A DNA stretch of 64,000 nt from Candidatus Cloacimonadota bacterium (GTDB lineage Bacteria; Cloacimonadota; Cloacimonadia; JGIOTU-2): NCBI GenBank assembly GCA_049903315.1, contig JBNGBT010000002.1, forward strand, positions 304,479 to 368,478. The letters run 5' to 3'. The position numbers were made by a program, and so were the translations under genes. Below the pieces are notes generated by a model. That model worked only from the letters and a program-made list of their open reading frames with translations. It did not search any database and was not told the origin of the DNA. Positions 1 to 64,000 of this stretch are shown one piece after another; within the stretch, counting starts at the first letter, position 1, and every line of letters begins with the position of its first letter.

Positions 1-1
1 A

Positions 2-664
2 CATGAAATAAACCAACCAATTGGATTGATCGCACTTGGAGTGGATAATATTTCTGAAAGATTAAAATCCGGAAGTGATGTATCTGCTGAATATCTGACG
101 GAAAAAATAGAAAAATTTTTCAAATATATTGATAGGATTCATCAGATAATTGACCATATAAGTACTTTCTCCCGAGATCAGAAAGATATAACATTTGATG
201 AAGTAAATATAAATACAATTGTTGAGCAAGCTTTAGCCATGATAAGATTGCAGTACGAGGATCAAGAGATTCATTTTGAAATAAATCTTGAAGAAGATCT
301 TCGAATGATATTGGGCAACTCATTCAAGATAGAGCAGGTTCTTCTTAATCTGCTATCCAATTCTCGTGATGCTCTTGAAGCAAAGACGAACACTGGTGTT
401 GATTTCCAAAAAACGATATCAATTAAAACATTTAAAAAAGGTAAATATATAATTATTGAATTCACAGATAATGGAATTGGCATGTCCTCAAAGGAGTTAG
501 AAAGCATTTTTGATCCTTTCTATACAACAAAAGGACCGGAAATGGGAACAGGATTGGGATTATCTATATGCTATGGTATTCTTGATGAAATGAATGCAGA
601 GATATCAGTAAAAAGTATTCCGGATGAATTCACGACTTTTATTATAAAATTTAAGACCTATTAA
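2..664 (+). CDS. Sensor histidine kinase, C-terminal part (HisKA + HATPase_c), 5'-truncated by window edge
   Basis: Frame open from base 2: H-box HEINQP, N-box EQVLLNLLSNSRDA, G1 DNGIGM, F-box FDPFYTTK, G2 GTGLGL. Confidence 0.95.
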   Translation, partial: HEINQPIGLIALGVDNISERLKSGSDVSAEYLTEKIEKFFKYIDRIHQIIDHISTFSRDQKDITFDEVNINTIVEQALAMIRLQYEDQEIHFEINLEEDLRMILGNSFKIEQVLLNLLSNSRDALEAKTNTGVDFQKTISIKTFKKGKYIIIEFTDNGIGMSSKELESIFDPFYTTKGPEMGTGLGLSICYGILDEMNAEISVKSIPDEFTTFIIKFKTY

Positions 665-701
665 CAATACAGTTTCATAACTGTAACCTTTTTACAACAA
701 C

Positions 702-717
702 TGTTCGATATCGACCA
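702..717. promoter_or_regulatory. Putative enhancer (UAS) site 1 for a sigma54 activator
   Basis: TGTTCGATATCGACCA, near-palindrome matching TGTTCGAwwTCGAACA; second copy at 794-809. Confidence 0.5.
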
Positions 718-793
718 ACAGCAAATAAATTATATAAATTGCAATATAACTGCAATATAAGTAAATTTCGTACCCATTTTACAATAAAAAAAT

Positions 794-809
794 TGACCGA
801 AATCGAACA
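794..809. promoter_or_regulatory. Putative enhancer (UAS) site 2
   Basis: TGACCGAAATCGAACA, same near-palindrome, upstream of the -24/-12 promoter. Confidence 0.5.
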
Positions 810-874
810 ATTTATTGATAAGTAAAAATATGTGATATTTGCTAATTGGCTAATGGTAAGCGAGTTAACATATT

Positions 875-890
875 TGGCACACAATTTGCT
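875..890 (+). promoter_or_regulatory. Sigma54 (-24/-12) promoter
   Basis: TGGCAC-ACAAT-TTGCT matches consensus TGGCAC-N5-TTGCW, directly upstream of the 908 ORF and the NtrC-family gene. Confidence 0.8.
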
Positions 891-907
891 AATATATAAG
901 CAAACGG

Positions 908-1252
908 ATGTTTCTTATGAATATACTTTTAGTAAACTTTGTAAAAGAAAAACTTAATGAGTTGGATGAGTACTTGCATACTCAGGGTTATGAAGTATAT
1001 TCTGCGGAAAATGACTTGGAAGCAGTTCAGATCCTCAATAATACACACATCAATGAGGTGGTAGTACACCTTACAAAGATCATGAATGTCGGTTTGATAA
1101 ATTATATGAATCATTATTTTTCTGATCTGCGTGTAGTATTAGTGACGAATAATTATGTTGAGCAGGCATTTTCCATAATCAAGAACACTGCATGTGAAAT
1201 AATCCAAGAACCTTTTACGTTATCTACTTTTAGGCAAACGCTCGAGAATTAG
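908..1252 (+). CDS. Stand-alone degenerate receiver (CheY-like) domain protein
   Basis: REC-like pattern (NILLV..GYEVYSAEN..EA..IL..VVLVT..IQEPF) lacking the acidic pocket, phospho-Asp and conserved Lys; start may be 917. Confidence 0.7.
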   Translation: MFLMNILLVNFVKEKLNELDEYLHTQGYEVYSAENDLEAVQILNNTHINEVVVHLTKIMNVGLINYMNHYFSDLRVVLVTNNYVEQAFSIIKNTACEIIQEPFTLSTFRQTLEN

Positions 1253-1343
1253 GTAAAATGAAAGTACAAATTGGTTTTCTTAACGTTGGCTCGGCTTATC
1301 GAATCAATCGGAGGAATATCGAGGAGAAAGGTTAGCTTTCTCA

Positions 1344-2708
1344 ATGGAAGAACTCAAAATCCTCATTTTAGATGATGAAAAGGGATATCGTGAGGGGATC
1401 GAGGAGTATTTGTTAACGCAGGGCTTCACTGTATTTCATGCGGAGAAGCCCTCGGAGGGATTTCAGATTTTAAAGGATGAACCGTGTGATATTGTGATAT
1501 TGGATCTCAAATTGCCGGAAATGAACGGTGTTCAGGTTCTCCGAAAAATTAAGAAATCCTATCCGGAAACTGAGATCATTATGATCACAGCACATGGAGA
1601 TATGGAAAGCGTTATTGAATCCTTGCGCTATGGAGCATCGGATTTCTTCATGAAGCCATTCCGGCTTCTGGATCTAAAGACAGCTATAGAACGCACAAAA
1701 AGGTTTATAGCTCTTCAGAATAGAATTACAGGCCTGAAGTTTCAGTACGATCATCTCATCTCTCAAATCAAGGATGCTGACGGCACAACCATAATCGGTA
1801 AGAGCAAAGCAATAAAGGAGATTTTGAACTTAATGAAAAAGGTTGCGGGAACTGATAATACAACTATTCTCGTAACTGGAGAAAGCGGAACCGGCAAAGA
1901 AATTGTTGCAAGAGGAATTCACTCATTAAGCGCTCGAAAAAGCCACACATTTTTGGATATCAATTGTAGCTCAATACCTGATAATCTTTTTGAAAGTGAA
2001 TTTTTCGGGCACAAGAGAGGTGCATTTACTGGCGCGATCGAACATAAATCGGGATATTTTGAGGTTGCAAACCATGGGTCGATATTTTTAGATGAGATCT
2101 GCGATATGCCCAAACATATGCAGACTAAACTTCTGAGAGTTCTGGAGGGGAATATTTTCAGAAGGATCGGGAGCAATAGAGATATAAAATTCGATGTGCG
2201 CGTTATCTCAGCAACAAATCAAGATATTGATTCATATGTGAAAAATCATGAATTTAGAGAGGACCTACTCTATCGTCTTAATACATTCCGCATTCACATT
2301 CCACCATTACGGGAAAGAAAAGATGATATAAAACCGTTACTTGATTATTTTGTGAAAGTATATTCCAAAAAGTTAAAGAAATCCATTAAAAATGTGAGTA
2401 ATCGGATTTATGATTATTTGCTCAAGTATGAGTTTCCTGGGAATGTACGAGAATTGAGGAATATGGTAGAAAGGGCTTTGATACTCTGCGATAATTCAAC
2501 ACTTCGACTGGAACATTTTACCCTTCTCGCAGGAAAAGATGCTGAAATTGATGAAGATACATTAGACCTTGCCGTGCTTGATAAGAAAGAAAAGGAGATG
2601 CTTACTAAAGCCCTCAAGAGATCTGGAAACAACAAAACAAATGCCGCAAAATTATTAAATATCTCCCGCTCGGCTCTTAATAGGAAAATAGAAAAACATA
2701 AACTGTAG
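1344..2708 (+). CDS. Sigma54-dependent response regulator (NtrC/AtoC family: REC-AAA+-Fis HTH)
   Basis: ILDD/LDLKLP receiver, GESGTGKE Walker A, GAFTGA, FLDEI, FPGNVREL, C-terminal HTH. Confidence 0.97.
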   Translation: MEELKILILDDEKGYREGIEEYLLTQGFTVFHAEKPSEGFQILKDEPCDIVILDLKLPEMNGVQVLRKIKKSYPETEIIMITAHGDMESVIESLRYGASDFFMKPFRLLDLKTAIERTKRFIALQNRITGLKFQYDHLISQIKDADGTTIIGKSKAIKEILNLMKKVAGTDNTTILVTGESGTGKEIVARGIHSLSARKSHTFLDINCSSIPDNLFESEFFGHKRGAFTGAIEHKSGYFEVANHGSIFLDEICDMPKHMQTKLLRVLEGNIFRRIGSNRDIKFDVRVISATNQDIDSYVKNHEFREDLLYRLNTFRIHIPPLRERKDDIKPLLDYFVKVYSKKLKKSIKNVSNRIYDYLLKYEFPGNVRELRNMVERALILCDNSTLRLEHFTLLAGKDAEIDEDTLDLAVLDKKEKEMLTKALKRSGNNKTNAAKLLNISRSALNRKIEKHKL

Positions 2709-2718
2709 GAGAAAATTT

Positions 2719-2823
2719 ATGAACAGGATACTTTTAATAAGTGTGATAGTATCATTAGTAATAATCATAGGCGCAATTATAGGTTTTTTCCTCAACAGAA
2801 AAACAGATTTAGGGATAAAATAG
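2719..2823 (+). CDS. Small single-pass membrane protein (34 aa, MNRILLISVIVSLVIIIGAIIGFFLNRKTDLGIK)
   Basis: AGGAGA RBS overlapping the upstream stop, ATG start, hydrophobic helix with basic tail; below ORF-track cutoff. Confidence 0.55.
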   Translation: MNRILLISVIVSLVIIIGAIIGFFLNRKTDLGIK

Positions 2824-2914
2824 CCTATAATCAGCTGTATCTAAGAAAATCGTTATTTTTCTTGACAAGCCCCTTAGTAAAAATATCAAGTATTCAAAAC
2901 ATGCTGGAGGCAGT

Positions 2915-4921
2915 ATGAAAAAGCTATTTATTATTTTTGTAATTTTATCATTTTTTATTACTATACCACTTTGTGCCCAATCAATAATCTGGCAAGAAAA
3001 TTTTAATACAAATCCCGGCACCTGGGCACTAGATTCAAACTGGAGTATTCAAAGTGGTGCATTAATGTTATCCTGGTCGCCCACAGTCGCTCCCTATGAT
3101 CTTAGTGCGACATCACCATTCATCAATTTACCGTTAAATGTAGGGGATCTGACTGTTTCTCAGTTTATTGACGAGTTTTCGACAAATACAGGAGAAGTAA
3201 CAAACATTGAACTGATTCATCCTGGAGGAACAACTGTTCTATGGAGTTTCGATTTGGTTGGTACTAATTGGGGTTATTCTGGTGGTAAAGATATAAGCTT
3301 CTCTTTATTCCCATATGCAGGACAGCAAGTTCAAATTAGATTTAGAAGTTACGGAGGAAGTACCTATAATTTCAATTATTGGTACATTTATAATGTTGCC
3401 ATTAATGCATCTCTCGATCATGACCTTGCAGCAACAAACATTTCCGGCAATAACATTCTTAATATCGGGCAGCAGGGATTATGGAATGTGACAGTCAAAA
3501 ACACCGGGCTTAATACTGAGTCTAATTATGAAGTAAATCTCATGCGAGAACCGGGCATCGTGCTGGGTTCTACTTTTGCAACTACTCCTCTCGCTCCTGA
3601 TCAACAAACCATCTATCAGTTCAACTGGACTCCGGATATAAGTGAAGTGGTCAATCTTTACGGGCAGGTTATTCTACCTGGTGATGAGTTCTTGGATAAT
3701 AATACGACAAATCCATTTTTGGTTAATATTTATCCTGATGACCCGATTAATGTGCTTGTCTGGGATAATGATAATGCTTCGGATATTGATGGAATAGGTA
3801 CACAGGTTTTTCTTGAAGAAGCTCTCACTGCAAATAATGTAACTTATGATACATACACATACCTGCCGGCAAATCTCACACCATATGATGCCATATTTGT
3901 TGCTCTTGGCATCTACTGCGTTGGCTGAGGCACTACACCTCCAGGCTCCGTCGGAGCCTCTGATCAAACGACTTTAATGAACTATCTTTATGGTGGACAT
4001 CCAATTTATATTGAAGGTTCAGATCTGGGATATTCTCACCAGGGAACAGCTTTCCTCGCAAGTCTCGGATGCAGTTTCTTGTCAAATGATACACAAAATA
4101 TTGGTACTATGACAGGAGTATCAGGTACTGTTGGAGAAGATTTTGTTTTTCCTTTCACTGCCAATACCGATGCAAATTACTCAGTAGATGAGATAGGCGG
4201 AATATTCAGCAGAAGTGTTGCATTCAGATCCGATAACAACTATTCCCGTACAGTTGCGTATGCAGGAGCGAATTATAGCACCATTGCATCAACACCGATA
4301 CTCGGCGGATTAGAAAATACTGATACAAACTCAAAAGCTGATTTGGTTGCAACATATCTCGGATACATGCTTAAAATAAATGGTGTATTTCGCGGTATTG
4401 TTACAGATAATAATACAGGCGATCCTGTTCAAAATGCCACAGTGAATGTAGGTACGTTTAGTGGTGTGACAAATTCATATGGACTTTGTGCGATAGAAGT
4501 TCCCCCCGGTTCATATGGTATAAGCTGCTCACATCCGAATTATGCAACTTTCGTGTATCCATCAGAAATTATAATAGATTATAATGACACATACTGGATG
4601 GATATCTCTCTTACTCCAAGTGTTTCAATTGATGATTTTGAGCAACAGGACGGCATCACGCGCATCTTTCCAAATCCCTTTACCATTCAAACCGCTATTA
4701 AATACTATATGAAATCTTCAGGAAATGTAGATATCAGTGTATTTAATATTAAGGGACAAAAGGTGTGTACTTTAGTTGATGAATACAAACAATCCGGCTA
4801 TCATGATAATACATTTAACAATTCATCTGAATATACTGCGGGACTTTCTTCTGGTATCTATTTCATGAAGTTGGAAACAGAGCAAGTCACTCAAATTGAA
4901 AAATTCATAATTCTTGAGTAG
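2915..4921 (+). CDS. Secreted multidomain protein (signal peptide, adhesin-like beta domain, CARDB-like, alpha/beta domain, carboxypeptidase-regulatory-like, FlgD/T9SS-type CTD); probable selenoprotein, 668 aa with Sec at codon 338
   Basis: ORFs 2915-3928 and 3977-4921 share a frame and are separated only by TGA 3926-3928 plus 16 sense codons; context C-V-G-TGA; downstream hairpin; signal peptide and CTD fall in different halves. Confidence 0.8.
3929..3960 (+). promoter_or_regulatory. Putative bacterial SECIS element
   Basis: AGGCTCC-GTC-GGAGCCT (3943-3959): perfect 7-bp stem, loop starting GU, loop 22 nt after the UGA; 22 of 32 bases G+C in an AT-rich gene. Confidence 0.65.
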
Positions 4922-4936
4922 AATAATTTATAACAG

Positions 4937-4971
4937 AAAAAGCCAGTTCAGTATGTGAGCTGGCTTTTTTT
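4937..4971. terminator. Bidirectional intrinsic terminator
   Basis: AAAAAGCCAGTTCA...TGAGCTGGCTTTTTTT between the convergent CDS and tRNA. Confidence 0.8.
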
Positions 4972-4982
4972 GTAATAAAAAA

Positions 4983-5057
4983 TGGTAGCCCCAAGGGGAA
5001 TCGAACCCCTGTTACCGGAATGAGAATCCGGCGTCCTTACCCCTAGACGATGGGGCC
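4983..5057 (-). tRNA. tRNA-Glu (anticodon CTC)
   Basis: Reverse complement GGCCCCATCGTCTAGGGGTAAGGACGCCGGATTCTCATTCCGGTAACAGGGGTTCGATTCCCCTTGGGGCTACCA: cloverleaf, GTTCGA T-loop, encoded CCA. Confidence 0.97.
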
Positions 5058-5112
5058 ACGTGGGATTTGTTTATTTCGTGGTGGATTTTGCTGTCAAGAA
5101 TTTGAGGAAATG

Positions 5113-5246
5113 ACACACCCCGATTCCTTCGGAATCACCCCTCTCGAGAGGGGATTTGTACGATTGTTTTTTTAAAATTAAGTATGATATTGAAAACATC
5201 AAAATTTCTCCTCTTGAGAGGAGTCCGGCTTAGCCGGGAGGTGTGT
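5113..5246. repeat. Composite palindromic REP-doublet (REPIN/BIME-like) element, copy 1
   Basis: ACACACCCC-hairpin-CACCCCTCTCGAGAGGGGATTT, AT-rich spacer, CTCCTCTTGAGAGGAGT-CCGGCTTAGCCGG-GAGGTGTGT. Confidence 0.9.
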
Positions 5247-5361
5247 AAATTAAATCCAATTCTGCATTGATCATGATGGAAAAAATTATTAATTGACAAA
5301 ATTTACCATTAAAATTGGGAAAATATTAAGAATTAGTTCATTAGAAATATTAGGAGCTGTT

Positions 5362-6336
5362 ATGAATTATGAAATAATTCAAAAATTAAGATATAAGTTA
5401 CAGAAAAGAGTAAGAAGGTTGAATTCAATTGAAGTGCCGCAATTGTATCATTCTTATTTAAAACAATTTTGGGTATTTTTACATGAATCACCGATTTTTT
5501 CCGGAATATTGGATGATTTATCAAAAAGAATTCCTGAAGCAGAAAAATTAGCAAATGATATAGTATTGAAAAAAGAAACAATTTCATTCAATATTGAATT
5601 AGAATTGGTTGCAACTTGTTACTATGTGATTGACATATGTGTTAAATCTAAATCTAATGACATAGAGATGAAAATTGGATTTATATATAAAAAAGCAGGT
5701 CCATTTGCTAAAAACCTTGAATTTTTTCATCACTATTTTGTGGAAACCCTATATGATTATATTGATGAGAATTTAGATGATCAGAAATTGCTTTTAGCAT
5801 TATTACGAAGATATAAACAAAGATGCGAATGGTTTAGAAGAGATTCCTTACTCAAAATGTACAATGAAAATACTCAGATTGGTGAAAAATCCTTAGCAAT
5901 GGATTTATATGAATATTTATTTGATCAAGGGATTGAATTTTCCATTGAACCTTCATCAGCTTCTGGCAAGCCAGATTTGATTGCTGCACAGAATACGGAT
6001 GATCCATTAATTGCAGATGCAAAAATCTTTGATCCTCAAAAGAGTAAAAATATAGCATATATTACAAAAGGTTTTAATCAGATTTACCAATATACTATGG
6101 ATTACAATGAACCATTTGGATATCTTGTAATTTTCAAGATTTGTGAAGAGGATCTCAAGTTGGATTTTAAAGAAAAAGAACGAGCAATACCTTTTGTTAT
6201 TTATAATAATAAGACAATATTCTTCATCGTAATTGATATTTGTAAATATGAGAAAAGTGCTTCACAAAGAGGTAAATTAAAAGTATGTGATCTAAGGGAG
6301 GATGAATTAATTAAAATTATTAAAACCAAAGAATAA
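5362..6336 (+). CDS. Hypothetical protein with C-terminal PD-(D/E)xK-like nuclease motif
   Basis: ATG 5362 after AGGAG; motif SGKPDLI..PLIADAK..GFNQIYQY; very AT-rich. Confidence 0.7.
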   Translation: MNYEIIQKLRYKLQKRVRRLNSIEVPQLYHSYLKQFWVFLHESPIFSGILDDLSKRIPEAEKLANDIVLKKETISFNIELELVATCYYVIDICVKSKSNDIEMKIGFIYKKAGPFAKNLEFFHHYFVETLYDYIDENLDDQKLLLALLRRYKQRCEWFRRDSLLKMYNENTQIGEKSLAMDLYEYLFDQGIEFSIEPSSASGKPDLIAAQNTDDPLIADAKIFDPQKSKNIAYITKGFNQIYQYTMDYNEPFGYLVIFKICEEDLKLDFKEKERAIPFVIYNNKTIFFIVIDICKYEKSASQRGKLKVCDLREDELIKIIKTKE

Positions 6337-6381
6337 GCTTAAATAAACAGATGGGCAAATAACAAAAAGTTAATCGAATGA

Positions 6382-6527
6382 ACACATCCGACCTTCCAAC
6401 AAGTTGGAATCTACCCCTCTCGAGAGGGCATCCAGCGATTATTATTAATAAATGGTTGTGAGTTGAAAAATCGAAAAATCTCCTCTAAAAAGAGGAGTAC
6501 TCCGCCAGATGGCGGAGGGAGGTGTGT
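6382..6527. repeat. Composite palindromic element, copy 2
   Basis: ACACATCC-TTCCAAcaagTTGGAA-ACCCCTCTCGAGAGGG...CTCCTCTAAAAAGAGGAGT-CTCCGCCAGATGGCGGAG-GGAGGTGTGT. Confidence 0.9.
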
Positions 6528-6551
6528 ACATTGCTAAAACGGAGACGCATT

Positions 6552-6911
6552 ATGAAACTTTATTATGATCCAAAATTAAAGCTACTGGCACGTAAGCTTC
6601 GTAAGAATATGACACTCCCGGAAGTAATACTCTGGAATCAACTGAAAAGAAAGAAGTTAGGTTATGATTTCCACCGTCAAAAACCAATAGGGGAATTTAT
6701 CGTTGATTTTTATTGTCCGGGGCTCAAACTGATAATTGAAGTGGATGGAGAGGTACATCTCGACAAAGGTGAGTCTGATATAAAAAGACAATCAAAATTA
6801 GAATCATTGGGATTACGAATATTGCGATATAAAGCGACAGATATTTTGAAGAACTTGAATGATGTTATCGATTCAATTCAGAATTATATTAATGATATTT
6901 CATCAAAATAA
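6552..6911 (+). CDS. DUF559 / Vsr-like endonuclease domain protein
   Basis: ARKLRKNMTLPEVILW..FHRQKPIGEFIVDFYC..LIIEVDGEVH signature; GGAG RBS before ATG 6552. Confidence 0.92.
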   Translation: MKLYYDPKLKLLARKLRKNMTLPEVILWNQLKRKKLGYDFHRQKPIGEFIVDFYCPGLKLIIEVDGEVHLDKGESDIKRQSKLESLGLRILRYKATDILKNLNDVIDSIQNYINDISSK

Positions 6912-7051
6912 CACACCCCGTCTTCCAAAAAGTTGGAATCCACCCCTCTCGAGAGGGGATTTGTGTATATTTTGCATGTCTCTGGTTTGGATCTGATGTA
7001 TTCAAAAATCTCCTCTAAAAAGAGGAGTCCGGCTTTAGCCGGGAGGTGTGT
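6911..7051. repeat. Composite palindromic element, copy 3
   Basis: Starts at the DUF559 stop codon; ACACACCCC..CACCCCTCTCGAGAGGGGATTT...CTCCTCTAAAAAGAGGAGT-CCGGCTTTAGCCGG-GAGGTGTGT. Confidence 0.9.
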
Positions 7052-7064
7052 ATTTATTTTCTTA

Positions 7065-7469
7065 CTACTCAGTAAATATAAGTCCAATCTCTCTCTTTGC
7101 ACTTTCCGGAGAATCCGAAGCATGAACTGCATTCTCTGTAAATGAATCTGCAAATAGAAACCGGATTGTTCCGGGAGCTGCTTTTTCGAAATTAGTATTT
7201 CCAACCAATTCTCGAAGCTTTAAAATCGCATCTTCTCTACTGAGGACTGCGCCTACTATCTTGCCGGATAGCATAAATGATTTAAGTTGCGGGTAGAAAC
7301 TTTTGCCAAGATGTTCTGCATAGAAAGTATCTGCTAAATCGTTATTCATGGTGAACATTTTTAATTGCTCAATCACAAATCCGTTGTCTTCGACCATCTT
7401 GAGGATTGCGCCGATTTTGTTTTTCTTTGTTGCATTTGGTTTAATAAGAAGTAAGGTTTTTTGGCTCAT
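7065..7469 (-). CDS. ndk: Nucleoside-diphosphate kinase
   Basis: TLLLIKP, FYAEH, PGTIR, NAVHASDS. Confidence 0.97.
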   Translation of the reverse strand: MSQKTLLLIKPNATKKNKIGAILKMVEDNGFVIEQLKMFTMNNDLADTFYAEHLGKSFYPQLKSFMLSGKIVGAVLSREDAILKLRELVGNTNFEKAAPGTIRFLFADSFTENAVHASDSPESAKREIGLIFTE

Positions 7470-7611
7470 TTCGTATGTCCTTCAATATTATTTATTTTGG
7501 TCTTGAAAAATAATTGTACAAAAAAATGAGCAAGAAAAATCTTGGTTTTCAATTAATTATTTCCCTCAAAAAATAGTTTGGAATCATTTGTTTTTTAAAT
7601 ATGGAGTTGCA

Positions 7612-8208
7612 ATGATAGTAGAGAAACTTATTCAAGGAAATCAAGAATTCGTTAAAACCTTTAAAAAAGAAGAAGAATTGTACCAAAAACTTGCACAACA
7701 CGGCCAGCATCCAAAAGTGTTATGGATAGGATGCTCTGATTCACGGATTGTTCCTGAATTCATTGTCAATGCAGATGCCGGAGATCTATTTATTATAAGA
7801 AATATTGCGAATATAATTCCACCTTGCAATGCAAATGATCTGTGCTCAAGCTCTGTACTGGAATATGCGATGCTCGAACTCAAAGTAGAACATATTGTCG
7901 TGTGTGGGCACACAGGTTGTGGGGGAATAACCGCACTTGTAAAAGGCACACCAAATAATTCAAGAGTATCTGAATGGTTGAAATATGCCTCTCAGAAGAA
8001 AGCTGCAAACGATATAAATGCCGATTCATATATATTAAAATCGATTAAAGATAACATTCTTTTACAATCAGAACACCTTCTTACTTTTGATTTTATAAAG
8101 GAAAATATTAATAATTTGTGTATTCATAAGTGGCTGTATGACATGCATTCAGGTGGTATTTCGTATTATGATGACAAAGAAAGAAAATGGATCAAACTTG
8201 AAGAATAA
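7612..8208 (+). CDS. can: Beta-class carbonic anhydrase
   Basis: WIGCSDSR, RNIAN, VCGHTGCG zinc ligands; GGAG before ATG 7612. Confidence 0.95.
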   Translation: MIVEKLIQGNQEFVKTFKKEEELYQKLAQHGQHPKVLWIGCSDSRIVPEFIVNADAGDLFIIRNIANIIPPCNANDLCSSSVLEYAMLELKVEHIVVCGHTGCGGITALVKGTPNNSRVSEWLKYASQKKAANDINADSYILKSIKDNILLQSEHLLTFDFIKENINNLCIHKWLYDMHSGGISYYDDKERKWIKLEE

Positions 8209-8350
8209 ATATTAAAACATGTAAAATTTGCGATAATTTTTGTCTTAGAAATTAAATTCTCATGAAATTTCGAAAATTCTTGACGTAAAAAGAACAGGTT
8301 AACGGGATAACGATAATTAATTTAAAAAACGATGGAGGAAACTCAAAAAA

Positions 8351-10336
8351 ATGATAGAAAAAAAAGCAATTGACTCTCTTTCGAGTAAAGGAAGAACCTT
8401 CCCACCACCAGAAGAAATTAAGAAAAACGCTTATATAACTTCTGACGAACAGTATAAAGAAATGTGGGAAAGATCCATTAACGATCCCGACGGTTTTTGG
8501 TTGGAACAAGCTGAAACTTTGGACTGGTTCAAGAAACCTACAAAAGGTTTGAAGTATAACTGGGATACCAAAGCTCGTATAATCGAACACACCTGGTTTG
8601 AAGACGGTGAAATTAATGTAAGTTACAACTGTCTGGATAGGCATCTAGGCACTCCTACAGCAAAAAAGACAGCTCTTCTTTGGCAGGGTGAAATCGAAGA
8701 TGATGTGAAAAAATATTCCTATGAAGAACTTTATACTGAAGTATGCAAATTTGCCAATGTGCTTAAATCCAAAGGCATCACAAAGGGAGATAGAGTAGCT
8801 ATTTATATGCCCATGGTTCCTGAACTTGCGATCACAATGCTGGCTTGTACCAGGATTGGTGCGATCCATTCCATAATTTTTGGTGGATTCAGTGCAGATG
8901 CAATTCGCGGCAGAGTAAATGATTCAGATTGTAAAATGCTTATAACGTCGAACATCTCACGACGTGCAGGCAAACAAATCCATCTGAAAGATATTTCCGA
9001 TCAAGCCCTGAAAGATACTCCTTCGATCGAAAGCGTTATCGTTATAAAAGTTAACGATGAGCCATGCCACATGGAAGAAGGACGGGATTTCTGGTATCAT
9101 GACGAGATGAAGAAAGCAGCTCCTGTGTGCGAACCGGTTCATATGAACGCCGAAGATCCATTATTCATTCTTTACACATCAGGTTCTACAGGCAAACCCA
9201 AAGGTGTTGTTCACACAACTGCGGGTTACCTCATGCATACAACTCTCACACATAAGCTTGTTTTCAACATTCATGAAGACGACATATACTGGTGTACTGC
9301 TGATATCGGCTGGGTAACCGGTCACAGCTATATTGTGTATGGACCCCTTGCAAATGGTTCTACATCAATTATGTTCGAAGGTGTACCCACCTATCCGGAT
9401 GCAGGACGTTTCTGGGAGATAGTGGACAAGTTCAAGGTAACTGTTTTCTACACAGCTCCAACAGCAATCCGCGCTCTTATGAGATTGGGCGATCAATGGC
9501 CGGCAAAATATAAATTGGATTCATTGAGAATTCTTGGTACAGTTGGCGAACCGATAAATCCCGAAGCCTGGATGTGGTATTACGAAAATATCGGACACGG
9601 TCGTTGCCCGATCGTCGATACATGGTGGCAGACTGAGACAGGTGGATTTATGATCACACCTCTTCCCGGTGCTCATACTTTAAAACCAGGCAGCGCTCAG
9701 CGACCTTTCTTTGGTGTAGAGACTGTTGTTCTCAGAGATGATGCCTCAGAATGCGGTGTAAATGAAGGTGGAAAGCTCTGCATCAAAAAACCATGGCCCG
9801 GTATGATGAGAACAATGTGGGGCGATCATGAAAGATTTATCGATACCTATTTTACAATGTTCGATGATGTTTATTTTGCAGGTGATGGCTGCCGAATCGA
9901 TGAAGATGGTGACTACTGGTTGCTGGGTAGAATTGATGACGTGGTGAATGTTTCCGGTCATCGTATCGGAACAGCTGAAGTTGAAAGCGCTCTCGTAAGC
10001 CATCCTGCAGTTGCAGAAGCTGCGGTGACGCCAATTCCTCACGAGATTAAAGGACAGGGACTCTATGCGTATGTGACTCTAGTCGGTGGTATTGAACCTA
10101 CAGATGAATTGAAGAAAGAGCTTATCAAACATGTTCGTTCTGAAATCGGTCCTATCGCTACTCCAGAGGCAATTCAATGGGCTCCAGCACTTCCAAAAAC
10201 TCGTTCAGGAAAGATCATGCGTCGTATTTTACGTAAGATTGCCGAAAAAGATACGGGCAATCTTGGTGACGTGACGACACTTGCTGATCCGAGTGTGGTT
10301 GAACACCTCATTGCAGAACGCAATTTGAACGACTAA
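8351..10336 (+). CDS. acs: Acetate--CoA ligase (AMP-forming)
   Basis: YTSGSTGKPKG, WCTADIGWVTGHSY, DTWWQTETGG, LPKTRSGKIMRR. Confidence 0.97.
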   Translation: MIEKKAIDSLSSKGRTFPPPEEIKKNAYITSDEQYKEMWERSINDPDGFWLEQAETLDWFKKPTKGLKYNWDTKARIIEHTWFEDGEINVSYNCLDRHLGTPTAKKTALLWQGEIEDDVKKYSYEELYTEVCKFANVLKSKGITKGDRVAIYMPMVPELAITMLACTRIGAIHSIIFGGFSADAIRGRVNDSDCKMLITSNISRRAGKQIHLKDISDQALKDTPSIESVIVIKVNDEPCHMEEGRDFWYHDEMKKAAPVCEPVHMNAEDPLFILYTSGSTGKPKGVVHTTAGYLMHTTLTHKLVFNIHEDDIYWCTADIGWVTGHSYIVYGPLANGSTSIMFEGVPTYPDAGRFWEIVDKFKVTVFYTAPTAIRALMRLGDQWPAKYKLDSLRILGTVGEPINPEAWMWYYENIGHGRCPIVDTWWQTETGGFMITPLPGAHTLKPGSAQRPFFGVETVVLRDDASECGVNEGGKLCIKKPWPGMMRTMWGDHERFIDTYFTMFDDVYFAGDGCRIDEDGDYWLLGRIDDVVNVSGHRIGTAEVESALVSHPAVAEAAVTPIPHEIKGQGLYAYVTLVGGIEPTDELKKELIKHVRSEIGPIATPEAIQWAPALPKTRSGKIMRRILRKIAEKDTGNLGDVTTLADPSVVEHLIAERNLND

Positions 10337-10353
10337 TTATATAAAAAATAAAC

Positions 10354-10387
10354 AAGCCGGATTTGCTGCCATGCCTTTCCGGCTTTT
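10354..10387 (+). terminator. Possible intrinsic terminator / stem-loop after acs
   Basis: AAGCCGGA...TCCGGCTTTT with a long loop. Confidence 0.5.
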
Positions 10388-10413
10388 CTTAATCAAATGA
10401 ATGAGGAGAAAAA

Positions 10414-11667
10414 ATGGCTGAAAAGAAAATTATGAATAGATGGTCTGCTGTGATTGGAGCAGTTATCATTCAGCTTTGTCTTGGCGCAATTTATGCGTGG
10501 TCAGTTTTCACAAAACCCCTTTTTGATGCTGGATGGTCACGAACTCAAACACAAGCTGTTTTTGCAGCAGGATTAGCGCTTTTTGCAATTGTAATGGTCA
10601 TTGCGGGACGGTTAATGCCAAAATTCGGACCACGAAAACTTGCAATTGCAGGAGGTGTCGTTCTTGGACTCGGTTACTTCTTGGCAGGTCTTTTCGGAGG
10701 AACTAACTTCTGGCTTGTATTCCTATTTGTCGGTATCATCGGTGGTTCAGGTATTGGACTTGCATATGTTGTTCCTATCGCAGTTGGGATGAGATGGTTT
10801 CCTGATAAAAAAGGTCTCATCACCGGTCTGGCAGTCGCGGGTTTTGGTTTTGGAGCATTACTCTGGGTCAAACTTGCAGGAACCTGGGGCAATCTTATCG
10901 GCAGTTATGGATTGAGCAAGACATTTATTATTTACGGTATCATATTTTTCATTGCTGTGCTTATTGGAAGTATCTGGATGGTTTTCCCGCCAAAAGATTG
11001 GAAGCCAAAAGGATGGGTGCCTACAGAAGCAGAGAAAAAAGTGGATGATACAAAATTCCAGATCAAGAGCGGACAGATGCTTAAAACACCTCAGTTCTAC
11101 ATGATCTGGCTCACCTTCGTTTTCGGTGCAGGGGCAGGATTGATGGTTATTGGTAATATCAAACTGTTTGGTATTGAAGAACTGACAAAAGCCGGTATAT
11201 CAGATATTACTGCGAGTGCTATAGCAGGAACGGCTATGGCAGTGTTTTATGCACTTGCTAATGGACTCGGTAGAATCGCTTGGGGTGCGATCAGTGATAA
11301 AATTGGAAGAAAAAAATCCATCGTTATAATGATGATATCTCAGGGTATCTTCGTAATTATTTTCCAGTGGATTGCCGGTATTCCTGCACTTCTTTACATT
11401 GGTGCAGCGCTTATTGGATTTAACTTCGGTGGTAATTTTTCACTTTTCCCAACAATTACTGCGGACACATTCGGTACAAAATATATTGGACAAAATTATG
11501 GATGGGTTTTCCTTGCGTATGGCGTAGGCGGTATTTTCGGTCCCATTATGGCTGGAAGACTTGGAGATATGGGCAACTTCGCACTTGCATTCATTATATG
11601 CGGTGTATTGTGCATTGTCGCAGCAGGGATTATCTCACGTGTAAAACCACCTAAGCAGACAGCATAA
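10414..11667 (+). CDS. MFS transporter, oxalate:formate antiporter (OFA) family
   Basis: 12 TM; GAIYAWSVF, RWFPDKKGLITGLAVAGFG, GRIAWGAISDKIGR. Confidence 0.92.
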   Translation: MAEKKIMNRWSAVIGAVIIQLCLGAIYAWSVFTKPLFDAGWSRTQTQAVFAAGLALFAIVMVIAGRLMPKFGPRKLAIAGGVVLGLGYFLAGLFGGTNFWLVFLFVGIIGGSGIGLAYVVPIAVGMRWFPDKKGLITGLAVAGFGFGALLWVKLAGTWGNLIGSYGLSKTFIIYGIIFFIAVLIGSIWMVFPPKDWKPKGWVPTEAEKKVDDTKFQIKSGQMLKTPQFYMIWLTFVFGAGAGLMVIGNIKLFGIEELTKAGISDITASAIAGTAMAVFYALANGLGRIAWGAISDKIGRKKSIVIMMISQGIFVIIFQWIAGIPALLYIGAALIGFNFGGNFSLFPTITADTFGTKYIGQNYGWVFLAYGVGGIFGPIMAGRLGDMGNFALAFIICGVLCIVAAGIISRVKPPKQTA

Positions 11668-11687
11668 TAAAAATTATATAAATGTTT

Positions 11688-11724
11688 AAAGGTGAAATGG
11701 TCATATGATCGTTTCACCTTTTTT
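11688..11724 (+). terminator. Intrinsic terminator
   Basis: AAAGGTGAAATGGTCAT/ATGATCGTTTCACCTTTTTT. Confidence 0.75.
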
Positions 11725-12010
11725 ATTTCAAGCAAACATCATACAACAGTGATGATTTATAACATTTCGGAAAAGAATACAACTTTTTTGTATAAATCCC
11801 ACAATTACTTGACATTTAAACAGTCTTATCTCTTAGAAAGTACAAATAAACGAATTTTTCGGAGGCAATGTGGACTTTAAGAAATCAAAATATTTAGTTG
11901 ATTCAGTTAAAGTCAAGCCAAAAAATGACTTATCTCTTATAGTGAATATAAGACTAAAATCTTTTGCTCACAAAGAACTATTTCAAAATTCATATTAAAT
12001 TGGAGGCAGC

Positions 12011-13651
12011 ATGTTAAAAGAAGAAAAACAAACGTATAACGATGTTTATAAAAAATGGAAGTGGAATGTACCGGAATATTATAATTTTGCTTTTGATGTC
12101 GTAGATAAATGGGCGGAAGCTGATAAAACGAAATTGGCTCTCGTTTCAATTTTGAAGGACGGCGAATCAGCTCAATTCGATAGCTTTTATGAATTGATGG
12201 TGCAGTCAAATAAGGTAGCAAATCTCCTGTTGGAACTTGGATTTAAGAAGGGAGATAAAGTTTTATTTATTTCTGATTCTGTACCTGAATGGTATTACTG
12301 CATGCTCGGTATGTTCAAACTTGGTATTGTCCCAATGCCCGGGACAGCTCTTCTTACCACAAAGGATATTGAATACAGATTGAATCGTTCTGAAGCGGTC
12401 GGTGTTATTACAAATTCTAATCATACTGAATCAGTTGATGAAGCAGTAAAAAAATGCACTTTTGTAAAACATAAAATCCTTATGGATGGCTCTAAGCCAG
12501 GTTGGGTAGATCTCGTTGCAAAAATGAGAGAAATGCCAATCTCACTCGATAAAGATAAAATTATCAAAACAAAGAGTTCAGATCCATTGATGATTTATTT
12601 TACTTCAGGTACGACCGGGCACCCCAAAATGGTCCTCCATTCACATGCATATCCTCTGGGACATGAAGTAACTGCTAGATTTTGCCAGGATTTAAAACCA
12701 ACTGATTTACATTGGACTGTCTCTGATCCAGGTTGGGCTAAATGTGCATGGGGAAAATTCTTTGGCCAAATGATAGTTGGCGCTGCTATTATTCAGTGGG
12801 ACAATCCTGGAAGATTTGACTCTGATGGACTGCTAGGTTTGATGGAAAGATACGGCGTGACAACTTTTTGTGCACCACCAACTGTTTATAGAATGCTGAT
12901 ACAGACCGATCTAAGTAAATTCAAATTAAAGCTTAGGCATTGCCTTGCAGCTGGAGAACCGTTGAATCCAGAAGTTATTAGAGTTTGGAAGGATAATTTT
13001 AAACTTGATATATATGACTTTTTCGGCCAAACTGAAACCGTTGCCCTTCTTTCAAACTTCACATTTCTCCCTTTGAAGTTTGGTTCGGTCGGCTTGCCTA
13101 CTCCCGGTCATGATGTAAGAGTTATCAATGATGATCTACAGGAAAGCCCTCCAAATGAAGAAGGTCAAATTGCTTTGTATTTGGACAAGAACAAGCCCAA
13201 ACCTCCAGGACTGATGAAAGAATATTGGAAAGATCCTGATATCATGGCATCAGCGTTCCAGGGTGATTATTATCTTACTGGCGACAAAGCCTATCGTGAC
13301 GAAGATGGATATTTTTGGTTTGTCGGCAGAGACGACGATGTAATTAAATCCTCCGGATATAGAATCGGTCCCTTTGAAGTTGAATCGGTTCTGATAGAAC
13401 ATCCAGCTGTTGCAGAATCAGCAGTAGTTGGTGTAGATGATCCGGATGGTATTCGTGGAATACTTGTTAAGGCATTTATCGTTCTTACTAAAGGATATAA
13501 ACCATCTGATGAATTAACAAAGGAGATTCAGGATTTTGTCAAATCAAGGACTGCTCCATATAAATATCCTCGAATTATTGAATATAGTGATAGTTTGCCA
13601 AAGACAATTTCTGGAAAACTTCTGAGAAGAGAATTGAGGAAACAAGGTTAA
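12011..13651 (+). CDS. Short/medium-chain acyl-CoA synthetase
   Basis: YFTSGTTGHPK, FGQTET, GRDDDVIKSSGYRIGPFEVE, LPKTISGK. Confidence 0.93.
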   Translation: MLKEEKQTYNDVYKKWKWNVPEYYNFAFDVVDKWAEADKTKLALVSILKDGESAQFDSFYELMVQSNKVANLLLELGFKKGDKVLFISDSVPEWYYCMLGMFKLGIVPMPGTALLTTKDIEYRLNRSEAVGVITNSNHTESVDEAVKKCTFVKHKILMDGSKPGWVDLVAKMREMPISLDKDKIIKTKSSDPLMIYFTSGTTGHPKMVLHSHAYPLGHEVTARFCQDLKPTDLHWTVSDPGWAKCAWGKFFGQMIVGAAIIQWDNPGRFDSDGLLGLMERYGVTTFCAPPTVYRMLIQTDLSKFKLKLRHCLAAGEPLNPEVIRVWKDNFKLDIYDFFGQTETVALLSNFTFLPLKFGSVGLPTPGHDVRVINDDLQESPPNEEGQIALYLDKNKPKPPGLMKEYWKDPDIMASAFQGDYYLTGDKAYRDEDGYFWFVGRDDDVIKSSGYRIGPFEVESVLIEHPAVAESAVVGVDDPDGIRGILVKAFIVLTKGYKPSDELTKEIQDFVKSRTAPYKYPRIIEYSDSLPKTISGKLLRRELRKQG

Positions 13652-13824
13652 GTATTTGTTAGCAAGAGCCGGATGCAATATTCTGTGTGATTATGGATGG
13701 AATCCTTAAGGATTCAATATGCCCTTCACATAATATTGAACATAAGGTAAGTAACTGATAAAACTCAAAAAATTATAATGTGTGATAATATTAACGAAAA
13801 AAATTTATATGCAAGGGAAGCGAT

Positions 13825-15468
13825 ATGAAAAAAATGCCACTTAACGAAACATTGGGGCATCTCATTGAACGGATTTCTAAGGAATTTCCAGATAATGAAG
13901 CCCTCGTTTATCCAGATCAAAATATTCGACTTACTTATAAGCAATTCAATGATGAAGTCGATAGAATTGCTAAATCACTTTTGGCTTTGAAAATCACGAA
14001 AGGTGATCACGTGTCAATTTGGTCAACGAATATTCCCGAATGGCCCATTCTCATGTTCGCACTCGCTAAGATTGGAGCTGTTCTTGTTACTGTTAATACA
14101 AATTATAAATCACATGAACTTGAATATTTATTAAAACAATCAGATTCTAAAGCAATTTTTTTAATAGAGAAATTCAAAACTAGTGAATATTATAATTGGT
14201 TAAACAAGGTATTAGATGATGCAACATGGCTCGGTAAAGGAAAACTTGAATCAAGAAAAATTCCCATGCTTAAAAACGTTATTTTATTTGATGATATAGC
14301 GAGTGAGAATGCCTTGAGTTATAAAGATTTCAGAGAAATGGGAAAAGACATTTCGGATGCTGAATTAGAAGAAATCAAAAAAACGCTTGATGAGGATGAT
14401 GTTGTCAATATGCAATATACTTCCGGCACTACCGGATTCCCGAAGGGTGTGATGCTGACACATCATAATATCGCAAATAATGGTTATCTTATCGGCAAAC
14501 AGATGAAACTCACTGAAAAAGATCGTATGTGCATTCCTGTTCCTTTTTTCCATTGTTTCGGTTGCGTCCTGGGAATACTTGCAGCTGTGACGCATGGCAC
14601 TACCATGCTGCCGCTCGTTACATTTGATGCAGAAGAAGTTCTTAAACTTGTCAGTAATGAGAAATGTACTGTATTACACGGTGTGCCCACGATGTTCATT
14701 GCTGAACTTGGTGTCGAAGACAGGCATAAGTATGACACAACATCACTTCGTACCGGTATTATGGCCGGGTCACCATGTCCTGTCGAGGTTATGAACAAGG
14801 TTATTAACGAAATGCATTGCTCCCAGATTACTATTGCCTATGGTTTAACTGAGAATTCTCCCGTTATTACAATGACATCTGTTGATGATGATGTTGAACA
14901 TCGCACAACAACTGTGGGAAGAGTGTTACCCCCAATGAAAATGAGAATAGTAAATCTGGAAACTGAATTGGATTGCAAGCCTGGTGAACAGGGTGAGGTC
15001 ATCATGTCTGGCGAATGCGTGATGACTGGTTATTATAAGATGGAAAAGGAGAATGAAGTAGCAATAAGAAACGGCTGGTTGCATTCAGGTGATCTTGGTG
15101 TTGTCGATGAAGATGGATATCTTAAAATAACAGGTCGTATCAAGGATATGATTATACGTGGCGGTGAGAATGTTTATCCTCGTGAGATCGAAGAATTTCT
15201 CTATACACATCCGAAAATCATCGATGTCCAGGTTATCGGAGTTCCTGATCAAAAATATGGAGAACAGGTTTTAGCAGCCATCAAGCTAAAAGATGGTGAA
15301 ACCGCAACACCGGAAGAGATTAAAGATTTCTGCATGCAAAACATTGCACGTCATAAACAACCCTACTATGTTGTATTCGTGAATAACTATCCCATGACTG
15401 CATCAGGAAAAATCCAAAAATTCAAGCTTCGCGATGAAATGGTGAAACAACTAAATCTTGGAAATTAG
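13825..15468 (+). CDS. AMP-binding fatty-acyl-CoA ligase
   Basis: QYTSGTTGFPKG, PFFHCFG, YGLTENSP, GRIKDMIIRGGEN, SGKIQKF. Confidence 0.93.
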   Translation: MKKMPLNETLGHLIERISKEFPDNEALVYPDQNIRLTYKQFNDEVDRIAKSLLALKITKGDHVSIWSTNIPEWPILMFALAKIGAVLVTVNTNYKSHELEYLLKQSDSKAIFLIEKFKTSEYYNWLNKVLDDATWLGKGKLESRKIPMLKNVILFDDIASENALSYKDFREMGKDISDAELEEIKKTLDEDDVVNMQYTSGTTGFPKGVMLTHHNIANNGYLIGKQMKLTEKDRMCIPVPFFHCFGCVLGILAAVTHGTTMLPLVTFDAEEVLKLVSNEKCTVLHGVPTMFIAELGVEDRHKYDTTSLRTGIMAGSPCPVEVMNKVINEMHCSQITIAYGLTENSPVITMTSVDDDVEHRTTTVGRVLPPMKMRIVNLETELDCKPGEQGEVIMSGECVMTGYYKMEKENEVAIRNGWLHSGDLGVVDEDGYLKITGRIKDMIIRGGENVYPREIEEFLYTHPKIIDVQVIGVPDQKYGEQVLAAIKLKDGETATPEEIKDFCMQNIARHKQPYYVVFVNNYPMTASGKIQKFKLRDEMVKQLNLGN

Positions 15469-15554
15469 AATTTCTTAATAAAATACATAATGACATTCAT
15501 TTTCTTGACACGTTTATTTCTTCATTTTTTTCCACAAAAAATAATGGAGTAAAA

Positions 15555-16499
15555 ATGGCAATAAAAAAATTATCAAGATTGATCGAACTTGCGCAGAAAA
15601 TTCCAAAGAAAAAAGTAGTGGTAACGTATGCTCAGGATGAAACAACCATTTTGGCAACCAAGCGTGCGACAGATTTAAAATTTGCAGAATTCACCCTGAT
15701 CGGTGATAAAAAAGTGATAAGTAAAATCTGTGCTGATCACAATATCGATACCAGCATCTACACCATCATACATGAACCAGATGAAATGGAAGCCGGTCAC
15801 AAGGCGATGCAGCTTGTAAGTGAAGGTGATGGTGAAGTTATGATGAAGGGCTTGATCTCATCTGATAAGTTTTTAAAATGCATGCTGGATAGGGAATATG
15901 GACTGATGATCCCTGATGCCACACTTACTTCGGTTTCTATTGCAGAAATACCCGACTACCACAAGCTACTTATCTTCGCAGATGCTGCTTTTATACCCCG
16001 CCCAAATATCGATCAAAAAATTGCCATGACCAATTATGTGATTGAAACCGCCCGTAAAATCGGGGTGAAACGCCCCAAAGTTGCTATCATTTCCTTCTCG
16101 GAAAAACTCAATCCCAAAATTCCTACTGCCATCGATGCTGCTTTTATATCCAAGATGGCTGATCGGCAGCAGATTAAAAATGCTGATGTGGACGGACCGC
16201 TTTCCATCGACCTTTCTATCGATGCGAAAAGTTTGCATTACAAAGGTGTGTCCAGTTGTGTTAAGGGAAATGCTGATTGCCTGGTCTTTCCCTTCCTGGA
16301 AGCGGCAAATGTTTTCTATAAATCACTCACCTACTTCGCGCACGCCCAAATGGCTACAGCAATTGTGGGAACTAAAATTCCAACTACTCTTTCATCTCGC
16401 AGTGACTCGATGAACAATAAATTATATTCTCTTGCCTTTGCCTGCCTTAGAGCAGATGCGGAATTAATGGATAATATTGAAATAGAGACAATTCGATGA
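15555..16499 (+). CDS. Phosphate butyryl/acetyltransferase (PTA_PTB family)
   Basis: VMMKG, DGPLSIDLSI, GNADCLVFP, SRSDS. Confidence 0.88.
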   Translation: MAIKKLSRLIELAQKIPKKKVVVTYAQDETTILATKRATDLKFAEFTLIGDKKVISKICADHNIDTSIYTIIHEPDEMEAGHKAMQLVSEGDGEVMMKGLISSDKFLKCMLDREYGLMIPDATLTSVSIAEIPDYHKLLIFADAAFIPRPNIDQKIAMTNYVIETARKIGVKRPKVAIISFSEKLNPKIPTAIDAAFISKMADRQQIKNADVDGPLSIDLSIDAKSLHYKGVSSCVKGNADCLVFPFLEAANVFYKSLTYFAHAQMATAIVGTKIPTTLSSRSDSMNNKLYSLAFACLRADAELMDNIEIETIR

Positions 16500-16939
16500 G
16501 AATCGTACTGGCTTCCGATCATGCAGGTTATACTCTCAAAGAGAAGCTCTTAGAGTATCTTCAAAAAGAGAATTATACTGTCATTGACGGAGGTGCATCC
16601 TCAGCAGAATCAATAGATTATCCTGATATTGGCTTTCCTGCCGCAGAAATGGTTGCACAAGGAATAGTGGATTTTGGAATTGCGATCTGCGGCTCAGGCA
16701 TTGGTATGAGCATAGTTACGAATAAAGTTAAGGGTGTCCGGGCAGCGCTTTGCACCTCAGAAACCATCGCAAGACTCTCCCGCCAGCATAATGATGCAAA
16801 CATGCTTATACTTCCCGGAAGGTTCATGCCTTTTGAAGAAGCAAAGAAAATAGTTGACACGTGGATCACGACAAAATTTGATGGCGGTCGTCATCAAAGA
16901 CGTTTAAATAAAATAAAAAAATACGAGGAACGCCGATAA
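16496..16939 (+). CDS. rpiB: Ribose-5-phosphate isomerase B
   Basis: ASDHAG, DYPD, CGSGIGMSI, HNDAN, GGRHQRR. Confidence 0.96.
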   Translation: MRIVLASDHAGYTLKEKLLEYLQKENYTVIDGGASSAESIDYPDIGFPAAEMVAQGIVDFGIAICGSGIGMSIVTNKVKGVRAALCTSETIARLSRQHNDANMLILPGRFMPFEEAKKIVDTWITTKFDGGRHQRRLNKIKKYEERR

Positions 16940-17020
16940 GTTCTTAGTAATTCTCTTATTCATAATACATAATTTTAAACACGATAAACCATTTTCAAAA
17001 ATCATAATAACGGAGGAATA

Positions 17021-18328
17021 ATGTTAAATTATGATGAAATAAAAAAAGTTGATCCTGAAATTTATGCAGCAATAATGAATGAAGTCGAAAGGCAATATCA
17101 TAATCTTGAGCTGATCGCTTCGGAAAATATTGTGTCTGAAGCAGTAATGGAAGCTGCCGGCTCTGTCCTCACGAATAAATATGCAGAAGGATATCCCTAT
17201 AGATACAGCCGTAAAACCGGTGAGTTGTTATACAGATTATATGGCAGATATTATGGCGGATGCGAATTTGTCGATGACGTCGAGCGTCTAGCCATTGAAA
17301 GAGCCAAGGAACTTTTTGGAGCCGAGCATGCAAATGTGCAGCCGCATTCGGGATCTCAGGCAAATATGGCTGCTTATTTTACACTCATAAAACCGGGAGA
17401 TACAATTCTCAGTCTGGAACTCACACACGGCGGACATTTAACTCATGGGCATCCGTTGAGTTTCTCGGGTAATCTATTTAATATTGTGCCTTATGGTGTG
17501 AATAAAAAAACTGAGCAATTCGACTATGACGAGATCCGCGCAAAAGCACTCGAATGCAAACCCAAGATGATCCTCACAGGTGCAAGCGCTTATCCACGCA
17601 CGATAGATTTTAAAAAATTTAGAGAAATTGCTGATGAAGTTGGTGCACCGCTCGTTGTTGATATGGCACATATTGCCGGATTGATAGCAACAGGTCTTCA
17701 CCCAAGCCCTGTTCCTTATGCCGATATTGTTACAACAACCACTCACAAGACCCTTCGTGGTCCAAGGGGCGGTATGATCCTTTGTAAGGAGAAATATGCC
17801 CAGGAACTCGACAAATGGGTATTTCCCGGCATTCAGGGTGGTCCTCTGGAACATATTATCGCAGCAAAAGCTGTCGCGTTCAAAGAAGCACTCGCAGATG
17901 ACTTTGTAGTCTATCAAAAACAAATCCTTGCGAATGCCCAGGCACTAGCAAATGGTCTGATGAATAGGGGATTCAACCTGGTTTCTGATGGAACAGATAC
18001 TCATCTCATGTTGCTTGACCTTGGAGCTGAAGAAGAAGGTGGTCCCTCAGGAAAGAAGATGGAAGGATCTCTTGATCTGGCAGGCATTACGGCAAATAAA
18101 AATACCGTTCCTTTCGATACCCGACCACCATTTGTGGCATCTGGAATTCGCCTTGGTACGCCTGCGGTGACTACTCGCGGAATGAAAGAATCAGAGATGG
18201 ATATAGTTGCAGATTTTATCAGAAAAGTATATGATAACTATGAAAATGAAGAGCAATTAGTAAAAATAAAAGAAGATGTACAGGCACTCTGTGCACAATT
18301 CCCGATCTTTGAGGAATTGAGAAAATAA
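17021..18328 (+). CDS. glyA: Serine hydroxymethyltransferase
   Basis: [44 protein letters not shown]. Confidence 0.98.
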
Positions 18329-18339
18329 AGAAGGTTTCT

Positions 18340-19164
18340 ATGAATACGTTCAGACACGGTGATACTATTACAGAATTACTGGAAACTGATAAAGATGCGT
18401 TGAGAAAGATGTATCTCAATGAAATTACCCTCCAATACAGAAAGTGGAAAACTGCCAATCTCGAGATCACTTCAAACAGCCACGAGGATTTGAAAAAGAA
18501 GATAAATCTCTATTCCGAATATCGTGAGTTTCTATTCACAAAGAAATTCAGAGAAGAGAATACATTTCTCAAGCAAAGAAAGTTGTTCGAGACTGCTTTT
18601 TCAGAATTTCTTTACTATGTAATGAAAGATCTGAAAATAATTGAAGAGATGGAACTCCATTTCGGAAGAGCTGATGTCCCTTTGAATCTGAAATTCGAAT
18701 ATGAAAAACTTGAAAATATCAAAAAAGAGAATTTACTCATTCTCTCAAACCAGAAAATGCGTATGGTTGTAGGCAAAAATCTGCAGGTCAAATATCGAGT
18801 TCAGGGACGAAAGACTTATGCAGAATTCGATATGATGCTTCCTATTATTATTACAGAAACTGCCATGGTGCTTGATGACTGGTTTGTCCTTTCTAACCAG
18901 AATCAGGTAAGAAAAGTGAAATCTCTTTTTCCAAAATGTTTGAGTTTCATTATCTGTGAAGTGGTGAATCACGATTTTCATGTAGATGTATCGAGCTCTA
19001 ATATTGATGGTATTTATATTTTGCAGCAACAAACAACACGTATGAAAAGAAGGAAGATTTCCTGCGAAGTACTCGAGTCATTTCTTCATAAGATTCAGAC
19101 TCATCTATACCAGCAACGTGAAGACATCCTCAAGAAAATCAGAAAAGGCGTTTTGGCCGATTAA
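18340..19164 (+). CDS. Hypothetical protein resembling Bpu10I-family restriction endonucleases, catalytic motif degenerate
   Basis: Pattern HG..EI..Y..W..N / KL....SEFLYY..KDL / PII.E...LD / K..FP....I.E / ID.IYILQQQ; judged by eye. Confidence 0.5.
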   Translation: MNTFRHGDTITELLETDKDALRKMYLNEITLQYRKWKTANLEITSNSHEDLKKKINLYSEYREFLFTKKFREENTFLKQRKLFETAFSEFLYYVMKDLKIIEEMELHFGRADVPLNLKFEYEKLENIKKENLLILSNQKMRMVVGKNLQVKYRVQGRKTYAEFDMMLPIIITETAMVLDDWFVLSNQNQVRKVKSLFPKCLSFIICEVVNHDFHVDVSSSNIDGIYILQQQTTRMKRRKISCEVLESFLHKIQTHLYQQREDILKKIRKGVLAD

Positions 19165-19184
19165 CAGAAATAAATGGAGTCAAT

Positions 19185-20168
19185 ATGAATATACAAGAGA
19201 TCAACCAAAAAGTAATTGAAAAAACTGAGTTTGTTCAGTCCATTTTTACTGAAATAGCAAAGGTCATTGTAGGTCAGGAATATATGATACGACGTTTGCT
19301 GATCGGACTTTTTGCAGATGGACATGTACTGCTCGAAGGTGTTCCGGGACTTGCAAAAACTCTTTCAGTCAGCACTCTCGCTGATGTGATCAGTGTCGCT
19401 TTTAATCGAATTCAATTCACTCCCGATCTTCTTCCCGCAGACCTTATCGGAACGCTTATTTTTAATCAGAAAGAGGGGACTTTTACCCCGAAAAAGGGTC
19501 CTATCTTTTCGAACATTATTCTTGCTGATGAAATTAACCGGGCACCTTCAAAAGTGCAAAGCGCTCTCCTCGAAGCAATGCAGGAACGCCAGGTAACTAT
19601 TGGCGAGAAATCCTACAAGTTGGATGAGCCGTTTCTTGTACTTGCAACACAGAATCCTATCGAACAGGAAGGCACATACCCACTCCCCGAAGCACAGGTC
19701 GACAGGTTTATGCTCAAACTCAAAGTAACGTATCCCAAAAAAGAAGAAGAAAGAGAAATTATCAATAGGATGTCAGATAATAAACCGATCAAAGTAAATA
19801 AGGTCATCAAGCCCAAAGACGTGCTTCATACAAGGGCTTTGGTAAATGAAATTTATGTTGATGAAAAGATCAAGGAGTATGTGCTGAACATTGTCTTCTC
19901 GACCCGAACACCGGAAGAATACGGATTGAAAGATATCAGTGAGTTTATTGAATTCGGTGCTTCACCCCGTGCTTCGATCTATCTTGTACGTGCAGCAAAA
20001 GCAAATGCGCTTCTTGACCAGCGTGGTTACGTGTCACCTGAAGACATTAAGGAGATCGGCAAAGATGTGTTGCGGCATCGTATCATCCTTACCTATGAAG
20101 CTGAAGCGGAAAATATTACTCCGGAAGATATTGTTGATAGAATCTTTGATGAAATTGAAATTCCATAA
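19185..20168 (+). CDS. moxR: MoxR-family AAA+ ATPase
   Basis: EGVPGLAKT, RIQFTPDLLPAD, DEINRA, EGTYPLPEAQVDRF, GASPRA. Confidence 0.96.
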   Translation: MNIQEINQKVIEKTEFVQSIFTEIAKVIVGQEYMIRRLLIGLFADGHVLLEGVPGLAKTLSVSTLADVISVAFNRIQFTPDLLPADLIGTLIFNQKEGTFTPKKGPIFSNIILADEINRAPSKVQSALLEAMQERQVTIGEKSYKLDEPFLVLATQNPIEQEGTYPLPEAQVDRFMLKLKVTYPKKEEEREIINRMSDNKPIKVNKVIKPKDVLHTRALVNEIYVDEKIKEYVLNIVFSTRTPEEYGLKDISEFIEFGASPRASIYLVRAAKANALLDQRGYVSPEDIKEIGKDVLRHRIILTYEAEAENITPEDIVDRIFDEIEIP

Positions 20169-20186
20169 TTAGAATATTCATAAGTT

Positions 20187-21065
20187 ATGATCCCAAAAGA
20201 GATTCTCCAGCAGATCAAACGCATTGAGATATCCACCAGAAGCATAGTCAATGACATGTTTTCCGGCGAGTATCACAGTGTGTTCAAAGGACAGGGACTC
20301 GAATTTTCCGAAGTGCGCGCATACCAGCCCGGAGATAATGTCAAACTCATTGACTGGAATGTGTCTGCTCGTATGGGACATCCGTACATTAAAAAATTCG
20401 AAGAAACCCGTGAACTCACCGTCATGCTCATGATCGACGTGAGCCGATCAGGTTCATTTGGAACATTTCACAAGTTAAAAAGGGAAATCGCTGCAGAAGT
20501 TGGTGCTATTCTCTCGTTCTCTGCAACAAAAAACAACGATAAAGTGGGCTTGCTTCTCTTCTCTGATGAGGTAGAAAAATATATCCCGCCCAAAAAAGGA
20601 AAAAACTCAGTTTTGAGAATTGTTCGTGAAATCCTTTATTACAAGCCGGTTCATCAGAAAACAAGTTTGCAGAATGCTCTCGAATATTATTACAAGATGT
20701 CCAAAAAACGTAGTATTCTTTTCCTCATTTCAGATTTCTTCGATGTTGATTATCAAAAAACACTGCAAATCGTCGCGCAGAAGCATGATGTCGTTGCAAT
20801 CCGCATTCTCGATCCGAAAGAATATACGCTTCCAGAAGTAGGATTTATTACCTTTCAGGATGCAGAAACAGGCAAAGAAGTAATCATAAATGCAAATGAT
20901 AGTGAGCTTCGCAAGAAATACGAGGAATATATTTCAGAAACTGTCCAATCATTTCCTCAGCTTCTGAAAAAGTTGAAGATAGATCTGATCGATATCCGCA
21001 CAGATACAGATTATATTGAAGATATAGTGAAATTTTTCAAGCAGAGAGCAAAAAGGTTTCGATGA
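20187..21065 (+). CDS. DUF58 domain protein
   Basis: GLEFSEVRAYQPGD..IDWNVSAR, DVSRS, LISDF. Confidence 0.93.
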   Translation: MIPKEILQQIKRIEISTRSIVNDMFSGEYHSVFKGQGLEFSEVRAYQPGDNVKLIDWNVSARMGHPYIKKFEETRELTVMLMIDVSRSGSFGTFHKLKREIAAEVGAILSFSATKNNDKVGLLLFSDEVEKYIPPKKGKNSVLRIVREILYYKPVHQKTSLQNALEYYYKMSKKRSILFLISDFFDVDYQKTLQIVAQKHDVVAIRILDPKEYTLPEVGFITFQDAETGKEVIINANDSELRKKYEEYISETVQSFPQLLKKLKIDLIDIRTDTDYIEDIVKFFKQRAKRFR

Positions 21066-21985
21066 AGAAATTAATCATTCTTACAGTTTTCATTTTCATT
21101 ATCCAAAGCTTGGCATTTGGCTATTCTATTGATACAGATATAGATACTACGAAAACCGATCTTGATCACCTTCAGGTCGGGGACAGGATATATTTTGATG
21201 TATCAGTTCTGCATGAAGATGAAGATAATATCCATTACATTCCTCAAGAACCGTCAGAAATATTTCTAATCCTTTCATATTCTACTGAAATTCAGCACCT
21301 AGCTAATGAGATTCAAACCGGCTTTCATTTTACCTCAGCTTTTTTTGATACTGGTTTGCAAACGATTCCACCACAGGAATTCATTCTCACTTCATCGGAA
21401 GATTCAGTAAAAATATATTCCGACTCTTTGGAAGTTTTAGTACATTCTATTCTCCCTGCAGACAGTGTTGCTCTCAAAGACATTAAACCACCCGTTTCAT
21501 TACACCTTGGATTCTGGGATATTGCGATACCTATATTAATGATAGCAATCATAATATTTGTCATAATAATCATTACACGAAGTAGAAAAGGATTGGCTCT
21601 CATTCCCGAAAAGAAAAAGAAAATCTTGCCTGCGCATGTGATCGCTTTGAAGAAAATCGAGCAACTAAAATTGCAGGATTATATTGCGAAAGGTGATATA
21701 AAACGCTATTATGTAGAAGTTTCCTGGATTAGCAGAGAATATCTGGAGAATCGCTATCATAAACCATTTCTTGAAATGACCGGCTTCGAGATTCGTCAAT
21801 CCCTGAAAGACCTGAATGTTGAAAAGAGAATAGAAACTAATACTATCCTTCAGGAGTGTGATCGTGTGAAATTCGCAAAATATATACCTCCGATTCAGGA
21901 TGCTGAAAAAATATTGAATGAGCTCATTGATGTAATTCACGAAACCAAAGAGCAAGAAATAGCAGAGGAAAAAGATGAGAATTGA
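21062..21985 (+). CDS. Bat-operon membrane-anchored hypothetical protein
   Basis: Signal peptide, one TM, DIKPP, D.VKFAK; lies between DUF58 and batA. Confidence 0.8.
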   Translation: MKKLIILTVFIFIIQSLAFGYSIDTDIDTTKTDLDHLQVGDRIYFDVSVLHEDEDNIHYIPQEPSEIFLILSYSTEIQHLANEIQTGFHFTSAFFDTGLQTIPPQEFILTSSEDSVKIYSDSLEVLVHSILPADSVALKDIKPPVSLHLGFWDIAIPILMIAIIIFVIIIITRSRKGLALIPEKKKKILPAHVIALKKIEQLKLQDYIAKGDIKRYYVEVSWISREYLENRYHKPFLEMTGFEIRQSLKDLNVEKRIETNTILQECDRVKFAKYIPPIQDAEKILNELIDVIHETKEQEIAEEKDEN

Positions 21986-22973
21986 ATTTCTTAAACCTGC
22001 CTTTTTTTGGTTGCTGGTTCTGATACCATTACTTGTCGTGTATGAAATTTTTGTGAAAAGCAGAAAGAAGCCGACAGTTCTTTACTCCAATATACAGCTT
22101 TTAAAACCGTTTATTTCAAGCAAATCTCAAATACTATATTATTTACGATATATATTTCATCTTATCATATTTATTGCTTGTGTGATAGCACTTGCCCGAC
22201 CGGTTCTTCCCGAACGATTTACCAGAGTGAAGGGCAAAGGTGTGGACATCATACTTGCCATGGATGTTTCGACAAGTATGCGTGCGATAGATTTTCAGCC
22301 AAATAATCGGCTTTATGTCGCTAAGGAAGAAGCAAAGAAATTCATAGAGTCGCGTCCCACAGATAGGATTGGACTCGTCATTTTTGGTGGAGAAAGCTAC
22401 ACGCAGTGCCCTCTGACGATCGACCATAAGATTTTAATAGAATTACTTGAACAGATCAAAACCGGTATGGTGGAGGATGGAACTGCAATTGGCATGGGAA
22501 TAGCAACATCAATAAATCGCTTGCGCGATTCTACAGCAAAAAGCAAGGTCATAATCCTGCTCACTGACGGTAGAAATAATTCCGGAGAAATCGATCCAAT
22601 TACTGCTGCAACTCTTGCAAATGACTTAGGCATAAAGATATATCCAATCGGCGTAGGTAAAGAAGGTGTTTCACAAATTCCTGTTGATCATCCTGTATAT
22701 GGAAGGCAGTATGTTTCCCAACAGCTGGATATAGACATGAACACTTTGAATAAAATCGCCGAAATTTGCGGTACGGAAAAGGCGTCTCGTGCACAGAATC
22801 CCGAGCAGTTGAAAGAAATTATGCAGCACATCGATAAAATGGAAAAAACAGAGATCACAGAAAAAGTGCATTACAGATATTATGATCTTTTCTTTTATTT
22901 TATATATGCAGCTTTGCTTTTGATCGTGCTTGAAATTCTGTATTCAAGATTTATATTAAAGAGGATACCATAA
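21975..22973 (+). CDS. batA: VWA-domain protein BatA
   Basis: ALARP, MIDAS DVSTSM, DGTAIG, LLTDG.NNSGEIDP. Confidence 0.9.
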   Translation: MRIEFLKPAFFWLLVLIPLLVVYEIFVKSRKKPTVLYSNIQLLKPFISSKSQILYYLRYIFHLIIFIACVIALARPVLPERFTRVKGKGVDIILAMDVSTSMRAIDFQPNNRLYVAKEEAKKFIESRPTDRIGLVIFGGESYTQCPLTIDHKILIELLEQIKTGMVEDGTAIGMGIATSINRLRDSTAKSKVIILLTDGRNNSGEIDPITAATLANDLGIKIYPIGVGKEGVSQIPVDHPVYGRQYVSQQLDIDMNTLNKIAEICGTEKASRAQNPEQLKEIMQHIDKMEKTEITEKVHYRYYDLFFYFIYAALLLIVLEILYSRFILKRIP

Positions 22974-23975
22974 ATGAGATTCGGAAATCCTGAATTCTTT
23001 TTGTTTTTATTTGTCGTACCGATAATAGTATTGCTCTTCTATCTTTCTGCACAAAGAAGGAAAAAGGTTTTTTCAGAGTTCAGCAGTCCGGAACTTCAAA
23101 AGAAACTCATCACAAATCTTTCCCTGGTTTTGCGAACTCTGAAGAATATCCTCATGGTTGCGATCGTTATTTTGCTAATCATTGCAGCAGCACGCCCACA
23201 GTGGGGGAAAAAACTGCAGATCCTCGAAGAAAAAGGACTTGATATCGTTGTTGCAATTGATGTCTCTACAAGTATGCTTGCGGAAGATTTAGCTCCAAAC
23301 CGTATTCAGAGAGCAAAGAATTCTTTCATGACTTTTCTCGAGATGCTGACAGGTGATAGGGTAGGACTTATCATTTTTGCCGGCGATGCATTTGTGCAGT
23401 GTCCGATCACTTCAGATTATTCTGCCTTGAAGATGTTTGCTTCTATTGTGGATGTGGGTCTTGTCCCGGAAGATGGAACGGATATTGCTAATGCTATAGC
23501 AAAGGCAAATACTCTTTTTACTGAGGACACTCAAAACAGGGTTATGGTATTGATAACTGATGGAGAAAATCTACAAGGTGATTTCAAAGAAGCAGTGAAA
23601 GAGGCAAAAGAAGATAACATCATTATTTATACTTTGGGCATCGGAACGCAAAAGGGATCTCCCATTCCTCTGGTTAATCCGCAAACCGGCGAAAAAGAGT
23701 ATCTTAAAGATAAAGAAGGAAACATCGTACTTTCAAAACTGGATTTCTCAAATTTAAGCTGGATCGCAAAAGAAACGAACGGGCTTTTTTTTCAGATTTC
23801 TACAGGTCAACAGGAGATTCGGGACATTCTTAATGATATAAGCTTACTGGAAAAAGAAAAGATCGCAGAAAGACGCTACTCGGAATATAAAGAACAATAT
23901 CAATTTTTTGTCTTATTTGCCTTGTTATTATTACTAATCGAGTTTATATTATGGGAAAGGAAAATAAGATCATGA
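22974..23975 (+). CDS. batB: VWA-domain protein BatB
   Basis: AAARPQWG, DVSTSMLAED..PNR, PITSDY, ITDGE. Confidence 0.9.
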   Translation: MRFGNPEFFLFLFVVPIIVLLFYLSAQRRKKVFSEFSSPELQKKLITNLSLVLRTLKNILMVAIVILLIIAAARPQWGKKLQILEEKGLDIVVAIDVSTSMLAEDLAPNRIQRAKNSFMTFLEMLTGDRVGLIIFAGDAFVQCPITSDYSALKMFASIVDVGLVPEDGTDIANAIAKANTLFTEDTQNRVMVLITDGENLQGDFKEAVKEAKEDNIIIYTLGIGTQKGSPIPLVNPQTGEKEYLKDKEGNIVLSKLDFSNLSWIAKETNGLFFQISTGQQEIRDILNDISLLEKEKIAERRYSEYKEQYQFFVLFALLLLLIEFILWERKIRS

Positions 23976-24736
23976 AAAATTCTTTGCTTATTATTGGATT
24001 CCTCATGTTTTTAATGGTGCAGAATTGCTTTGCATTGAGCTATGAAAAAGTGCTGAAGAACAGCAATGCGAAGAAAGCGTATCAAAAAGAGGATTTTGCA
24101 AAAGCTGAAGAGCTTTTCAAGCAGAGCAGTATTGAATACCCGGACGAAGGGAAAATTCATTATAATCTTGCAAATGCGCATTATAAGAATGAAAAATACG
24201 ATGACGCTATTGCTGAATATGAAGCTAGTTTGAAGAATGAGGATGTAAACAAAGCGCAAGTGCTGTATAATATTGGGGATTCTTATTTTCAAAAGCAGGA
24301 TTATCAGAAAGCGATAGAGTATTACCGTGATTCACTTATCGAGAATCCGAAAGATGCTGATACGAAATATAATTATGAGCTGACGCGGCAGTATCTCCAG
24401 CAGCAGCAAGAACAACAGCAGCAACAGCAGCAAGACCAGGACCAGGATCAAAAAGATCAGGAACAAGAACAACAGGATAAACAACAGCAAAATCAAGATC
24501 AACAAGAAAAGGATCAGGAAGAACAACAACAGGAACAGCAGCAACAGCAAGAAAATCAAGAACAACAGCAGAATGAGCAGGATCAGCAAAATCAACCTCA
24601 ACCTACCGAAGAAGAGAAGAAACAGGCAGAGAGAATTCTTGACGCAATGCAGCGAGCCGAAGACGATAATCAAAAAGAAAGAATGAAGAAATTATTACAG
24701 CAGGATCAGGTAAAAAAAGTAGATAAAAATTGGTAA
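23972..24736 (+). CDS. batC: TPR protein BatC with Q/E/D-rich linker
   Basis: TPRs (YNLANAHY, YNIGDSY), Gln-rich tract, AERILDA..KNW end; ATG 23972 overlaps batB stop. Confidence 0.88.
   Translation: MKNSLLIIGFLMFLMVQNCFALSYEKVLKNSNAKKAYQKEDFAKAEELFKQSSIEYPDEGKIHYNLANAHYKNEKYDDAIAEYEASLKNEDVNKAQVLYNIGDSYFQKQDYQKAIEYYRDSLIENPKDADTKYNYELTRQYLQQQQEQQQQQQQDQDQDQKDQEQEQQDKQQQNQDQQEKDQEEQQQEQQQQQENQEQQQNEQDQQNQPQPTEEEKKQAERILDAMQRAEDDNQKERMKKLLQQDQVKKVDKNW
24398..24602 (+). repeat. Low-complexity CAG/CAA/GAA coding repeat (poly-Q/E linker)
   Basis: Runs such as cagcagcagcaagaacaacagcag. Confidence 0.85.
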
Positions 24737-24737
24737 T

Positions 24738-26534
24738 ATGGTAAAAAAAATATTCCTCGTTACTCTTCTTATATTAATGATCAACGTAGTATATTTTGCG
24801 GACAATATTACCGTCACATCATATGTTGATAAAAGTACAGTTTCCTTAAATGAACTTCTCAATCTCACGGTTGAGATCAAGTCCGACGAGCAGATCAGCG
24901 CCGAACCGGAGATTCCACAACTTACAGGATTTCAGATAGTTGGACAATCTTCTTCAAGTTCAACTTCAATTGAAATCATCAATAATGAGATGTCCAGATC
25001 CGTCACACAGAGCTTTACGTATTCCCTTCGTCCGTTGAAAACAGGCAACTTTACAATCCCTCCAATCTATACGAAATATAAGAATAGCACTTATAGGTCG
25101 AAGACTATAAATGTAACCGTTGTTGAAGAAAACAGCAACATAACCCAACCAAGACAGAATCCCCAAAAGGGAAACGATAATTCCGCTAATAATGTGCAAA
25201 TTTTCCTTCAGGCAACCCCAAATAAATCTGAGGTTTTTGTCGGAGAACCTTTCACGATAAAATATGTGCTGTACAGCAACAAGGGACTGGTCGGACTTAA
25301 TGCGGAGAAAATGCCGGAATTTGCTGGATTTGTAAAAGAAGAAACCTTTCAGACAAAAAATATTACACATACTCTTGAAGTAATAAACGGCATACGCTAT
25401 TATGCCTATCGTATCAGCAATTATACGCTTTTTCCGACAAATGCAAATACTTTTACTCTTGATAAAATGGAGTTGCTGTGTGCCTATGAAGTTCCCGCAA
25501 AGAGTTTCTTTGATTTCGGTACGACAAAGAGGGTGTATATCCAATCAAATACAACGTCCATAAAGGTCAAACCACTTCCTCTCACTGGGCAACCGAATAA
25601 TTTTTCTGGGGCAGTAGGGCAGTTCGATATTAAATCCGAACTTAGTTCATCACAGGTAAAAACCGGTGAATCTGTCACTCTGACACTTACTATTAGCGGT
25701 GCCGGCAATATACGTATGTTTGATGCTCCCACATTGCCTGTTATTCCAAATATCGATACTTTTCCCCCTGAAGAAAGTGAAGAATTGTATCAGCCGGATA
25801 ATATTTCCGGAAAAAAAGTAATAAAATATATTCTTATACCAGAAGAACCCGGCACATATAAATTACCTGCCATATCGTTCACTTATTTTGAACCAGGTTC
25901 TCAAGCATATAAAACCATTACCACAAGATCACTCAGTCTCATTGTTGAAAAAGGAAAAATCACACCCGGTTCGCTTTCATATATACGTCCTCAAGATATT
26001 GATATTCAGGGATTGGATATTAATTTCATTAATACAACAAATTCCATAACTGACTATACACTTTTAGTTTCACAGGCGTGGTTTTGGATATTGATCTTAC
26101 TTTCATTATTGAGTATTGTCGCAGCATTGATCATAAAAAAGGAACGTGAGAAATTATTGAAGGATAGGGCTTATTACAGAACCCGAATTTCCAATAAACA
26201 GCTTCTGAAAGATCTCAGCAAGGTGCAGATTGCATTAAAGGGAGATGATATTTCAGGATTCTTCGTTGCAACAGAAAATGCTTTGAAGAACTTCATTGCA
26301 AATAAATGTAATATTTCAGCAGGAGCTTCGACTATTCAGGATATTACTTCCGAATTGCAAAAAAATGAGCTCCCTGCACAAGAGATCGCTGATATAATCG
26401 AGTTCCTGAAAATTACAGATAGCGCTCGTTTTGGAGGAATACAATTTTCCCATGAAGAGCTTGAAGAAAAAAATAATGAATTGAACACTATCCTGCAAAA
26501 TCTTTCAAAAACAAAATTCAGGAAGAAAAGATGA
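24738..26534 (+). CDS. batD: BatD family protein
   Basis: SSSSTSIEIINN, VKPLP..P..FSGAVGQF, C-terminal TM. Confidence 0.9.
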   Translation: MVKKIFLVTLLILMINVVYFADNITVTSYVDKSTVSLNELLNLTVEIKSDEQISAEPEIPQLTGFQIVGQSSSSSTSIEIINNEMSRSVTQSFTYSLRPLKTGNFTIPPIYTKYKNSTYRSKTINVTVVEENSNITQPRQNPQKGNDNSANNVQIFLQATPNKSEVFVGEPFTIKYVLYSNKGLVGLNAEKMPEFAGFVKEETFQTKNITHTLEVINGIRYYAYRISNYTLFPTNANTFTLDKMELLCAYEVPAKSFFDFGTTKRVYIQSNTTSIKVKPLPLTGQPNNFSGAVGQFDIKSELSSSQVKTGESVTLTLTISGAGNIRMFDAPTLPVIPNIDTFPPEESEELYQPDNISGKKVIKYILIPEEPGTYKLPAISFTYFEPGSQAYKTITTRSLSLIVEKGKITPGSLSYIRPQDIDIQGLDINFINTTNSITDYTLLVSQAWFWILILLSLLSIVAALIIKKEREKLLKDRAYYRTRISNKQLLKDLSKVQIALKGDDISGFFVATENALKNFIANKCNISAGASTIQDITSELQKNELPAQEIADIIEFLKITDSARFGGIQFSHEELEEKNNELNTILQNLSKTKFRKKR

Positions 26535-27280
26535 AAAAATATATATTTATTTTGAGCATATTACTTCTCATTCCTTTATTGCTTTGTGCAAAGAAGTACG
26601 ATCTGAGTGCTGCTAATACTGCTTACCAGGAACAGAATTATCAAAAAGCTGAAGAAGAATACATGAAACTTGTCACCGAAGGAGTGAAAAATTTCGAGCT
26701 TTTTTATAATCTTGGAAATACGTATTTCAAACTGAATGATCTTGGCAGTGCACGACTCTATTACGAAAAAGCTGCAAAATTTGAGCCGCTCAACACTGAA
26801 TTAAATGAGAATATTGCAATGCTGTTGGCAAGCATTAAAGACAAAGAGGAAGTCAACAGGTCATTTATCGAAACTCTACTACGAAAAATATATTTTGCAT
26901 TTTCAATCAACCTCTTGGGAATATTTGTACTTGTAATTTTCATTATTATGATGATTTTCATCATTATTCTCATCATGAGTAAAAGTATAATGCTTAAGCG
27001 AGTTGTGAAAATTCTTCTCGTGGTTTTCGCAGTGATCTTCTTTCTGGTGACTGTAACTGAAGTAGTGAGGATTCGGGATTTCTATACTGATGATTCTGCA
27101 GTAATACTTCAAGAAACAGTTATTGCGTATAGTGGTCCGAGTGAGGATTTTTCACAGGTATTCACTATTCATGAAGGATTGAAAGTATCAATCGAAAGGT
27201 TTGATAATGACTGGGTCCTGATAAAACTTCCATCCGGAAATGGGGGATGGGTACTTTCCACATCATTAGGAATTATTTGA
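26531..27280 (+). CDS. batE: BatE (TPR, TMs, SH3-like)
   Basis: YNLGNTYFK, SGP...FTIHEG.KV..W..I....GWV. Confidence 0.88.
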   Translation: MKKYIFILSILLLIPLLLCAKKYDLSAANTAYQEQNYQKAEEEYMKLVTEGVKNFELFYNLGNTYFKLNDLGSARLYYEKAAKFEPLNTELNENIAMLLASIKDKEEVNRSFIETLLRKIYFAFSINLLGIFVLVIFIIMMIFIIILIMSKSIMLKRVVKILLVVFAVIFFLVTVTEVVRIRDFYTDDSAVILQETVIAYSGPSEDFSQVFTIHEGLKVSIERFDNDWVLIKLPSGNGGWVLSTSLGII

Positions 27281-27281
27281 T

Positions 27282-27590
27282 ATGAAGGTGAAGCACACTT
27301 CACAAAATGCTCAAACTCTGGGGATTATTGGATTTATACTTCTCATTCCTGCTGTCCTTTCCTGGATTCTATTCGTTCTCTATCTTTCTCATATTACAAG
27401 TTTATTTAATATAATTTTTAAAGCAACTCCAACTTTGATGGTTATTATTTTTACACTAAATCCACTTGGAGCTTTTGCCCTTGGTGTTTTTTCCACTTCG
27501 TATGAAAGCAGAAATGTGTACGCACGAATTGCCTCGATAGGTGGAGTTATCCTAATCGGATTTCTTCTGATTGCAATAATAGTACGTTAA
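27282..27590 (+). CDS. Small membrane protein (3 TM)
   Basis: Hydrophobic 102-aa ORF immediately after batE. Confidence 0.7.
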   Translation: MKVKHTSQNAQTLGIIGFILLIPAVLSWILFVLYLSHITSLFNIIFKATPTLMVIIFTLNPLGAFALGVFSTSYESRNVYARIASIGGVILIGFLLIAIIVR

Positions 27591-27693
27591 TCAACATAAA
27601 ATCTGATAAATTGCTCTTTATTTATAAATATTTTGACAAGCTTTAGCTCTATGTACTTTTTTATTCAAAAAAATTTGAACATAATCAAAATCT

Positions 27694-28866
27694 ATGTACA
27701 TATTAATTATCGGTTTACTTGTAATAATACTTTTTTCAGCGTATGAATACTATTCCCACTATGCATATAGAAAGAAGATACCTCTTGTTATTCATATTAA
27801 CGGAACCCGCGGGAAGTCCAGTGTTACACGTCTTATTGCTGCCGGTCTGCGTGAGGGTGGAAAAAGAACTATTGCAAAAACAACCGGTTCTGCCCCAAGG
27901 ATAATTCTTGAAAATGGCAGTGAGATTCCCATTCAGCGTCCTCGTGGACCGAATATCAGAGAACAGGTCAAGATATGTAAATTCGCAGCAAAACGCTCTG
28001 CAGATGCTCTTGTGCTCGAATGTATGGCTGTCATGCCGGAATATCAGTGGATATCAGAGCATAAGATCGTGCGATCTGATATTGGAGTGATAACCAATAT
28101 TCGTCTCGATCATCTCGATGTGATGGGTCCGGGAATCAAAAACGTGACCTATTCTATTTGCAACACAGTACCTAAAAAATCAATCTCTTACACAAGCGAG
28201 AGGAAATTGTTTCCCTATATGAAAGAAATCGCAGATAGAAAAAAAACGAAAATCTATCTCAGCGATCCGGAAGACGTAGAAGATGAAGTACTTGATGAAT
28301 TTTCACATATCGAACATAAAGATAATATTTCCCTTGCATTAGATGTATGCAAAGCATGCGGAGTCGAGCGGAATATCGCACTCGAAGGGATGAAAAAAGC
28401 AAAACCCGATATAGGAGCAACAACTTTTTATCATGTACATGATGAGGAAAGAGATGTATATTTTGCTCATTCCTTTGCTGCGAATGATCCTGAATCTACA
28501 GAGTATGTAATCAAATCAGTAAAAAACCTTCATCCTGATATCGAATTTTGCGGATTCATTCTCAATACGCGTGCAGATAGGATGTTCCGCTCAAAGCAGT
28601 TAGTGAAAATGTTCCGGGAAATGGATTTTGACGGTCTATATCTGATAGGACAGGAAACCGCAACAGTGTATGCCTATGCACAAAGCAATAAACTTCCAAT
28701 GGCAAAAGTGCATAATTTCGGATGGGTGACTGGTGAACAATTCATGAAAAAGTTAGGTAAGATCGGAACACAAAATATTTTATTGATAGGCATTGGAAAT
28801 ATTGGTGGAAATGGGGGAATAATTGTGAATTATTTTCAAGAAAAATCGAAAATCGGAGAAGCATAA
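27694..28866 (+). CDS. pgsB: Poly-gamma-glutamate synthase PgsB/CapB
   Basis: HINGTRGKSSVTRLIAAGL, KTTG, LECMAV.PEYQ, DHLDVMG, FAANDPEST. Confidence 0.95.
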   Translation: MYILIIGLLVIILFSAYEYYSHYAYRKKIPLVIHINGTRGKSSVTRLIAAGLREGGKRTIAKTTGSAPRIILENGSEIPIQRPRGPNIREQVKICKFAAKRSADALVLECMAVMPEYQWISEHKIVRSDIGVITNIRLDHLDVMGPGIKNVTYSICNTVPKKSISYTSERKLFPYMKEIADRKKTKIYLSDPEDVEDEVLDEFSHIEHKDNISLALDVCKACGVERNIALEGMKKAKPDIGATTFYHVHDEERDVYFAHSFAANDPESTEYVIKSVKNLHPDIEFCGFILNTRADRMFRSKQLVKMFREMDFDGLYLIGQETATVYAYAQSNKLPMAKVHNFGWVTGEQFMKKLGKIGTQNILLIGIGNIGGNGGIIVNYFQEKSKIGEA

Positions 28867-29316
28867 ATGTTTGAAGTCGCAATAGGTTTAGGTGTTTTAA
28901 CAAGTCTTTTCTTTTTGGAAACCTTTGGCGTTGCTGCTGGCGGTATTGTTGTGTGCGGTTATATTGCTCTCTATCTTCATGAACCTCTTACTATATTAGT
29001 GACACTTGCGATAAGCTTTGCTGTGTATGGAATCGTGAAATTTCTTGGTATCTTCATGTTCATGTATGGACGCCGCAGAATGGTCATATCAGTTTTGCTG
29101 GGATTCATAATCGGATGGCTGGTACGGTCTTTTGGTTTATTTTCTTACATTCCAGGTGACCAGGCAGTTCGTGTGATCGGGTACATTATTCCCGGCTTGA
29201 TCGCAAATTCAATGGAGCGTCAGGGAATCATTCAGACAATATCGATAATGGGTGTTGCAGCAGTTATTGTGAGGATGATTCTCATTCTCGTTTTCGGGGG
29301 ACAACTAATAGGATGA
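28867..29316 (+). CDS. pgsC: Poly-gamma-glutamate biosynthesis protein PgsC/CapC
   Basis: E..G..AGGIVV.GYIAL, YGRRR, IGYIIPGLIAN..RQG. Confidence 0.95.
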   Translation: MFEVAIGLGVLTSLFFLETFGVAAGGIVVCGYIALYLHEPLTILVTLAISFAVYGIVKFLGIFMFMYGRRRMVISVLLGFIIGWLVRSFGLFSYIPGDQAVRVIGYIIPGLIANSMERQGIIQTISIMGVAAVIVRMILILVFGGQLIG

Positions 29317-29321
29317 AAATG

Positions 29322-29770
29322 AATATCCAATATCCAACACGGAATGATCAATGAAGAAGGAAAAAGAAAGTAAAAAATTCGATTTACACAATAGATTAAT
29401 TGATTATGCTGTGAGAATAATAAAAGTATCTGAAAAACTACCAGCGACAATAACAGGCAAGCATATTTCATTGCAGATTTTGAGAAGTGGTACTTCTGTA
29501 GCTGCTAATTATGGAGAAGCTCAAAGCGCAGAATCGCGTTCAGACTTTATACATAAATTAAAGTTATCTCTCAAAGAACTCAGAGAAACTGATGTTTGGC
29601 TTAGGATCATTGAAAAATCAGAATTAATAGAACCAGCATCAAAATTATCTTTACTATTAAAAGAAACTGATGAATAATAGAAAATTAAATACTTGGATAT
29701 TGGACATTCCGTGCTTGCCGAGCCATATCCGCAAGCTGGCTGAGAAGGCTGGTTCAATATTGGATATTGA
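29322..29770. mobile_element. Inverted-repeat-flanked four-helix-bundle gene cassette inside the pgs operon
   Basis: Left arm AATATCCAATATCCAACACGGAATG (from 29322); right arm CATTCCGTG[39-bp insert]TTCAATATTGGATATT (29705-29768). Confidence 0.55.
29351..29677 (+). CDS. Four helix bundle protein (23S rRNA IVP-like family), apparently C-terminally truncated
   Basis: QILRSGTSVAANYGEA.SAESRSDFIHKL..SLKELRET..WL; ends at KETDE. Confidence 0.9.
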   Translation: MKKEKESKKFDLHNRLIDYAVRIIKVSEKLPATITGKHISLQILRSGTSVAANYGEAQSAESRSDFIHKLKLSLKELRETDVWLRIIEKSELIEPASKLSLLLKETDE

Positions 29771-29790
29771 AATATTTTAAAAGAGGTGCT

Positions 29791-30891
29791 ATGTACATCC
29801 CAAGTGCGCATTCTAAAATAAGTGTTATCATACTTCTGCTCATCGCAATAGCATTGTTTTTATGGATTCAAAACTCCAGGATTTGGGTGAAAGAAAAATA
29901 TTATGATGAGAAATTCCAGGCTGCACAACTCACAAAACAGGCTACTGATGCAATCAGAGAGTATAGGATTGGTCAGGGTTATACTTTTGATGAGTTGAAC
30001 GATCCTAATAAATCAGGTCTGATTGGAGACAAATATTCGCTTATCACAACAGACAGGGGAGATCTCACAGCAAAGTTGACCACGCTCAATCCAAATATAT
30101 CTGCAATTATTATTGATTTTTTCCAGCAAGCAAAACTTGAAAAAGGTGATGTGATCGCAGTGAATGTTACCGGTTCCATGCCAGCTCTCAATATTGCTGT
30201 TCTGAGCGCTGCAAAAGTACTGGGAATCGATGTCGTGCTGGTAAGCTCGGTCGGTGCATCTATGTTTGGTGCAACCGATCCTTACTTTACCTGGCTCGAT
30301 ATAGAAACGCTGCTCAATGAAAAGGATATCATTTCCTATAAAAGCATTGCAGCATCACTCGGTGGGGGACGCGACCTTGGGCGCGGATTGAGCAAAGCAG
30401 GACGCGATCTTATTGTGGAAGCGATTGATCGAAATAATGTTGAGCTTATTCAGGAAATAAGTATTGAGAAAAATATAGAACGCAAAATGGAAATTTTTGA
30501 AAACACCTATGCCAGCGATATTGCTCTCTATATAAATGTTGGTGGTGGACTTTCCAGTCTTGGAGATGCGGTGAATGGTCGTCTGCTCCCGCCGGGGCTT
30601 CATAAGCATGTGCTGACCCGCAATATACCCAAAAAAGGAACCATGTTCCTCTTCGCAGAAAAAGGAGTTCCAATCATTCATTTACTCGATGTGCGTGCAC
30701 TTGCAGAGGAGTATAACCTCCCAATCTCACCTGTGCCTTTGCCTGAACCAGGAACAGGCGAAATGTTCCTTGAGGAGAGATATAATCTCACTGTTACTTC
30801 CATTGCACTGGCAATCCTCGTGATCCTTATTGTAATAGTAATTTTCTTTGACAGAAGACAGCAGCAGTTTAAAGAAGAAAATGCGATATAA
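29791..30891 (+). CDS. pgsW: Poly-gamma-glutamate system protein PgsW
   Basis: DPNKSGLIG..ITT..G.L.AK.T..NP, GSMPALN, SSVGASMFGA, YINVGG; GAGG RBS before ATG 29791. Confidence 0.88.
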   Translation: MYIPSAHSKISVIILLLIAIALFLWIQNSRIWVKEKYYDEKFQAAQLTKQATDAIREYRIGQGYTFDELNDPNKSGLIGDKYSLITTDRGDLTAKLTTLNPNISAIIIDFFQQAKLEKGDVIAVNVTGSMPALNIAVLSAAKVLGIDVVLVSSVGASMFGATDPYFTWLDIETLLNEKDIISYKSIAASLGGGRDLGRGLSKAGRDLIVEAIDRNNVELIQEISIEKNIERKMEIFENTYASDIALYINVGGGLSSLGDAVNGRLLPPGLHKHVLTRNIPKKGTMFLFAEKGVPIIHLLDVRALAEEYNLPISPVPLPEPGTGEMFLEERYNLTVTSIALAILVILIVIVIFFDRRQQQFKEENAI

Positions 30892-30920
30892 GGAAGAATA
30901 TCCAAGTTTAAAGGTATAAA

Positions 30921-31808
30921 ATGAAGAAGTTTTTTATTGTATTTGTTATTATGATCATTGGCTCACATCTGAGAGCACAGCAAGCAGAACTGAAGTTTGA
31001 CCAGGCACCCGATAATTTTGTTCTTTATAATTCTAATAATCAGAAAATGTACTCCTACTACTTGCTGCCTTCAAAAGAGAATATTACCTTTACCACCCTG
31101 AACATCGATACTCTTGAGATATATTCGAGAATTTTCATTGAAGAACAAAAGGAAGCATATTCATACGAATATGTAGTCACATACAATTCTCGAAACGATA
31201 CTATTCATAAAACATGCAAAAAGAGCAGCATTACCCGTGGAGTGAACGGACAAGGAGTTTCAACATATAATAAATCTTTGATCGAGCTACAAAATAAACA
31301 ATATACTTTAAAGGTTAAAAATATCTCTTCGGAATCGATTCTGTTTAAATTTAACTATAATTCTCTTTCTAATTTTTCATCTCAGCATGAATATATTTCT
31401 TATAGCCCGGATGAATATGGAGATGAAAAAGTGCTCATGCTCAATGATAAAGAATATACGTATTACGAACCAAACAGCAACAGGATAGCTCTTGATCTTG
31501 AAGGTCCAATATATCTAAAAATTATCAGCCGTGTGCTTTTTAATATGACCGGAACAAAGAAGATAGATTATCAATTTGAGGTTTATGACAACAATAGTTT
31601 ATTTGCTTCTTTCGACGAGGTAGGATATAAATCTGCGAAATCTATCTTGACAAATAATATTGAATTAATTCCTTCAATTGGTGATGTGAATATTCTTCAT
31701 TTTGAAAAGGGTACGCATCATATCGAGATAAAGAAAACATCCAATAATCATGACGTGTTGTTTAGATTTTATATTAATAAAGCAGCAGTGTTCGTGGGGG
31801 ATAGATGA
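30921..31808 (+). CDS. Secreted hypothetical protein, possibly two beta-sandwich modules
   Basis: Signal peptide; beta-strand-like composition; follows pgsW. Confidence 0.75.
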   Translation: MKKFFIVFVIMIIGSHLRAQQAELKFDQAPDNFVLYNSNNQKMYSYYLLPSKENITFTTLNIDTLEIYSRIFIEEQKEAYSYEYVVTYNSRNDTIHKTCKKSSITRGVNGQGVSTYNKSLIELQNKQYTLKVKNISSESILFKFNYNSLSNFSSQHEYISYSPDEYGDEKVLMLNDKEYTYYEPNSNRIALDLEGPIYLKIISRVLFNMTGTKKIDYQFEVYDNNSLFASFDEVGYKSAKSILTNNIELIPSIGDVNILHFEKGTHHIEIKKTSNNHDVLFRFYINKAAVFVGDR

Positions 31809-32860
31809 AAAAATTAATTTTTATTTGTTTTGCAGTTTTAATAAGTGTGCAAATTCTCTCCGCACAGGAGTTCGACTACTCTCTTTACAACAAGATCGAT
31901 ATCAGAACCTTCTATGACAGCAATGTGCTCAACCTCTCCTCCAAAGACATTCATGAATTTCTGAGTGGGCAGGATCCGGAAAAATATCATATTAAATCAG
32001 TTGATGACATGGTGAGTTCATTTGATATTGAACTTGGTTTCAAACACAACCTTGTTATGGGGCATACACAGATCAGCAAATTCAAATTTTCTTATGACAA
32101 ATATTGGAAGAACGGATTTAAAGATTTCAAATTTGTGAGTTTTGAACTCATTCAATATTTCAGCAAATATGTAGATGTTCGAGCGAAATATTCTTATTAT
32201 CCATATATTTTCATCAATAAATATGAAAGCTATTTCGATCCTTATTATGGATATCATGATTTTACTTATTCAAAAAATCTGGTATGTTCGGGAATGAATA
32301 TCCGCATTCTTGATTATGTTGAGTTCGGATATAATTTTGAATATACTGATCAAAACTACAATGACTATTTTCCTGAATATGATGCCTATAATTTCATTAA
32401 TGAGGGCTGGATCGGTTTTAAACCCATGGATAATAGTAAAATTAAATTCAAATACTCATATATCTCGTCAATTGCACGAGCTGAAAAAGTGTATCAACCA
32501 GGCAGCATCGAGATTCGCGACCCTTCCTATGATGCAAATGTTTTTTATACCTCAATATCATTTCCTTTATTTAATAGCCGGCGTGGTAATGCAATAAAAT
32601 TGTTTCACAGTTTTGAGTGGGAAAATAAATATTTTCAATCACCATTTTCTCCGGTAGTTGATCCATTCCATTCAGGAAGAAAAGACAACATCTTTCATTA
32701 TGAGGGCTGGCTCATATATCCGATCTGGAACCTTTTTGATTTCCGGACATTTTATACCTACGAAAGCAGAAAAACAGAATCACCAAATGGAACACTCGTA
32801 TCTGATGAGAAGAATTACATAACACGAACATATGGTGTATCAATCCAGGTGAGATTCTAA
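31805..32860 (+). CDS. Putative outer-membrane beta-barrel protein
   Basis: Signal peptide, YDSNV motif, aromatic alternating strands, C-terminal Phe (VSIQVRF); overlaps upstream gene. Confidence 0.7.
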   Translation: MKKLIFICFAVLISVQILSAQEFDYSLYNKIDIRTFYDSNVLNLSSKDIHEFLSGQDPEKYHIKSVDDMVSSFDIELGFKHNLVMGHTQISKFKFSYDKYWKNGFKDFKFVSFELIQYFSKYVDVRAKYSYYPYIFINKYESYFDPYYGYHDFTYSKNLVCSGMNIRILDYVEFGYNFEYTDQNYNDYFPEYDAYNFINEGWIGFKPMDNSKIKFKYSYISSIARAEKVYQPGSIEIRDPSYDANVFYTSISFPLFNSRRGNAIKLFHSFEWENKYFQSPFSPVVDPFHSGRKDNIFHYEGWLIYPIWNLFDFRTFYTYESRKTESPNGTLVSDEKNYITRTYGVSIQVRF

Positions 32861-32887
32861 AACTTGCATCTCATAAATAATTATATT

Positions 32888-32919
32888 CTGCCATGCATTT
32901 TTGTGTGGCAGTTTTTTTT
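32888..32919 (+). terminator. Intrinsic terminator
   Basis: CTGCCATGCA..TGTGTGGCAG followed by T8. Confidence 0.8.
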
Positions 32920-33118
32920 AAAGTAAGCCTTACTCGTTCCTAAGTTGAACTTGGGAACGAGAAAGTATTATTTTTGCGAGTTTAACACAACATATCTAAT
33001 ATTCATCAATTATACTGGAATTTGTTGGTTTTTTATTTTTTTCTACTTGACAGATTTATTTTTGAAAAGTTATAAAGTCCTAACAACAAAAATAACTATA
33101 ATTTGCCGGGAGGTAAAA

Positions 33119-35254
33119 ATGAAAAAAGTTGTAATAATTATATTATTGAGTTTATTAATATCTACAAGTAGTCTTTATTCATTTGCTGGAGGTGATGGAT
33201 CATCCGGAAATCCCTATCAAGTAGCAACTGCTGATCATTTGAATGATGTAAGAGATTATTTAGATAAGTATTTCATTCAAACTGCGAACATTGTTGATTT
33301 GAGCAGTACATACTCTAATTGGGAACCGATAGGGACATTAGCCTTACCATTTATTGGACATTATAATGGAGATGGATATTGGATTTCAGGGCTCACAATT
33401 AATAGATCATCAACTCCTAACGTAGGTCTCTTTGGATGTATTGGAGTTACCACAGATAATACAACGGCAACATCCATTACAAAACTGGGATTGACTACTG
33501 TTAATGTTATAGGAGCAAGAGGAACTGGAAGTTTGGTTGGCAGAGTCAAAGGCAATTCACAGACTCTCATTGAACAATGTTACGTCTATTCTGGAACAGT
33601 TATAGGTGATGGTGCAACAGGGGGGCTTGTTGGGGCTAATAATAGTTATGTTGAAAATCCAGCTAACAAAAATTATAATCCAGTTATAAGCGAGTGTTAT
33701 GCAGATGTGAGTGTCTCCTGGTCTAAAAGTGGTCTCGGTGATAAAATTGGCGGATTAACCGGTTGTAATCAAAAAGGTATTATTAGAGACAGTTATGCAC
33801 GTGGTTCTGTTACTGTTGATAACGATCCATCTGCTGGATCTCCAGATAGAATGGGTGGTTTAGCTGGCTGTATACTTATTAGAGGATATATAGAAAATTC
33901 ATATTCAACTGGCTTGGTTTATACTGAGGGTACGGTGCTTCACGTAGGTGGTTTTGTTGGTAACGGCGGCGGTGGAGGAAGTGACGGGAATACATATGAT
34001 TGTTTTTGGGACACTCAAACTTCAACTCGAGCCACAAGTTCTCCGACATCAGGTTGCACAGGTAAGACTACTGCTGAGATGAAAACTGAAAGTACCTATA
34101 CTGATGCAGGATGGGATTTCACAAACATATGGAGTTTTTCAGAAGGCAACTATCCTGTATTAAGATATGTTATACATCCAGAGCCTAAAACTATTACTCT
34201 TACTGATGGAAGTTCATTTTCTCCGTCAGTAACTCCCGGTTCTACTGATCAGCCGATTGGACGTTTTTCTTTATCGGCTAGTGATACTGGAAGCGAACTA
34301 TCTCGTGTAACTATACGACTTGATGGCACACGTACTGGAGCAAGTAATTTCAAGTTATGGAAGAGTGCTAATTCCACATTTGGAAGTGACACTCAACTCG
34401 GTTCTACTGTAGTAACAGATCCCGGAGATGCAAAAACTGTAAGCTTTTCTTTTAACGAAGGACTTACAACAACTATGTTCTATTACTTTCTTACCTGTGA
34501 TGTTGCAGGTGGTGCCACTGGTTCAATAGAAGGATATTTAACAGACAATACAAGTCTTACATTTTATGATGGCGTCATTAGCGCAACAATAACGGACGCA
34601 CCTTTATCAAGCGGTGCAGCAACCCTCCCTGTCGAGCTCTCAACCTTTACTGGTCAATACATAAATAGCGTTCCCACTCTTTACTGGTCAACGCAAACAG
34701 AAACCGACAACCTTGGCTGGAATGTGTATCGTAACAAAGACAATGACTTTACATCTGCAGATCGTATAAACGGAGACCTTATACCAGGTCATGGTACTAC
34801 TTCACAAGTCCAGAATTATGTATATAAAGATATAAACGGTACTTTTGATGCTGGTGAGAATTACTGGTACTGGCTGGAAAGCATTGATTACGGCGGCACA
34901 GTAAATCACTACAATAGGGTAGCGCTCATTCACATTCCTGAAATTCAAAATCCTGATCCTCATAGTGCAGTACCACGAAAATACGGATTGCAGTCCGGTC
35001 CAAATCCCTTTAATTCTAACCTTTCAGTGAGTTATATGCTTCATCAAACCGATATGGTACGAGTTGAGATATACAACATGACTGGACAGCTTGTTGCACA
35101 GTTCAATGAAGGGCTGAGAACAGCGGACAGAGAATATATAATAGACTGGGACGGCAAAGACCTATATGGACAGAATGTAGCGTCCGGTGTCTTGCTTATA
35201 AAACTCATTACGTCAGAAGGTTCTGAGACAACGAAAGCCATTTTGTTAAGATAA
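33119..35254 (+). CDS. Secreted GLUG-motif protein with FlgD/T9SS-type CTD
   Basis: GGAGG RBS; FAGGDGSSGNPYQV, repeated GGLVG, GKTTAEM..GWDF..IW, LPVELSTF, PNPFN..IYN..GQ. Confidence 0.88.
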   Translation: MKKVVIIILLSLLISTSSLYSFAGGDGSSGNPYQVATADHLNDVRDYLDKYFIQTANIVDLSSTYSNWEPIGTLALPFIGHYNGDGYWISGLTINRSSTPNVGLFGCIGVTTDNTTATSITKLGLTTVNVIGARGTGSLVGRVKGNSQTLIEQCYVYSGTVIGDGATGGLVGANNSYVENPANKNYNPVISECYADVSVSWSKSGLGDKIGGLTGCNQKGIIRDSYARGSVTVDNDPSAGSPDRMGGLAGCILIRGYIENSYSTGLVYTEGTVLHVGGFVGNGGGGGSDGNTYDCFWDTQTSTRATSSPTSGCTGKTTAEMKTESTYTDAGWDFTNIWSFSEGNYPVLRYVIHPEPKTITLTDGSSFSPSVTPGSTDQPIGRFSLSASDTGSELSRVTIRLDGTRTGASNFKLWKSANSTFGSDTQLGSTVVTDPGDAKTVSFSFNEGLTTTMFYYFLTCDVAGGATGSIEGYLTDNTSLTFYDGVISATITDAPLSSGAATLPVELSTFTGQYINSVPTLYWSTQTETDNLGWNVYRNKDNDFTSADRINGDLIPGHGTTSQVQNYVYKDINGTFDAGENYWYWLESIDYGGTVNHYNRVALIHIPEIQNPDPHSAVPRKYGLQSGPNPFNSNLSVSYMLHQTDMVRVEIYNMTGQLVAQFNEGLRTADREYIIDWDGKDLYGQNVASGVLLIKLITSEGSETTKAILLR

Positions 35255-35276
35255 CTTTATTAATCTAAATTAAATT

Positions 35277-35310
35277 AAACTGCCATTCATTTCGAGTGGC
35301 AGTTTTTTTT
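35277..35310 (+). terminator. Intrinsic terminator (same stem as 32888)
   Basis: AAACTGCCATTC..GAGTGGCAGTTTTTTTT. Confidence 0.85.
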
Positions 35311-35342
35311 CTAGTAGTACTGAGAAGCTGATCTAATCGGAA

Positions 35343-35690
35343 TTATTTTTTCAAATTGTTAGGTGTCCCAACTGTTGATTTCAGTTCGAAATCTACTGTC
35401 GTAACACCATTACCAACTTCAATACTTTCTATTAATGTAACTCTGTATTCCGTGCTTTTTAACGCTCGACCATTATAGGTCTCATTTAGAATATCCATGG
35501 AATAGAAACCGTTCACATCAGTATAAGCATCAAAACAGATATGCTGCCCATCATTCGTGGTAAAATGTACTTTTGCATTGAATATTGGTTCACCTGTGTC
35601 TTTATTGGTGACATAACCAGTTACAGTACCAGCGATTGCCATATTTACTGTAATTAATACTAAACTTATGAGTGCAATGAGTTTTTTCAT
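35343..35690 (-). CDS. Small secreted carboxypeptidase-regulatory-like domain protein
   Basis: Signal peptide; GTVTGYVT..DTGEPI.NA.V..TD.NG.Y..VDFEL; AGGAG RBS. Confidence 0.8.
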   Translation of the reverse strand: MKKLIALISLVLITVNMAIAGTVTGYVTNKDTGEPIFNAKVHFTTNDGQHICFDAYTDVNGFYSMDILNETYNGRALKSTEYRVTLIESIEVGNGVTTVDFELKSTVGTPNNLKK

Positions 35691-35731
35691 TGTAACTCCT
35701 TTCTTTCTTTTTTATGTGCACTCATCATTAG

Positions 35732-35747
35732 TGCAACATTCGTGCCG
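35732..35747 (-). promoter_or_regulatory. Sigma54 (-24/-12) promoter for the 35343-35690 gene
   Basis: Minus strand CGGCACGAATGTTGCA (GG-N10-GC), about 40 nt upstream of the start codon. Confidence 0.7.
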
Positions 35748-35951
35748 GAGAAACATTATTTTTTGATATTTTTCACTAACTTGATTCTCCTATGCCAATT
35801 AAGGGTATGTTATTTTTATTATTATTTATCGTCGTATCAAACTTATTGCAAAAAAATTGTGCAGCAGCTTCCCATTTTGCAGCAACAAAAGAACAGTGCA
35901 AATTCTAATCCACCTTTATTGTGATAAATAAATATCGTATTTTCTCAAACC

Positions 35952-35970
35952 GCTGTTCATTATGAGCAGC
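35952..35970. promoter_or_regulatory. Putative enhancer palindrome
   Basis: GCTGTTCA-TTA-TGAGCAGC (1 mismatch); weaker copy at 35867-35885. Confidence 0.45.
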
Positions 35971-36259
35971 ATTAGTTTTCTCAGGCTGGATTTCACTCTT
36001 GGGTGGAGTTCAGTATGAAGAAAGAAGACATGATCGCACTGAAGCCCATCCGCTTGCAGGTATTATGAGGTCAAGGCTTGTCGAATATATTGTAGAACAA
36101 AGCAACAGAACAATTGTTGCAGAGTTATTTTCATGTCGAGTGCGAATATCCAAATGTATTTCTCACATATTCTTGACGAAAAAAAAGGATCGAAAATTAT
36201 CTCATCAATTAAAACATGCAGGTTTTCTGCAGAGATCACAAATTTAAAGGAGTAGTAAA

Positions 36260-37786
36260 ATGAAGAAAATCATTTTAACATTTATTCTTTTTTTATTCTT
36301 ATCGAGCACACTTTGTGCAGGGGCATTTCTTATCTCAGGCGGTGCATTCAGCCACACCTATCCGGTTGCTGCATTCAATGGTGCAAACTACCAAACTGCA
36401 TGGGTTGACAAGCGTTATAGTTCCTCTTATTATGCATTTTGGGGCAAGCAGGTTTCTTCCGATGGAACTCCAATAGGTACTGATACAGAAATTGAAGCAT
36501 ATCATTATTATCTGTCTTTTATGCCCGATATGTGTACTAACGGGAACAACTGTTTGTTGGTTTGGGAAAGATATCGAGCAGCCTATGGACCGGGAGATGC
36601 TTACGGAATATTAATTGATCGGGATGGGAATCCCATCGGTTCGAAATTCAGGATTTCTATTGGAAATACCGTGAATGCAAATTTTCCACATGGCGATTTT
36701 GACGGCACAAATTATCTTCTCGTATGGCAACTCGGTACTCCGAATAACGGATGCAAAATACAGGGACAATTTGTTTCACAAACAGGCACATTAGTGGGAA
36801 GCAACTTTGATATTCGCCCTGTAGGTATGGCAACAGGTGTCGATCAGATATATCCTGCAGTGAAATTTAATGGCACAAATTACCTTGTTGTCTGGGATGA
36901 TGATCGCACTGGCAGCAGAGATATTTATGGTCAGCTTGTTGGAACGGATGGCAGTATGGTTGGAAGTGATTTTCCAATATCAACTGCTGGCAATGATCAG
37001 ATGCTTGTCGATCTTGCATGGAGTGGTTCCGGCTTCTGTGCAGTGTGGCAGGATGATCGCTGGGATACTAATGATGCAAGTATTTTCGGTCAATTGGTCA
37101 ATGCAAACGGAACATTGAATGGAGATAATTTCTGTATTTATGAAGCCCCAGGTGACAGTGGATGCGGTTGGCCCTCAGTCGCTTCTTCTGGAGATTCCTA
37201 TCTAGCAGGATGGCATAAAGAATTCCTCGTTTATGATGAAAGCCCTCTTGATGAAACTCAAATATTTATAAGAGAAGCAGCAGGTGTTGATATTACACGA
37301 CCTGTCGTATGGTATGATGTACAGGCACAAAAAATTTCTCTTACAGGCGGCTTGGTCGATCCTACAATAGATGTGTGTGTGGAACAGTACCACCAAGATC
37401 AGGTTTATATCACTTCAGATGGAGACGATTATCTCATGGTGTGGGAGGATTCTCGGAACGGAAATCAGTATTATGTTGTGTATGGAGCGATAATTGATGA
37501 CATACCCGTGAGTGTTGATGATCCTATCGTGTATAACAGAATAGTGATTTCTCCCAATCCATCTTCTCAACACATTAATGTGAAATTTTCAATGCCAACA
37601 TCTCAAAAAATTGCACTCGAACTTTATAATGTAAAAGGACAGAAAATCACATCGTTCCATGACGGGATTATATCAGCAGGAACACATGAACTTATCTTTG
37701 AAACGAATGTTCCTTCAGGAATTTATTTCATGAAAATGCAGACAGGATCTGATGTATATATGGAGAAATTTCTTATTCTGAATTAA
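36260..37786 (+). CDS. Secreted beta-repeat (propeller-like) protein with CTD
   Basis: Signal peptide; repeats G.NYL.VW....GQ.V..DG...G.xF.I; SPNP..YNVKGQ..SGIYF CTD. Confidence 0.85.
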   Translation: MKKIILTFILFLFLSSTLCAGAFLISGGAFSHTYPVAAFNGANYQTAWVDKRYSSSYYAFWGKQVSSDGTPIGTDTEIEAYHYYLSFMPDMCTNGNNCLLVWERYRAAYGPGDAYGILIDRDGNPIGSKFRISIGNTVNANFPHGDFDGTNYLLVWQLGTPNNGCKIQGQFVSQTGTLVGSNFDIRPVGMATGVDQIYPAVKFNGTNYLVVWDDDRTGSRDIYGQLVGTDGSMVGSDFPISTAGNDQMLVDLAWSGSGFCAVWQDDRWDTNDASIFGQLVNANGTLNGDNFCIYEAPGDSGCGWPSVASSGDSYLAGWHKEFLVYDESPLDETQIFIREAAGVDITRPVVWYDVQAQKISLTGGLVDPTIDVCVEQYHQDQVYITSDGDDYLMVWEDSRNGNQYYVVYGAIIDDIPVSVDDPIVYNRIVISPNPSSQHINVKFSMPTSQKIALELYNVKGQKITSFHDGIISAGTHELIFETNVPSGIYFMKMQTGSDVYMEKFLILN

Positions 37787-37807
37787 TTATACATTGTTCT
37801 AAATTTA

Positions 37808-37857
37808 GCTGGGCTCTGACAGATGATTTTTCGTATAAAACTGAGCCCAGTTTTTTT
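37808..37857 (+). terminator. Intrinsic terminator (long loop)
   Basis: CTGGGCTC...GAGCCCAG followed by T7. Confidence 0.65.
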
Positions 37858-37933
37858 ATAATAGTTTCACTTCTAAGCGTGGAAGACGAACTCTAAATTC
37901 ATTAGAAATTAGAAATTTGATATTTTTACTTGT

Positions 37934-38680
37934 TTATTCTCTATTCCTTACAAATATATGCTTAATGCGTTTACCCTCGACATCGCGTTCGTCGATTTCG
38001 AAGTCCTTTTTCAGTGATTTAATAAGAGGTGTGAGTTTGAGAAATCCATAGTTGCGGGGATCAAAATCCCGTCTCTTTTTGATGAGTAGATTTCCTACAT
38101 CACCCAAAAATGCCCAGCCGTCTTCATCTGCGACATCGGAGATAGTAGAAGATATCAATCGAATCACCTTTGGGGTGATCTTATCAACTTCCGGCTTTTT
38201 TAGGGTTACATCTTCTTCAACTTTCGATTCTGTTCCCTTTGATTGTGATTTTAATATTTCAATATAAATAAACTTGTCACATGCAACAATAAAAGGCTCG
38301 GGAGTTTTTCTTTCTCCGATTCCGAAAACTTTCATGCCAGCTTCTCTTAACCGTGTTGCAAGACGGGTAAAATCACTGTCGCTTGATACAAGCCAGAAGC
38401 CATCGACCTTTTCAGAATAGAGTATGTCCATTGCATCGATTATCATTGCAGAGTCAGTGGAATTTTTACCTGTAGTGTAACTGTACTGTTGAATAGGGGT
38501 GATGGCATTTTCCAGAAGCATGTTCTTCCATTTGGTGAGAGTTGGTCGCGTCCAATCTCCATAAATTCTTTTGATCGTAGGATTGCCATATTTTGCGATT
38601 TCTTCCATCATTTCCTTCACGTATGCAGAAGGAATGTTATCGCCATCGATCAATACTGCGAGTTTTAAATCTTTTTCCAT
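37934..38680 (-). CDS. NYN domain + OST-HTH/LOTUS protein (LabA/DUF88 family)
   Basis: AVLIDGDN, GKNSTDSAMIIDAMD, SSDSDF, FDPRNYG..KL. Confidence 0.93.
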   Translation of the reverse strand: MEKDLKLAVLIDGDNIPSAYVKEMMEEIAKYGNPTIKRIYGDWTRPTLTKWKNMLLENAITPIQQYSYTTGKNSTDSAMIIDAMDILYSEKVDGFWLVSSDSDFTRLATRLREAGMKVFGIGERKTPEPFIVACDKFIYIEILKSQSKGTESKVEEDVTLKKPEVDKITPKVIRLISSTISDVADEDGWAFLGDVGNLLIKKRRDFDPRNYGFLKLTPLIKSLKKDFEIDERDVEGKRIKHIFVRNRE

Positions 38681-38824
38681 AGTTGTCCTTAATTAATCTG
38701 ATTCTATGAATGAAATTTGAAAGTATCCTGTCAATGTAAATCTTTTTTAAATGATGAGTTCAACAATAAGATTAAAATATTGACTGAAAATTGATAATAT
38801 ACTGAATCAGTTCGAGGTCTTAAA

Positions 38825-40258
38825 ATGAAAAAAATAATAGTAATTTTGTTCATATTAACAGTATCAGTTGCTTTTCCTTTGCATCCACAAAAAATTCTTA
38901 TTTCAGATGGCGCATGGAAACATTCAGCACCGGCTGTTGCCTACAATGAATCTAAGTTTCAGGTAGTCTGGTCTGACAATAGGTATAATGACTGGAGATA
39001 TTATGGAACTCAAATTGAATGTGATGGGACAGTAGGGGATGAGTACATCATGGTAGGACCCTCCACAAATATTTACCAAGAAACAGAAATGTGTAGTAAT
39101 GGAAATGAGTTTATGATGGTGTGGTTTCGCTATCAGACTACAGGATGTCCCAGCTACATTTACGGACAATTGATTGAATCTTCTGGAGTCCCCTCAGGGA
39201 GCTATTTCCGAATTGACTTATCTAATTATGGAATTGTGAGTGTAAATCCAAAAATATGCTCTGACGGAACTGATTTTATCTGTGTCTGGACTCAAGGAAG
39301 TTTCCCGTTTTTTAAACCAGTGGGTCAACTCATAGAATCTGACGGAACATTTATAAATGAAAACTTCAATATAGATGATCAAATAAATACCTATTCAAAT
39401 CCTTGTATTGCGTTCGACGGTGTTCACTATCTCTGTGTATGGAACACGGTGATCGATGGAAGTATCTGCATCAAAGGAAGTTTATTAACTCCTGATGGAG
39501 TATTATTCGGAAATGAGCTTCAGATAACATCATCAACAAATCAACTCAATAATGCTGCTATAGTATTCGGCGGTTCAGAATATCTAATAGTGTGGGAAGA
39601 ATATTCTTTTTCAACAAATCTGTCTCGTATTTATGGTCAATTTATCTCAACTGACTGTTCACTTATAAGCAATCCATTCCTTATTTCAGGAAGTGGTGAG
39701 ATTTCTGCGAGAAATCCAAAAATTAGTTCAACAGGACACTCCTATCTCGTAACATGGCAGCAGGATAATGCAGATGGAACACACAATCTCCGTGGACAGT
39801 TACTTGACCTCTGTGGAACACTTTATGGTGATGTGTTTGACATCATTGTTGATTATCAGGAGCTCGTGATACATTATAGTGCCTGCAATTCGGAAAATAA
39901 ATATTTCGTGGTTTGGGAGGAAGAACAGGCAGATCAAGTTTCTTTCATAAAAGGGCTTTTTATAGAAGACATTCCTGTGAGTACAGATTCGCATCATGAG
40001 TTTCACAAAGGTTTTATAATCTCACCTAATCCCTCTCATAAAAGCTTCAATATAAGATTTAATATTTCTGAACCTCAGAAAGTAATTCTTGAGATGTATA
40101 ACATCATAGGACAGAAAATTGATACTTTATATGAGGGCTTTGTTTCTAATGGAAGACATGAATTGTTCTATGAAACAAATGTTTCTTCTGGAATATATTT
40201 CATAAAAATGCAGACAGAAAGTGAAATTAGGAGCGATAAACTGATAATTATGAAATAG
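38825..40258 (+). CDS. Secreted beta-repeat protein with CTD, paralogue of 36260-37786
   Basis: Same LIS.GA..H..P..A.N start, G..YL.VW repeats, DIPVS.D..ISPNPS CTD. Confidence 0.85.
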   Translation: MKKIIVILFILTVSVAFPLHPQKILISDGAWKHSAPAVAYNESKFQVVWSDNRYNDWRYYGTQIECDGTVGDEYIMVGPSTNIYQETEMCSNGNEFMMVWFRYQTTGCPSYIYGQLIESSGVPSGSYFRIDLSNYGIVSVNPKICSDGTDFICVWTQGSFPFFKPVGQLIESDGTFINENFNIDDQINTYSNPCIAFDGVHYLCVWNTVIDGSICIKGSLLTPDGVLFGNELQITSSTNQLNNAAIVFGGSEYLIVWEEYSFSTNLSRIYGQFISTDCSLISNPFLISGSGEISARNPKISSTGHSYLVTWQQDNADGTHNLRGQLLDLCGTLYGDVFDIIVDYQELVIHYSACNSENKYFVVWEEEQADQVSFIKGLFIEDIPVSTDSHHEFHKGFIISPNPSHKSFNIRFNISEPQKVILEMYNIIGQKIDTLYEGFVSNGRHELFYETNVSSGIYFIKMQTESEIRSDKLIIMK

Positions 40259-40321
40259 GTGAAATTTTTAAGGCAATAATTCACCCAGCTTGTTGAATGA
40301 TAGGGAGTTTCCTGAGTTGGA

Positions 40322-41647
40322 TCACTCCTTCAAATATATAGTTCCGTTATTATCTACATACACCCAATTATTTCCAACTTTAACTTGCCCTAAACCATTC
40401 TCAAACTTTTGCATGTTCTCATATTTACATTCTAAGATTTGATCTCCGTATTTATTGATCAAACCCCATTTGCCATTCATTTTAACAAAAGCAACTCCGT
40501 CAGAGAAATGCATGACAAGATCATAGGTATTCGGGATGACCATTTTACCGGATGTGTCTATAAATCCCCATTTATCATCTAACTTGACTCGTGTTAATCC
40601 ATCATTGAAGTTATCCGTAGTTTGATAGATGCATGGTATAACTTCTTTCCCGGTTTTATCAATATGTCCAAATTTGTTGTTACATTCCACAGCTGCGTAT
40701 CCATCATGGAAAGGTTCAGATTCCCAATCATATTTGAAGGGTGTAATCGAATTTCCTGTTTTATCTATATATCCAAATTGTCCATTTAGTTTCACCTGTG
40801 CAATTCCCTCGTAAAAGTCCTTACCCTTATCATATTTGCATGGAATTACTTCAACACCTTGTTCATTAATATAGCCGTAATACTCTCCTGTTTTATATCC
40901 ATAATCGTCGTATTGACCTATATATACTTTAGCCATTCCATCAGCAAAATCATCAATATCCGTATATTTTATCTCTGTGACAGAATTACCATCTTTATCG
41001 ATCAAACCCCATTTATTCCCGATTTTCACTCCTGCTAAACCATTGTTAAAAATGTTTGAAGCATCATACTTAAAGTCGATCACTATTTTTCCTGAAGGAT
41101 CAATATAACCCCATTTGTCATCCAGCTCAACTGCAGCTAAACCATCGGAAAAATCGTAGGCATTTTCGTATATACAGGGGATCACTTCTTGTCCTTCAGT
41201 ATTTATGAAGCCATATCTTTTGTTATATTCTTGATCTCTTTTCTGAACTTGTGCAAGACCTTCTGAAAAATATCCTGCATTAAGATATTTCAATTCAATA
41301 ACGTTTTCACCTTTTGTGTTGTAAAAGCCATATTGTTTGTTGACATTTACTTCAAAAAAATCCTCTACCACCGGACCGACATGAGTGAACCAAGGAGGAA
41401 CGATTATTACACCGGATTCGTTGATCGTACCACATTTTCCATTTTGCATGATAACTGCATATCCGTCTATGAATGGAGAAGCAAGACCGAACTGGCAGTC
41501 GATAACAAGATTCTTGTTTTGATCTGCATAGCCCCACAGTTCACCACTGAAGTAGGGGATCAGGGCAGGAGATTGTGCATAGCAGTAAGTGCACAGCATT
41601 CCCAAAATGAGAAGTGATCCGAATAATATTTTATGTGTTTTGGTCAT
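40322..41647 (-). CDS. WG-repeat (KWG) secreted protein
   Basis: Repeats F.DGLA.V....KWG.ID..G..VI. Confidence 0.92.
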   Translation of the reverse strand: MTKTHKILFGSLLILGMLCTYCYAQSPALIPYFSGELWGYADQNKNLVIDCQFGLASPFIDGYAVIMQNGKCGTINESGVIIVPPWFTHVGPVVEDFFEVNVNKQYGFYNTKGENVIELKYLNAGYFSEGLAQVQKRDQEYNKRYGFINTEGQEVIPCIYENAYDFSDGLAAVELDDKWGYIDPSGKIVIDFKYDASNIFNNGLAGVKIGNKWGLIDKDGNSVTEIKYTDIDDFADGMAKVYIGQYDDYGYKTGEYYGYINEQGVEVIPCKYDKGKDFYEGIAQVKLNGQFGYIDKTGNSITPFKYDWESEPFHDGYAAVECNNKFGHIDKTGKEVIPCIYQTTDNFNDGLTRVKLDDKWGFIDTSGKMVIPNTYDLVMHFSDGVAFVKMNGKWGLINKYGDQILECKYENMQKFENGLGQVKVGNNWVYVDNNGTIYLKE

Positions 41648-41667
41648 GGATTTTTCCTTATTTATCC

Positions 41668-43716
41668 TTATTTCCAGAGAAGTTTTCCCGTTTTATCGAT
41701 GCATTGTAATTGTGAAAATTGAGTTTCGAGAATAAGGGCAACACCGTTTTTAAAATCATTAACCTGGAAGAATTGTGGATCGATGATCGTTTTGCCGGTT
41801 TTATCAATATAACCCCAGACAGAACCCATCTTTACTGCAGCAAGACCTTCAATAAACGATCTCGCATCATCGAATTGGTAGTCGATTACTTTGGTTGCTT
41901 TATTATCGATAAAACCCCATTTGCCACTGTATAGCACAGGTGCCAGTCCCTCTTTGAAATCCCGGACATTTTGATAGCCCGGTAATATCTGCCAAATGCC
42001 TTTTTTATCTATGTAACCGCACGCATCGCTATCGGTTTGAGCACCAGCGAGTTCTTCTGAAAAGTTCAAAACGCCTTTAAATTTTATTTTAACTGCTACA
42101 TTTCCTTCACGATCTACAAAACCAAATTTTCCGTCTTTTTTTACACGAGCCATACCCTCGATAAAATCATTTGCTTCATAGAATTCTGGCATCATTAATG
42201 AATACAAACGTTTACCTTCTTTATCTATATAACGCCATTTTCCATCTAATTTTACTGCTGCATAACCCTCCGAAAATTGATGAACATCTTCGTATTGCGG
42301 TTCTATGACAATTTTTCCTGTTTTATCAATGAATCCATATTTATAATTCATTCTTACAGGAGCTAATCCTTCATGAAAATTATTTGATACTTCAAAAACG
42401 GGATTAATAACAATTTCACCTTTTTCATTTAGGAAACCATATTTGTCGTCTATTTCAATAGGAGCTAATCCATCTACAAATTTACTACTCAGAGCGTAAT
42501 CGAAATATGGTTTGATAACATATTCACCTTTTGTGTTGATAAATCCTGATTTTCTATCATCCCATGTAGCAGCTAATCCCTCGGAGAAACTTCTTACATC
42601 ATTGAATTGAGGAGAGATTACTATTTCACCTTTTTTGTTAATAAAGCCCCACTTGCCATTCATTTGTATCGCACATAAATTTTCAGAAAAGTATAGAACA
42701 AGATCAAATTGCGGTTCTATGACGATCTTACCTTTTTTATTTACAAATCCCCAGAGATTGTCTATCTCAATACTGGCTATGCCATCCTGGAATGAACTGG
42801 CGTTTTCAAATTGAGAATCGATGACGAATTTACCTTTTTTATTTATGTATCCATATTGAGAATTGATCTTTGCTGGTGCCAATCCTTCGCTAAATCTTCC
42901 AACACTCTCAAATTGAGATTTGATAATTTCATTACCTTTTTTGTCGATAAATCCCCATGCATCTCCAATTTTCACTCCAACTAATCCTTCGCTAAATGAC
43001 CAGCTTGCATATTTATATTGAGGATGGATTACATCATTACCATCGTTATCTATAAAACCCCAATTGTCGTTGTATTCAACTGCTGCTAAACCTTCTGAAA
43101 AATCCATTGTTAAATCATAATCGGTTGGACCAATGACAATATTGCCTTGTTTATCGATGTAGCCCTTTTGATCATCAACTACAATTTGAGCACGATCTTC
43201 ATAAAAATTGTACGCTAAGTTAAATTTTGGTTCGATAACGACCGCACCATTTTTGTCGATATAACCCATACGATGCACACCATCACAGTCTAACGACCGG
43301 AACTGAACTGCTGCGAGCCCATCTTTGAAATTGTTACATGATGTAAATCTTGGGAATATTACGAATTTACCGGTTTTGTCGATGTAACCGGCATTATTAG
43401 AGAAAATGACGCATGCTAATCCTTCGCTAAATCCTGGAGGTTTTGTATAGAATAGTGGTTCAACTATCATGTCACCCTTTTCATCAATGAATCCCCAGTA
43501 AGATCCAACTTTGACAACTGCCTTACCCTCCATAAAGAAGTCGATTTCATCAAATTGAGGGGATATGATAACATCTCCTTGTGCATTCATGTAACCCCAT
43601 TTTGATCCTTCACGATAGGGGAGTAAATTACTTGTTTCTGCTAAGCAAAACGAATTTGCTATGAATAGGAAGTAAATGCTAAGCAATGCTAGATTGAGCA
43701 TTAATTTACGAGCCAT
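41668..43716 (-). CDS. Long WG-repeat (KWG) secreted protein
   Basis: Many FSEGLA.V..KWGFI.KKG..VI.PQF repeats; AAGGAG RBS supports start 43716. Confidence 0.92.
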   Translation of the reverse strand: MARKLMLNLALLSIYFLFIANSFCLAETSNLLPYREGSKWGYMNAQGDVIISPQFDEIDFFMEGKAVVKVGSYWGFIDEKGDMIVEPLFYTKPPGFSEGLACVIFSNNAGYIDKTGKFVIFPRFTSCNNFKDGLAAVQFRSLDCDGVHRMGYIDKNGAVVIEPKFNLAYNFYEDRAQIVVDDQKGYIDKQGNIVIGPTDYDLTMDFSEGLAAVEYNDNWGFIDNDGNDVIHPQYKYASWSFSEGLVGVKIGDAWGFIDKKGNEIIKSQFESVGRFSEGLAPAKINSQYGYINKKGKFVIDSQFENASSFQDGIASIEIDNLWGFVNKKGKIVIEPQFDLVLYFSENLCAIQMNGKWGFINKKGEIVISPQFNDVRSFSEGLAATWDDRKSGFINTKGEYVIKPYFDYALSSKFVDGLAPIEIDDKYGFLNEKGEIVINPVFEVSNNFHEGLAPVRMNYKYGFIDKTGKIVIEPQYEDVHQFSEGYAAVKLDGKWRYIDKEGKRLYSLMMPEFYEANDFIEGMARVKKDGKFGFVDREGNVAVKIKFKGVLNFSEELAGAQTDSDACGYIDKKGIWQILPGYQNVRDFKEGLAPVLYSGKWGFIDNKATKVIDYQFDDARSFIEGLAAVKMGSVWGYIDKTGKTIIDPQFFQVNDFKNGVALILETQFSQLQCIDKTGKLLWK

Positions 43717-43823
43717 GGATAATCTCCTTTCAGTTAAAAAAGTTGATATAGCTATACTCATTTTGATATTTAACAAATATGCGATAGATTTACGTCAAGA
43801 AATTGGATAATGGAAACTGTGTC

Positions 43824-44471
43824 TTATTTTTTCGGTAAAACACTTCCTTGCCAGAGCATGATAACGAAAAATATACTTACAATTCCAAACAGCCAGGTAA
43901 GATCAACTTCCATGGTTTGGATTGATGAAAATATGAAAAGATAAAGTACTGTGAAAATAATACAGGCAATTGCAAAGAAATTACTAAGTTTTTTGCCAAG
44001 AGCATCATCTCTGAATTTCTTTGCCCTGAATGCGTTGATAACGATGAAAACGATGGAAATAACAAAGCACAGGATCAGGGCATAGACAAAGTTTTCATCG
44101 TAGGTTCCCCATCCTTCGAGAAATACAATCGGTGATTTGCCGATCATAATGATTGCCACGATCCATGGAATGAGTAAAATCGCAGAAATGATCTTCACTC
44201 CAATTTGACGTTTTTCTGTAGGAAGCAACTGATACATAAGCAAAAGCATGAAAGGAATTTCAAAATAGAATCCTATGCTTGCAATACGACGGGCAATTTC
44301 ATAGCCCAACCAGCCACTCCAGAGAAAGAGGTCGCCAATATGATAGACAAGCAAACTTAATGTAATAAGAATGATTGCCGAGTTCTCTTTGGATTTCTCC
44401 TTTTTAATAAGGAAATATACAAAGAAGATTACCAGAATAATTACTGCTATTAATGGTACAATCCATTCCAT
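43824..44471 (-). CDS. Multi-pass membrane protein (about 7 TM)
   Basis: Successive hydrophobic segments; GGAGG RBS before ATG 44471. Confidence 0.8.
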   Translation of the reverse strand: MEWIVPLIAVIILVIFFVYFLIKKEKSKENSAIILITLSLLVYHIGDLFLWSGWLGYEIARRIASIGFYFEIPFMLLLMYQLLPTEKRQIGVKIISAILLIPWIVAIIMIGKSPIVFLEGWGTYDENFVYALILCFVISIVFIVINAFRAKKFRDDALGKKLSNFFAIACIIFTVLYLFIFSSIQTMEVDLTWLFGIVSIFFVIMLWQGSVLPKK

Positions 44472-44539
44472 TTTAATCCTCCGTACGCTTTTTTTTCTCG
44501 TTTCCAATACGGCTATGGAAACATTTATTATTTAATAGA

Positions 44540-46798
44540 TCAATTAACATTGAAATATTTATATACCGCCTTTATACCGTCGACAAAAGCTGCTGGAAAT
44601 GTGCTAAAGTGAGTTTGTCCTCGAAGTATTTCTAATTTCATGTCCAAATATTTATAATTTCTTTCTTTGAGTGTATCAATAAGTTTGATAGTTCCATTTT
44701 TCACTCCCCAGCTATCCATCTCGCCATAGGACAAAAACAATTTAATATCCAATACATTATTTGCATCAGCGAATTCCTGTTCATATGTCATGGCAATTTC
44801 TTCGTCCCACCAGAGAGAGGGACTTATTAACACATACCTATTAAAAAGTTCGGGATTTTTGAAAAGAACATACGTTCCAAAGAGTCCACCCAAAGAATAT
44901 CCAACAATAGTTCTTTCATTTTCTGATATTCGGTAATTAGTTTCTATCAGATGGAACACATCGTTTTCGATGAATTCCATAAATTCTTGAGCACCGCCAC
45001 CACCAGGGTAAGCTTTGTAATCCAATCTTTCGGTAGGACACATATCCCGGATCCTCTTTGCATACCAATCATCAAAGGTTTGGTTATATGATATACCTAC
45101 TATTATACATTCAGGTACTTCTTGTGCAAATCCCATCATGAACATAGATTCTACTACGATTCCAAATTGATAGTCGGCATCTAAAAGGAAAATTGCAGGA
45201 TACGTTTTATTCGTTTTATAATAATCTGGAGGTAATGATACAAATAAACTGTATTCTTCGTCTATAACATCAGATCGTAATTTTAGTAATTCTGTATTTT
45301 TTAATGTGATTTCAGAAAGAACAATTGTCTCTTCTTCCGGAATATATTCTTCATAGTATTCATTTCCGTCTTCATCAATATAAAACGAGATACTGTTTAG
45401 TTCTACTTTTGCCAAACCATTGTTAAAACCGCATAATGCATTATCGAATTTCAACGGACATATCTCCTTATAATCGCTATTCACAAAAGTAATTTTCTTA
45501 TCTGACCCAATACCTACAGCAACATAAACAGGTCCATTCTCAAATGGATTTTCATTAACCTTTAGGAACTTCTCATACATCGGCCCATAGTCATACTTCG
45601 GTTTAATATGATATTCTCCATCCTTGTTTATGAATCCCCATTTTCCATCTTTTTCAACTGCTGCTCCTCCTTGAGAGAATGGAAATACACGATCATAAAT
45701 AAATTGAGTAATAGGTTTTCCTGATGTGTTAATAAATCCATAATGTCCATCAGATTTTACTCTTGCAAAACCTTCCGAGAATGTGCCAGCCATATCATAA
45801 GTATGAGGAATGACAATATTTCCTTTTGTATTTATGTATCGGTAATTGCCATCAACTAATATCACGGCAAGATCTTCTTTAAAAGGACTTGCTGATTCAT
45901 AAATAAAAGGGATGGTTATATTTGCTTGTTTATCAAGGAAACCATATTTACCATTCAGAACCGCACTTGTATATCCTTCTGAAAAAGGATGAATATAATC
46001 ATAAATGATTGGTATTATTTCTTTTCCTTTTATATTGATAATTCCATATTTATCATCTTTTTTAACCACAGCATATCCATTTTGAAAGTCTGCTGCATTT
46101 TGGTAAATAGCTGGAATAACAAACTTTCCTTCAGAATTTATATATCCATATTTATTATTTTGCTGTGCACTCGCAACTCCTTCTGAAAAATTTCCACAAA
46201 AACTAATATCATCAGTAGTTGTTGGTTCCCCTTTTGAATTCATCGAAGCATATATTGTATCAGTTTCTGAGTTTTTATAATAAATCAAGGTATTGTTAAA
46301 ATATTTTAAATCTTGGAATTCAAAATCAGTTATTTGATTGCCATTGTGTTCAAATAATGCAAACATTTTTAATGAATCGTCACGGACAAATATAACGTTT
46401 TCATAAATCTGTATTTCATCATTATAATAGCAGTCATATTCACAGGGTACGATTTCTTCTCCTCGAATATTAATAACACCATACTTCTCATTTTTTTTTA
46501 CTTTTGCCAAATCATATATAAAGTCTTGGATATTATTATATTTAAAGGGTATTACAATATCGTCATTTTTGTCGATAAGTCCATATTTATCAAATATCTT
46601 AACAACGGCAATTCCATTATTAAAGGGTTGAACTTCGTCATAAATTGGCTTTATAATCAATTCCTTATTCTTATTTATAAATCCCATTTTAGCACCAATT
46701 CTATAAGGGATAAGTTCAGGTGTTTGAGCAAAGCATAAAGAATATATTATGATAAATACAATAAGAGCAAATTCGATAATTATTTTACTTTTTTTCAT
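44540..46798 (-). CDS. WG-repeat protein fused to an IroE/BesA-like alpha/beta hydrolase
   Basis: N-terminal WG repeats; C-terminal VSLPPDY..YP..FLLD, GGGAQEF, GYSLGG, SPSLWW, QTHFS. Confidence 0.9.
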   Translation of the reverse strand: MKKSKIIIEFALIVFIIIYSLCFAQTPELIPYRIGAKMGFINKNKELIIKPIYDEVQPFNNGIAVVKIFDKYGLIDKNDDIVIPFKYNNIQDFIYDLAKVKKNEKYGVINIRGEEIVPCEYDCYYNDEIQIYENVIFVRDDSLKMFALFEHNGNQITDFEFQDLKYFNNTLIYYKNSETDTIYASMNSKGEPTTTDDISFCGNFSEGVASAQQNNKYGYINSEGKFVIPAIYQNAADFQNGYAVVKKDDKYGIINIKGKEIIPIIYDYIHPFSEGYTSAVLNGKYGFLDKQANITIPFIYESASPFKEDLAVILVDGNYRYINTKGNIVIPHTYDMAGTFSEGFARVKSDGHYGFINTSGKPITQFIYDRVFPFSQGGAAVEKDGKWGFINKDGEYHIKPKYDYGPMYEKFLKVNENPFENGPVYVAVGIGSDKKITFVNSDYKEICPLKFDNALCGFNNGLAKVELNSISFYIDEDGNEYYEEYIPEEETIVLSEITLKNTELLKLRSDVIDEEYSLFVSLPPDYYKTNKTYPAIFLLDADYQFGIVVESMFMMGFAQEVPECIIVGISYNQTFDDWYAKRIRDMCPTERLDYKAYPGGGGAQEFMEFIENDVFHLIETNYRISENERTIVGYSLGGLFGTYVLFKNPELFNRYVLISPSLWWDEEIAMTYEQEFADANNVLDIKLFLSYGEMDSWGVKNGTIKLIDTLKERNYKYLDMKLEILRGQTHFSTFPAAFVDGIKAVYKYFNVN

Positions 46799-47070
46799 TG
46801 AAACCTCCAGATTTCATTAATAATAAATTTATTAACTATTATTGAAGAGGATCAAATCGTTGTTCAGAAGTATTACAATTTTTCCTTCCGCTTCATTACA
46901 AAGACAGACTCACTTGGTAAGACTAACTTTTTTATCTAAAATACAAATATCTTTGTCAAATTATTTGTTTTATTATGCATTTTTCATTTTTTATTAATGC
47001 AAATTTCAAACTCGTTAATGCTCATTAACATTGACATCGAAGATCATAACTTGATGTCCAAGTTCATACT

Positions 47071-48078
47071 ATGGAAAATAAAAAAAGATACATTGCACTT
47101 GCTCTCTTTTCGGGAGGACTGGACAGTCTTCTCGCAGTGAAGCTGGTCGAGCAGCAGGGAATAAAAGTCATTCCAGTATGCTTCGAGTCTCCCTTTTTTT
47201 CCTGTAAAAAAGCAATACGGGCTGGCAAACAAAACAATATTTTCGTAAATGTCATCAAGCTTGAGCAGGACTATCTTGATATGATACATGAACCCAAGCA
47301 TGGGTACGGGAAAAATATGAATCCATGTATAGACTGCCATGCGTTTATGTATAAGAAACTTGGAGATATGATGAGCAAGTTCAGAGCTGATTTTCTTATC
47401 TCAGGAGAAGTGCTCGGACAGCGTCCCATGTCACAGCATTTGAACGGATTGAATGCAGTAGCCAAATGGAGCGGTTATAAAGACCTGATCGTACGTCCTC
47501 TTTCTCAAAAGTTGTTGCCAGACACAAAACCGATACGGGAAGGTTGGATAGATAAAAACTTACTCCTCGATCTGCAAGGACGAAATAGAATTCCACAGAT
47601 AGAATTAGCTGAGAAATTCGGAATATCCGAATTTCCAACTCCTGCTGGCGGGTGTCTGCTTACAGATCCCGGTTATTCAAAACGCCTCCGAGATCTCAAA
47701 GAGCATGATATGTTTGCATTAAAATTTATTACTTTTCTTGATGTAGGCAGGCAATTTCGATTGGACGATTCCACGAAATTAATTATTGGCAGGAATCACA
47801 ATGATAATGAATATATGGAAAGACTTCTCGGTAGAAATGCCCATCAAAATATTGTTCTGAAAGCAAAAGATATACCAGGACCAATCGGAGTCGTGCAAGC
47901 GAGGGATGAGAAAGTTTCAGAGAAAATTATACAATTAGCTACAGAAATACTTGTTCGTTACCTATCCAAAGTTGATGATGAAGCAGTTGCTGTTATTCAA
48001 TTTCCAGATGGTGAGGTGAAAGAAATATCAGCGATAAAACGCACAGATAGTTTCGAAAGAAAGTTTTTAATAAATTAG
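47071..48078 (+). CDS. ThiI/MnmA-like PP-loop tRNA sulfurtransferase (DUF814-type C-terminus)
   Basis: SGGLDS, NPCIDCH, GEVLGQRPMSQ, PAGGCLLT, IIGRN..DN. Confidence 0.85.
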   Translation: MENKKRYIALALFSGGLDSLLAVKLVEQQGIKVIPVCFESPFFSCKKAIRAGKQNNIFVNVIKLEQDYLDMIHEPKHGYGKNMNPCIDCHAFMYKKLGDMMSKFRADFLISGEVLGQRPMSQHLNGLNAVAKWSGYKDLIVRPLSQKLLPDTKPIREGWIDKNLLLDLQGRNRIPQIELAEKFGISEFPTPAGGCLLTDPGYSKRLRDLKEHDMFALKFITFLDVGRQFRLDDSTKLIIGRNHNDNEYMERLLGRNAHQNIVLKAKDIPGPIGVVQARDEKVSEKIIQLATEILVRYLSKVDDEAVAVIQFPDGEVKEISAIKRTDSFERKFLIN

Positions 48079-48183
48079 GTATAAGAAAGATTTTTCGTCA
48101 CAGAGGATACCAGTTTTTGTTTCACTTCTATCCGGAAGCAGAGAACTTGAATCAAGAATAGGAACTAATTTTACAATTAATAG

Positions 48184-48319
48184 CTCACGGATTTTCACGG
48201 ATGAACATAGACGAATGAAATTTATTTTTAATATTTCTTAAATTTTCTGGATTAGTTCTTATCAGTATTATCCGTGTTAATCAGTGTTCCTTTTTCTTTT
48301 TTTTGTGTTTTTCGTGGTT
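48184..48319. repeat. Intergenic inverted short-unit repeats (CACGGAT / ATCCGTG; TTCGTGG)
   Basis: CACGGATTTTCACGGATG versus ATCAGTATTATCCGTGTTAATCAGTG between convergent genes. Confidence 0.55.
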
Positions 48320-48324
48320 TAATT

Positions 48325-48912
48325 TTAATTATTTTCAGACTTGAGTTTAAGACACATCTCATAAAAAAGCGGAATGGGGAATCCCATCACATTAAAGTAA
48401 CATCCCTCGATCTTATCTATAAACTGGCTTCCGTATCCTTGAATGCCGTAAGCTCCGGCTTTGTCCATCGGTTCGCCGGTCTTAACATATTCATGAATAT
48501 CATCTTCTGATATATGATTGAAATATACTTTTGTTTTTGCAATATCTGAAACAACTGAATCATGATAGAGTATAGACATTCCAGTAAACACTTCATGGCA
48601 CTGTTCGGATAGTTTATTTAGGATAAGGAATGCATCTTTTTCATCGGTGGGTTTTCCAATGATCTCGTTATTCAGAACCACGATTGTGTCAGCTCCAATG
48701 ATGAGTGACTCAGGATATGTTTTCTGGATTTCTTCTGCTTTTTTATACGCATAATGAAGCACAAAATCCTCCGGTTCCATTCCATTAAAATTCTCTTCTA
48801 TATGCGATGGAATTTGTCTGAAATGCAAGCCAACCTGTTTCAGCAAAAACGCCCTCCGTGGAGAACGTGATGCCAATATAATATCTTTCTCTTTTAATAA
48901 ACTATGTAACAT
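48325..48912 (-). CDS. maf: Maf family nucleotide pyrophosphatase
   Basis: ILASRSPRR, IGADTIV, GKP, DKAGAYGIQG, NVMGFP. Confidence 0.96.
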   Translation of the reverse strand: MLHSLLKEKDIILASRSPRRAFLLKQVGLHFRQIPSHIEENFNGMEPEDFVLHYAYKKAEEIQKTYPESLIIGADTIVVLNNEIIGKPTDEKDAFLILNKLSEQCHEVFTGMSILYHDSVVSDIAKTKVYFNHISEDDIHEYVKTGEPMDKAGAYGIQGYGSQFIDKIEGCYFNVMGFPIPLFYEMCLKLKSENN

Positions 48913-50632
48913 TTTTGTCTATTTCATCGTAGAGGTCGTCGATTAATTGTTCGACTTTTCCGATAATATCATCAAAAGCACAGGTTATCTTCTGTCCTGT
49001 CTTTCGTATTTTTATTTCAACCATTTCATTCTCGAAATTCCTTTTACCGACAATGATATGTAGTGGAATTCCAATAAGATCGGCATCCTTGAATTTGAAA
49101 CCGGCTTTCTCATCTCTATCATCATAGAGTACATCGATAAACTCATCCTGCAAAAGTTCGTACACATTATCACAGAATGTTGTGATTTCTTCATCAGCAG
49201 GAGAAAGATTTACAAGTTCGACATCATAAGGAGATATTGATATTGGCCAGATGATGCCATCTTTATCATGGAATTGCTCGATCGCTGCAGCCATTGTTCG
49301 CGTGATCCCGATACCGTAACATCCCATCTGGTAGGGGATAGGTGTACCATCTTCTGCATCGTAGGTAGCGTCCATTATCTTGCTGTATTTGTCACCAAGC
49401 TGGAATATTTGTCCCACTTCGATGCCGCGGAAGGAGATCATTGGTTTCCCACATTTGGGGCATTTGTCACCCTTTTCTGCCTGAACAAAATCAATCCAGC
49501 CATCAATATGTGCATCTCGTTGCAGGTTTACATTTTTGTAATGATAATCAAGTTCATCTGCTCCGGTGACCATGTTTTTCATACCTTTGAGATTTATATC
49601 AGCGTAAATTTTGATTTTTTTATTGCCAACAGGGCCGACAAAACCTGCGACGGAATTTGTATGATCTGCAATTTCTTGTTCAGTTGCAAACTCGAGATTT
49701 ACACACTGTAGAAAATTCGCAAGCTTCACATTGTTGATCTCTCTGTCACCGCGTATAAGGATTGCAACAAACTCATCATCTGCTTTATAAACGATTGTTT
49801 TGATAAGATTCTTTGGAAGTACACCCAGATATGAACTCACTTCTTCAACGGATTTTCTACTTGGCGTGTGAACTTTCTTCAGTTCTTTCATCGCTCCTGA
49901 TGAATCATTTTCAAAAGGCGCAGTTTTTGCATTTTCGGAGGTGGCAGCATACCCGCATTCGCAATGCAGCACTTCGGATTCACCGGTTTCTGCAAGTACC
50001 ATAAATTCATGAGACGATGAGCCGCCGATTGCGCCTACATCTGCTTCAACAGCGACGCTATTCAATCCACAGCGTGCAAATATCCTTGCATAGGCATCGT
50101 ACATATCATCGTAACTTTTCTGCAATCCTGCTTTGTCTTTATCAAAACTATACGCATCCTTCATAATGAATTCGCGTGAACGCATGACACCGAAACGGGG
50201 GCGTATTTCATCTCGGAATTTTGTCTGTATTTGATAGAGATTGATCGGCAATTTTTTATAGGATTTTATGTCATATTTTGCAATGAGGGTTATTACCTCT
50301 TCGTGAGTTGGACCAAGGGCAAACTCGCGGTCATGACGGTCAGTAAGACGCATAAGTTCGGGTCCGTACACAGCCCATCTGCCGGACATCTCCCAGAGTT
50401 CGCGGGGATGGAGCACGGGCATAAGGATTTCCTGGCATCCTTTATCATTCAGTTCTTCACGGACAATAGTTTCAATATAATTGATAACCTTCTTTGCAAG
50501 CGGGAGATATGAATATATGCCAGAGCCGAGTTTTCGCAGCATGCCGCTGCGTATCATCAAAGTATGACTTGGAATTTCTGCTTCTGCAGGTTTTTCCTTC
50601 AGGGTAGGAATAAACGCCTGAGAAAATCGCAT
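48902..50632 (-). CDS. proS: Proline--tRNA ligase (bacterial type with editing domain)
   Basis: LGPTHEE, KFRDEIRPRFGVMRSREF, GIEVGQIF, MGCYGIG, DADLIG. Confidence 0.98.
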   Translation of the reverse strand: MRFSQAFIPTLKEKPAEAEIPSHTLMIRSGMLRKLGSGIYSYLPLAKKVINYIETIVREELNDKGCQEILMPVLHPRELWEMSGRWAVYGPELMRLTDRHDREFALGPTHEEVITLIAKYDIKSYKKLPINLYQIQTKFRDEIRPRFGVMRSREFIMKDAYSFDKDKAGLQKSYDDMYDAYARIFARCGLNSVAVEADVGAIGGSSSHEFMVLAETGESEVLHCECGYAATSENAKTAPFENDSSGAMKELKKVHTPSRKSVEEVSSYLGVLPKNLIKTIVYKADDEFVAILIRGDREINNVKLANFLQCVNLEFATEQEIADHTNSVAGFVGPVGNKKIKIYADINLKGMKNMVTGADELDYHYKNVNLQRDAHIDGWIDFVQAEKGDKCPKCGKPMISFRGIEVGQIFQLGDKYSKIMDATYDAEDGTPIPYQMGCYGIGITRTMAAAIEQFHDKDGIIWPISISPYDVELVNLSPADEEITTFCDNVYELLQDEFIDVLYDDRDEKAGFKFKDADLIGIPLHIIVGKRNFENEMVEIKIRKTGQKITCAFDDIIGKVEQLIDDLYDEIDKNVT

Positions 50633-50795
50633 GAAAGCCTCCAAAGAGAATTTACATTCACCTTTTTTTTGCGGTGTTTCGGTGTCAAGAAAAGCAATGT
50701 AGAGTTTTTATTATTTGATTGATAATATGAGCATCTGATTTTCTTGACATAAACTTACATCTCATTTCACGTTTCTTACAATCAAGGGAGGTTAT

Positions 50796-53700
50796 ATGAA
50801 AAAGAGGTTTTATATAACTTTATGGATTGTTATGTTCATTCCGTACTACATTTCTGCCTTGAATACAGCACATGAAGGCAATATTCTTTCACTACGAGGT
50901 GATTTTGATAATTGTGAAATAAGCAATGAGACAAGAGGAGAACTTCAATCTTGCTCAGTGAGCATACCGAATTACGCAACAACAGCAGAACCGGGAAAAG
51001 CAGAATTACCCATATTTTCAAAATTAGTATCTTTGCCTTCAACTGGTAATTATGCTCTTTCAAATCTGAGTTATGATTATTATGAACAAACGCTTGAACA
51101 TTCTATTCAATACTTCGGGAGGGAGGATGGCATTGAAAGAGATGAGGATTTCTATTTAGGTGATGAATGGTATCCGAAAGAAATCGTCTCAATCAGTTCA
51201 CCTGTTATAATGCGGGGATACAGATTCAGTCAGGTTTCAATCGTAGCAGTACAGTATAATCCTGCTAGGCAAGTAATTCGATTCCTCAAAGATATTGATG
51301 TCGAATTTACACTTGATTACAATATTACCGAAAATCCACTCATAGATAGTAAAAGCAGACCATCTTCTTCATTCTCGAAAATAGCGTCAGAGCATATTTG
51401 GGGAGTAGAGAAAAACAATATACATGACACAGGAAATTATCTCATCATAGCACCAGATGCGTGCATGAGTATATTACACCCTCTCGCTGAATGGAAGCGA
51501 AAACTCGGGCATGAAGTTGTACTCACCCCATTGTCCGAAATTGGCACCTCACCTGATAATTATGACATAAAAGATTATATACAAAATGCTTATGATAATT
51601 GGGAAATCCCACCTGAGTTTGTGCTATTGGTTGGAGATGTAACAGGAAGTTTTGTCATTTCATCATTCTATGTTGAGGGCTATGCTGCTCAGTGGGATGT
51701 ATCGGATCATCCTTATACTCTGCTCGAAGGAGATGATTATTTCCCTGATATTTTTATAGGCAGATTTCCAATCCAAAGTCTTATGGAATGTGCAACAGTG
51801 GTGAGTAAAATAATTCATTATGAAGGAATATTCACTGAGGGCGATTGGTATGATAGTGCTCTTATGATATCAGGTATATTATCTTATACAAGCGCTAAGC
51901 CGGAAATGTATACACAATATATTACAAAGATGAATGTGAGAGATAAATTGCTTGATTTTGGATTTGATAATGTTGATACATTTACTTATCCATATAATGT
52001 TGGAACCCAACAACTCATAACTATGATAGATGGAGGATACTCACTTATTAATTTTCGTGGATTTGGATATTACTATTATTGGGATAATGGCGAACTCATC
52101 TTAGAAAGCGATGATATATCATACTTAAATAATGGCTATATGCTACCTATGGTTACGAGTATGACCTGCGGTGGCGGTGATTTTGCTGCAGAAGGAACAT
52201 ACCGTTGTTTTGGAGAAGCATGGCTTACCTTGGGCACCTCATCTACACCCAATGGTGCAATTGGTTTTATCGGACCAAGTGAACCGGACACAAAAACACG
52301 ATGGAACAACTGTAATGATATGGGAATTTATCAAGGCATCACTCAAGAAGGATTGTATCGATGCGGAGAAATGATGCTTCGTGGTAAGATGGAGTTATAT
52401 AATAACTATCCTCATAATCATGCATGGGGAGGATCAGAGGATTCGGATCAATTCTATTTTTATGTATATAACTTGCTTGGTGATCCGGGATTGCAAGTCT
52501 GGACAGATACGCCGAAGAGTATTTCTCTGATATGTAACGACAGCATTCCATGCAATCAGAATTACATTGTTGCTAATGTTGACGTTGAGAATAATTGTTC
52601 GGATTTTATGGTAGCACTCACCATAGGGGATTCGCTTATCACGAAAGGGATAACAGATGCGGATGGAAGTGTTACACTCAACACAGACTTTTCCCCGGGA
52701 ACATATGAGATCACTGCATCAAAATATGGCTATTTACCAAAAACTAATGATCTAACAGTATATTCTGATGAATTATTAGAAATAACTGATTATACGTTTT
52801 TGGATGATCCGATCTCGGGGAATATTGTTCAATACGAATTCACTTTATATAATCCCGCTTCATATGCAGTGGATGATATTACTATTTTGATCTCATCTGT
52901 TGATTCGGTCATTACTGTTATCACAGACAGTATATATATTACATCGATCCAATCACACGAGGATCATGTTTGCCAAAATTTATTTTTTGAAATTAATGGA
53001 AAATGGTTAGATGGTCATATCTCGGGTATCGTAGCACTCATGCACTCCAGCTTAGGTGACCAGTCCTTTAAGATTCCTGTTGAAATAAGCAGTCCCGAGT
53101 TAATTTTGTCTCATTTTGTTGTTCAAAATAATGATTGCTGTCTTATTCAAGGGCAGGAAGATAATGTTTTCATAGAATTAACGAATACGGGTTCGACATA
53201 TACAGACTTTATTCACACAGTACTCACCTGTACAAATGATAAAGCCACTGTAAGTCAGAATCAAAGTTATTATACGACAATTACATCAAATGGAACCGGA
53301 GTAAATGCGTTACCTTTTTCAATATTACCTCATCAGATACTTACTGGAGAAAGCGTGCATTTTGAGATGCAGATCATCAAGAATGATTCATTGATTCAAA
53401 GGCTTCAATTTTCGATTCCGGTCGGAGTTATTTCAGAATCGAGCCCAACATTTTCTCAGTATGGTTATTATGCGATAGAAAGCTCTGATATTGGTAATTT
53501 TAATGCTCCGGTATATGACTGGATAGAACTCGATCCGTCTTTGGGAGGTGAAGGCACTCTTATCGAAGGTGTATATATTACAGTAGATGGTTATATTACC
53601 AATATTGATTTACCCTTCGACGTAGTGTATTTTGGAAGATTTTATGACGAAATAACCGTATGCTCTGAAGGATGGCTATCTATGAGGGAAGACATTGTAT

Positions 53701-55712
53701 ATCATAGAAATAAAACGATACCTTCCGGCTGTGGACCGGCTGCGATGATAGCTCCTTTCTGGGATGACCTTCAAGACGGAAATATTTATAAATGGTTTGA
53801 TGAGAGCAATCACAGGTTTATTATCGAGTGGCTGGATTTTGCCAATGCTTATGATCCTACTCACAAGGAAACATTCGAAGTTATTCTTTATGATCCTGAA
53901 TATTATCCCACTAGCAATGGAAATGTTGAAACCCTTTTTCAATACAAATCGGTGTCCAATGTGGATCAAAATGATAATTATGCTACAGTTGGGATTGAGA
54001 ACTTTACACAAACTGATGGAGTGCTGCTGACCTACTCAAATATATACGCACCGACAGCTCATGTACTTCAAGATGAGACTGCAATCCTGTTCACAGTGCA
54101 TGAGAGTTCTGAGATTCCCCTTCTTCAAGCAACACCTTGTTCCCTAAGTTACACATTACCACAGGATACGACAATAACAGATTGTATCATACTCATAAAT
54201 ACTTCAACAACTGATCTGTCATATTCAATTTCCACTTCTCATTATACAGATAAAGGGCAGACAGGAGGGGGAAAGAATATTGAGAATGATTTCATTATAT
54301 CTTCCTCAGCATATTATAACACTAATATGCCAACGGACATCTATTGCTACCTTTACCATTCCAGTCCGGATGCTGAATCTGTGTATGGTGTCAAAATGGA
54401 TTTCCCCGATGGTGTATATGTGAATGATGCGACAAATATCAGGACGCTTACGTATAATGGTCAAATGGGTTATGGTGTTGAAGTACTTTGGGGATATGAA
54501 CAGGGTTTGGCTTTGAATATACTGGGAATTCACTCTTATACTATAAATGTTACAGTGGAAGATACCGTAACCGGCCCTATTACTATTGATTGGTATATTG
54601 AGGGAGATGGATCTGGAGCACCTCCACATTCTACTGAGGGTTCAATAACTCTCGAACCCTCGACAAATAAATATTTATGGATTGAATATCCAAACGGAGG
54701 AGAAACCTGGGTTTACAGTATGGTTGACACGATCAGGTGGAGTACTTACGGGAGTATAGATGCGGTTTCAATTTTCTTAAAAACACAAATCGATGGTAAT
54801 TGGGAATTGATTACTGAGAATATACCAAATATAAACGAATTTGCTTGTGAAATTTTCGGTGATGTATCAAATTTTTGCAAAATAAACATCCGCGATGCAA
54901 ATGGGTATGCAAGTGATAGTTCAGATGATTATTTTTCAATTAATATCTTTGATATCACTCATCCTGAAGATGGCGATGAAATAAAATATAATACCCTTGA
55001 TACATTAACTTGGGATTATTACGGTATTTATGACGAGATTATTTTAGAAATATCCAGGGATGGAGGGTATAATTGGAATGTAGTAGATGAATCAATTCCA
55101 AATTCTGGAGAATATGAATATATTGTTTCCGGACCACCTTCGAATTGGTGTGTGTATAAGATTACATCTTCAGATTTAAGTGTGTCGAATTACTCCCATG
55201 GTAATTTCAAAATTGTCGATCCATCTGTATTTTGGCTTTCTTTGGGCACACATTCCGGCACACTCTCCGGGGGTGAATCAACCAATATATATTTCGATGC
55301 ATCCACAGAAGGACTTGGGTCCGGCTCATATGAAGCATTTCTTTGTATAAAATCCTTCATCGGACAGAAGATCAATATTCCGGTCACTCTCGAAGTAACC
55401 TGTTCCATAGAAGAGCAGGAAGAAAATGCAAAGGAGCTCTCTTCACATCCAAATCCCTTTTCTCTCACAACGACAATTTCGTATTTCTTAAAGGAATATA
55501 CTTATGAAAAAGTATGTATCATGATTTACAACGTCAAAGGTCAACTCATTCAGGAACTTAAAGATGTTAGTCATGAAATGGGCTTGAACGAAGTAGAATG
55601 GGATGGAAACGACTTTATGGGGAAAAGAGTTTCCTCGGGTCTTTATTTTTATCAGATAAAATGCGGGAATAAAACGATCTGGACGAATAAATGCTTGTTT
55701 TTAGGAGAATGA
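50796..55712 (+). CDS. Peptidase C25 (gingipain-like) large secreted protein with propeptide and CTD, paralogue A
   Basis: WKRKLG, VLLVGD, SDHPY, PDIFIGR, MTCGGGDF, YNLLGDP, IAPFWDDL, PNPF..IYNVKGQ. Confidence 0.9.
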   Translation: MKKRFYITLWIVMFIPYYISALNTAHEGNILSLRGDFDNCEISNETRGELQSCSVSIPNYATTAEPGKAELPIFSKLVSLPSTGNYALSNLSYDYYEQTLEHSIQYFGREDGIERDEDFYLGDEWYPKEIVSISSPVIMRGYRFSQVSIVAVQYNPARQVIRFLKDIDVEFTLDYNITENPLIDSKSRPSSSFSKIASEHIWGVEKNNIHDTGNYLIIAPDACMSILHPLAEWKRKLGHEVVLTPLSEIGTSPDNYDIKDYIQNAYDNWEIPPEFVLLVGDVTGSFVISSFYVEGYAAQWDVSDHPYTLLEGDDYFPDIFIGRFPIQSLMECATVVSKIIHYEGIFTEGDWYDSALMISGILSYTSAKPEMYTQYITKMNVRDKLLDFGFDNVDTFTYPYNVGTQQLITMIDGGYSLINFRGFGYYYYWDNGELILESDDISYLNNGYMLPMVTSMTCGGGDFAAEGTYRCFGEAWLTLGTSSTPNGAIGFIGPSEPDTKTRWNNCNDMGIYQGITQEGLYRCGEMMLRGKMELYNNYPHNHAWGGSEDSDQFYFYVYNLLGDPGLQVWTDTPKSISLICNDSIPCNQNYIVANVDVENNCSDFMVALTIGDSLITKGITDADGSVTLNTDFSPGTYEITASKYGYLPKTNDLTVYSDELLEITDYTFLDDPISGNIVQYEFTLYNPASYAVDDITILISSVDSVITVITDSIYITSIQSHEDHVCQNLFFEINGKWLDGHISGIVALMHSSLGDQSFKIPVEISSPELILSHFVVQNNDCCLIQGQEDNVFIELTNTGSTYTDFIHTVLTCTNDKATVSQNQSYYTTITSNGTGVNALPFSILPHQILTGESVHFEMQIIKNDSLIQRLQFSIPVGVISESSPTFSQYGYYAIESSDIGNFNAPVYDWIELDPSLGGEGTLIEGVYITVDGYITNIDLPFDVVYFGRFYDEITVCSEGWLSMREDIVYHRNKTIPSGCGPAAMIAPFWDDLQDGNIYKWFDESNHRFIIEWLDFANAYDPTHKETFEVILYDPEYYPTSNGNVETLFQYKSVSNVDQNDNYATVGIENFTQTDGVLLTYSNIYAPTAHVLQDETAILFTVHESSEIPLLQATPCSLSYTLPQDTTITDCIILINTSTTDLSYSISTSHYTDKGQTGGGKNIENDFIISSSAYYNTNMPTDIYCYLYHSSPDAESVYGVKMDFPDGVYVNDATNIRTLTYNGQMGYGVEVLWGYEQGLALNILGIHSYTINVTVEDTVTGPITIDWYIEGDGSGAPPHSTEGSITLEPSTNKYLWIEYPNGGETWVYSMVDTIRWSTYGSIDAVSIFLKTQIDGNWELITENIPNINEFACEIFGDVSNFCKINIRDANGYASDSSDDYFSINIFDITHPEDGDEIKYNTLDTLTWDYYGIYDEIILEISRDGGYNWNVVDESIPNSGEYEYIVSGPPSNWCVYKITSSDLSVSNYSHGNFKIVDPSVFWLSLGTHSGTLSGGESTNIYFDASTEGLGSGSYEAFLCIKSFIGQKINIPVTLEVTCSIEEQEENAKELSSHPNPFSLTTTISYFLKEYTYEKVCIMIYNVKGQLIQELKDVSHEMGLNEVEWDGNDFMGKRVSSGLYFYQIKCGNKTIWTNKCLFLGE

Positions 55713-55777
55713 ATGTAAAATTTGACAATGAGATTATTAATTACAAAAAATATTAATCAATATCACGGAGGTGTGAT

Positions 55778-57028
55778 ATGAGTATAAAGAAATATGTTTT
55801 TATTGGATTTGCTGTTGTTTTTATTACATCAGCTTTATGCGGGAGTAATAAGGATTTACCAGCCCCGAATAATTTCACTGTATTTGCAGATACAATGAGG
55901 ATTGGAATATCGTGGGATCCACCGGATGGAAATACGAATCACTTTGTTAGATATGATCTGTATCGATCTGATATTGGGAAATATTTTTCTTTTGAAGAAA
56001 TTCCAAGTGGTGTTTATTATGATTATATGGTGGAAAATGAGGAATATACTTATTACGTAAAAGCTGTGTATTGGGAAGGCGAATCGCAACCTTCAGACAT
56101 ACTTTCCATATCACCTTTTTATGATTCATTTTTTACTGGTACAGTCATAGCATCTGTTTCGGATAATGCCGGCAATCCTATTGAAAATGCTCGTGTTGTT
56201 CTCGATGGATCTGGTGAAATAGAATATTCAATTTTATCAAATATTGATGGAGTAGCACATATCGATCAAGTTCGTCTTGGAGGTTATGATGTAGATCATT
56301 ATCATCCTTGTTTTTCCACGTCCACTTATCCTTATTCAATTGCCTTTGACGTTCCTACAATCATGTTTATTGATCTTGATTTTGGATCATCATACCTCAC
56401 AATAATCCCATCATCAATCTCCCATAGTATCGAAGTTGGTACAACAGATTCAGTTGGATTTTGTATTAACAATATTTCAAGTAATTCATTTGCATGGACA
56501 GCATCAATATACAACAACTCATGTCCATCTCAAAATTGGATATCCTTAAGCGATTCATCCGGAGCAATACTTGGTGATGATCAAGTTGAGTTACAAATGT
56601 ACTTTGATGCAACAGCTATAAATTCAAATGTAACATGTACATGTGAAATTGGATTTCGTGAAAATTTCGAGACAAATTTTGCTATAGTGCCAATCACGTT
56701 ATATGTAACAGGATATTCAATTGATGAGGGATTATCAGAATTATATCAAAATGTACAAGCACATCCAAATCCTTTTATTAGTTCTACGACAATTTCGTAT
56801 TACAGTAAAGATTCTAAAAGTATAAAATCGTGTTTATTGATCTACAACATCAAAGGACAACTCATTCGAGAGATAACTCACCAGTCAAACAGGTTAGGTG
56901 TTACCTCAGTTATCTGGGATGGTAAAGATGATGTGGGTAGAAATATTTTATCAGGTTTGTATTTTTATCAGATAAAATCCGGAAATAAAATAATAGCATC
57001 GAATAAGTGTTTGTTATTGAGAAACTAA
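55778..57028 (+). CDS. Secreted FN3 / carboxypeptidase-regulatory / BACON-like protein with CTD
   Basis: PAPNN..SWDPP..YTYYVKAVY.EGES; WISLS..SG; HPNPF CTD. Confidence 0.8.
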   Translation: MSIKKYVFIGFAVVFITSALCGSNKDLPAPNNFTVFADTMRIGISWDPPDGNTNHFVRYDLYRSDIGKYFSFEEIPSGVYYDYMVENEEYTYYVKAVYWEGESQPSDILSISPFYDSFFTGTVIASVSDNAGNPIENARVVLDGSGEIEYSILSNIDGVAHIDQVRLGGYDVDHYHPCFSTSTYPYSIAFDVPTIMFIDLDFGSSYLTIIPSSISHSIEVGTTDSVGFCINNISSNSFAWTASIYNNSCPSQNWISLSDSSGAILGDDQVELQMYFDATAINSNVTCTCEIGFRENFETNFAIVPITLYVTGYSIDEGLSELYQNVQAHPNPFISSTTISYYSKDSKSIKSCLLIYNIKGQLIREITHQSNRLGVTSVIWDGKDDVGRNILSGLYFYQIKSGNKIIASNKCLLLRN

Positions 57029-57102
57029 TTCCGTAGTACTAACTACTTGACATAAAAAACCTCTCTTTTTATCAACAACTCAAAATCAAAAGGGGAGGTC
57101 GC

Positions 57103-60100
57103 GTGAAAAAGATACTTTTCACGGGCATAGTTTTAATGCTCTTTATTCCTGCGAGCATATTCGCTTTGGATATTACTCTCGAAAGTAACAATCTCAAACT
57201 GCAAGGCAACTTCGACAACTGCGAAATAAGCGACGAAACAAGGGGAGAGTTTCAGTTTTGCAGTGTCTCAATAGAGGAATATGCTTCAACCGCTGAAACG
57301 GGTAAAGCATCATTGCCGATCTACACGAAATTATTCTCACTTCCGTCAACAGGGAATTTTGTCCTTGAGAATTTTAATTATGATTATGATGAGATTGCAA
57401 TTGATTTACCCATCCAACCATTCGGGTGGGAAGACAACATAGAAAAGAATGTAGAATTCTATAGCAAAGATGAATGGTATCCCAAAGAGATCGTTTCAAT
57501 CGGTTCTCCTGTTATTATGCGCGGATACAGATTTTGCCAGATATCAATAGCTGCAGTTCAATATAATCCTGCTAAAAATATGATTAGAATTCTTAAAAAC
57601 ATCGATGCAGAATTCTTGCTGGATAGGAGTAATTCGGATAATCCTTTATCAGATTTAAAAAGCAGACATTCATCCTCATTTTCAAAAATGGCATCAGAAC
57701 ATATTTATGGAACCCATAAAGACGGCATCATTGACAACGGCAGCTATCTCATCATTACCCCTGATGCATGCGTGAGTACACTTCAGACACTTGCACAGTG
57801 GAAAAGAAAACTCGGGCATGAGGTGACTATAACTCCATTGTCAGAAATCGGGGCATCACCAGATAATTACGATATAAAAAATTACATACAAAACGCATAT
57901 CTCTCGTGGGATGTCCCGCCGGAATTTGTCATTTTGGTGGGAGATGTGACAGGCAATTATATCATTCCATCTTTCTATGTGGATGGCTATTTGACTCAGT
58001 ATGATGTCTCGGATCATCCTTATACGTTATTGGACGGAACGGACTATTTCCCGGACATATTTATCGGAAGGATCTCAATACAGAGTCTTATGGACCTGAG
58101 CACAATAATCAGCAAAATTATCAATTACGAAAGCACTCAAGTGACTGGTAACTGGTATAATAAAGCGCTGATGATCTCTTGTGTTGACCCTGAATACGGC
58201 ATGTATACTCACTATATCACAAAACTAAATATCGGAAGCAAACTGTACAATGGAGGTTTTCAGCAGGTTGATTTTTTTACCTATCCGATGAATGTAGGTA
58301 TCCCTCAACTCGTCGATATGATAAACGGAGGATATGCGCTGATAAATTTCCGCGGCTTCGGCAGTCCGTTATACTGGTGCAATTCGTATGGATATCACTT
58401 TTTAAACAGTGTTGATATTCCCTCGATGAACAATGGTTTCATGCTTCCCATGCTTACCAGTATGACCTGCGGAGGTGGCGATTTTGCATTTGCGGATGAT
58501 AATCAATGTTTTGGGGAAATATGGATGAAAGAAGGCTCTCCTGCCAATCCAAAAGGTGCAATAGGTTTTATCGGACCTAGTGAATGGGATACAAAAACTC
58601 CGTGGAATAACTGCAATGACATGGGCATCTATCAAGGAATCACTCAAGAAGGAATAAGCAGATGCGGAGAAATGCTTTTGCGCGGGAAAATGGAACTCTA
58701 TAATAACTATCCTCACAATCATGCGTGGGGAGGTTCATTGGATTCGGATCAATTTTATTTTTATGTGTACAATCTTCTTGGCGACCCGGGATTGCAGGTG
58801 TGGACAGACATCCCAGAATTTATAACTTTAAATACTGAGAGCAGTATTTCCGAGCAGCAAAATTATATCGTTGCAGAAATTGATGTCGATGATGACGTAT
58901 CCGATTTTATGGTCACAATAACGAGTGATGGTGAGCTCATAACCAAAGGGTTGACCGATGAAAATGGAAGCGTAACTCTTTTTGCTGATTTTTTAGTTGG
59001 CAGCTACCAGATAAATGCATCAAAATATGGCTATTTGCCGGAAATGAATACTCTAAGTGTGTACTCGGACGAGCAATTGGAACTGACAAATGTGACATAT
59101 CTCGATGATCCGATCTCAGGAAATACAATCGAATATGAACTTGTTCTGCATAATCCTGCTCCGATTTCTGCTGATAATATTATGATATATTTTTCTTCAG
59201 AAAACTCCGCATTATCAGTAATTACAGATAGTATTTTTATTCCATCAATCCCCTCAAATGCAAGTCATACATGCGAAAATCTCTTCCTCGAAATAGATGA
59301 AGTCTGGCAAAATGACAATACAGCGAATTTGGATGTTCATATTACATCAAATCTCGGAGATCAGTCTCTGATTATACCAGTGGAAATAATGAGTCCTGAA
59401 CTTGTTCTTTTTGACTTTCTCGCACAAAATCCAGACACGTGCCTCATACAGAACCAGCAAGATGATGTTGTCATTGATCTTACAAACACAGGCTCTGTGA
59501 ATACAGATATATTTACTGCTCTACTTGTATGCACGAATGATAAAGTACAGGTAATCCAGCACGAGAGCTTGTATAACTCAATTTCTGTGAGTGCTACAGG
59601 ATCGAATACAGTTCTTTTCTCAGTTCTGCCGGATGAAGTAATAACCGGAGAAATAGCCCAGTACGAATTGCAGATCACACAAAATGATTCCCTCGTGCAA
59701 TGCCTTCAATTTTCAATTCCAATAGGGAATATTGGGCAGACGAGTCCAACCTTTTCTAATTATGGATATTACGCAATAGAGAGTTCGGACACAGGATTTT
59801 TCAATGCGCCGGTCTATGATTGGGTAGAAGTGGATCCAGCTATGGGAGGACAGGGCATACCCGTGTACGGTGATTATGTATCGATCGACGGGTATACGAA
59901 AATTCTCGATCTCCCTTTCAGGTTTGTCTATTTTGGCAGATATTATGAAACAGTTTCAATTTCCTCGAGCGGTTGGATATCAATGGGGAATGAGATCATT
60001 TATCACAGAAATAAGACAATTCCATCCGGCTGCGGACCTGCAGCAATGATCGCACCTTTCTGGGATAATCTTCAAAATGGTAATATTTTTGCCTGGTTCG

Positions 60101-62016
60101 ATGAAGATGAACACAGATTCATTGTGGAATGGCAGGCATTCGAAAGTTATTATGACCCTGCAGTAAAAGAAACCTTCGAAGTGATACTTTATGATCCGGA
60201 TTATTATCCCACACCTAATGGAAATGGTGAGATCCTTTTTCAGTATCAGAATATCTCGAATGCAGATCAGGATGACAATTATTCGACAGTTGGCATAGAG
60301 AATTTTTCACAAACGGATGGGGTACTCCTCACCTATTCGAATATTTATGCTCCAACAGCACATACACTTCAAAACGAAACAGCAATCCTTTTCACAATTA
60401 AAGAAGGACCGGAAATACCACTTCTTGAAATTTCTCCTGAGTTTCTCGAGTACACACTTGCGCAGGATACGACTGCAACAGCATATTTGACTATTACAAA
60501 TACCTCATCAGAAGATCTTTCCTATTTGGTAGAAGCTTCTCATTTTTCAAGAGAGGGGAATCTCAAAGGAGATAGAAGCGTACAGAATGATATCATTATT
60601 TGTACGTCATCATCTTATGTGCCGGTAGTTCCGATAGATGTTCTCTTCTATTTATATCACATGAGTCCTGATAACGAACCAGTCTTTGGTGTAAGTTTAG
60701 ATTTTCCTGACGGAGTATATGTAAATAGTGCGATGGATATTGAGACCTTGTTTTATAATGGACAAACAGGATATGGAGCAGAAATTTCATGGGGATTTGG
60801 ACATGGCACTCCGCTCAATACATCGGGAGCTCATGGATTTCAAGTAAATATTACAATTGATGAAGATATCACCGGACCAATAGAAATAGACTGGTACATT
60901 GAAGGAGACGGCTCAGGTGCAGAACCGCATTTCAAAGAGGGTACTATCACTCTACAGCCCTCCGCAAATTCCTATTTATGGATGGACTATCCTGATGGCG
61001 GGGAAACGCTTGTATATAGTACGACAGATACGATACGTTGGATTACTTATGGTACGATATCAGATGTCTCATTGTATTTGACCCGTGATAATTGCTCTCA
61101 TTGGGAAACGATTGCCGAGGATATTCCCAATACCGGAAAATATGCCTACACAGTTGATGGGGCACTTTCTGATTTCTGCTTTATAAAGGTTAAGAATGCG
61201 AACGGGTATCAAAGTGATATGTCTGATGCATTTTTCTCTATCAACATTTTTGACATTACCCATCCTGAAGTCGGGGAGATACTCCAATACAATTCACTTG
61301 ATACTTTACTCTGGAATTTTTCAGGAATTTATTCTGAAGTTATATTGGAATTCTCACGAGATAACGGCTATACATGGGATGTGATAAATGATGAGTTACC
61401 CAATACCGGTGAATATGAATATTATGTTCCCGGACCTCCATCAAACTGGTGTACTTTCCGCATTGTTGCACCGGATTACAGTATGTCAAACCGCAATCAA
61501 GGAGTATTCACAGTTATCGATTCTCCTGTCAATTGGATTGAAATCGGAACGCAATACGGCACAATTCCACCAGGAGAATCTGCTCTAATTCCAATAAATG
61601 TCTCAACAAATGATATTGAACCCGGATATTACGAAGCATACGTGAGTGTCACGTCCGGCATAGGGCAGAAGATCAACATTCCTGTAATGCTGGAAGTGAG
61701 TTATGGTAATGATGATGACCCTGAAGAACATCCTCAGTTATTATCTGCGTATCCCAATCCATTCAGGAATTCAACAGCAATTTCTTATTACGCAACCACG
61801 AATTCACACGAAAAAGCTCGAATGAGAATATATAATATGAAAGGGCAGCTCGTAAGAGAGATTGAGAGTGCTTCTTTAGTTATAGGTATTAATGAAATTG
61901 TTTGGGATGGAAAAGATGAGAGGGGAATTAACGCTTCATCCGGTTTGTACTATTATCAGGTAAAAATCGGAGATGAGGTAATTGGTACGAATAAGTGCTT
62001 ACTCATTAAAGATTAG
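57103..62016 (+). CDS. Peptidase C25 (gingipain-like) large secreted protein, paralogue B
   Basis: GTG start after GGAGG; colinear with 50796-55712 over its whole length. Confidence 0.9.
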   Translation: MKKILFTGIVLMLFIPASIFALDITLESNNLKLQGNFDNCEISDETRGEFQFCSVSIEEYASTAETGKASLPIYTKLFSLPSTGNFVLENFNYDYDEIAIDLPIQPFGWEDNIEKNVEFYSKDEWYPKEIVSIGSPVIMRGYRFCQISIAAVQYNPAKNMIRILKNIDAEFLLDRSNSDNPLSDLKSRHSSSFSKMASEHIYGTHKDGIIDNGSYLIITPDACVSTLQTLAQWKRKLGHEVTITPLSEIGASPDNYDIKNYIQNAYLSWDVPPEFVILVGDVTGNYIIPSFYVDGYLTQYDVSDHPYTLLDGTDYFPDIFIGRISIQSLMDLSTIISKIINYESTQVTGNWYNKALMISCVDPEYGMYTHYITKLNIGSKLYNGGFQQVDFFTYPMNVGIPQLVDMINGGYALINFRGFGSPLYWCNSYGYHFLNSVDIPSMNNGFMLPMLTSMTCGGGDFAFADDNQCFGEIWMKEGSPANPKGAIGFIGPSEWDTKTPWNNCNDMGIYQGITQEGISRCGEMLLRGKMELYNNYPHNHAWGGSLDSDQFYFYVYNLLGDPGLQVWTDIPEFITLNTESSISEQQNYIVAEIDVDDDVSDFMVTITSDGELITKGLTDENGSVTLFADFLVGSYQINASKYGYLPEMNTLSVYSDEQLELTNVTYLDDPISGNTIEYELVLHNPAPISADNIMIYFSSENSALSVITDSIFIPSIPSNASHTCENLFLEIDEVWQNDNTANLDVHITSNLGDQSLIIPVEIMSPELVLFDFLAQNPDTCLIQNQQDDVVIDLTNTGSVNTDIFTALLVCTNDKVQVIQHESLYNSISVSATGSNTVLFSVLPDEVITGEIAQYELQITQNDSLVQCLQFSIPIGNIGQTSPTFSNYGYYAIESSDTGFFNAPVYDWVEVDPAMGGQGIPVYGDYVSIDGYTKILDLPFRFVYFGRYYETVSISSSGWISMGNEIIYHRNKTIPSGCGPAAMIAPFWDNLQNGNIFAWFDEDEHRFIVEWQAFESYYDPAVKETFEVILYDPDYYPTPNGNGEILFQYQNISNADQDDNYSTVGIENFSQTDGVLLTYSNIYAPTAHTLQNETAILFTIKEGPEIPLLEISPEFLEYTLAQDTTATAYLTITNTSSEDLSYLVEASHFSREGNLKGDRSVQNDIIICTSSSYVPVVPIDVLFYLYHMSPDNEPVFGVSLDFPDGVYVNSAMDIETLFYNGQTGYGAEISWGFGHGTPLNTSGAHGFQVNITIDEDITGPIEIDWYIEGDGSGAEPHFKEGTITLQPSANSYLWMDYPDGGETLVYSTTDTIRWITYGTISDVSLYLTRDNCSHWETIAEDIPNTGKYAYTVDGALSDFCFIKVKNANGYQSDMSDAFFSINIFDITHPEVGEILQYNSLDTLLWNFSGIYSEVILEFSRDNGYTWDVINDELPNTGEYEYYVPGPPSNWCTFRIVAPDYSMSNRNQGVFTVIDSPVNWIEIGTQYGTIPPGESALIPINVSTNDIEPGYYEAYVSVTSGIGQKINIPVMLEVSYGNDDDPEEHPQLLSAYPNPFRNSTAISYYATTNSHEKARMRIYNMKGQLVREIESASLVIGINEIVWDGKDERGINASSGLYYYQVKIGDEVIGTNKCLLIKD

Positions 62017-62043
62017 CTTAAGGAATTTTCCAAGTATAAATTC

Positions 62044-62071
62044 GAAGGCGATATTGGCAAATATCGCCTTC
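62044..62071. terminator. Perfect 12-bp stem-loop after C25 paralogue B
   Basis: GAAGGCGATATT-GGCA-AATATCGCCTTC; weak U-tract. Confidence 0.55.
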
Positions 62072-62194
62072 AGATTTTAGTATTTTATACAACTCACAAA
62101 AATCCCAAATCTATAATTTTATTGCTCATTCACTTTTTCTTGACAAATATTTCATACGAAAGTACGAAGCATTTAAGCATCGTGGAGGTGTGAA

Positions 62195-63736
62195 ATGAGT
62201 TATAAGAAATTAGTTTTGGTTGTGGTTTTAATTGCTCTATCGACAAGTGTGCTTTATGCACAGGTGAACTTTCAGCATATCTGTACATTGAATAAACCAA
62301 ATTCGGGAATCAATTATCAGGTCACCCAATTATTCGATTATAATGATGACAGTATTGATGAAATAATTACACAATATTATAATGAAGATCAGTATATGCA
62401 GAATATAATTATTACTGATCTATCAGGAACAATAATCGATTCGATTATAGTTGATGATTGGTTAATTTATGAAGAATATCGAGATTATGATAAAGCTATT
62501 CTTATAAAAGATGGGTGCAATAATATTTTGTTTAGAGCTAAAATCGACTGGGATTACTATTTTATATTTTTAGTTTTTTCATTAATTGATTGCGAAAGTT
62601 TATCCATAATTGATTCTGTTGTAGTATATCCTGTTGGTACTCCATTACGCGATATAAATCTAATAGATACTTATATCTATAATGGACAAAGAGTGTTTTT
62701 TGTAGGTGCAATGGAGATGAGTTTAATGAAAGAAGATAGCGAGGAAAATTATTTATATAAATTAATCGAGGATAATGACACTCTATCTTATGCTGGGCAC
62801 TTTAGTGATTGTGGAATCACTAATACTCATCCTAATGACAGCACATTGCTTTCCGTAGGAAGACATTCTTATACTACTGTTGGAGCAAGTGCTGCAACTG
62901 GCCATTGCTATTATTATTTACAGAAAATCGATAAAGATACTCCTTGCAATCAAACTCAGTTACATACAACAAGTGGAACTGCTCTTTGGGAATGGGAATC
63001 TAAATCAAGAGCTACCTACAACCATTATCCGAAGAACTATGATATGATCACAAAAAATTGTGACGATGATTTTTCTCAGGTTTTGCAATATTGCAAGCTC
63101 GATTCAGATGATGGAAACTCAGTTCATTTTAGATCATTTGATACGACAAACTGGGAAGAACTTTGGTCAAAAACCGATACGGAAATCGGCATGGGAGATA
63201 TTACTGCTTCAACGTGCATTGAAGTAAATAATGAAGATAACTATGTAATGTATTTCAGGGGAGATAGATTAGAGATACGTGATAGAATTACAGGTAATAT
63301 TATTCATCATCAGGATTCGACTCTTGCAGTCTGTGAGATACTTAGAAAGAGTAATGGAAAGCTTCTCTTCTTTGTAGAAAAAGATGATGAAACCGGATAT
63401 GATGTCTATTCTCTCGATGGGCCGATTTTTGTATCGAATGATGAACCACAAGAACCAAACGAATTTTTTATCGAACAGTATCCCAATCCATTTAAGAATC
63501 AGATAACTTTTTCTTTCACATCAAAAGAACCTATCCAAAATGCTGATGTTAGCATCTACAATGTAAAGGGACAACTCGTCAGAGAATTAAAAATTAAAAA
63601 TTCAAAATTCAAAATTAATGAAGCAGTTTGGAACGGATGCGATGAAAAGGGAAATACTGTCTCACAAGGTGTTTATCTATATCGTACAGACATCAATAAA
63701 CAAGAAATTTCCGGTAAAATTATTAAAATGAGATAG
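62195..63736 (+). CDS. Secreted hypothetical protein with FlgD/T9SS-type CTD
   Basis: Signal peptide, DYNDDSIDE Ca-binding-like motif, YPNPF..IYNVKGQ..GVYLY. Confidence 0.85.
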   Translation: MSYKKLVLVVVLIALSTSVLYAQVNFQHICTLNKPNSGINYQVTQLFDYNDDSIDEIITQYYNEDQYMQNIIITDLSGTIIDSIIVDDWLIYEEYRDYDKAILIKDGCNNILFRAKIDWDYYFIFLVFSLIDCESLSIIDSVVVYPVGTPLRDINLIDTYIYNGQRVFFVGAMEMSLMKEDSEENYLYKLIEDNDTLSYAGHFSDCGITNTHPNDSTLLSVGRHSYTTVGASAATGHCYYYLQKIDKDTPCNQTQLHTTSGTALWEWESKSRATYNHYPKNYDMITKNCDDDFSQVLQYCKLDSDDGNSVHFRSFDTTNWEELWSKTDTEIGMGDITASTCIEVNNEDNYVMYFRGDRLEIRDRITGNIIHHQDSTLAVCEILRKSNGKLLFFVEKDDETGYDVYSLDGPIFVSNDEPQEPNEFFIEQYPNPFKNQITFSFTSKEPIQNADVSIYNVKGQLVRELKIKNSKFKINEAVWNGCDEKGNTVSQGVYLYRTDINKQEISGKIIKMR

Positions 63737-63744
63737 GGGGTATA

Positions 63745-64000
63745 ATGCAGAAAAAATTTATCTTATTCATCTTATTATTTTTTAGTGTAAATATGCTCAT
63801 TGCGCAGGTAAACTTTCAGTATGTTTGTTCATTTAATAAGCCCCCCGCAGCCCTTTATTTTGAAATTATCCAACTATTCGATTATAATGGAGATGATAGT
63901 GATGAAATCATTACACAATATTGGGATAATAATACAAATTATGAAAAAATTGAGATATACAATCAGTCGGGAGTGAACATAGACATATTAGATTTTATGG
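63745..64000 (+). CDS. 5' part of a paralogue of 62195-63736 (runs off the window)
   Basis: MQKKFILFILLFFSVNMLIAQVNFQYVCSFNKP..QLFDYNGDDSDEIITQY matches AQVNFQ..NKP..QLFDYNDDSIDEIITQY. Confidence 0.85.
   Translation, partial: MQKKFILFILLFFSVNMLIAQVNFQYVCSFNKPPAALYFEIIQLFDYNGDDSDEIITQYWDNNTNYEKIEIYNQSGVNIDILDFM

Follow-up and report, generated by a model that had tools for sequence, protein, structure and literature searches.

We describe a gene at positions 2915..4921 (+) that almost certainly encodes a selenoprotein, with UGA 338 predicted from genomic signs to be decoded as selenocysteine (Sec). The gene lies in a 64,000-nucleotide stretch of DNA from a Candidatus Cloacimonadota bacterium, hereafter the window, and represents a real, apparently uncatalogued selenoprotein family. 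The decoding system is a known one; the scaffold and the predicted location of the protein are apparently new. The sole internal stop of the frame is TGA 3926-3928, and the two open reading frames on either side of it were rightly recognized in the initial annotation as halves of one coding sequence. Read-through of this TGA as Sec gives a protein of 668 aa that ends at TAG 4919-4921 and carries U338 in the sequence C-V-G-U. The read-through sequence around the site, YDAIFVALGIYCVG-U-GTTPPG, contains C335 (TGC 3917-3919) and U338 (TGA 3926-3928), which make up a CxxU motif (3917..3928, +) in the loop after strand 3; its immediate context is FVALGIY-C335-V-G-U338-GTTPPG. SelB and Sec-tRNA would decode UGA 338 by means of a selenocysteine insertion sequence (SECIS) located inside the coding region, at +18..+34.

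The gene boundaries are consistent with a single translation unit. A Shine-Dalgarno sequence, GGAGG (2906..2910, +), precedes ATG 2915, and orthologues of the gene have 666-668 aa and the identical TGA. No Shine-Dalgarno motif is present in the 21 nt upstream of ATG 3977, where translation of the second half would have to restart, and the corresponding column holds Met in just 3 of 28 aligned homologues, in line with the earlier remark that this ATG lacks a properly spaced ribosome binding site. Downstream, a terminator-like hairpin with A- and T-runs (4935..4971, +; -21.7 kcal/mol, z -7.75) suggests that the gene is monocistronic. This hairpin was missed by a simple scan; a promoter scan of the window returned 11 sites, for 9.8 expected.

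Conservation of the TGA carries much of the argument. The domain that bears it was matched 128 times, in 84 of the 232 genomes of the phylum, taken to be Cloacimonadota going by named relatives. Stop codons over these matches were counted by hand. Exactly one TGA is found in 95 of the 105 strongest matches (E <= 1.5e-18), distributed over 74 of the 232 genomes, and none in the other 10; the 23 weaker matches contain zero TGA, and TAA or TAG occurs in none of the 128. The codon at the site itself was read from the DNA, giving 30 TGA and 2 TGC among 32 sites in one set, and 42 TGA, 5 TGC and 1 TAT among 48 in another. After pooling with metagenome loci and removal of duplicates, 76 distinct copies remained, with 70 TGA, 5 TGC and 1 TAT. 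The TAT copy is a paralogue without the loop; one additional loop-less match did not align. Among the close copies, the motif Cys is present in 74/75 and the Sec site is TGA or TGC in 75/75. In 20 weaker matches that were picked for inspection, the site is TGA in 19 and TGC in one, each time three codons after a Cys. A paralogue of 345 aa in the same genome, which consists of a signal peptide, the domain and a C-terminal sorting domain (CTD), has 32-34% identity and a TGA at the same codon (HWCFG-U-GSTPPG). Finally, six database proteins have CxxC at the aligned site (P0005, P0006, P0008, P0011, P0013 and P0031). Hence, TGA or Cys is retained at the aligned position with similarity on both flanks, as expected for a Sec site. 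A WDNDNxS motif, having served as the search pattern, is biased in its conservation and was excluded from the evidence.

Outside the phylum the domain is rare: two samples, of 121 and 151 genomes, gave one and five positives respectively, all with TGA and all from one zixibacterial class; selB is present in the 5/5 zixibacterial hosts tested. Armatimonadota and Ignavibacteria, two names taken from record titles, were left out of the phylum count. The former was dropped because the stretch concerned (L059) is the same as that of a Cloacimonadota genome (G147), and the latter because GTDB places the genome concerned (G234) in the class to which the zixibacterial matches belong.

Immediately 3' of the UGA, the hairpin noticed in the initial annotation proves to be of the bacterial SECIS type (3943..3959, +), with a 7-bp stem, an apical loop GUC that begins 21 nt after the UGA and a fold energy of -10.7 kcal/mol. 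The published bacterial model asks for a loop of 3-9 nt, a stem of 4-16 bp, a G in the first two loop positions, a spacing of 16-37 nt and a minimum free energy <= -7.5 (PMC13188914), all of which were found here with our own implementation of that model. By itself the hairpin is modestly above chance, since 11 of 200 shuffles of the 60-nt fold are equally good; its significance comes from covariation. Across 29 distinct sequences, 86.7% of the stem cells are paired, compared with 36-52% when the partners are slid, and 40 stem cells are altered on both sides, a number reached in 0/500 shuffles. Of the five covariation measures, two are no higher than in the shuffles, namely how many pairs covary and how many pair types occur. 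RNAalifold finds the stem unaided. In addition, the hairpins are more stable than synonymous recodings of the same seven residues (mean -7.7 vs -3.3 kcal/mol, with uniform codon choice), and p <= 0.1 in this test is reached by 64 of 70 Sec genes vs 11 of 221 control stretches. The hairpin is also retained in 4 of 5 Cys genes, which would fit recent Sec-to-Cys changes. Within the same genome, similar hairpins are positioned 17-20 nt past the UGA in the candidate genes for SelD, a peroxiredoxin and a C_GCAxxG_C_C protein.

The machinery for Sec insertion is complete in this genome (96% complete): selA, selB and selD score above cut-off, and selC is a tRNA-Sec(UCA) that forms one cluster with selA and selB. 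The selD gene carries an in-frame TGA of its own, and a second SelD is fused behind a NifS-like domain. A tRNA-Sec of Cloacimonetes type is on record in the portion of PMC5330540 covered here. Over the phylum, selA is found in 106/232 genomes; the largest family (f5) has neither the domain nor selA (0/98 each). Among the 74 genomes with TGA, 67 have selA, and 5 of the remaining 7 have selB and tRNA-Sec; neither selA nor selB was found in the other two, which are 59% and 64% complete. All six genomes with Cys forms alone have selA. Because related genomes are not independent, we take this co-occurrence as a matter of consistency and attach no statistic to it.

These results make it very improbable that the TGA is a true stop, be it that of a nonsense pseudogene, a boundary between two genes, an assembly error or a codon reassigned to Trp or Gly. 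It is true that gene callers split the gene, as had been anticipated: the best 150 library matches include 9 that stop immediately short of the site and about 58 whose start lies past it (hand count). In addition, Trp occupies the Sec position in two database proteins (P0007 and P0041), and a third, P0024, is without CxxU; these three are protein records only, in which the Trp may stand for TGG or for a TGA as translated by a gene caller. Against a pseudogene or a pair of genes, the same TGA codon is kept down to ~30% identity with TAA and TAG never seen, the SECIS covaries, Cys alternatives exist, the UGA interrupts one folded domain, and the restart Met is hardly conserved. Reassignment is ruled out because TGA terminates 363 of the 1,780 open reading frames of at least 200 aa in this genome. 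As to assembly error, contigs from 4/4 sequencing runs (four studies) are identical to the window over 3700-4200, the region of the TGA, although any of them may be the source of this DNA; independent support comes from the homologues that share the codon.

The protein begins with a signal peptide (aa 1-21; 2915..2977, +), recognized by eye from its basic start, hydrophobic core and LCA-Q type cleavage site. It is followed by an all-beta MAM-like jelly-roll (aa ~22-165; 2978..3409, +; AlphaFold model pLDDT 90.5), for which the best Foldseek matches are MAM-Ig modules (E 5.7e-9, TM 0.41 over a two-domain model) and which occurs in some family members only. Next comes a CARDB Ig-like domain (aa 170-265; 3422..3709, +), for which PF07705 stays below cut-off (E 8e-4) and Foldseek finds 3idu (TM(target) 0.78, rmsd 2.3). 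The N-terminal part, to which the label 'adhesin' had been given, consists of this MAM-like beta-sandwich and CARDB alone. The Sec-bearing alpha/beta domain (aa 275-490; 3737..4384, +) is followed by a CarboxypepD_reg-like beta-sandwich (aa 493-567; 4391..4615, +; PF13620 E 9.8e-9) and by a type IX secretion system (T9SS) type A C-terminal sorting domain (aa 584-666; 4664..4912, +). The members of the family that were inspected range from 338 to 964 aa, with the Sec domain either first or behind beta-domains.

The sorting domain is identified above cut-off by both PF18962 (E 7.6e-11) and TIGR04183 (E 3.8e-11), in line with the earlier placement of a signal peptide in the first half and a secretion domain in the second. 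SprA, PorU and PorV of the T9SS machinery also score above cut-off in the genome, and the parts of PMC11285876 covered here list the phylum as a possible T9SS holder. A signal-peptide-like start is present in every member that was read, and a CTD-like tail in the complete members that were inspected. From these sequence features we infer that the protein is T9SS type A cargo: its signal peptide would direct export, and its CTD would then let the type IX system carry it to the cell surface.

With U modelled as C, the AlphaFold model of the Sec domain is a single fold (pLDDT 90.5, pTM 0.91), as had been supposed when the UGA was said to cut through one alpha/beta domain; the CxxU loop is its least certain part (residues 61-70, mean pLDDT 58). 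On the basis of this model, compared by Foldseek and VIA-align, the domain is predicted to be class I glutamine amidotransferase-like, with a flavodoxin-like alpha/beta core. The best match is 2gk3 (STM3548; Z 16.9, rmsd 2.9, 187 residues aligned), followed by the GH42 middle domain (Z 16.3), the Planctomyces GATase1-like 3rht (16.2), ThuA-like proteins (14.8) and the IFT52 N-terminal domain (13.6). These share the fold at 6-16% identity; the present domain differs from them in apparently having no elbow Cys. To our knowledge, the CxxU loop is not known from STM3548, 3rht, GH42, ThuA-like or IFT52 domains. Judging from topology, the loop is placed behind strand 3 and corresponds in position to the oxyanion loop of class I enzymes. 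The elbow after strand 4 reads YIEG[SAVT]D and contains no Cys; in a register that is likewise set by topology, the presumed nucleophile position is Gly in 70/74 and Ser in 4/74. On the sheet edge that bears CxxU, a Glu is invariant (74/74) and an Asp and a His are conserved.

Searches of Pfam, NCBIfam (June 2026) and PDB sequences assigned the Sec domain to no family, apart from two chance-level PDB rows. Its distant homologues without the CxxU loop are domains of secreted C25, M14, S8 and C1 peptidases. This accessory domain, of the CLG-x-Y-x-x-N-H-x-L type and from the same lineages, is homologous at ~28-34% identity and is T9SS cargo too, but lacks the CxxU and TPPG loop, and the CxxU/CxxC forms branch apart from it. 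In a tree of 84 rows, in which 14 loop-less rows were sampled at random, CxxU/CxxC forms one branch (SH-aLRT 95) with the Cys forms scattered within. A direction from Sec to Cys is only suggested, the tree being a quick, midpoint-rooted version.

The view that no known selenoprotein family matches still stands. The 119-family catalogue of PMC13188914 has no T9SS family in its Table 1 and mentions neither T9SS nor Cloacimonadota; the scan covered those of its families that have a Pfam or NCBIfam model, a few entries being defined by CDD or PANTHER identifiers or having no model. T9SS selenoproteins and Cloacimonadota are likewise not mentioned in the available portions of PMC12013277 and PMC13326102, the string 'selen' is absent from those of PMC12590816 and PMC8542988, and BSepDB, according to the part of its description covered, screens for known families. 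Literature searches of sources other than subscription papers found no description of the family, and its Cys members are named merely T9SS-domain or hypothetical proteins in databases. Known bacterial CxxU selenoproteins (SelW-like, AhpD-like, GrdA and the TonB-dependent receptor FCYXU type; PMC13188914) share with the present family an in-frame UGA, a coding-region SECIS that fits the consensus model, Cys homologues, CxxU and host Sec machinery. Unlike all of these, our family has a different fold and no NCBIfam match, and is T9SS cargo with variable beta-domains. Another comparison is with NF004836, a selenoprotein annotated as a glutamine amidotransferase and therefore of the same broad fold class. 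However, there is no HMM match between the two, and no T9SS CTD is described for NF004836. By our own reading of its motif, Sec in NF004836 would replace the catalytic elbow Cys, whereas in the present family Sec is in the CxxU loop after strand 3 and the elbow is Gly/Ser. With the family come ~95 TGA genes from 74/232 genomes of a single phylum, and in addition a small clade in zixibacteria; scaffold and predicted T9SS surface location are missing from the 2026 catalogue, and public protein sets hold the family mostly as two fragments.

CxxU and UxxC are redox motifs (PMC13188914), and the C335/U338 pair may form a surface thiol/selenol redox site; we judge the chances of this reading to be about even. 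In the Sec domain we would have a class I amidotransferase-like scaffold devoid of its own catalysis, as is found in accessory modules of secreted peptidases, of which one subfamily gained an extra CxxU-G-x-T-P-P loop at what topology indicates to be the edge of the class I active site. A new Sec site could plausibly arise in this way, by gain of a loop on a non-catalytic domain. C335 and U338 would then cycle between selenenyl-sulfide and selenol/thiol, and the domain would catalyse thiol redox reactions in the envelope or at the surface, with disulfides, polysulfides or peroxides as the substrates to be reduced. Its partners in recharging could be DsbD, a TlpA-like redoxin and those UxxC thioredoxin-like T9SS selenoproteins that are encoded beside selC-selA-selB, while the flanking beta-domains, which vary freely between members, would serve as stalk or binding modules.

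The genomic context bears on this proposal in both directions. In contig C22 of the same genome, about 36 kb (33-69 kb) hold a DsbD-TlpA-DUF6029 cluster, two UxxC CTD selenoprotein candidates, selC-selA-selB, the NifS-SelD fusion and, directly after the latter, the 345-aa paralogue. On the other hand, the gene itself is ~240 kb from this cluster, behind two-component genes, and its own neighbours (a histidine kinase, a receiver, a sigma-54 activator and tRNA-Glu) give no hint of redox. Redox neighbours are found in a minority of the 44 loci, three having DsbD/TlpA close to the gene and two having thioredoxins; for comparison, such neighbours accompany roughly 3 of the 171 CTD genes of the own genome. 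Sec genes are near a family gene in 5 of the 44 loci, four of these belonging to one clade; related loci in this set are not independent.

As the main alternative, the CxxU loop could bind soft metals or metalloids (Cu+, Hg2+, Zn2+, Se/As species) for scavenging, buffering or handover at the surface, a possibility that we consider real but doubtful. A third Cys, found where helix 1 begins in 53/75 close copies, would suit a metal site equally well, as would the invariant Glu and the conserved Asp/His on the same sheet edge, and most predicted Sec-ligand interactions involve metals (PMC13188914). However, the third Cys is Thr (T296) in the protein described here and, by eye, is missing from 20/20 weaker matches that retain CxxU/CxxC. 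As to neighbours, the short form, made up of signal peptide, domain and CTD, is located behind NifS-SelD both in the own genome and at 4 of the 44 loci, and a CutC gene comes after the short form at 2 of 44. The NifS-SelD-linked copies form one clade, however, and no mer, cop or czc genes were recognized among the 55 neighbours scanned, out of ~180 neighbour clusters.

Less likely still is a structural or regulatory role for the C-U pair as a selenenyl-sulfide, or one as the nucleophile of a hydrolase or transferase with the amidotransferase fold, in a surface adhesin or peptidase-accessory module; we consider either unlikely. Such roles would agree with the loop-less homologues in C25, M14, S8 and C1 peptidases and with structural matches that span both non-catalytic domains (GH42 middle domain, IFT52) and enzymes, and the invariant acidic residues could make a catalytic site. 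Nevertheless, Sec is nearly always catalytic or ligand-binding, and it would be unusual for ~100 genes to invest in Sec and a SECIS just to make a structural bond; the presumed position of the canonical nucleophile is Gly/Ser. The natural Cys forms of the family (e.g. P0006, P0008) permit biochemistry without Sec expression.

The protein is one of several Sec candidates with a CTD in this genome. A genome-wide filter of our own design, which may miss short or atypical genes, reduced 5,804 TGA read-through candidates to 49 with a SECIS-like hairpin and to 8 that are also coding-like. These are SelD, a peroxiredoxin, a C_GCAxxG_C_C protein and five proteins with a signal peptide and a T9SS CTD, including the one described here. 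In Sec-using Cloacimonadota, we tentatively envisage, with more doubt than confidence, that much of the selenoproteome lies outside the outer membrane as a T9SS-displayed redox relay, leading from DsbD/TlpA to UxxC thioredoxin-like surface proteins and on to CxxU proteins. The present family would then be a non-catalytic amidotransferase-like accessory domain made into a redox enzyme by the gain of one loop and later spread over many architectures. Together with the other CTD candidates, it makes the idea that anaerobic marine bacteria carry out selenium chemistry outside the cell open to test. Among known selenoproteins, the closest parallel for handling by T9SS is the Omp28-related NF045500 (GOS_C, UxxC), which is likely exported; its UxxC is near the N-terminus of an Omp28-like domain that has no similarity to the domain studied here. 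One of the CTD candidates of this genome resembles the NF045500 model (E 4.5e-23, below cut-off).

Upstream of the window's selenoprotein gene and on the same (+) strand lie genes for a histidine kinase, a small receiver-like ORF and a sigma-54 activator (window 26-2708), a set kept only among genus-level orthologues. Between the activator gene and the selenoprotein gene sits a 34-residue hydrophobic ORF (2719-2823, +) with an AGGAG site, and downstream a tRNA-Glu gene occupies the opposite strand (4983-5057, -).

Elsewhere in the same genome, contig C22 carries a cluster encoding DsbD, an unknown protein, TlpA-TonB_C and DUF6029 (32855-37855; L155:4856-9855), which heads a series of genes for proteins with the C-terminal sorting domain (CTD) extending to the sel genes. 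Two genes on this contig encode candidate UxxC selenoproteins with the CTD. The first (43286-45499, +; L021:5287-7500), with an in-frame TGA at 43424 and a strong SECIS, specifies a signal peptide, an Omp28-like domain with UxxC (STS-U-GYC), PKD, a beta-helix and the CTD; its match to the Omp28-related selenoprotein model NF045500 is below the cut-off. The second (48072-49994, +; L021:10073-11995; TGA at 48252) is directly followed 3' by selC-selA-selB, and its product combines a signal peptide, an N-terminal domain with UxxC (GTG-U-GGC), for which no family match was found, PKD and the CTD. DsbD/TlpA also occur in the surroundings of a family member at locus L058, where an ORF directly 5' of that member (5131-6039, +), with an in-frame TGA (SGCG-U-GGSG) and a SECIS-like hairpin, is possibly a further selenoprotein.

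SelD is present in two forms: a Cys-type SelD fused to a NifS-like cysteine desulfurase (C22:65216-67456; L022:9217-11457) and a separate, stand-alone Sec-containing SelD on C55. The fusion is placed before the short paralogue of the family also in loci L068, L073, L092 and L095.

A CxxU candidate (LCEYG-U) is encoded on C69 (9698-11845, +; locus L097; TGA at 10379); its 715-residue product comprises a beta-helix and the CTD. On C11, peroxiredoxin (44166, -) and C_GCAxxG_C_C protein (485117, +) genes, each with in-frame TGA and SECIS, belong to already known selenoprotein families. Finally, a stretch with tRNA genes on either side (C22:162600-163865; L011) matches a translation GTPase and has two TAA codons in frame; it may be a broken or mis-assembled EF-Tu copy.
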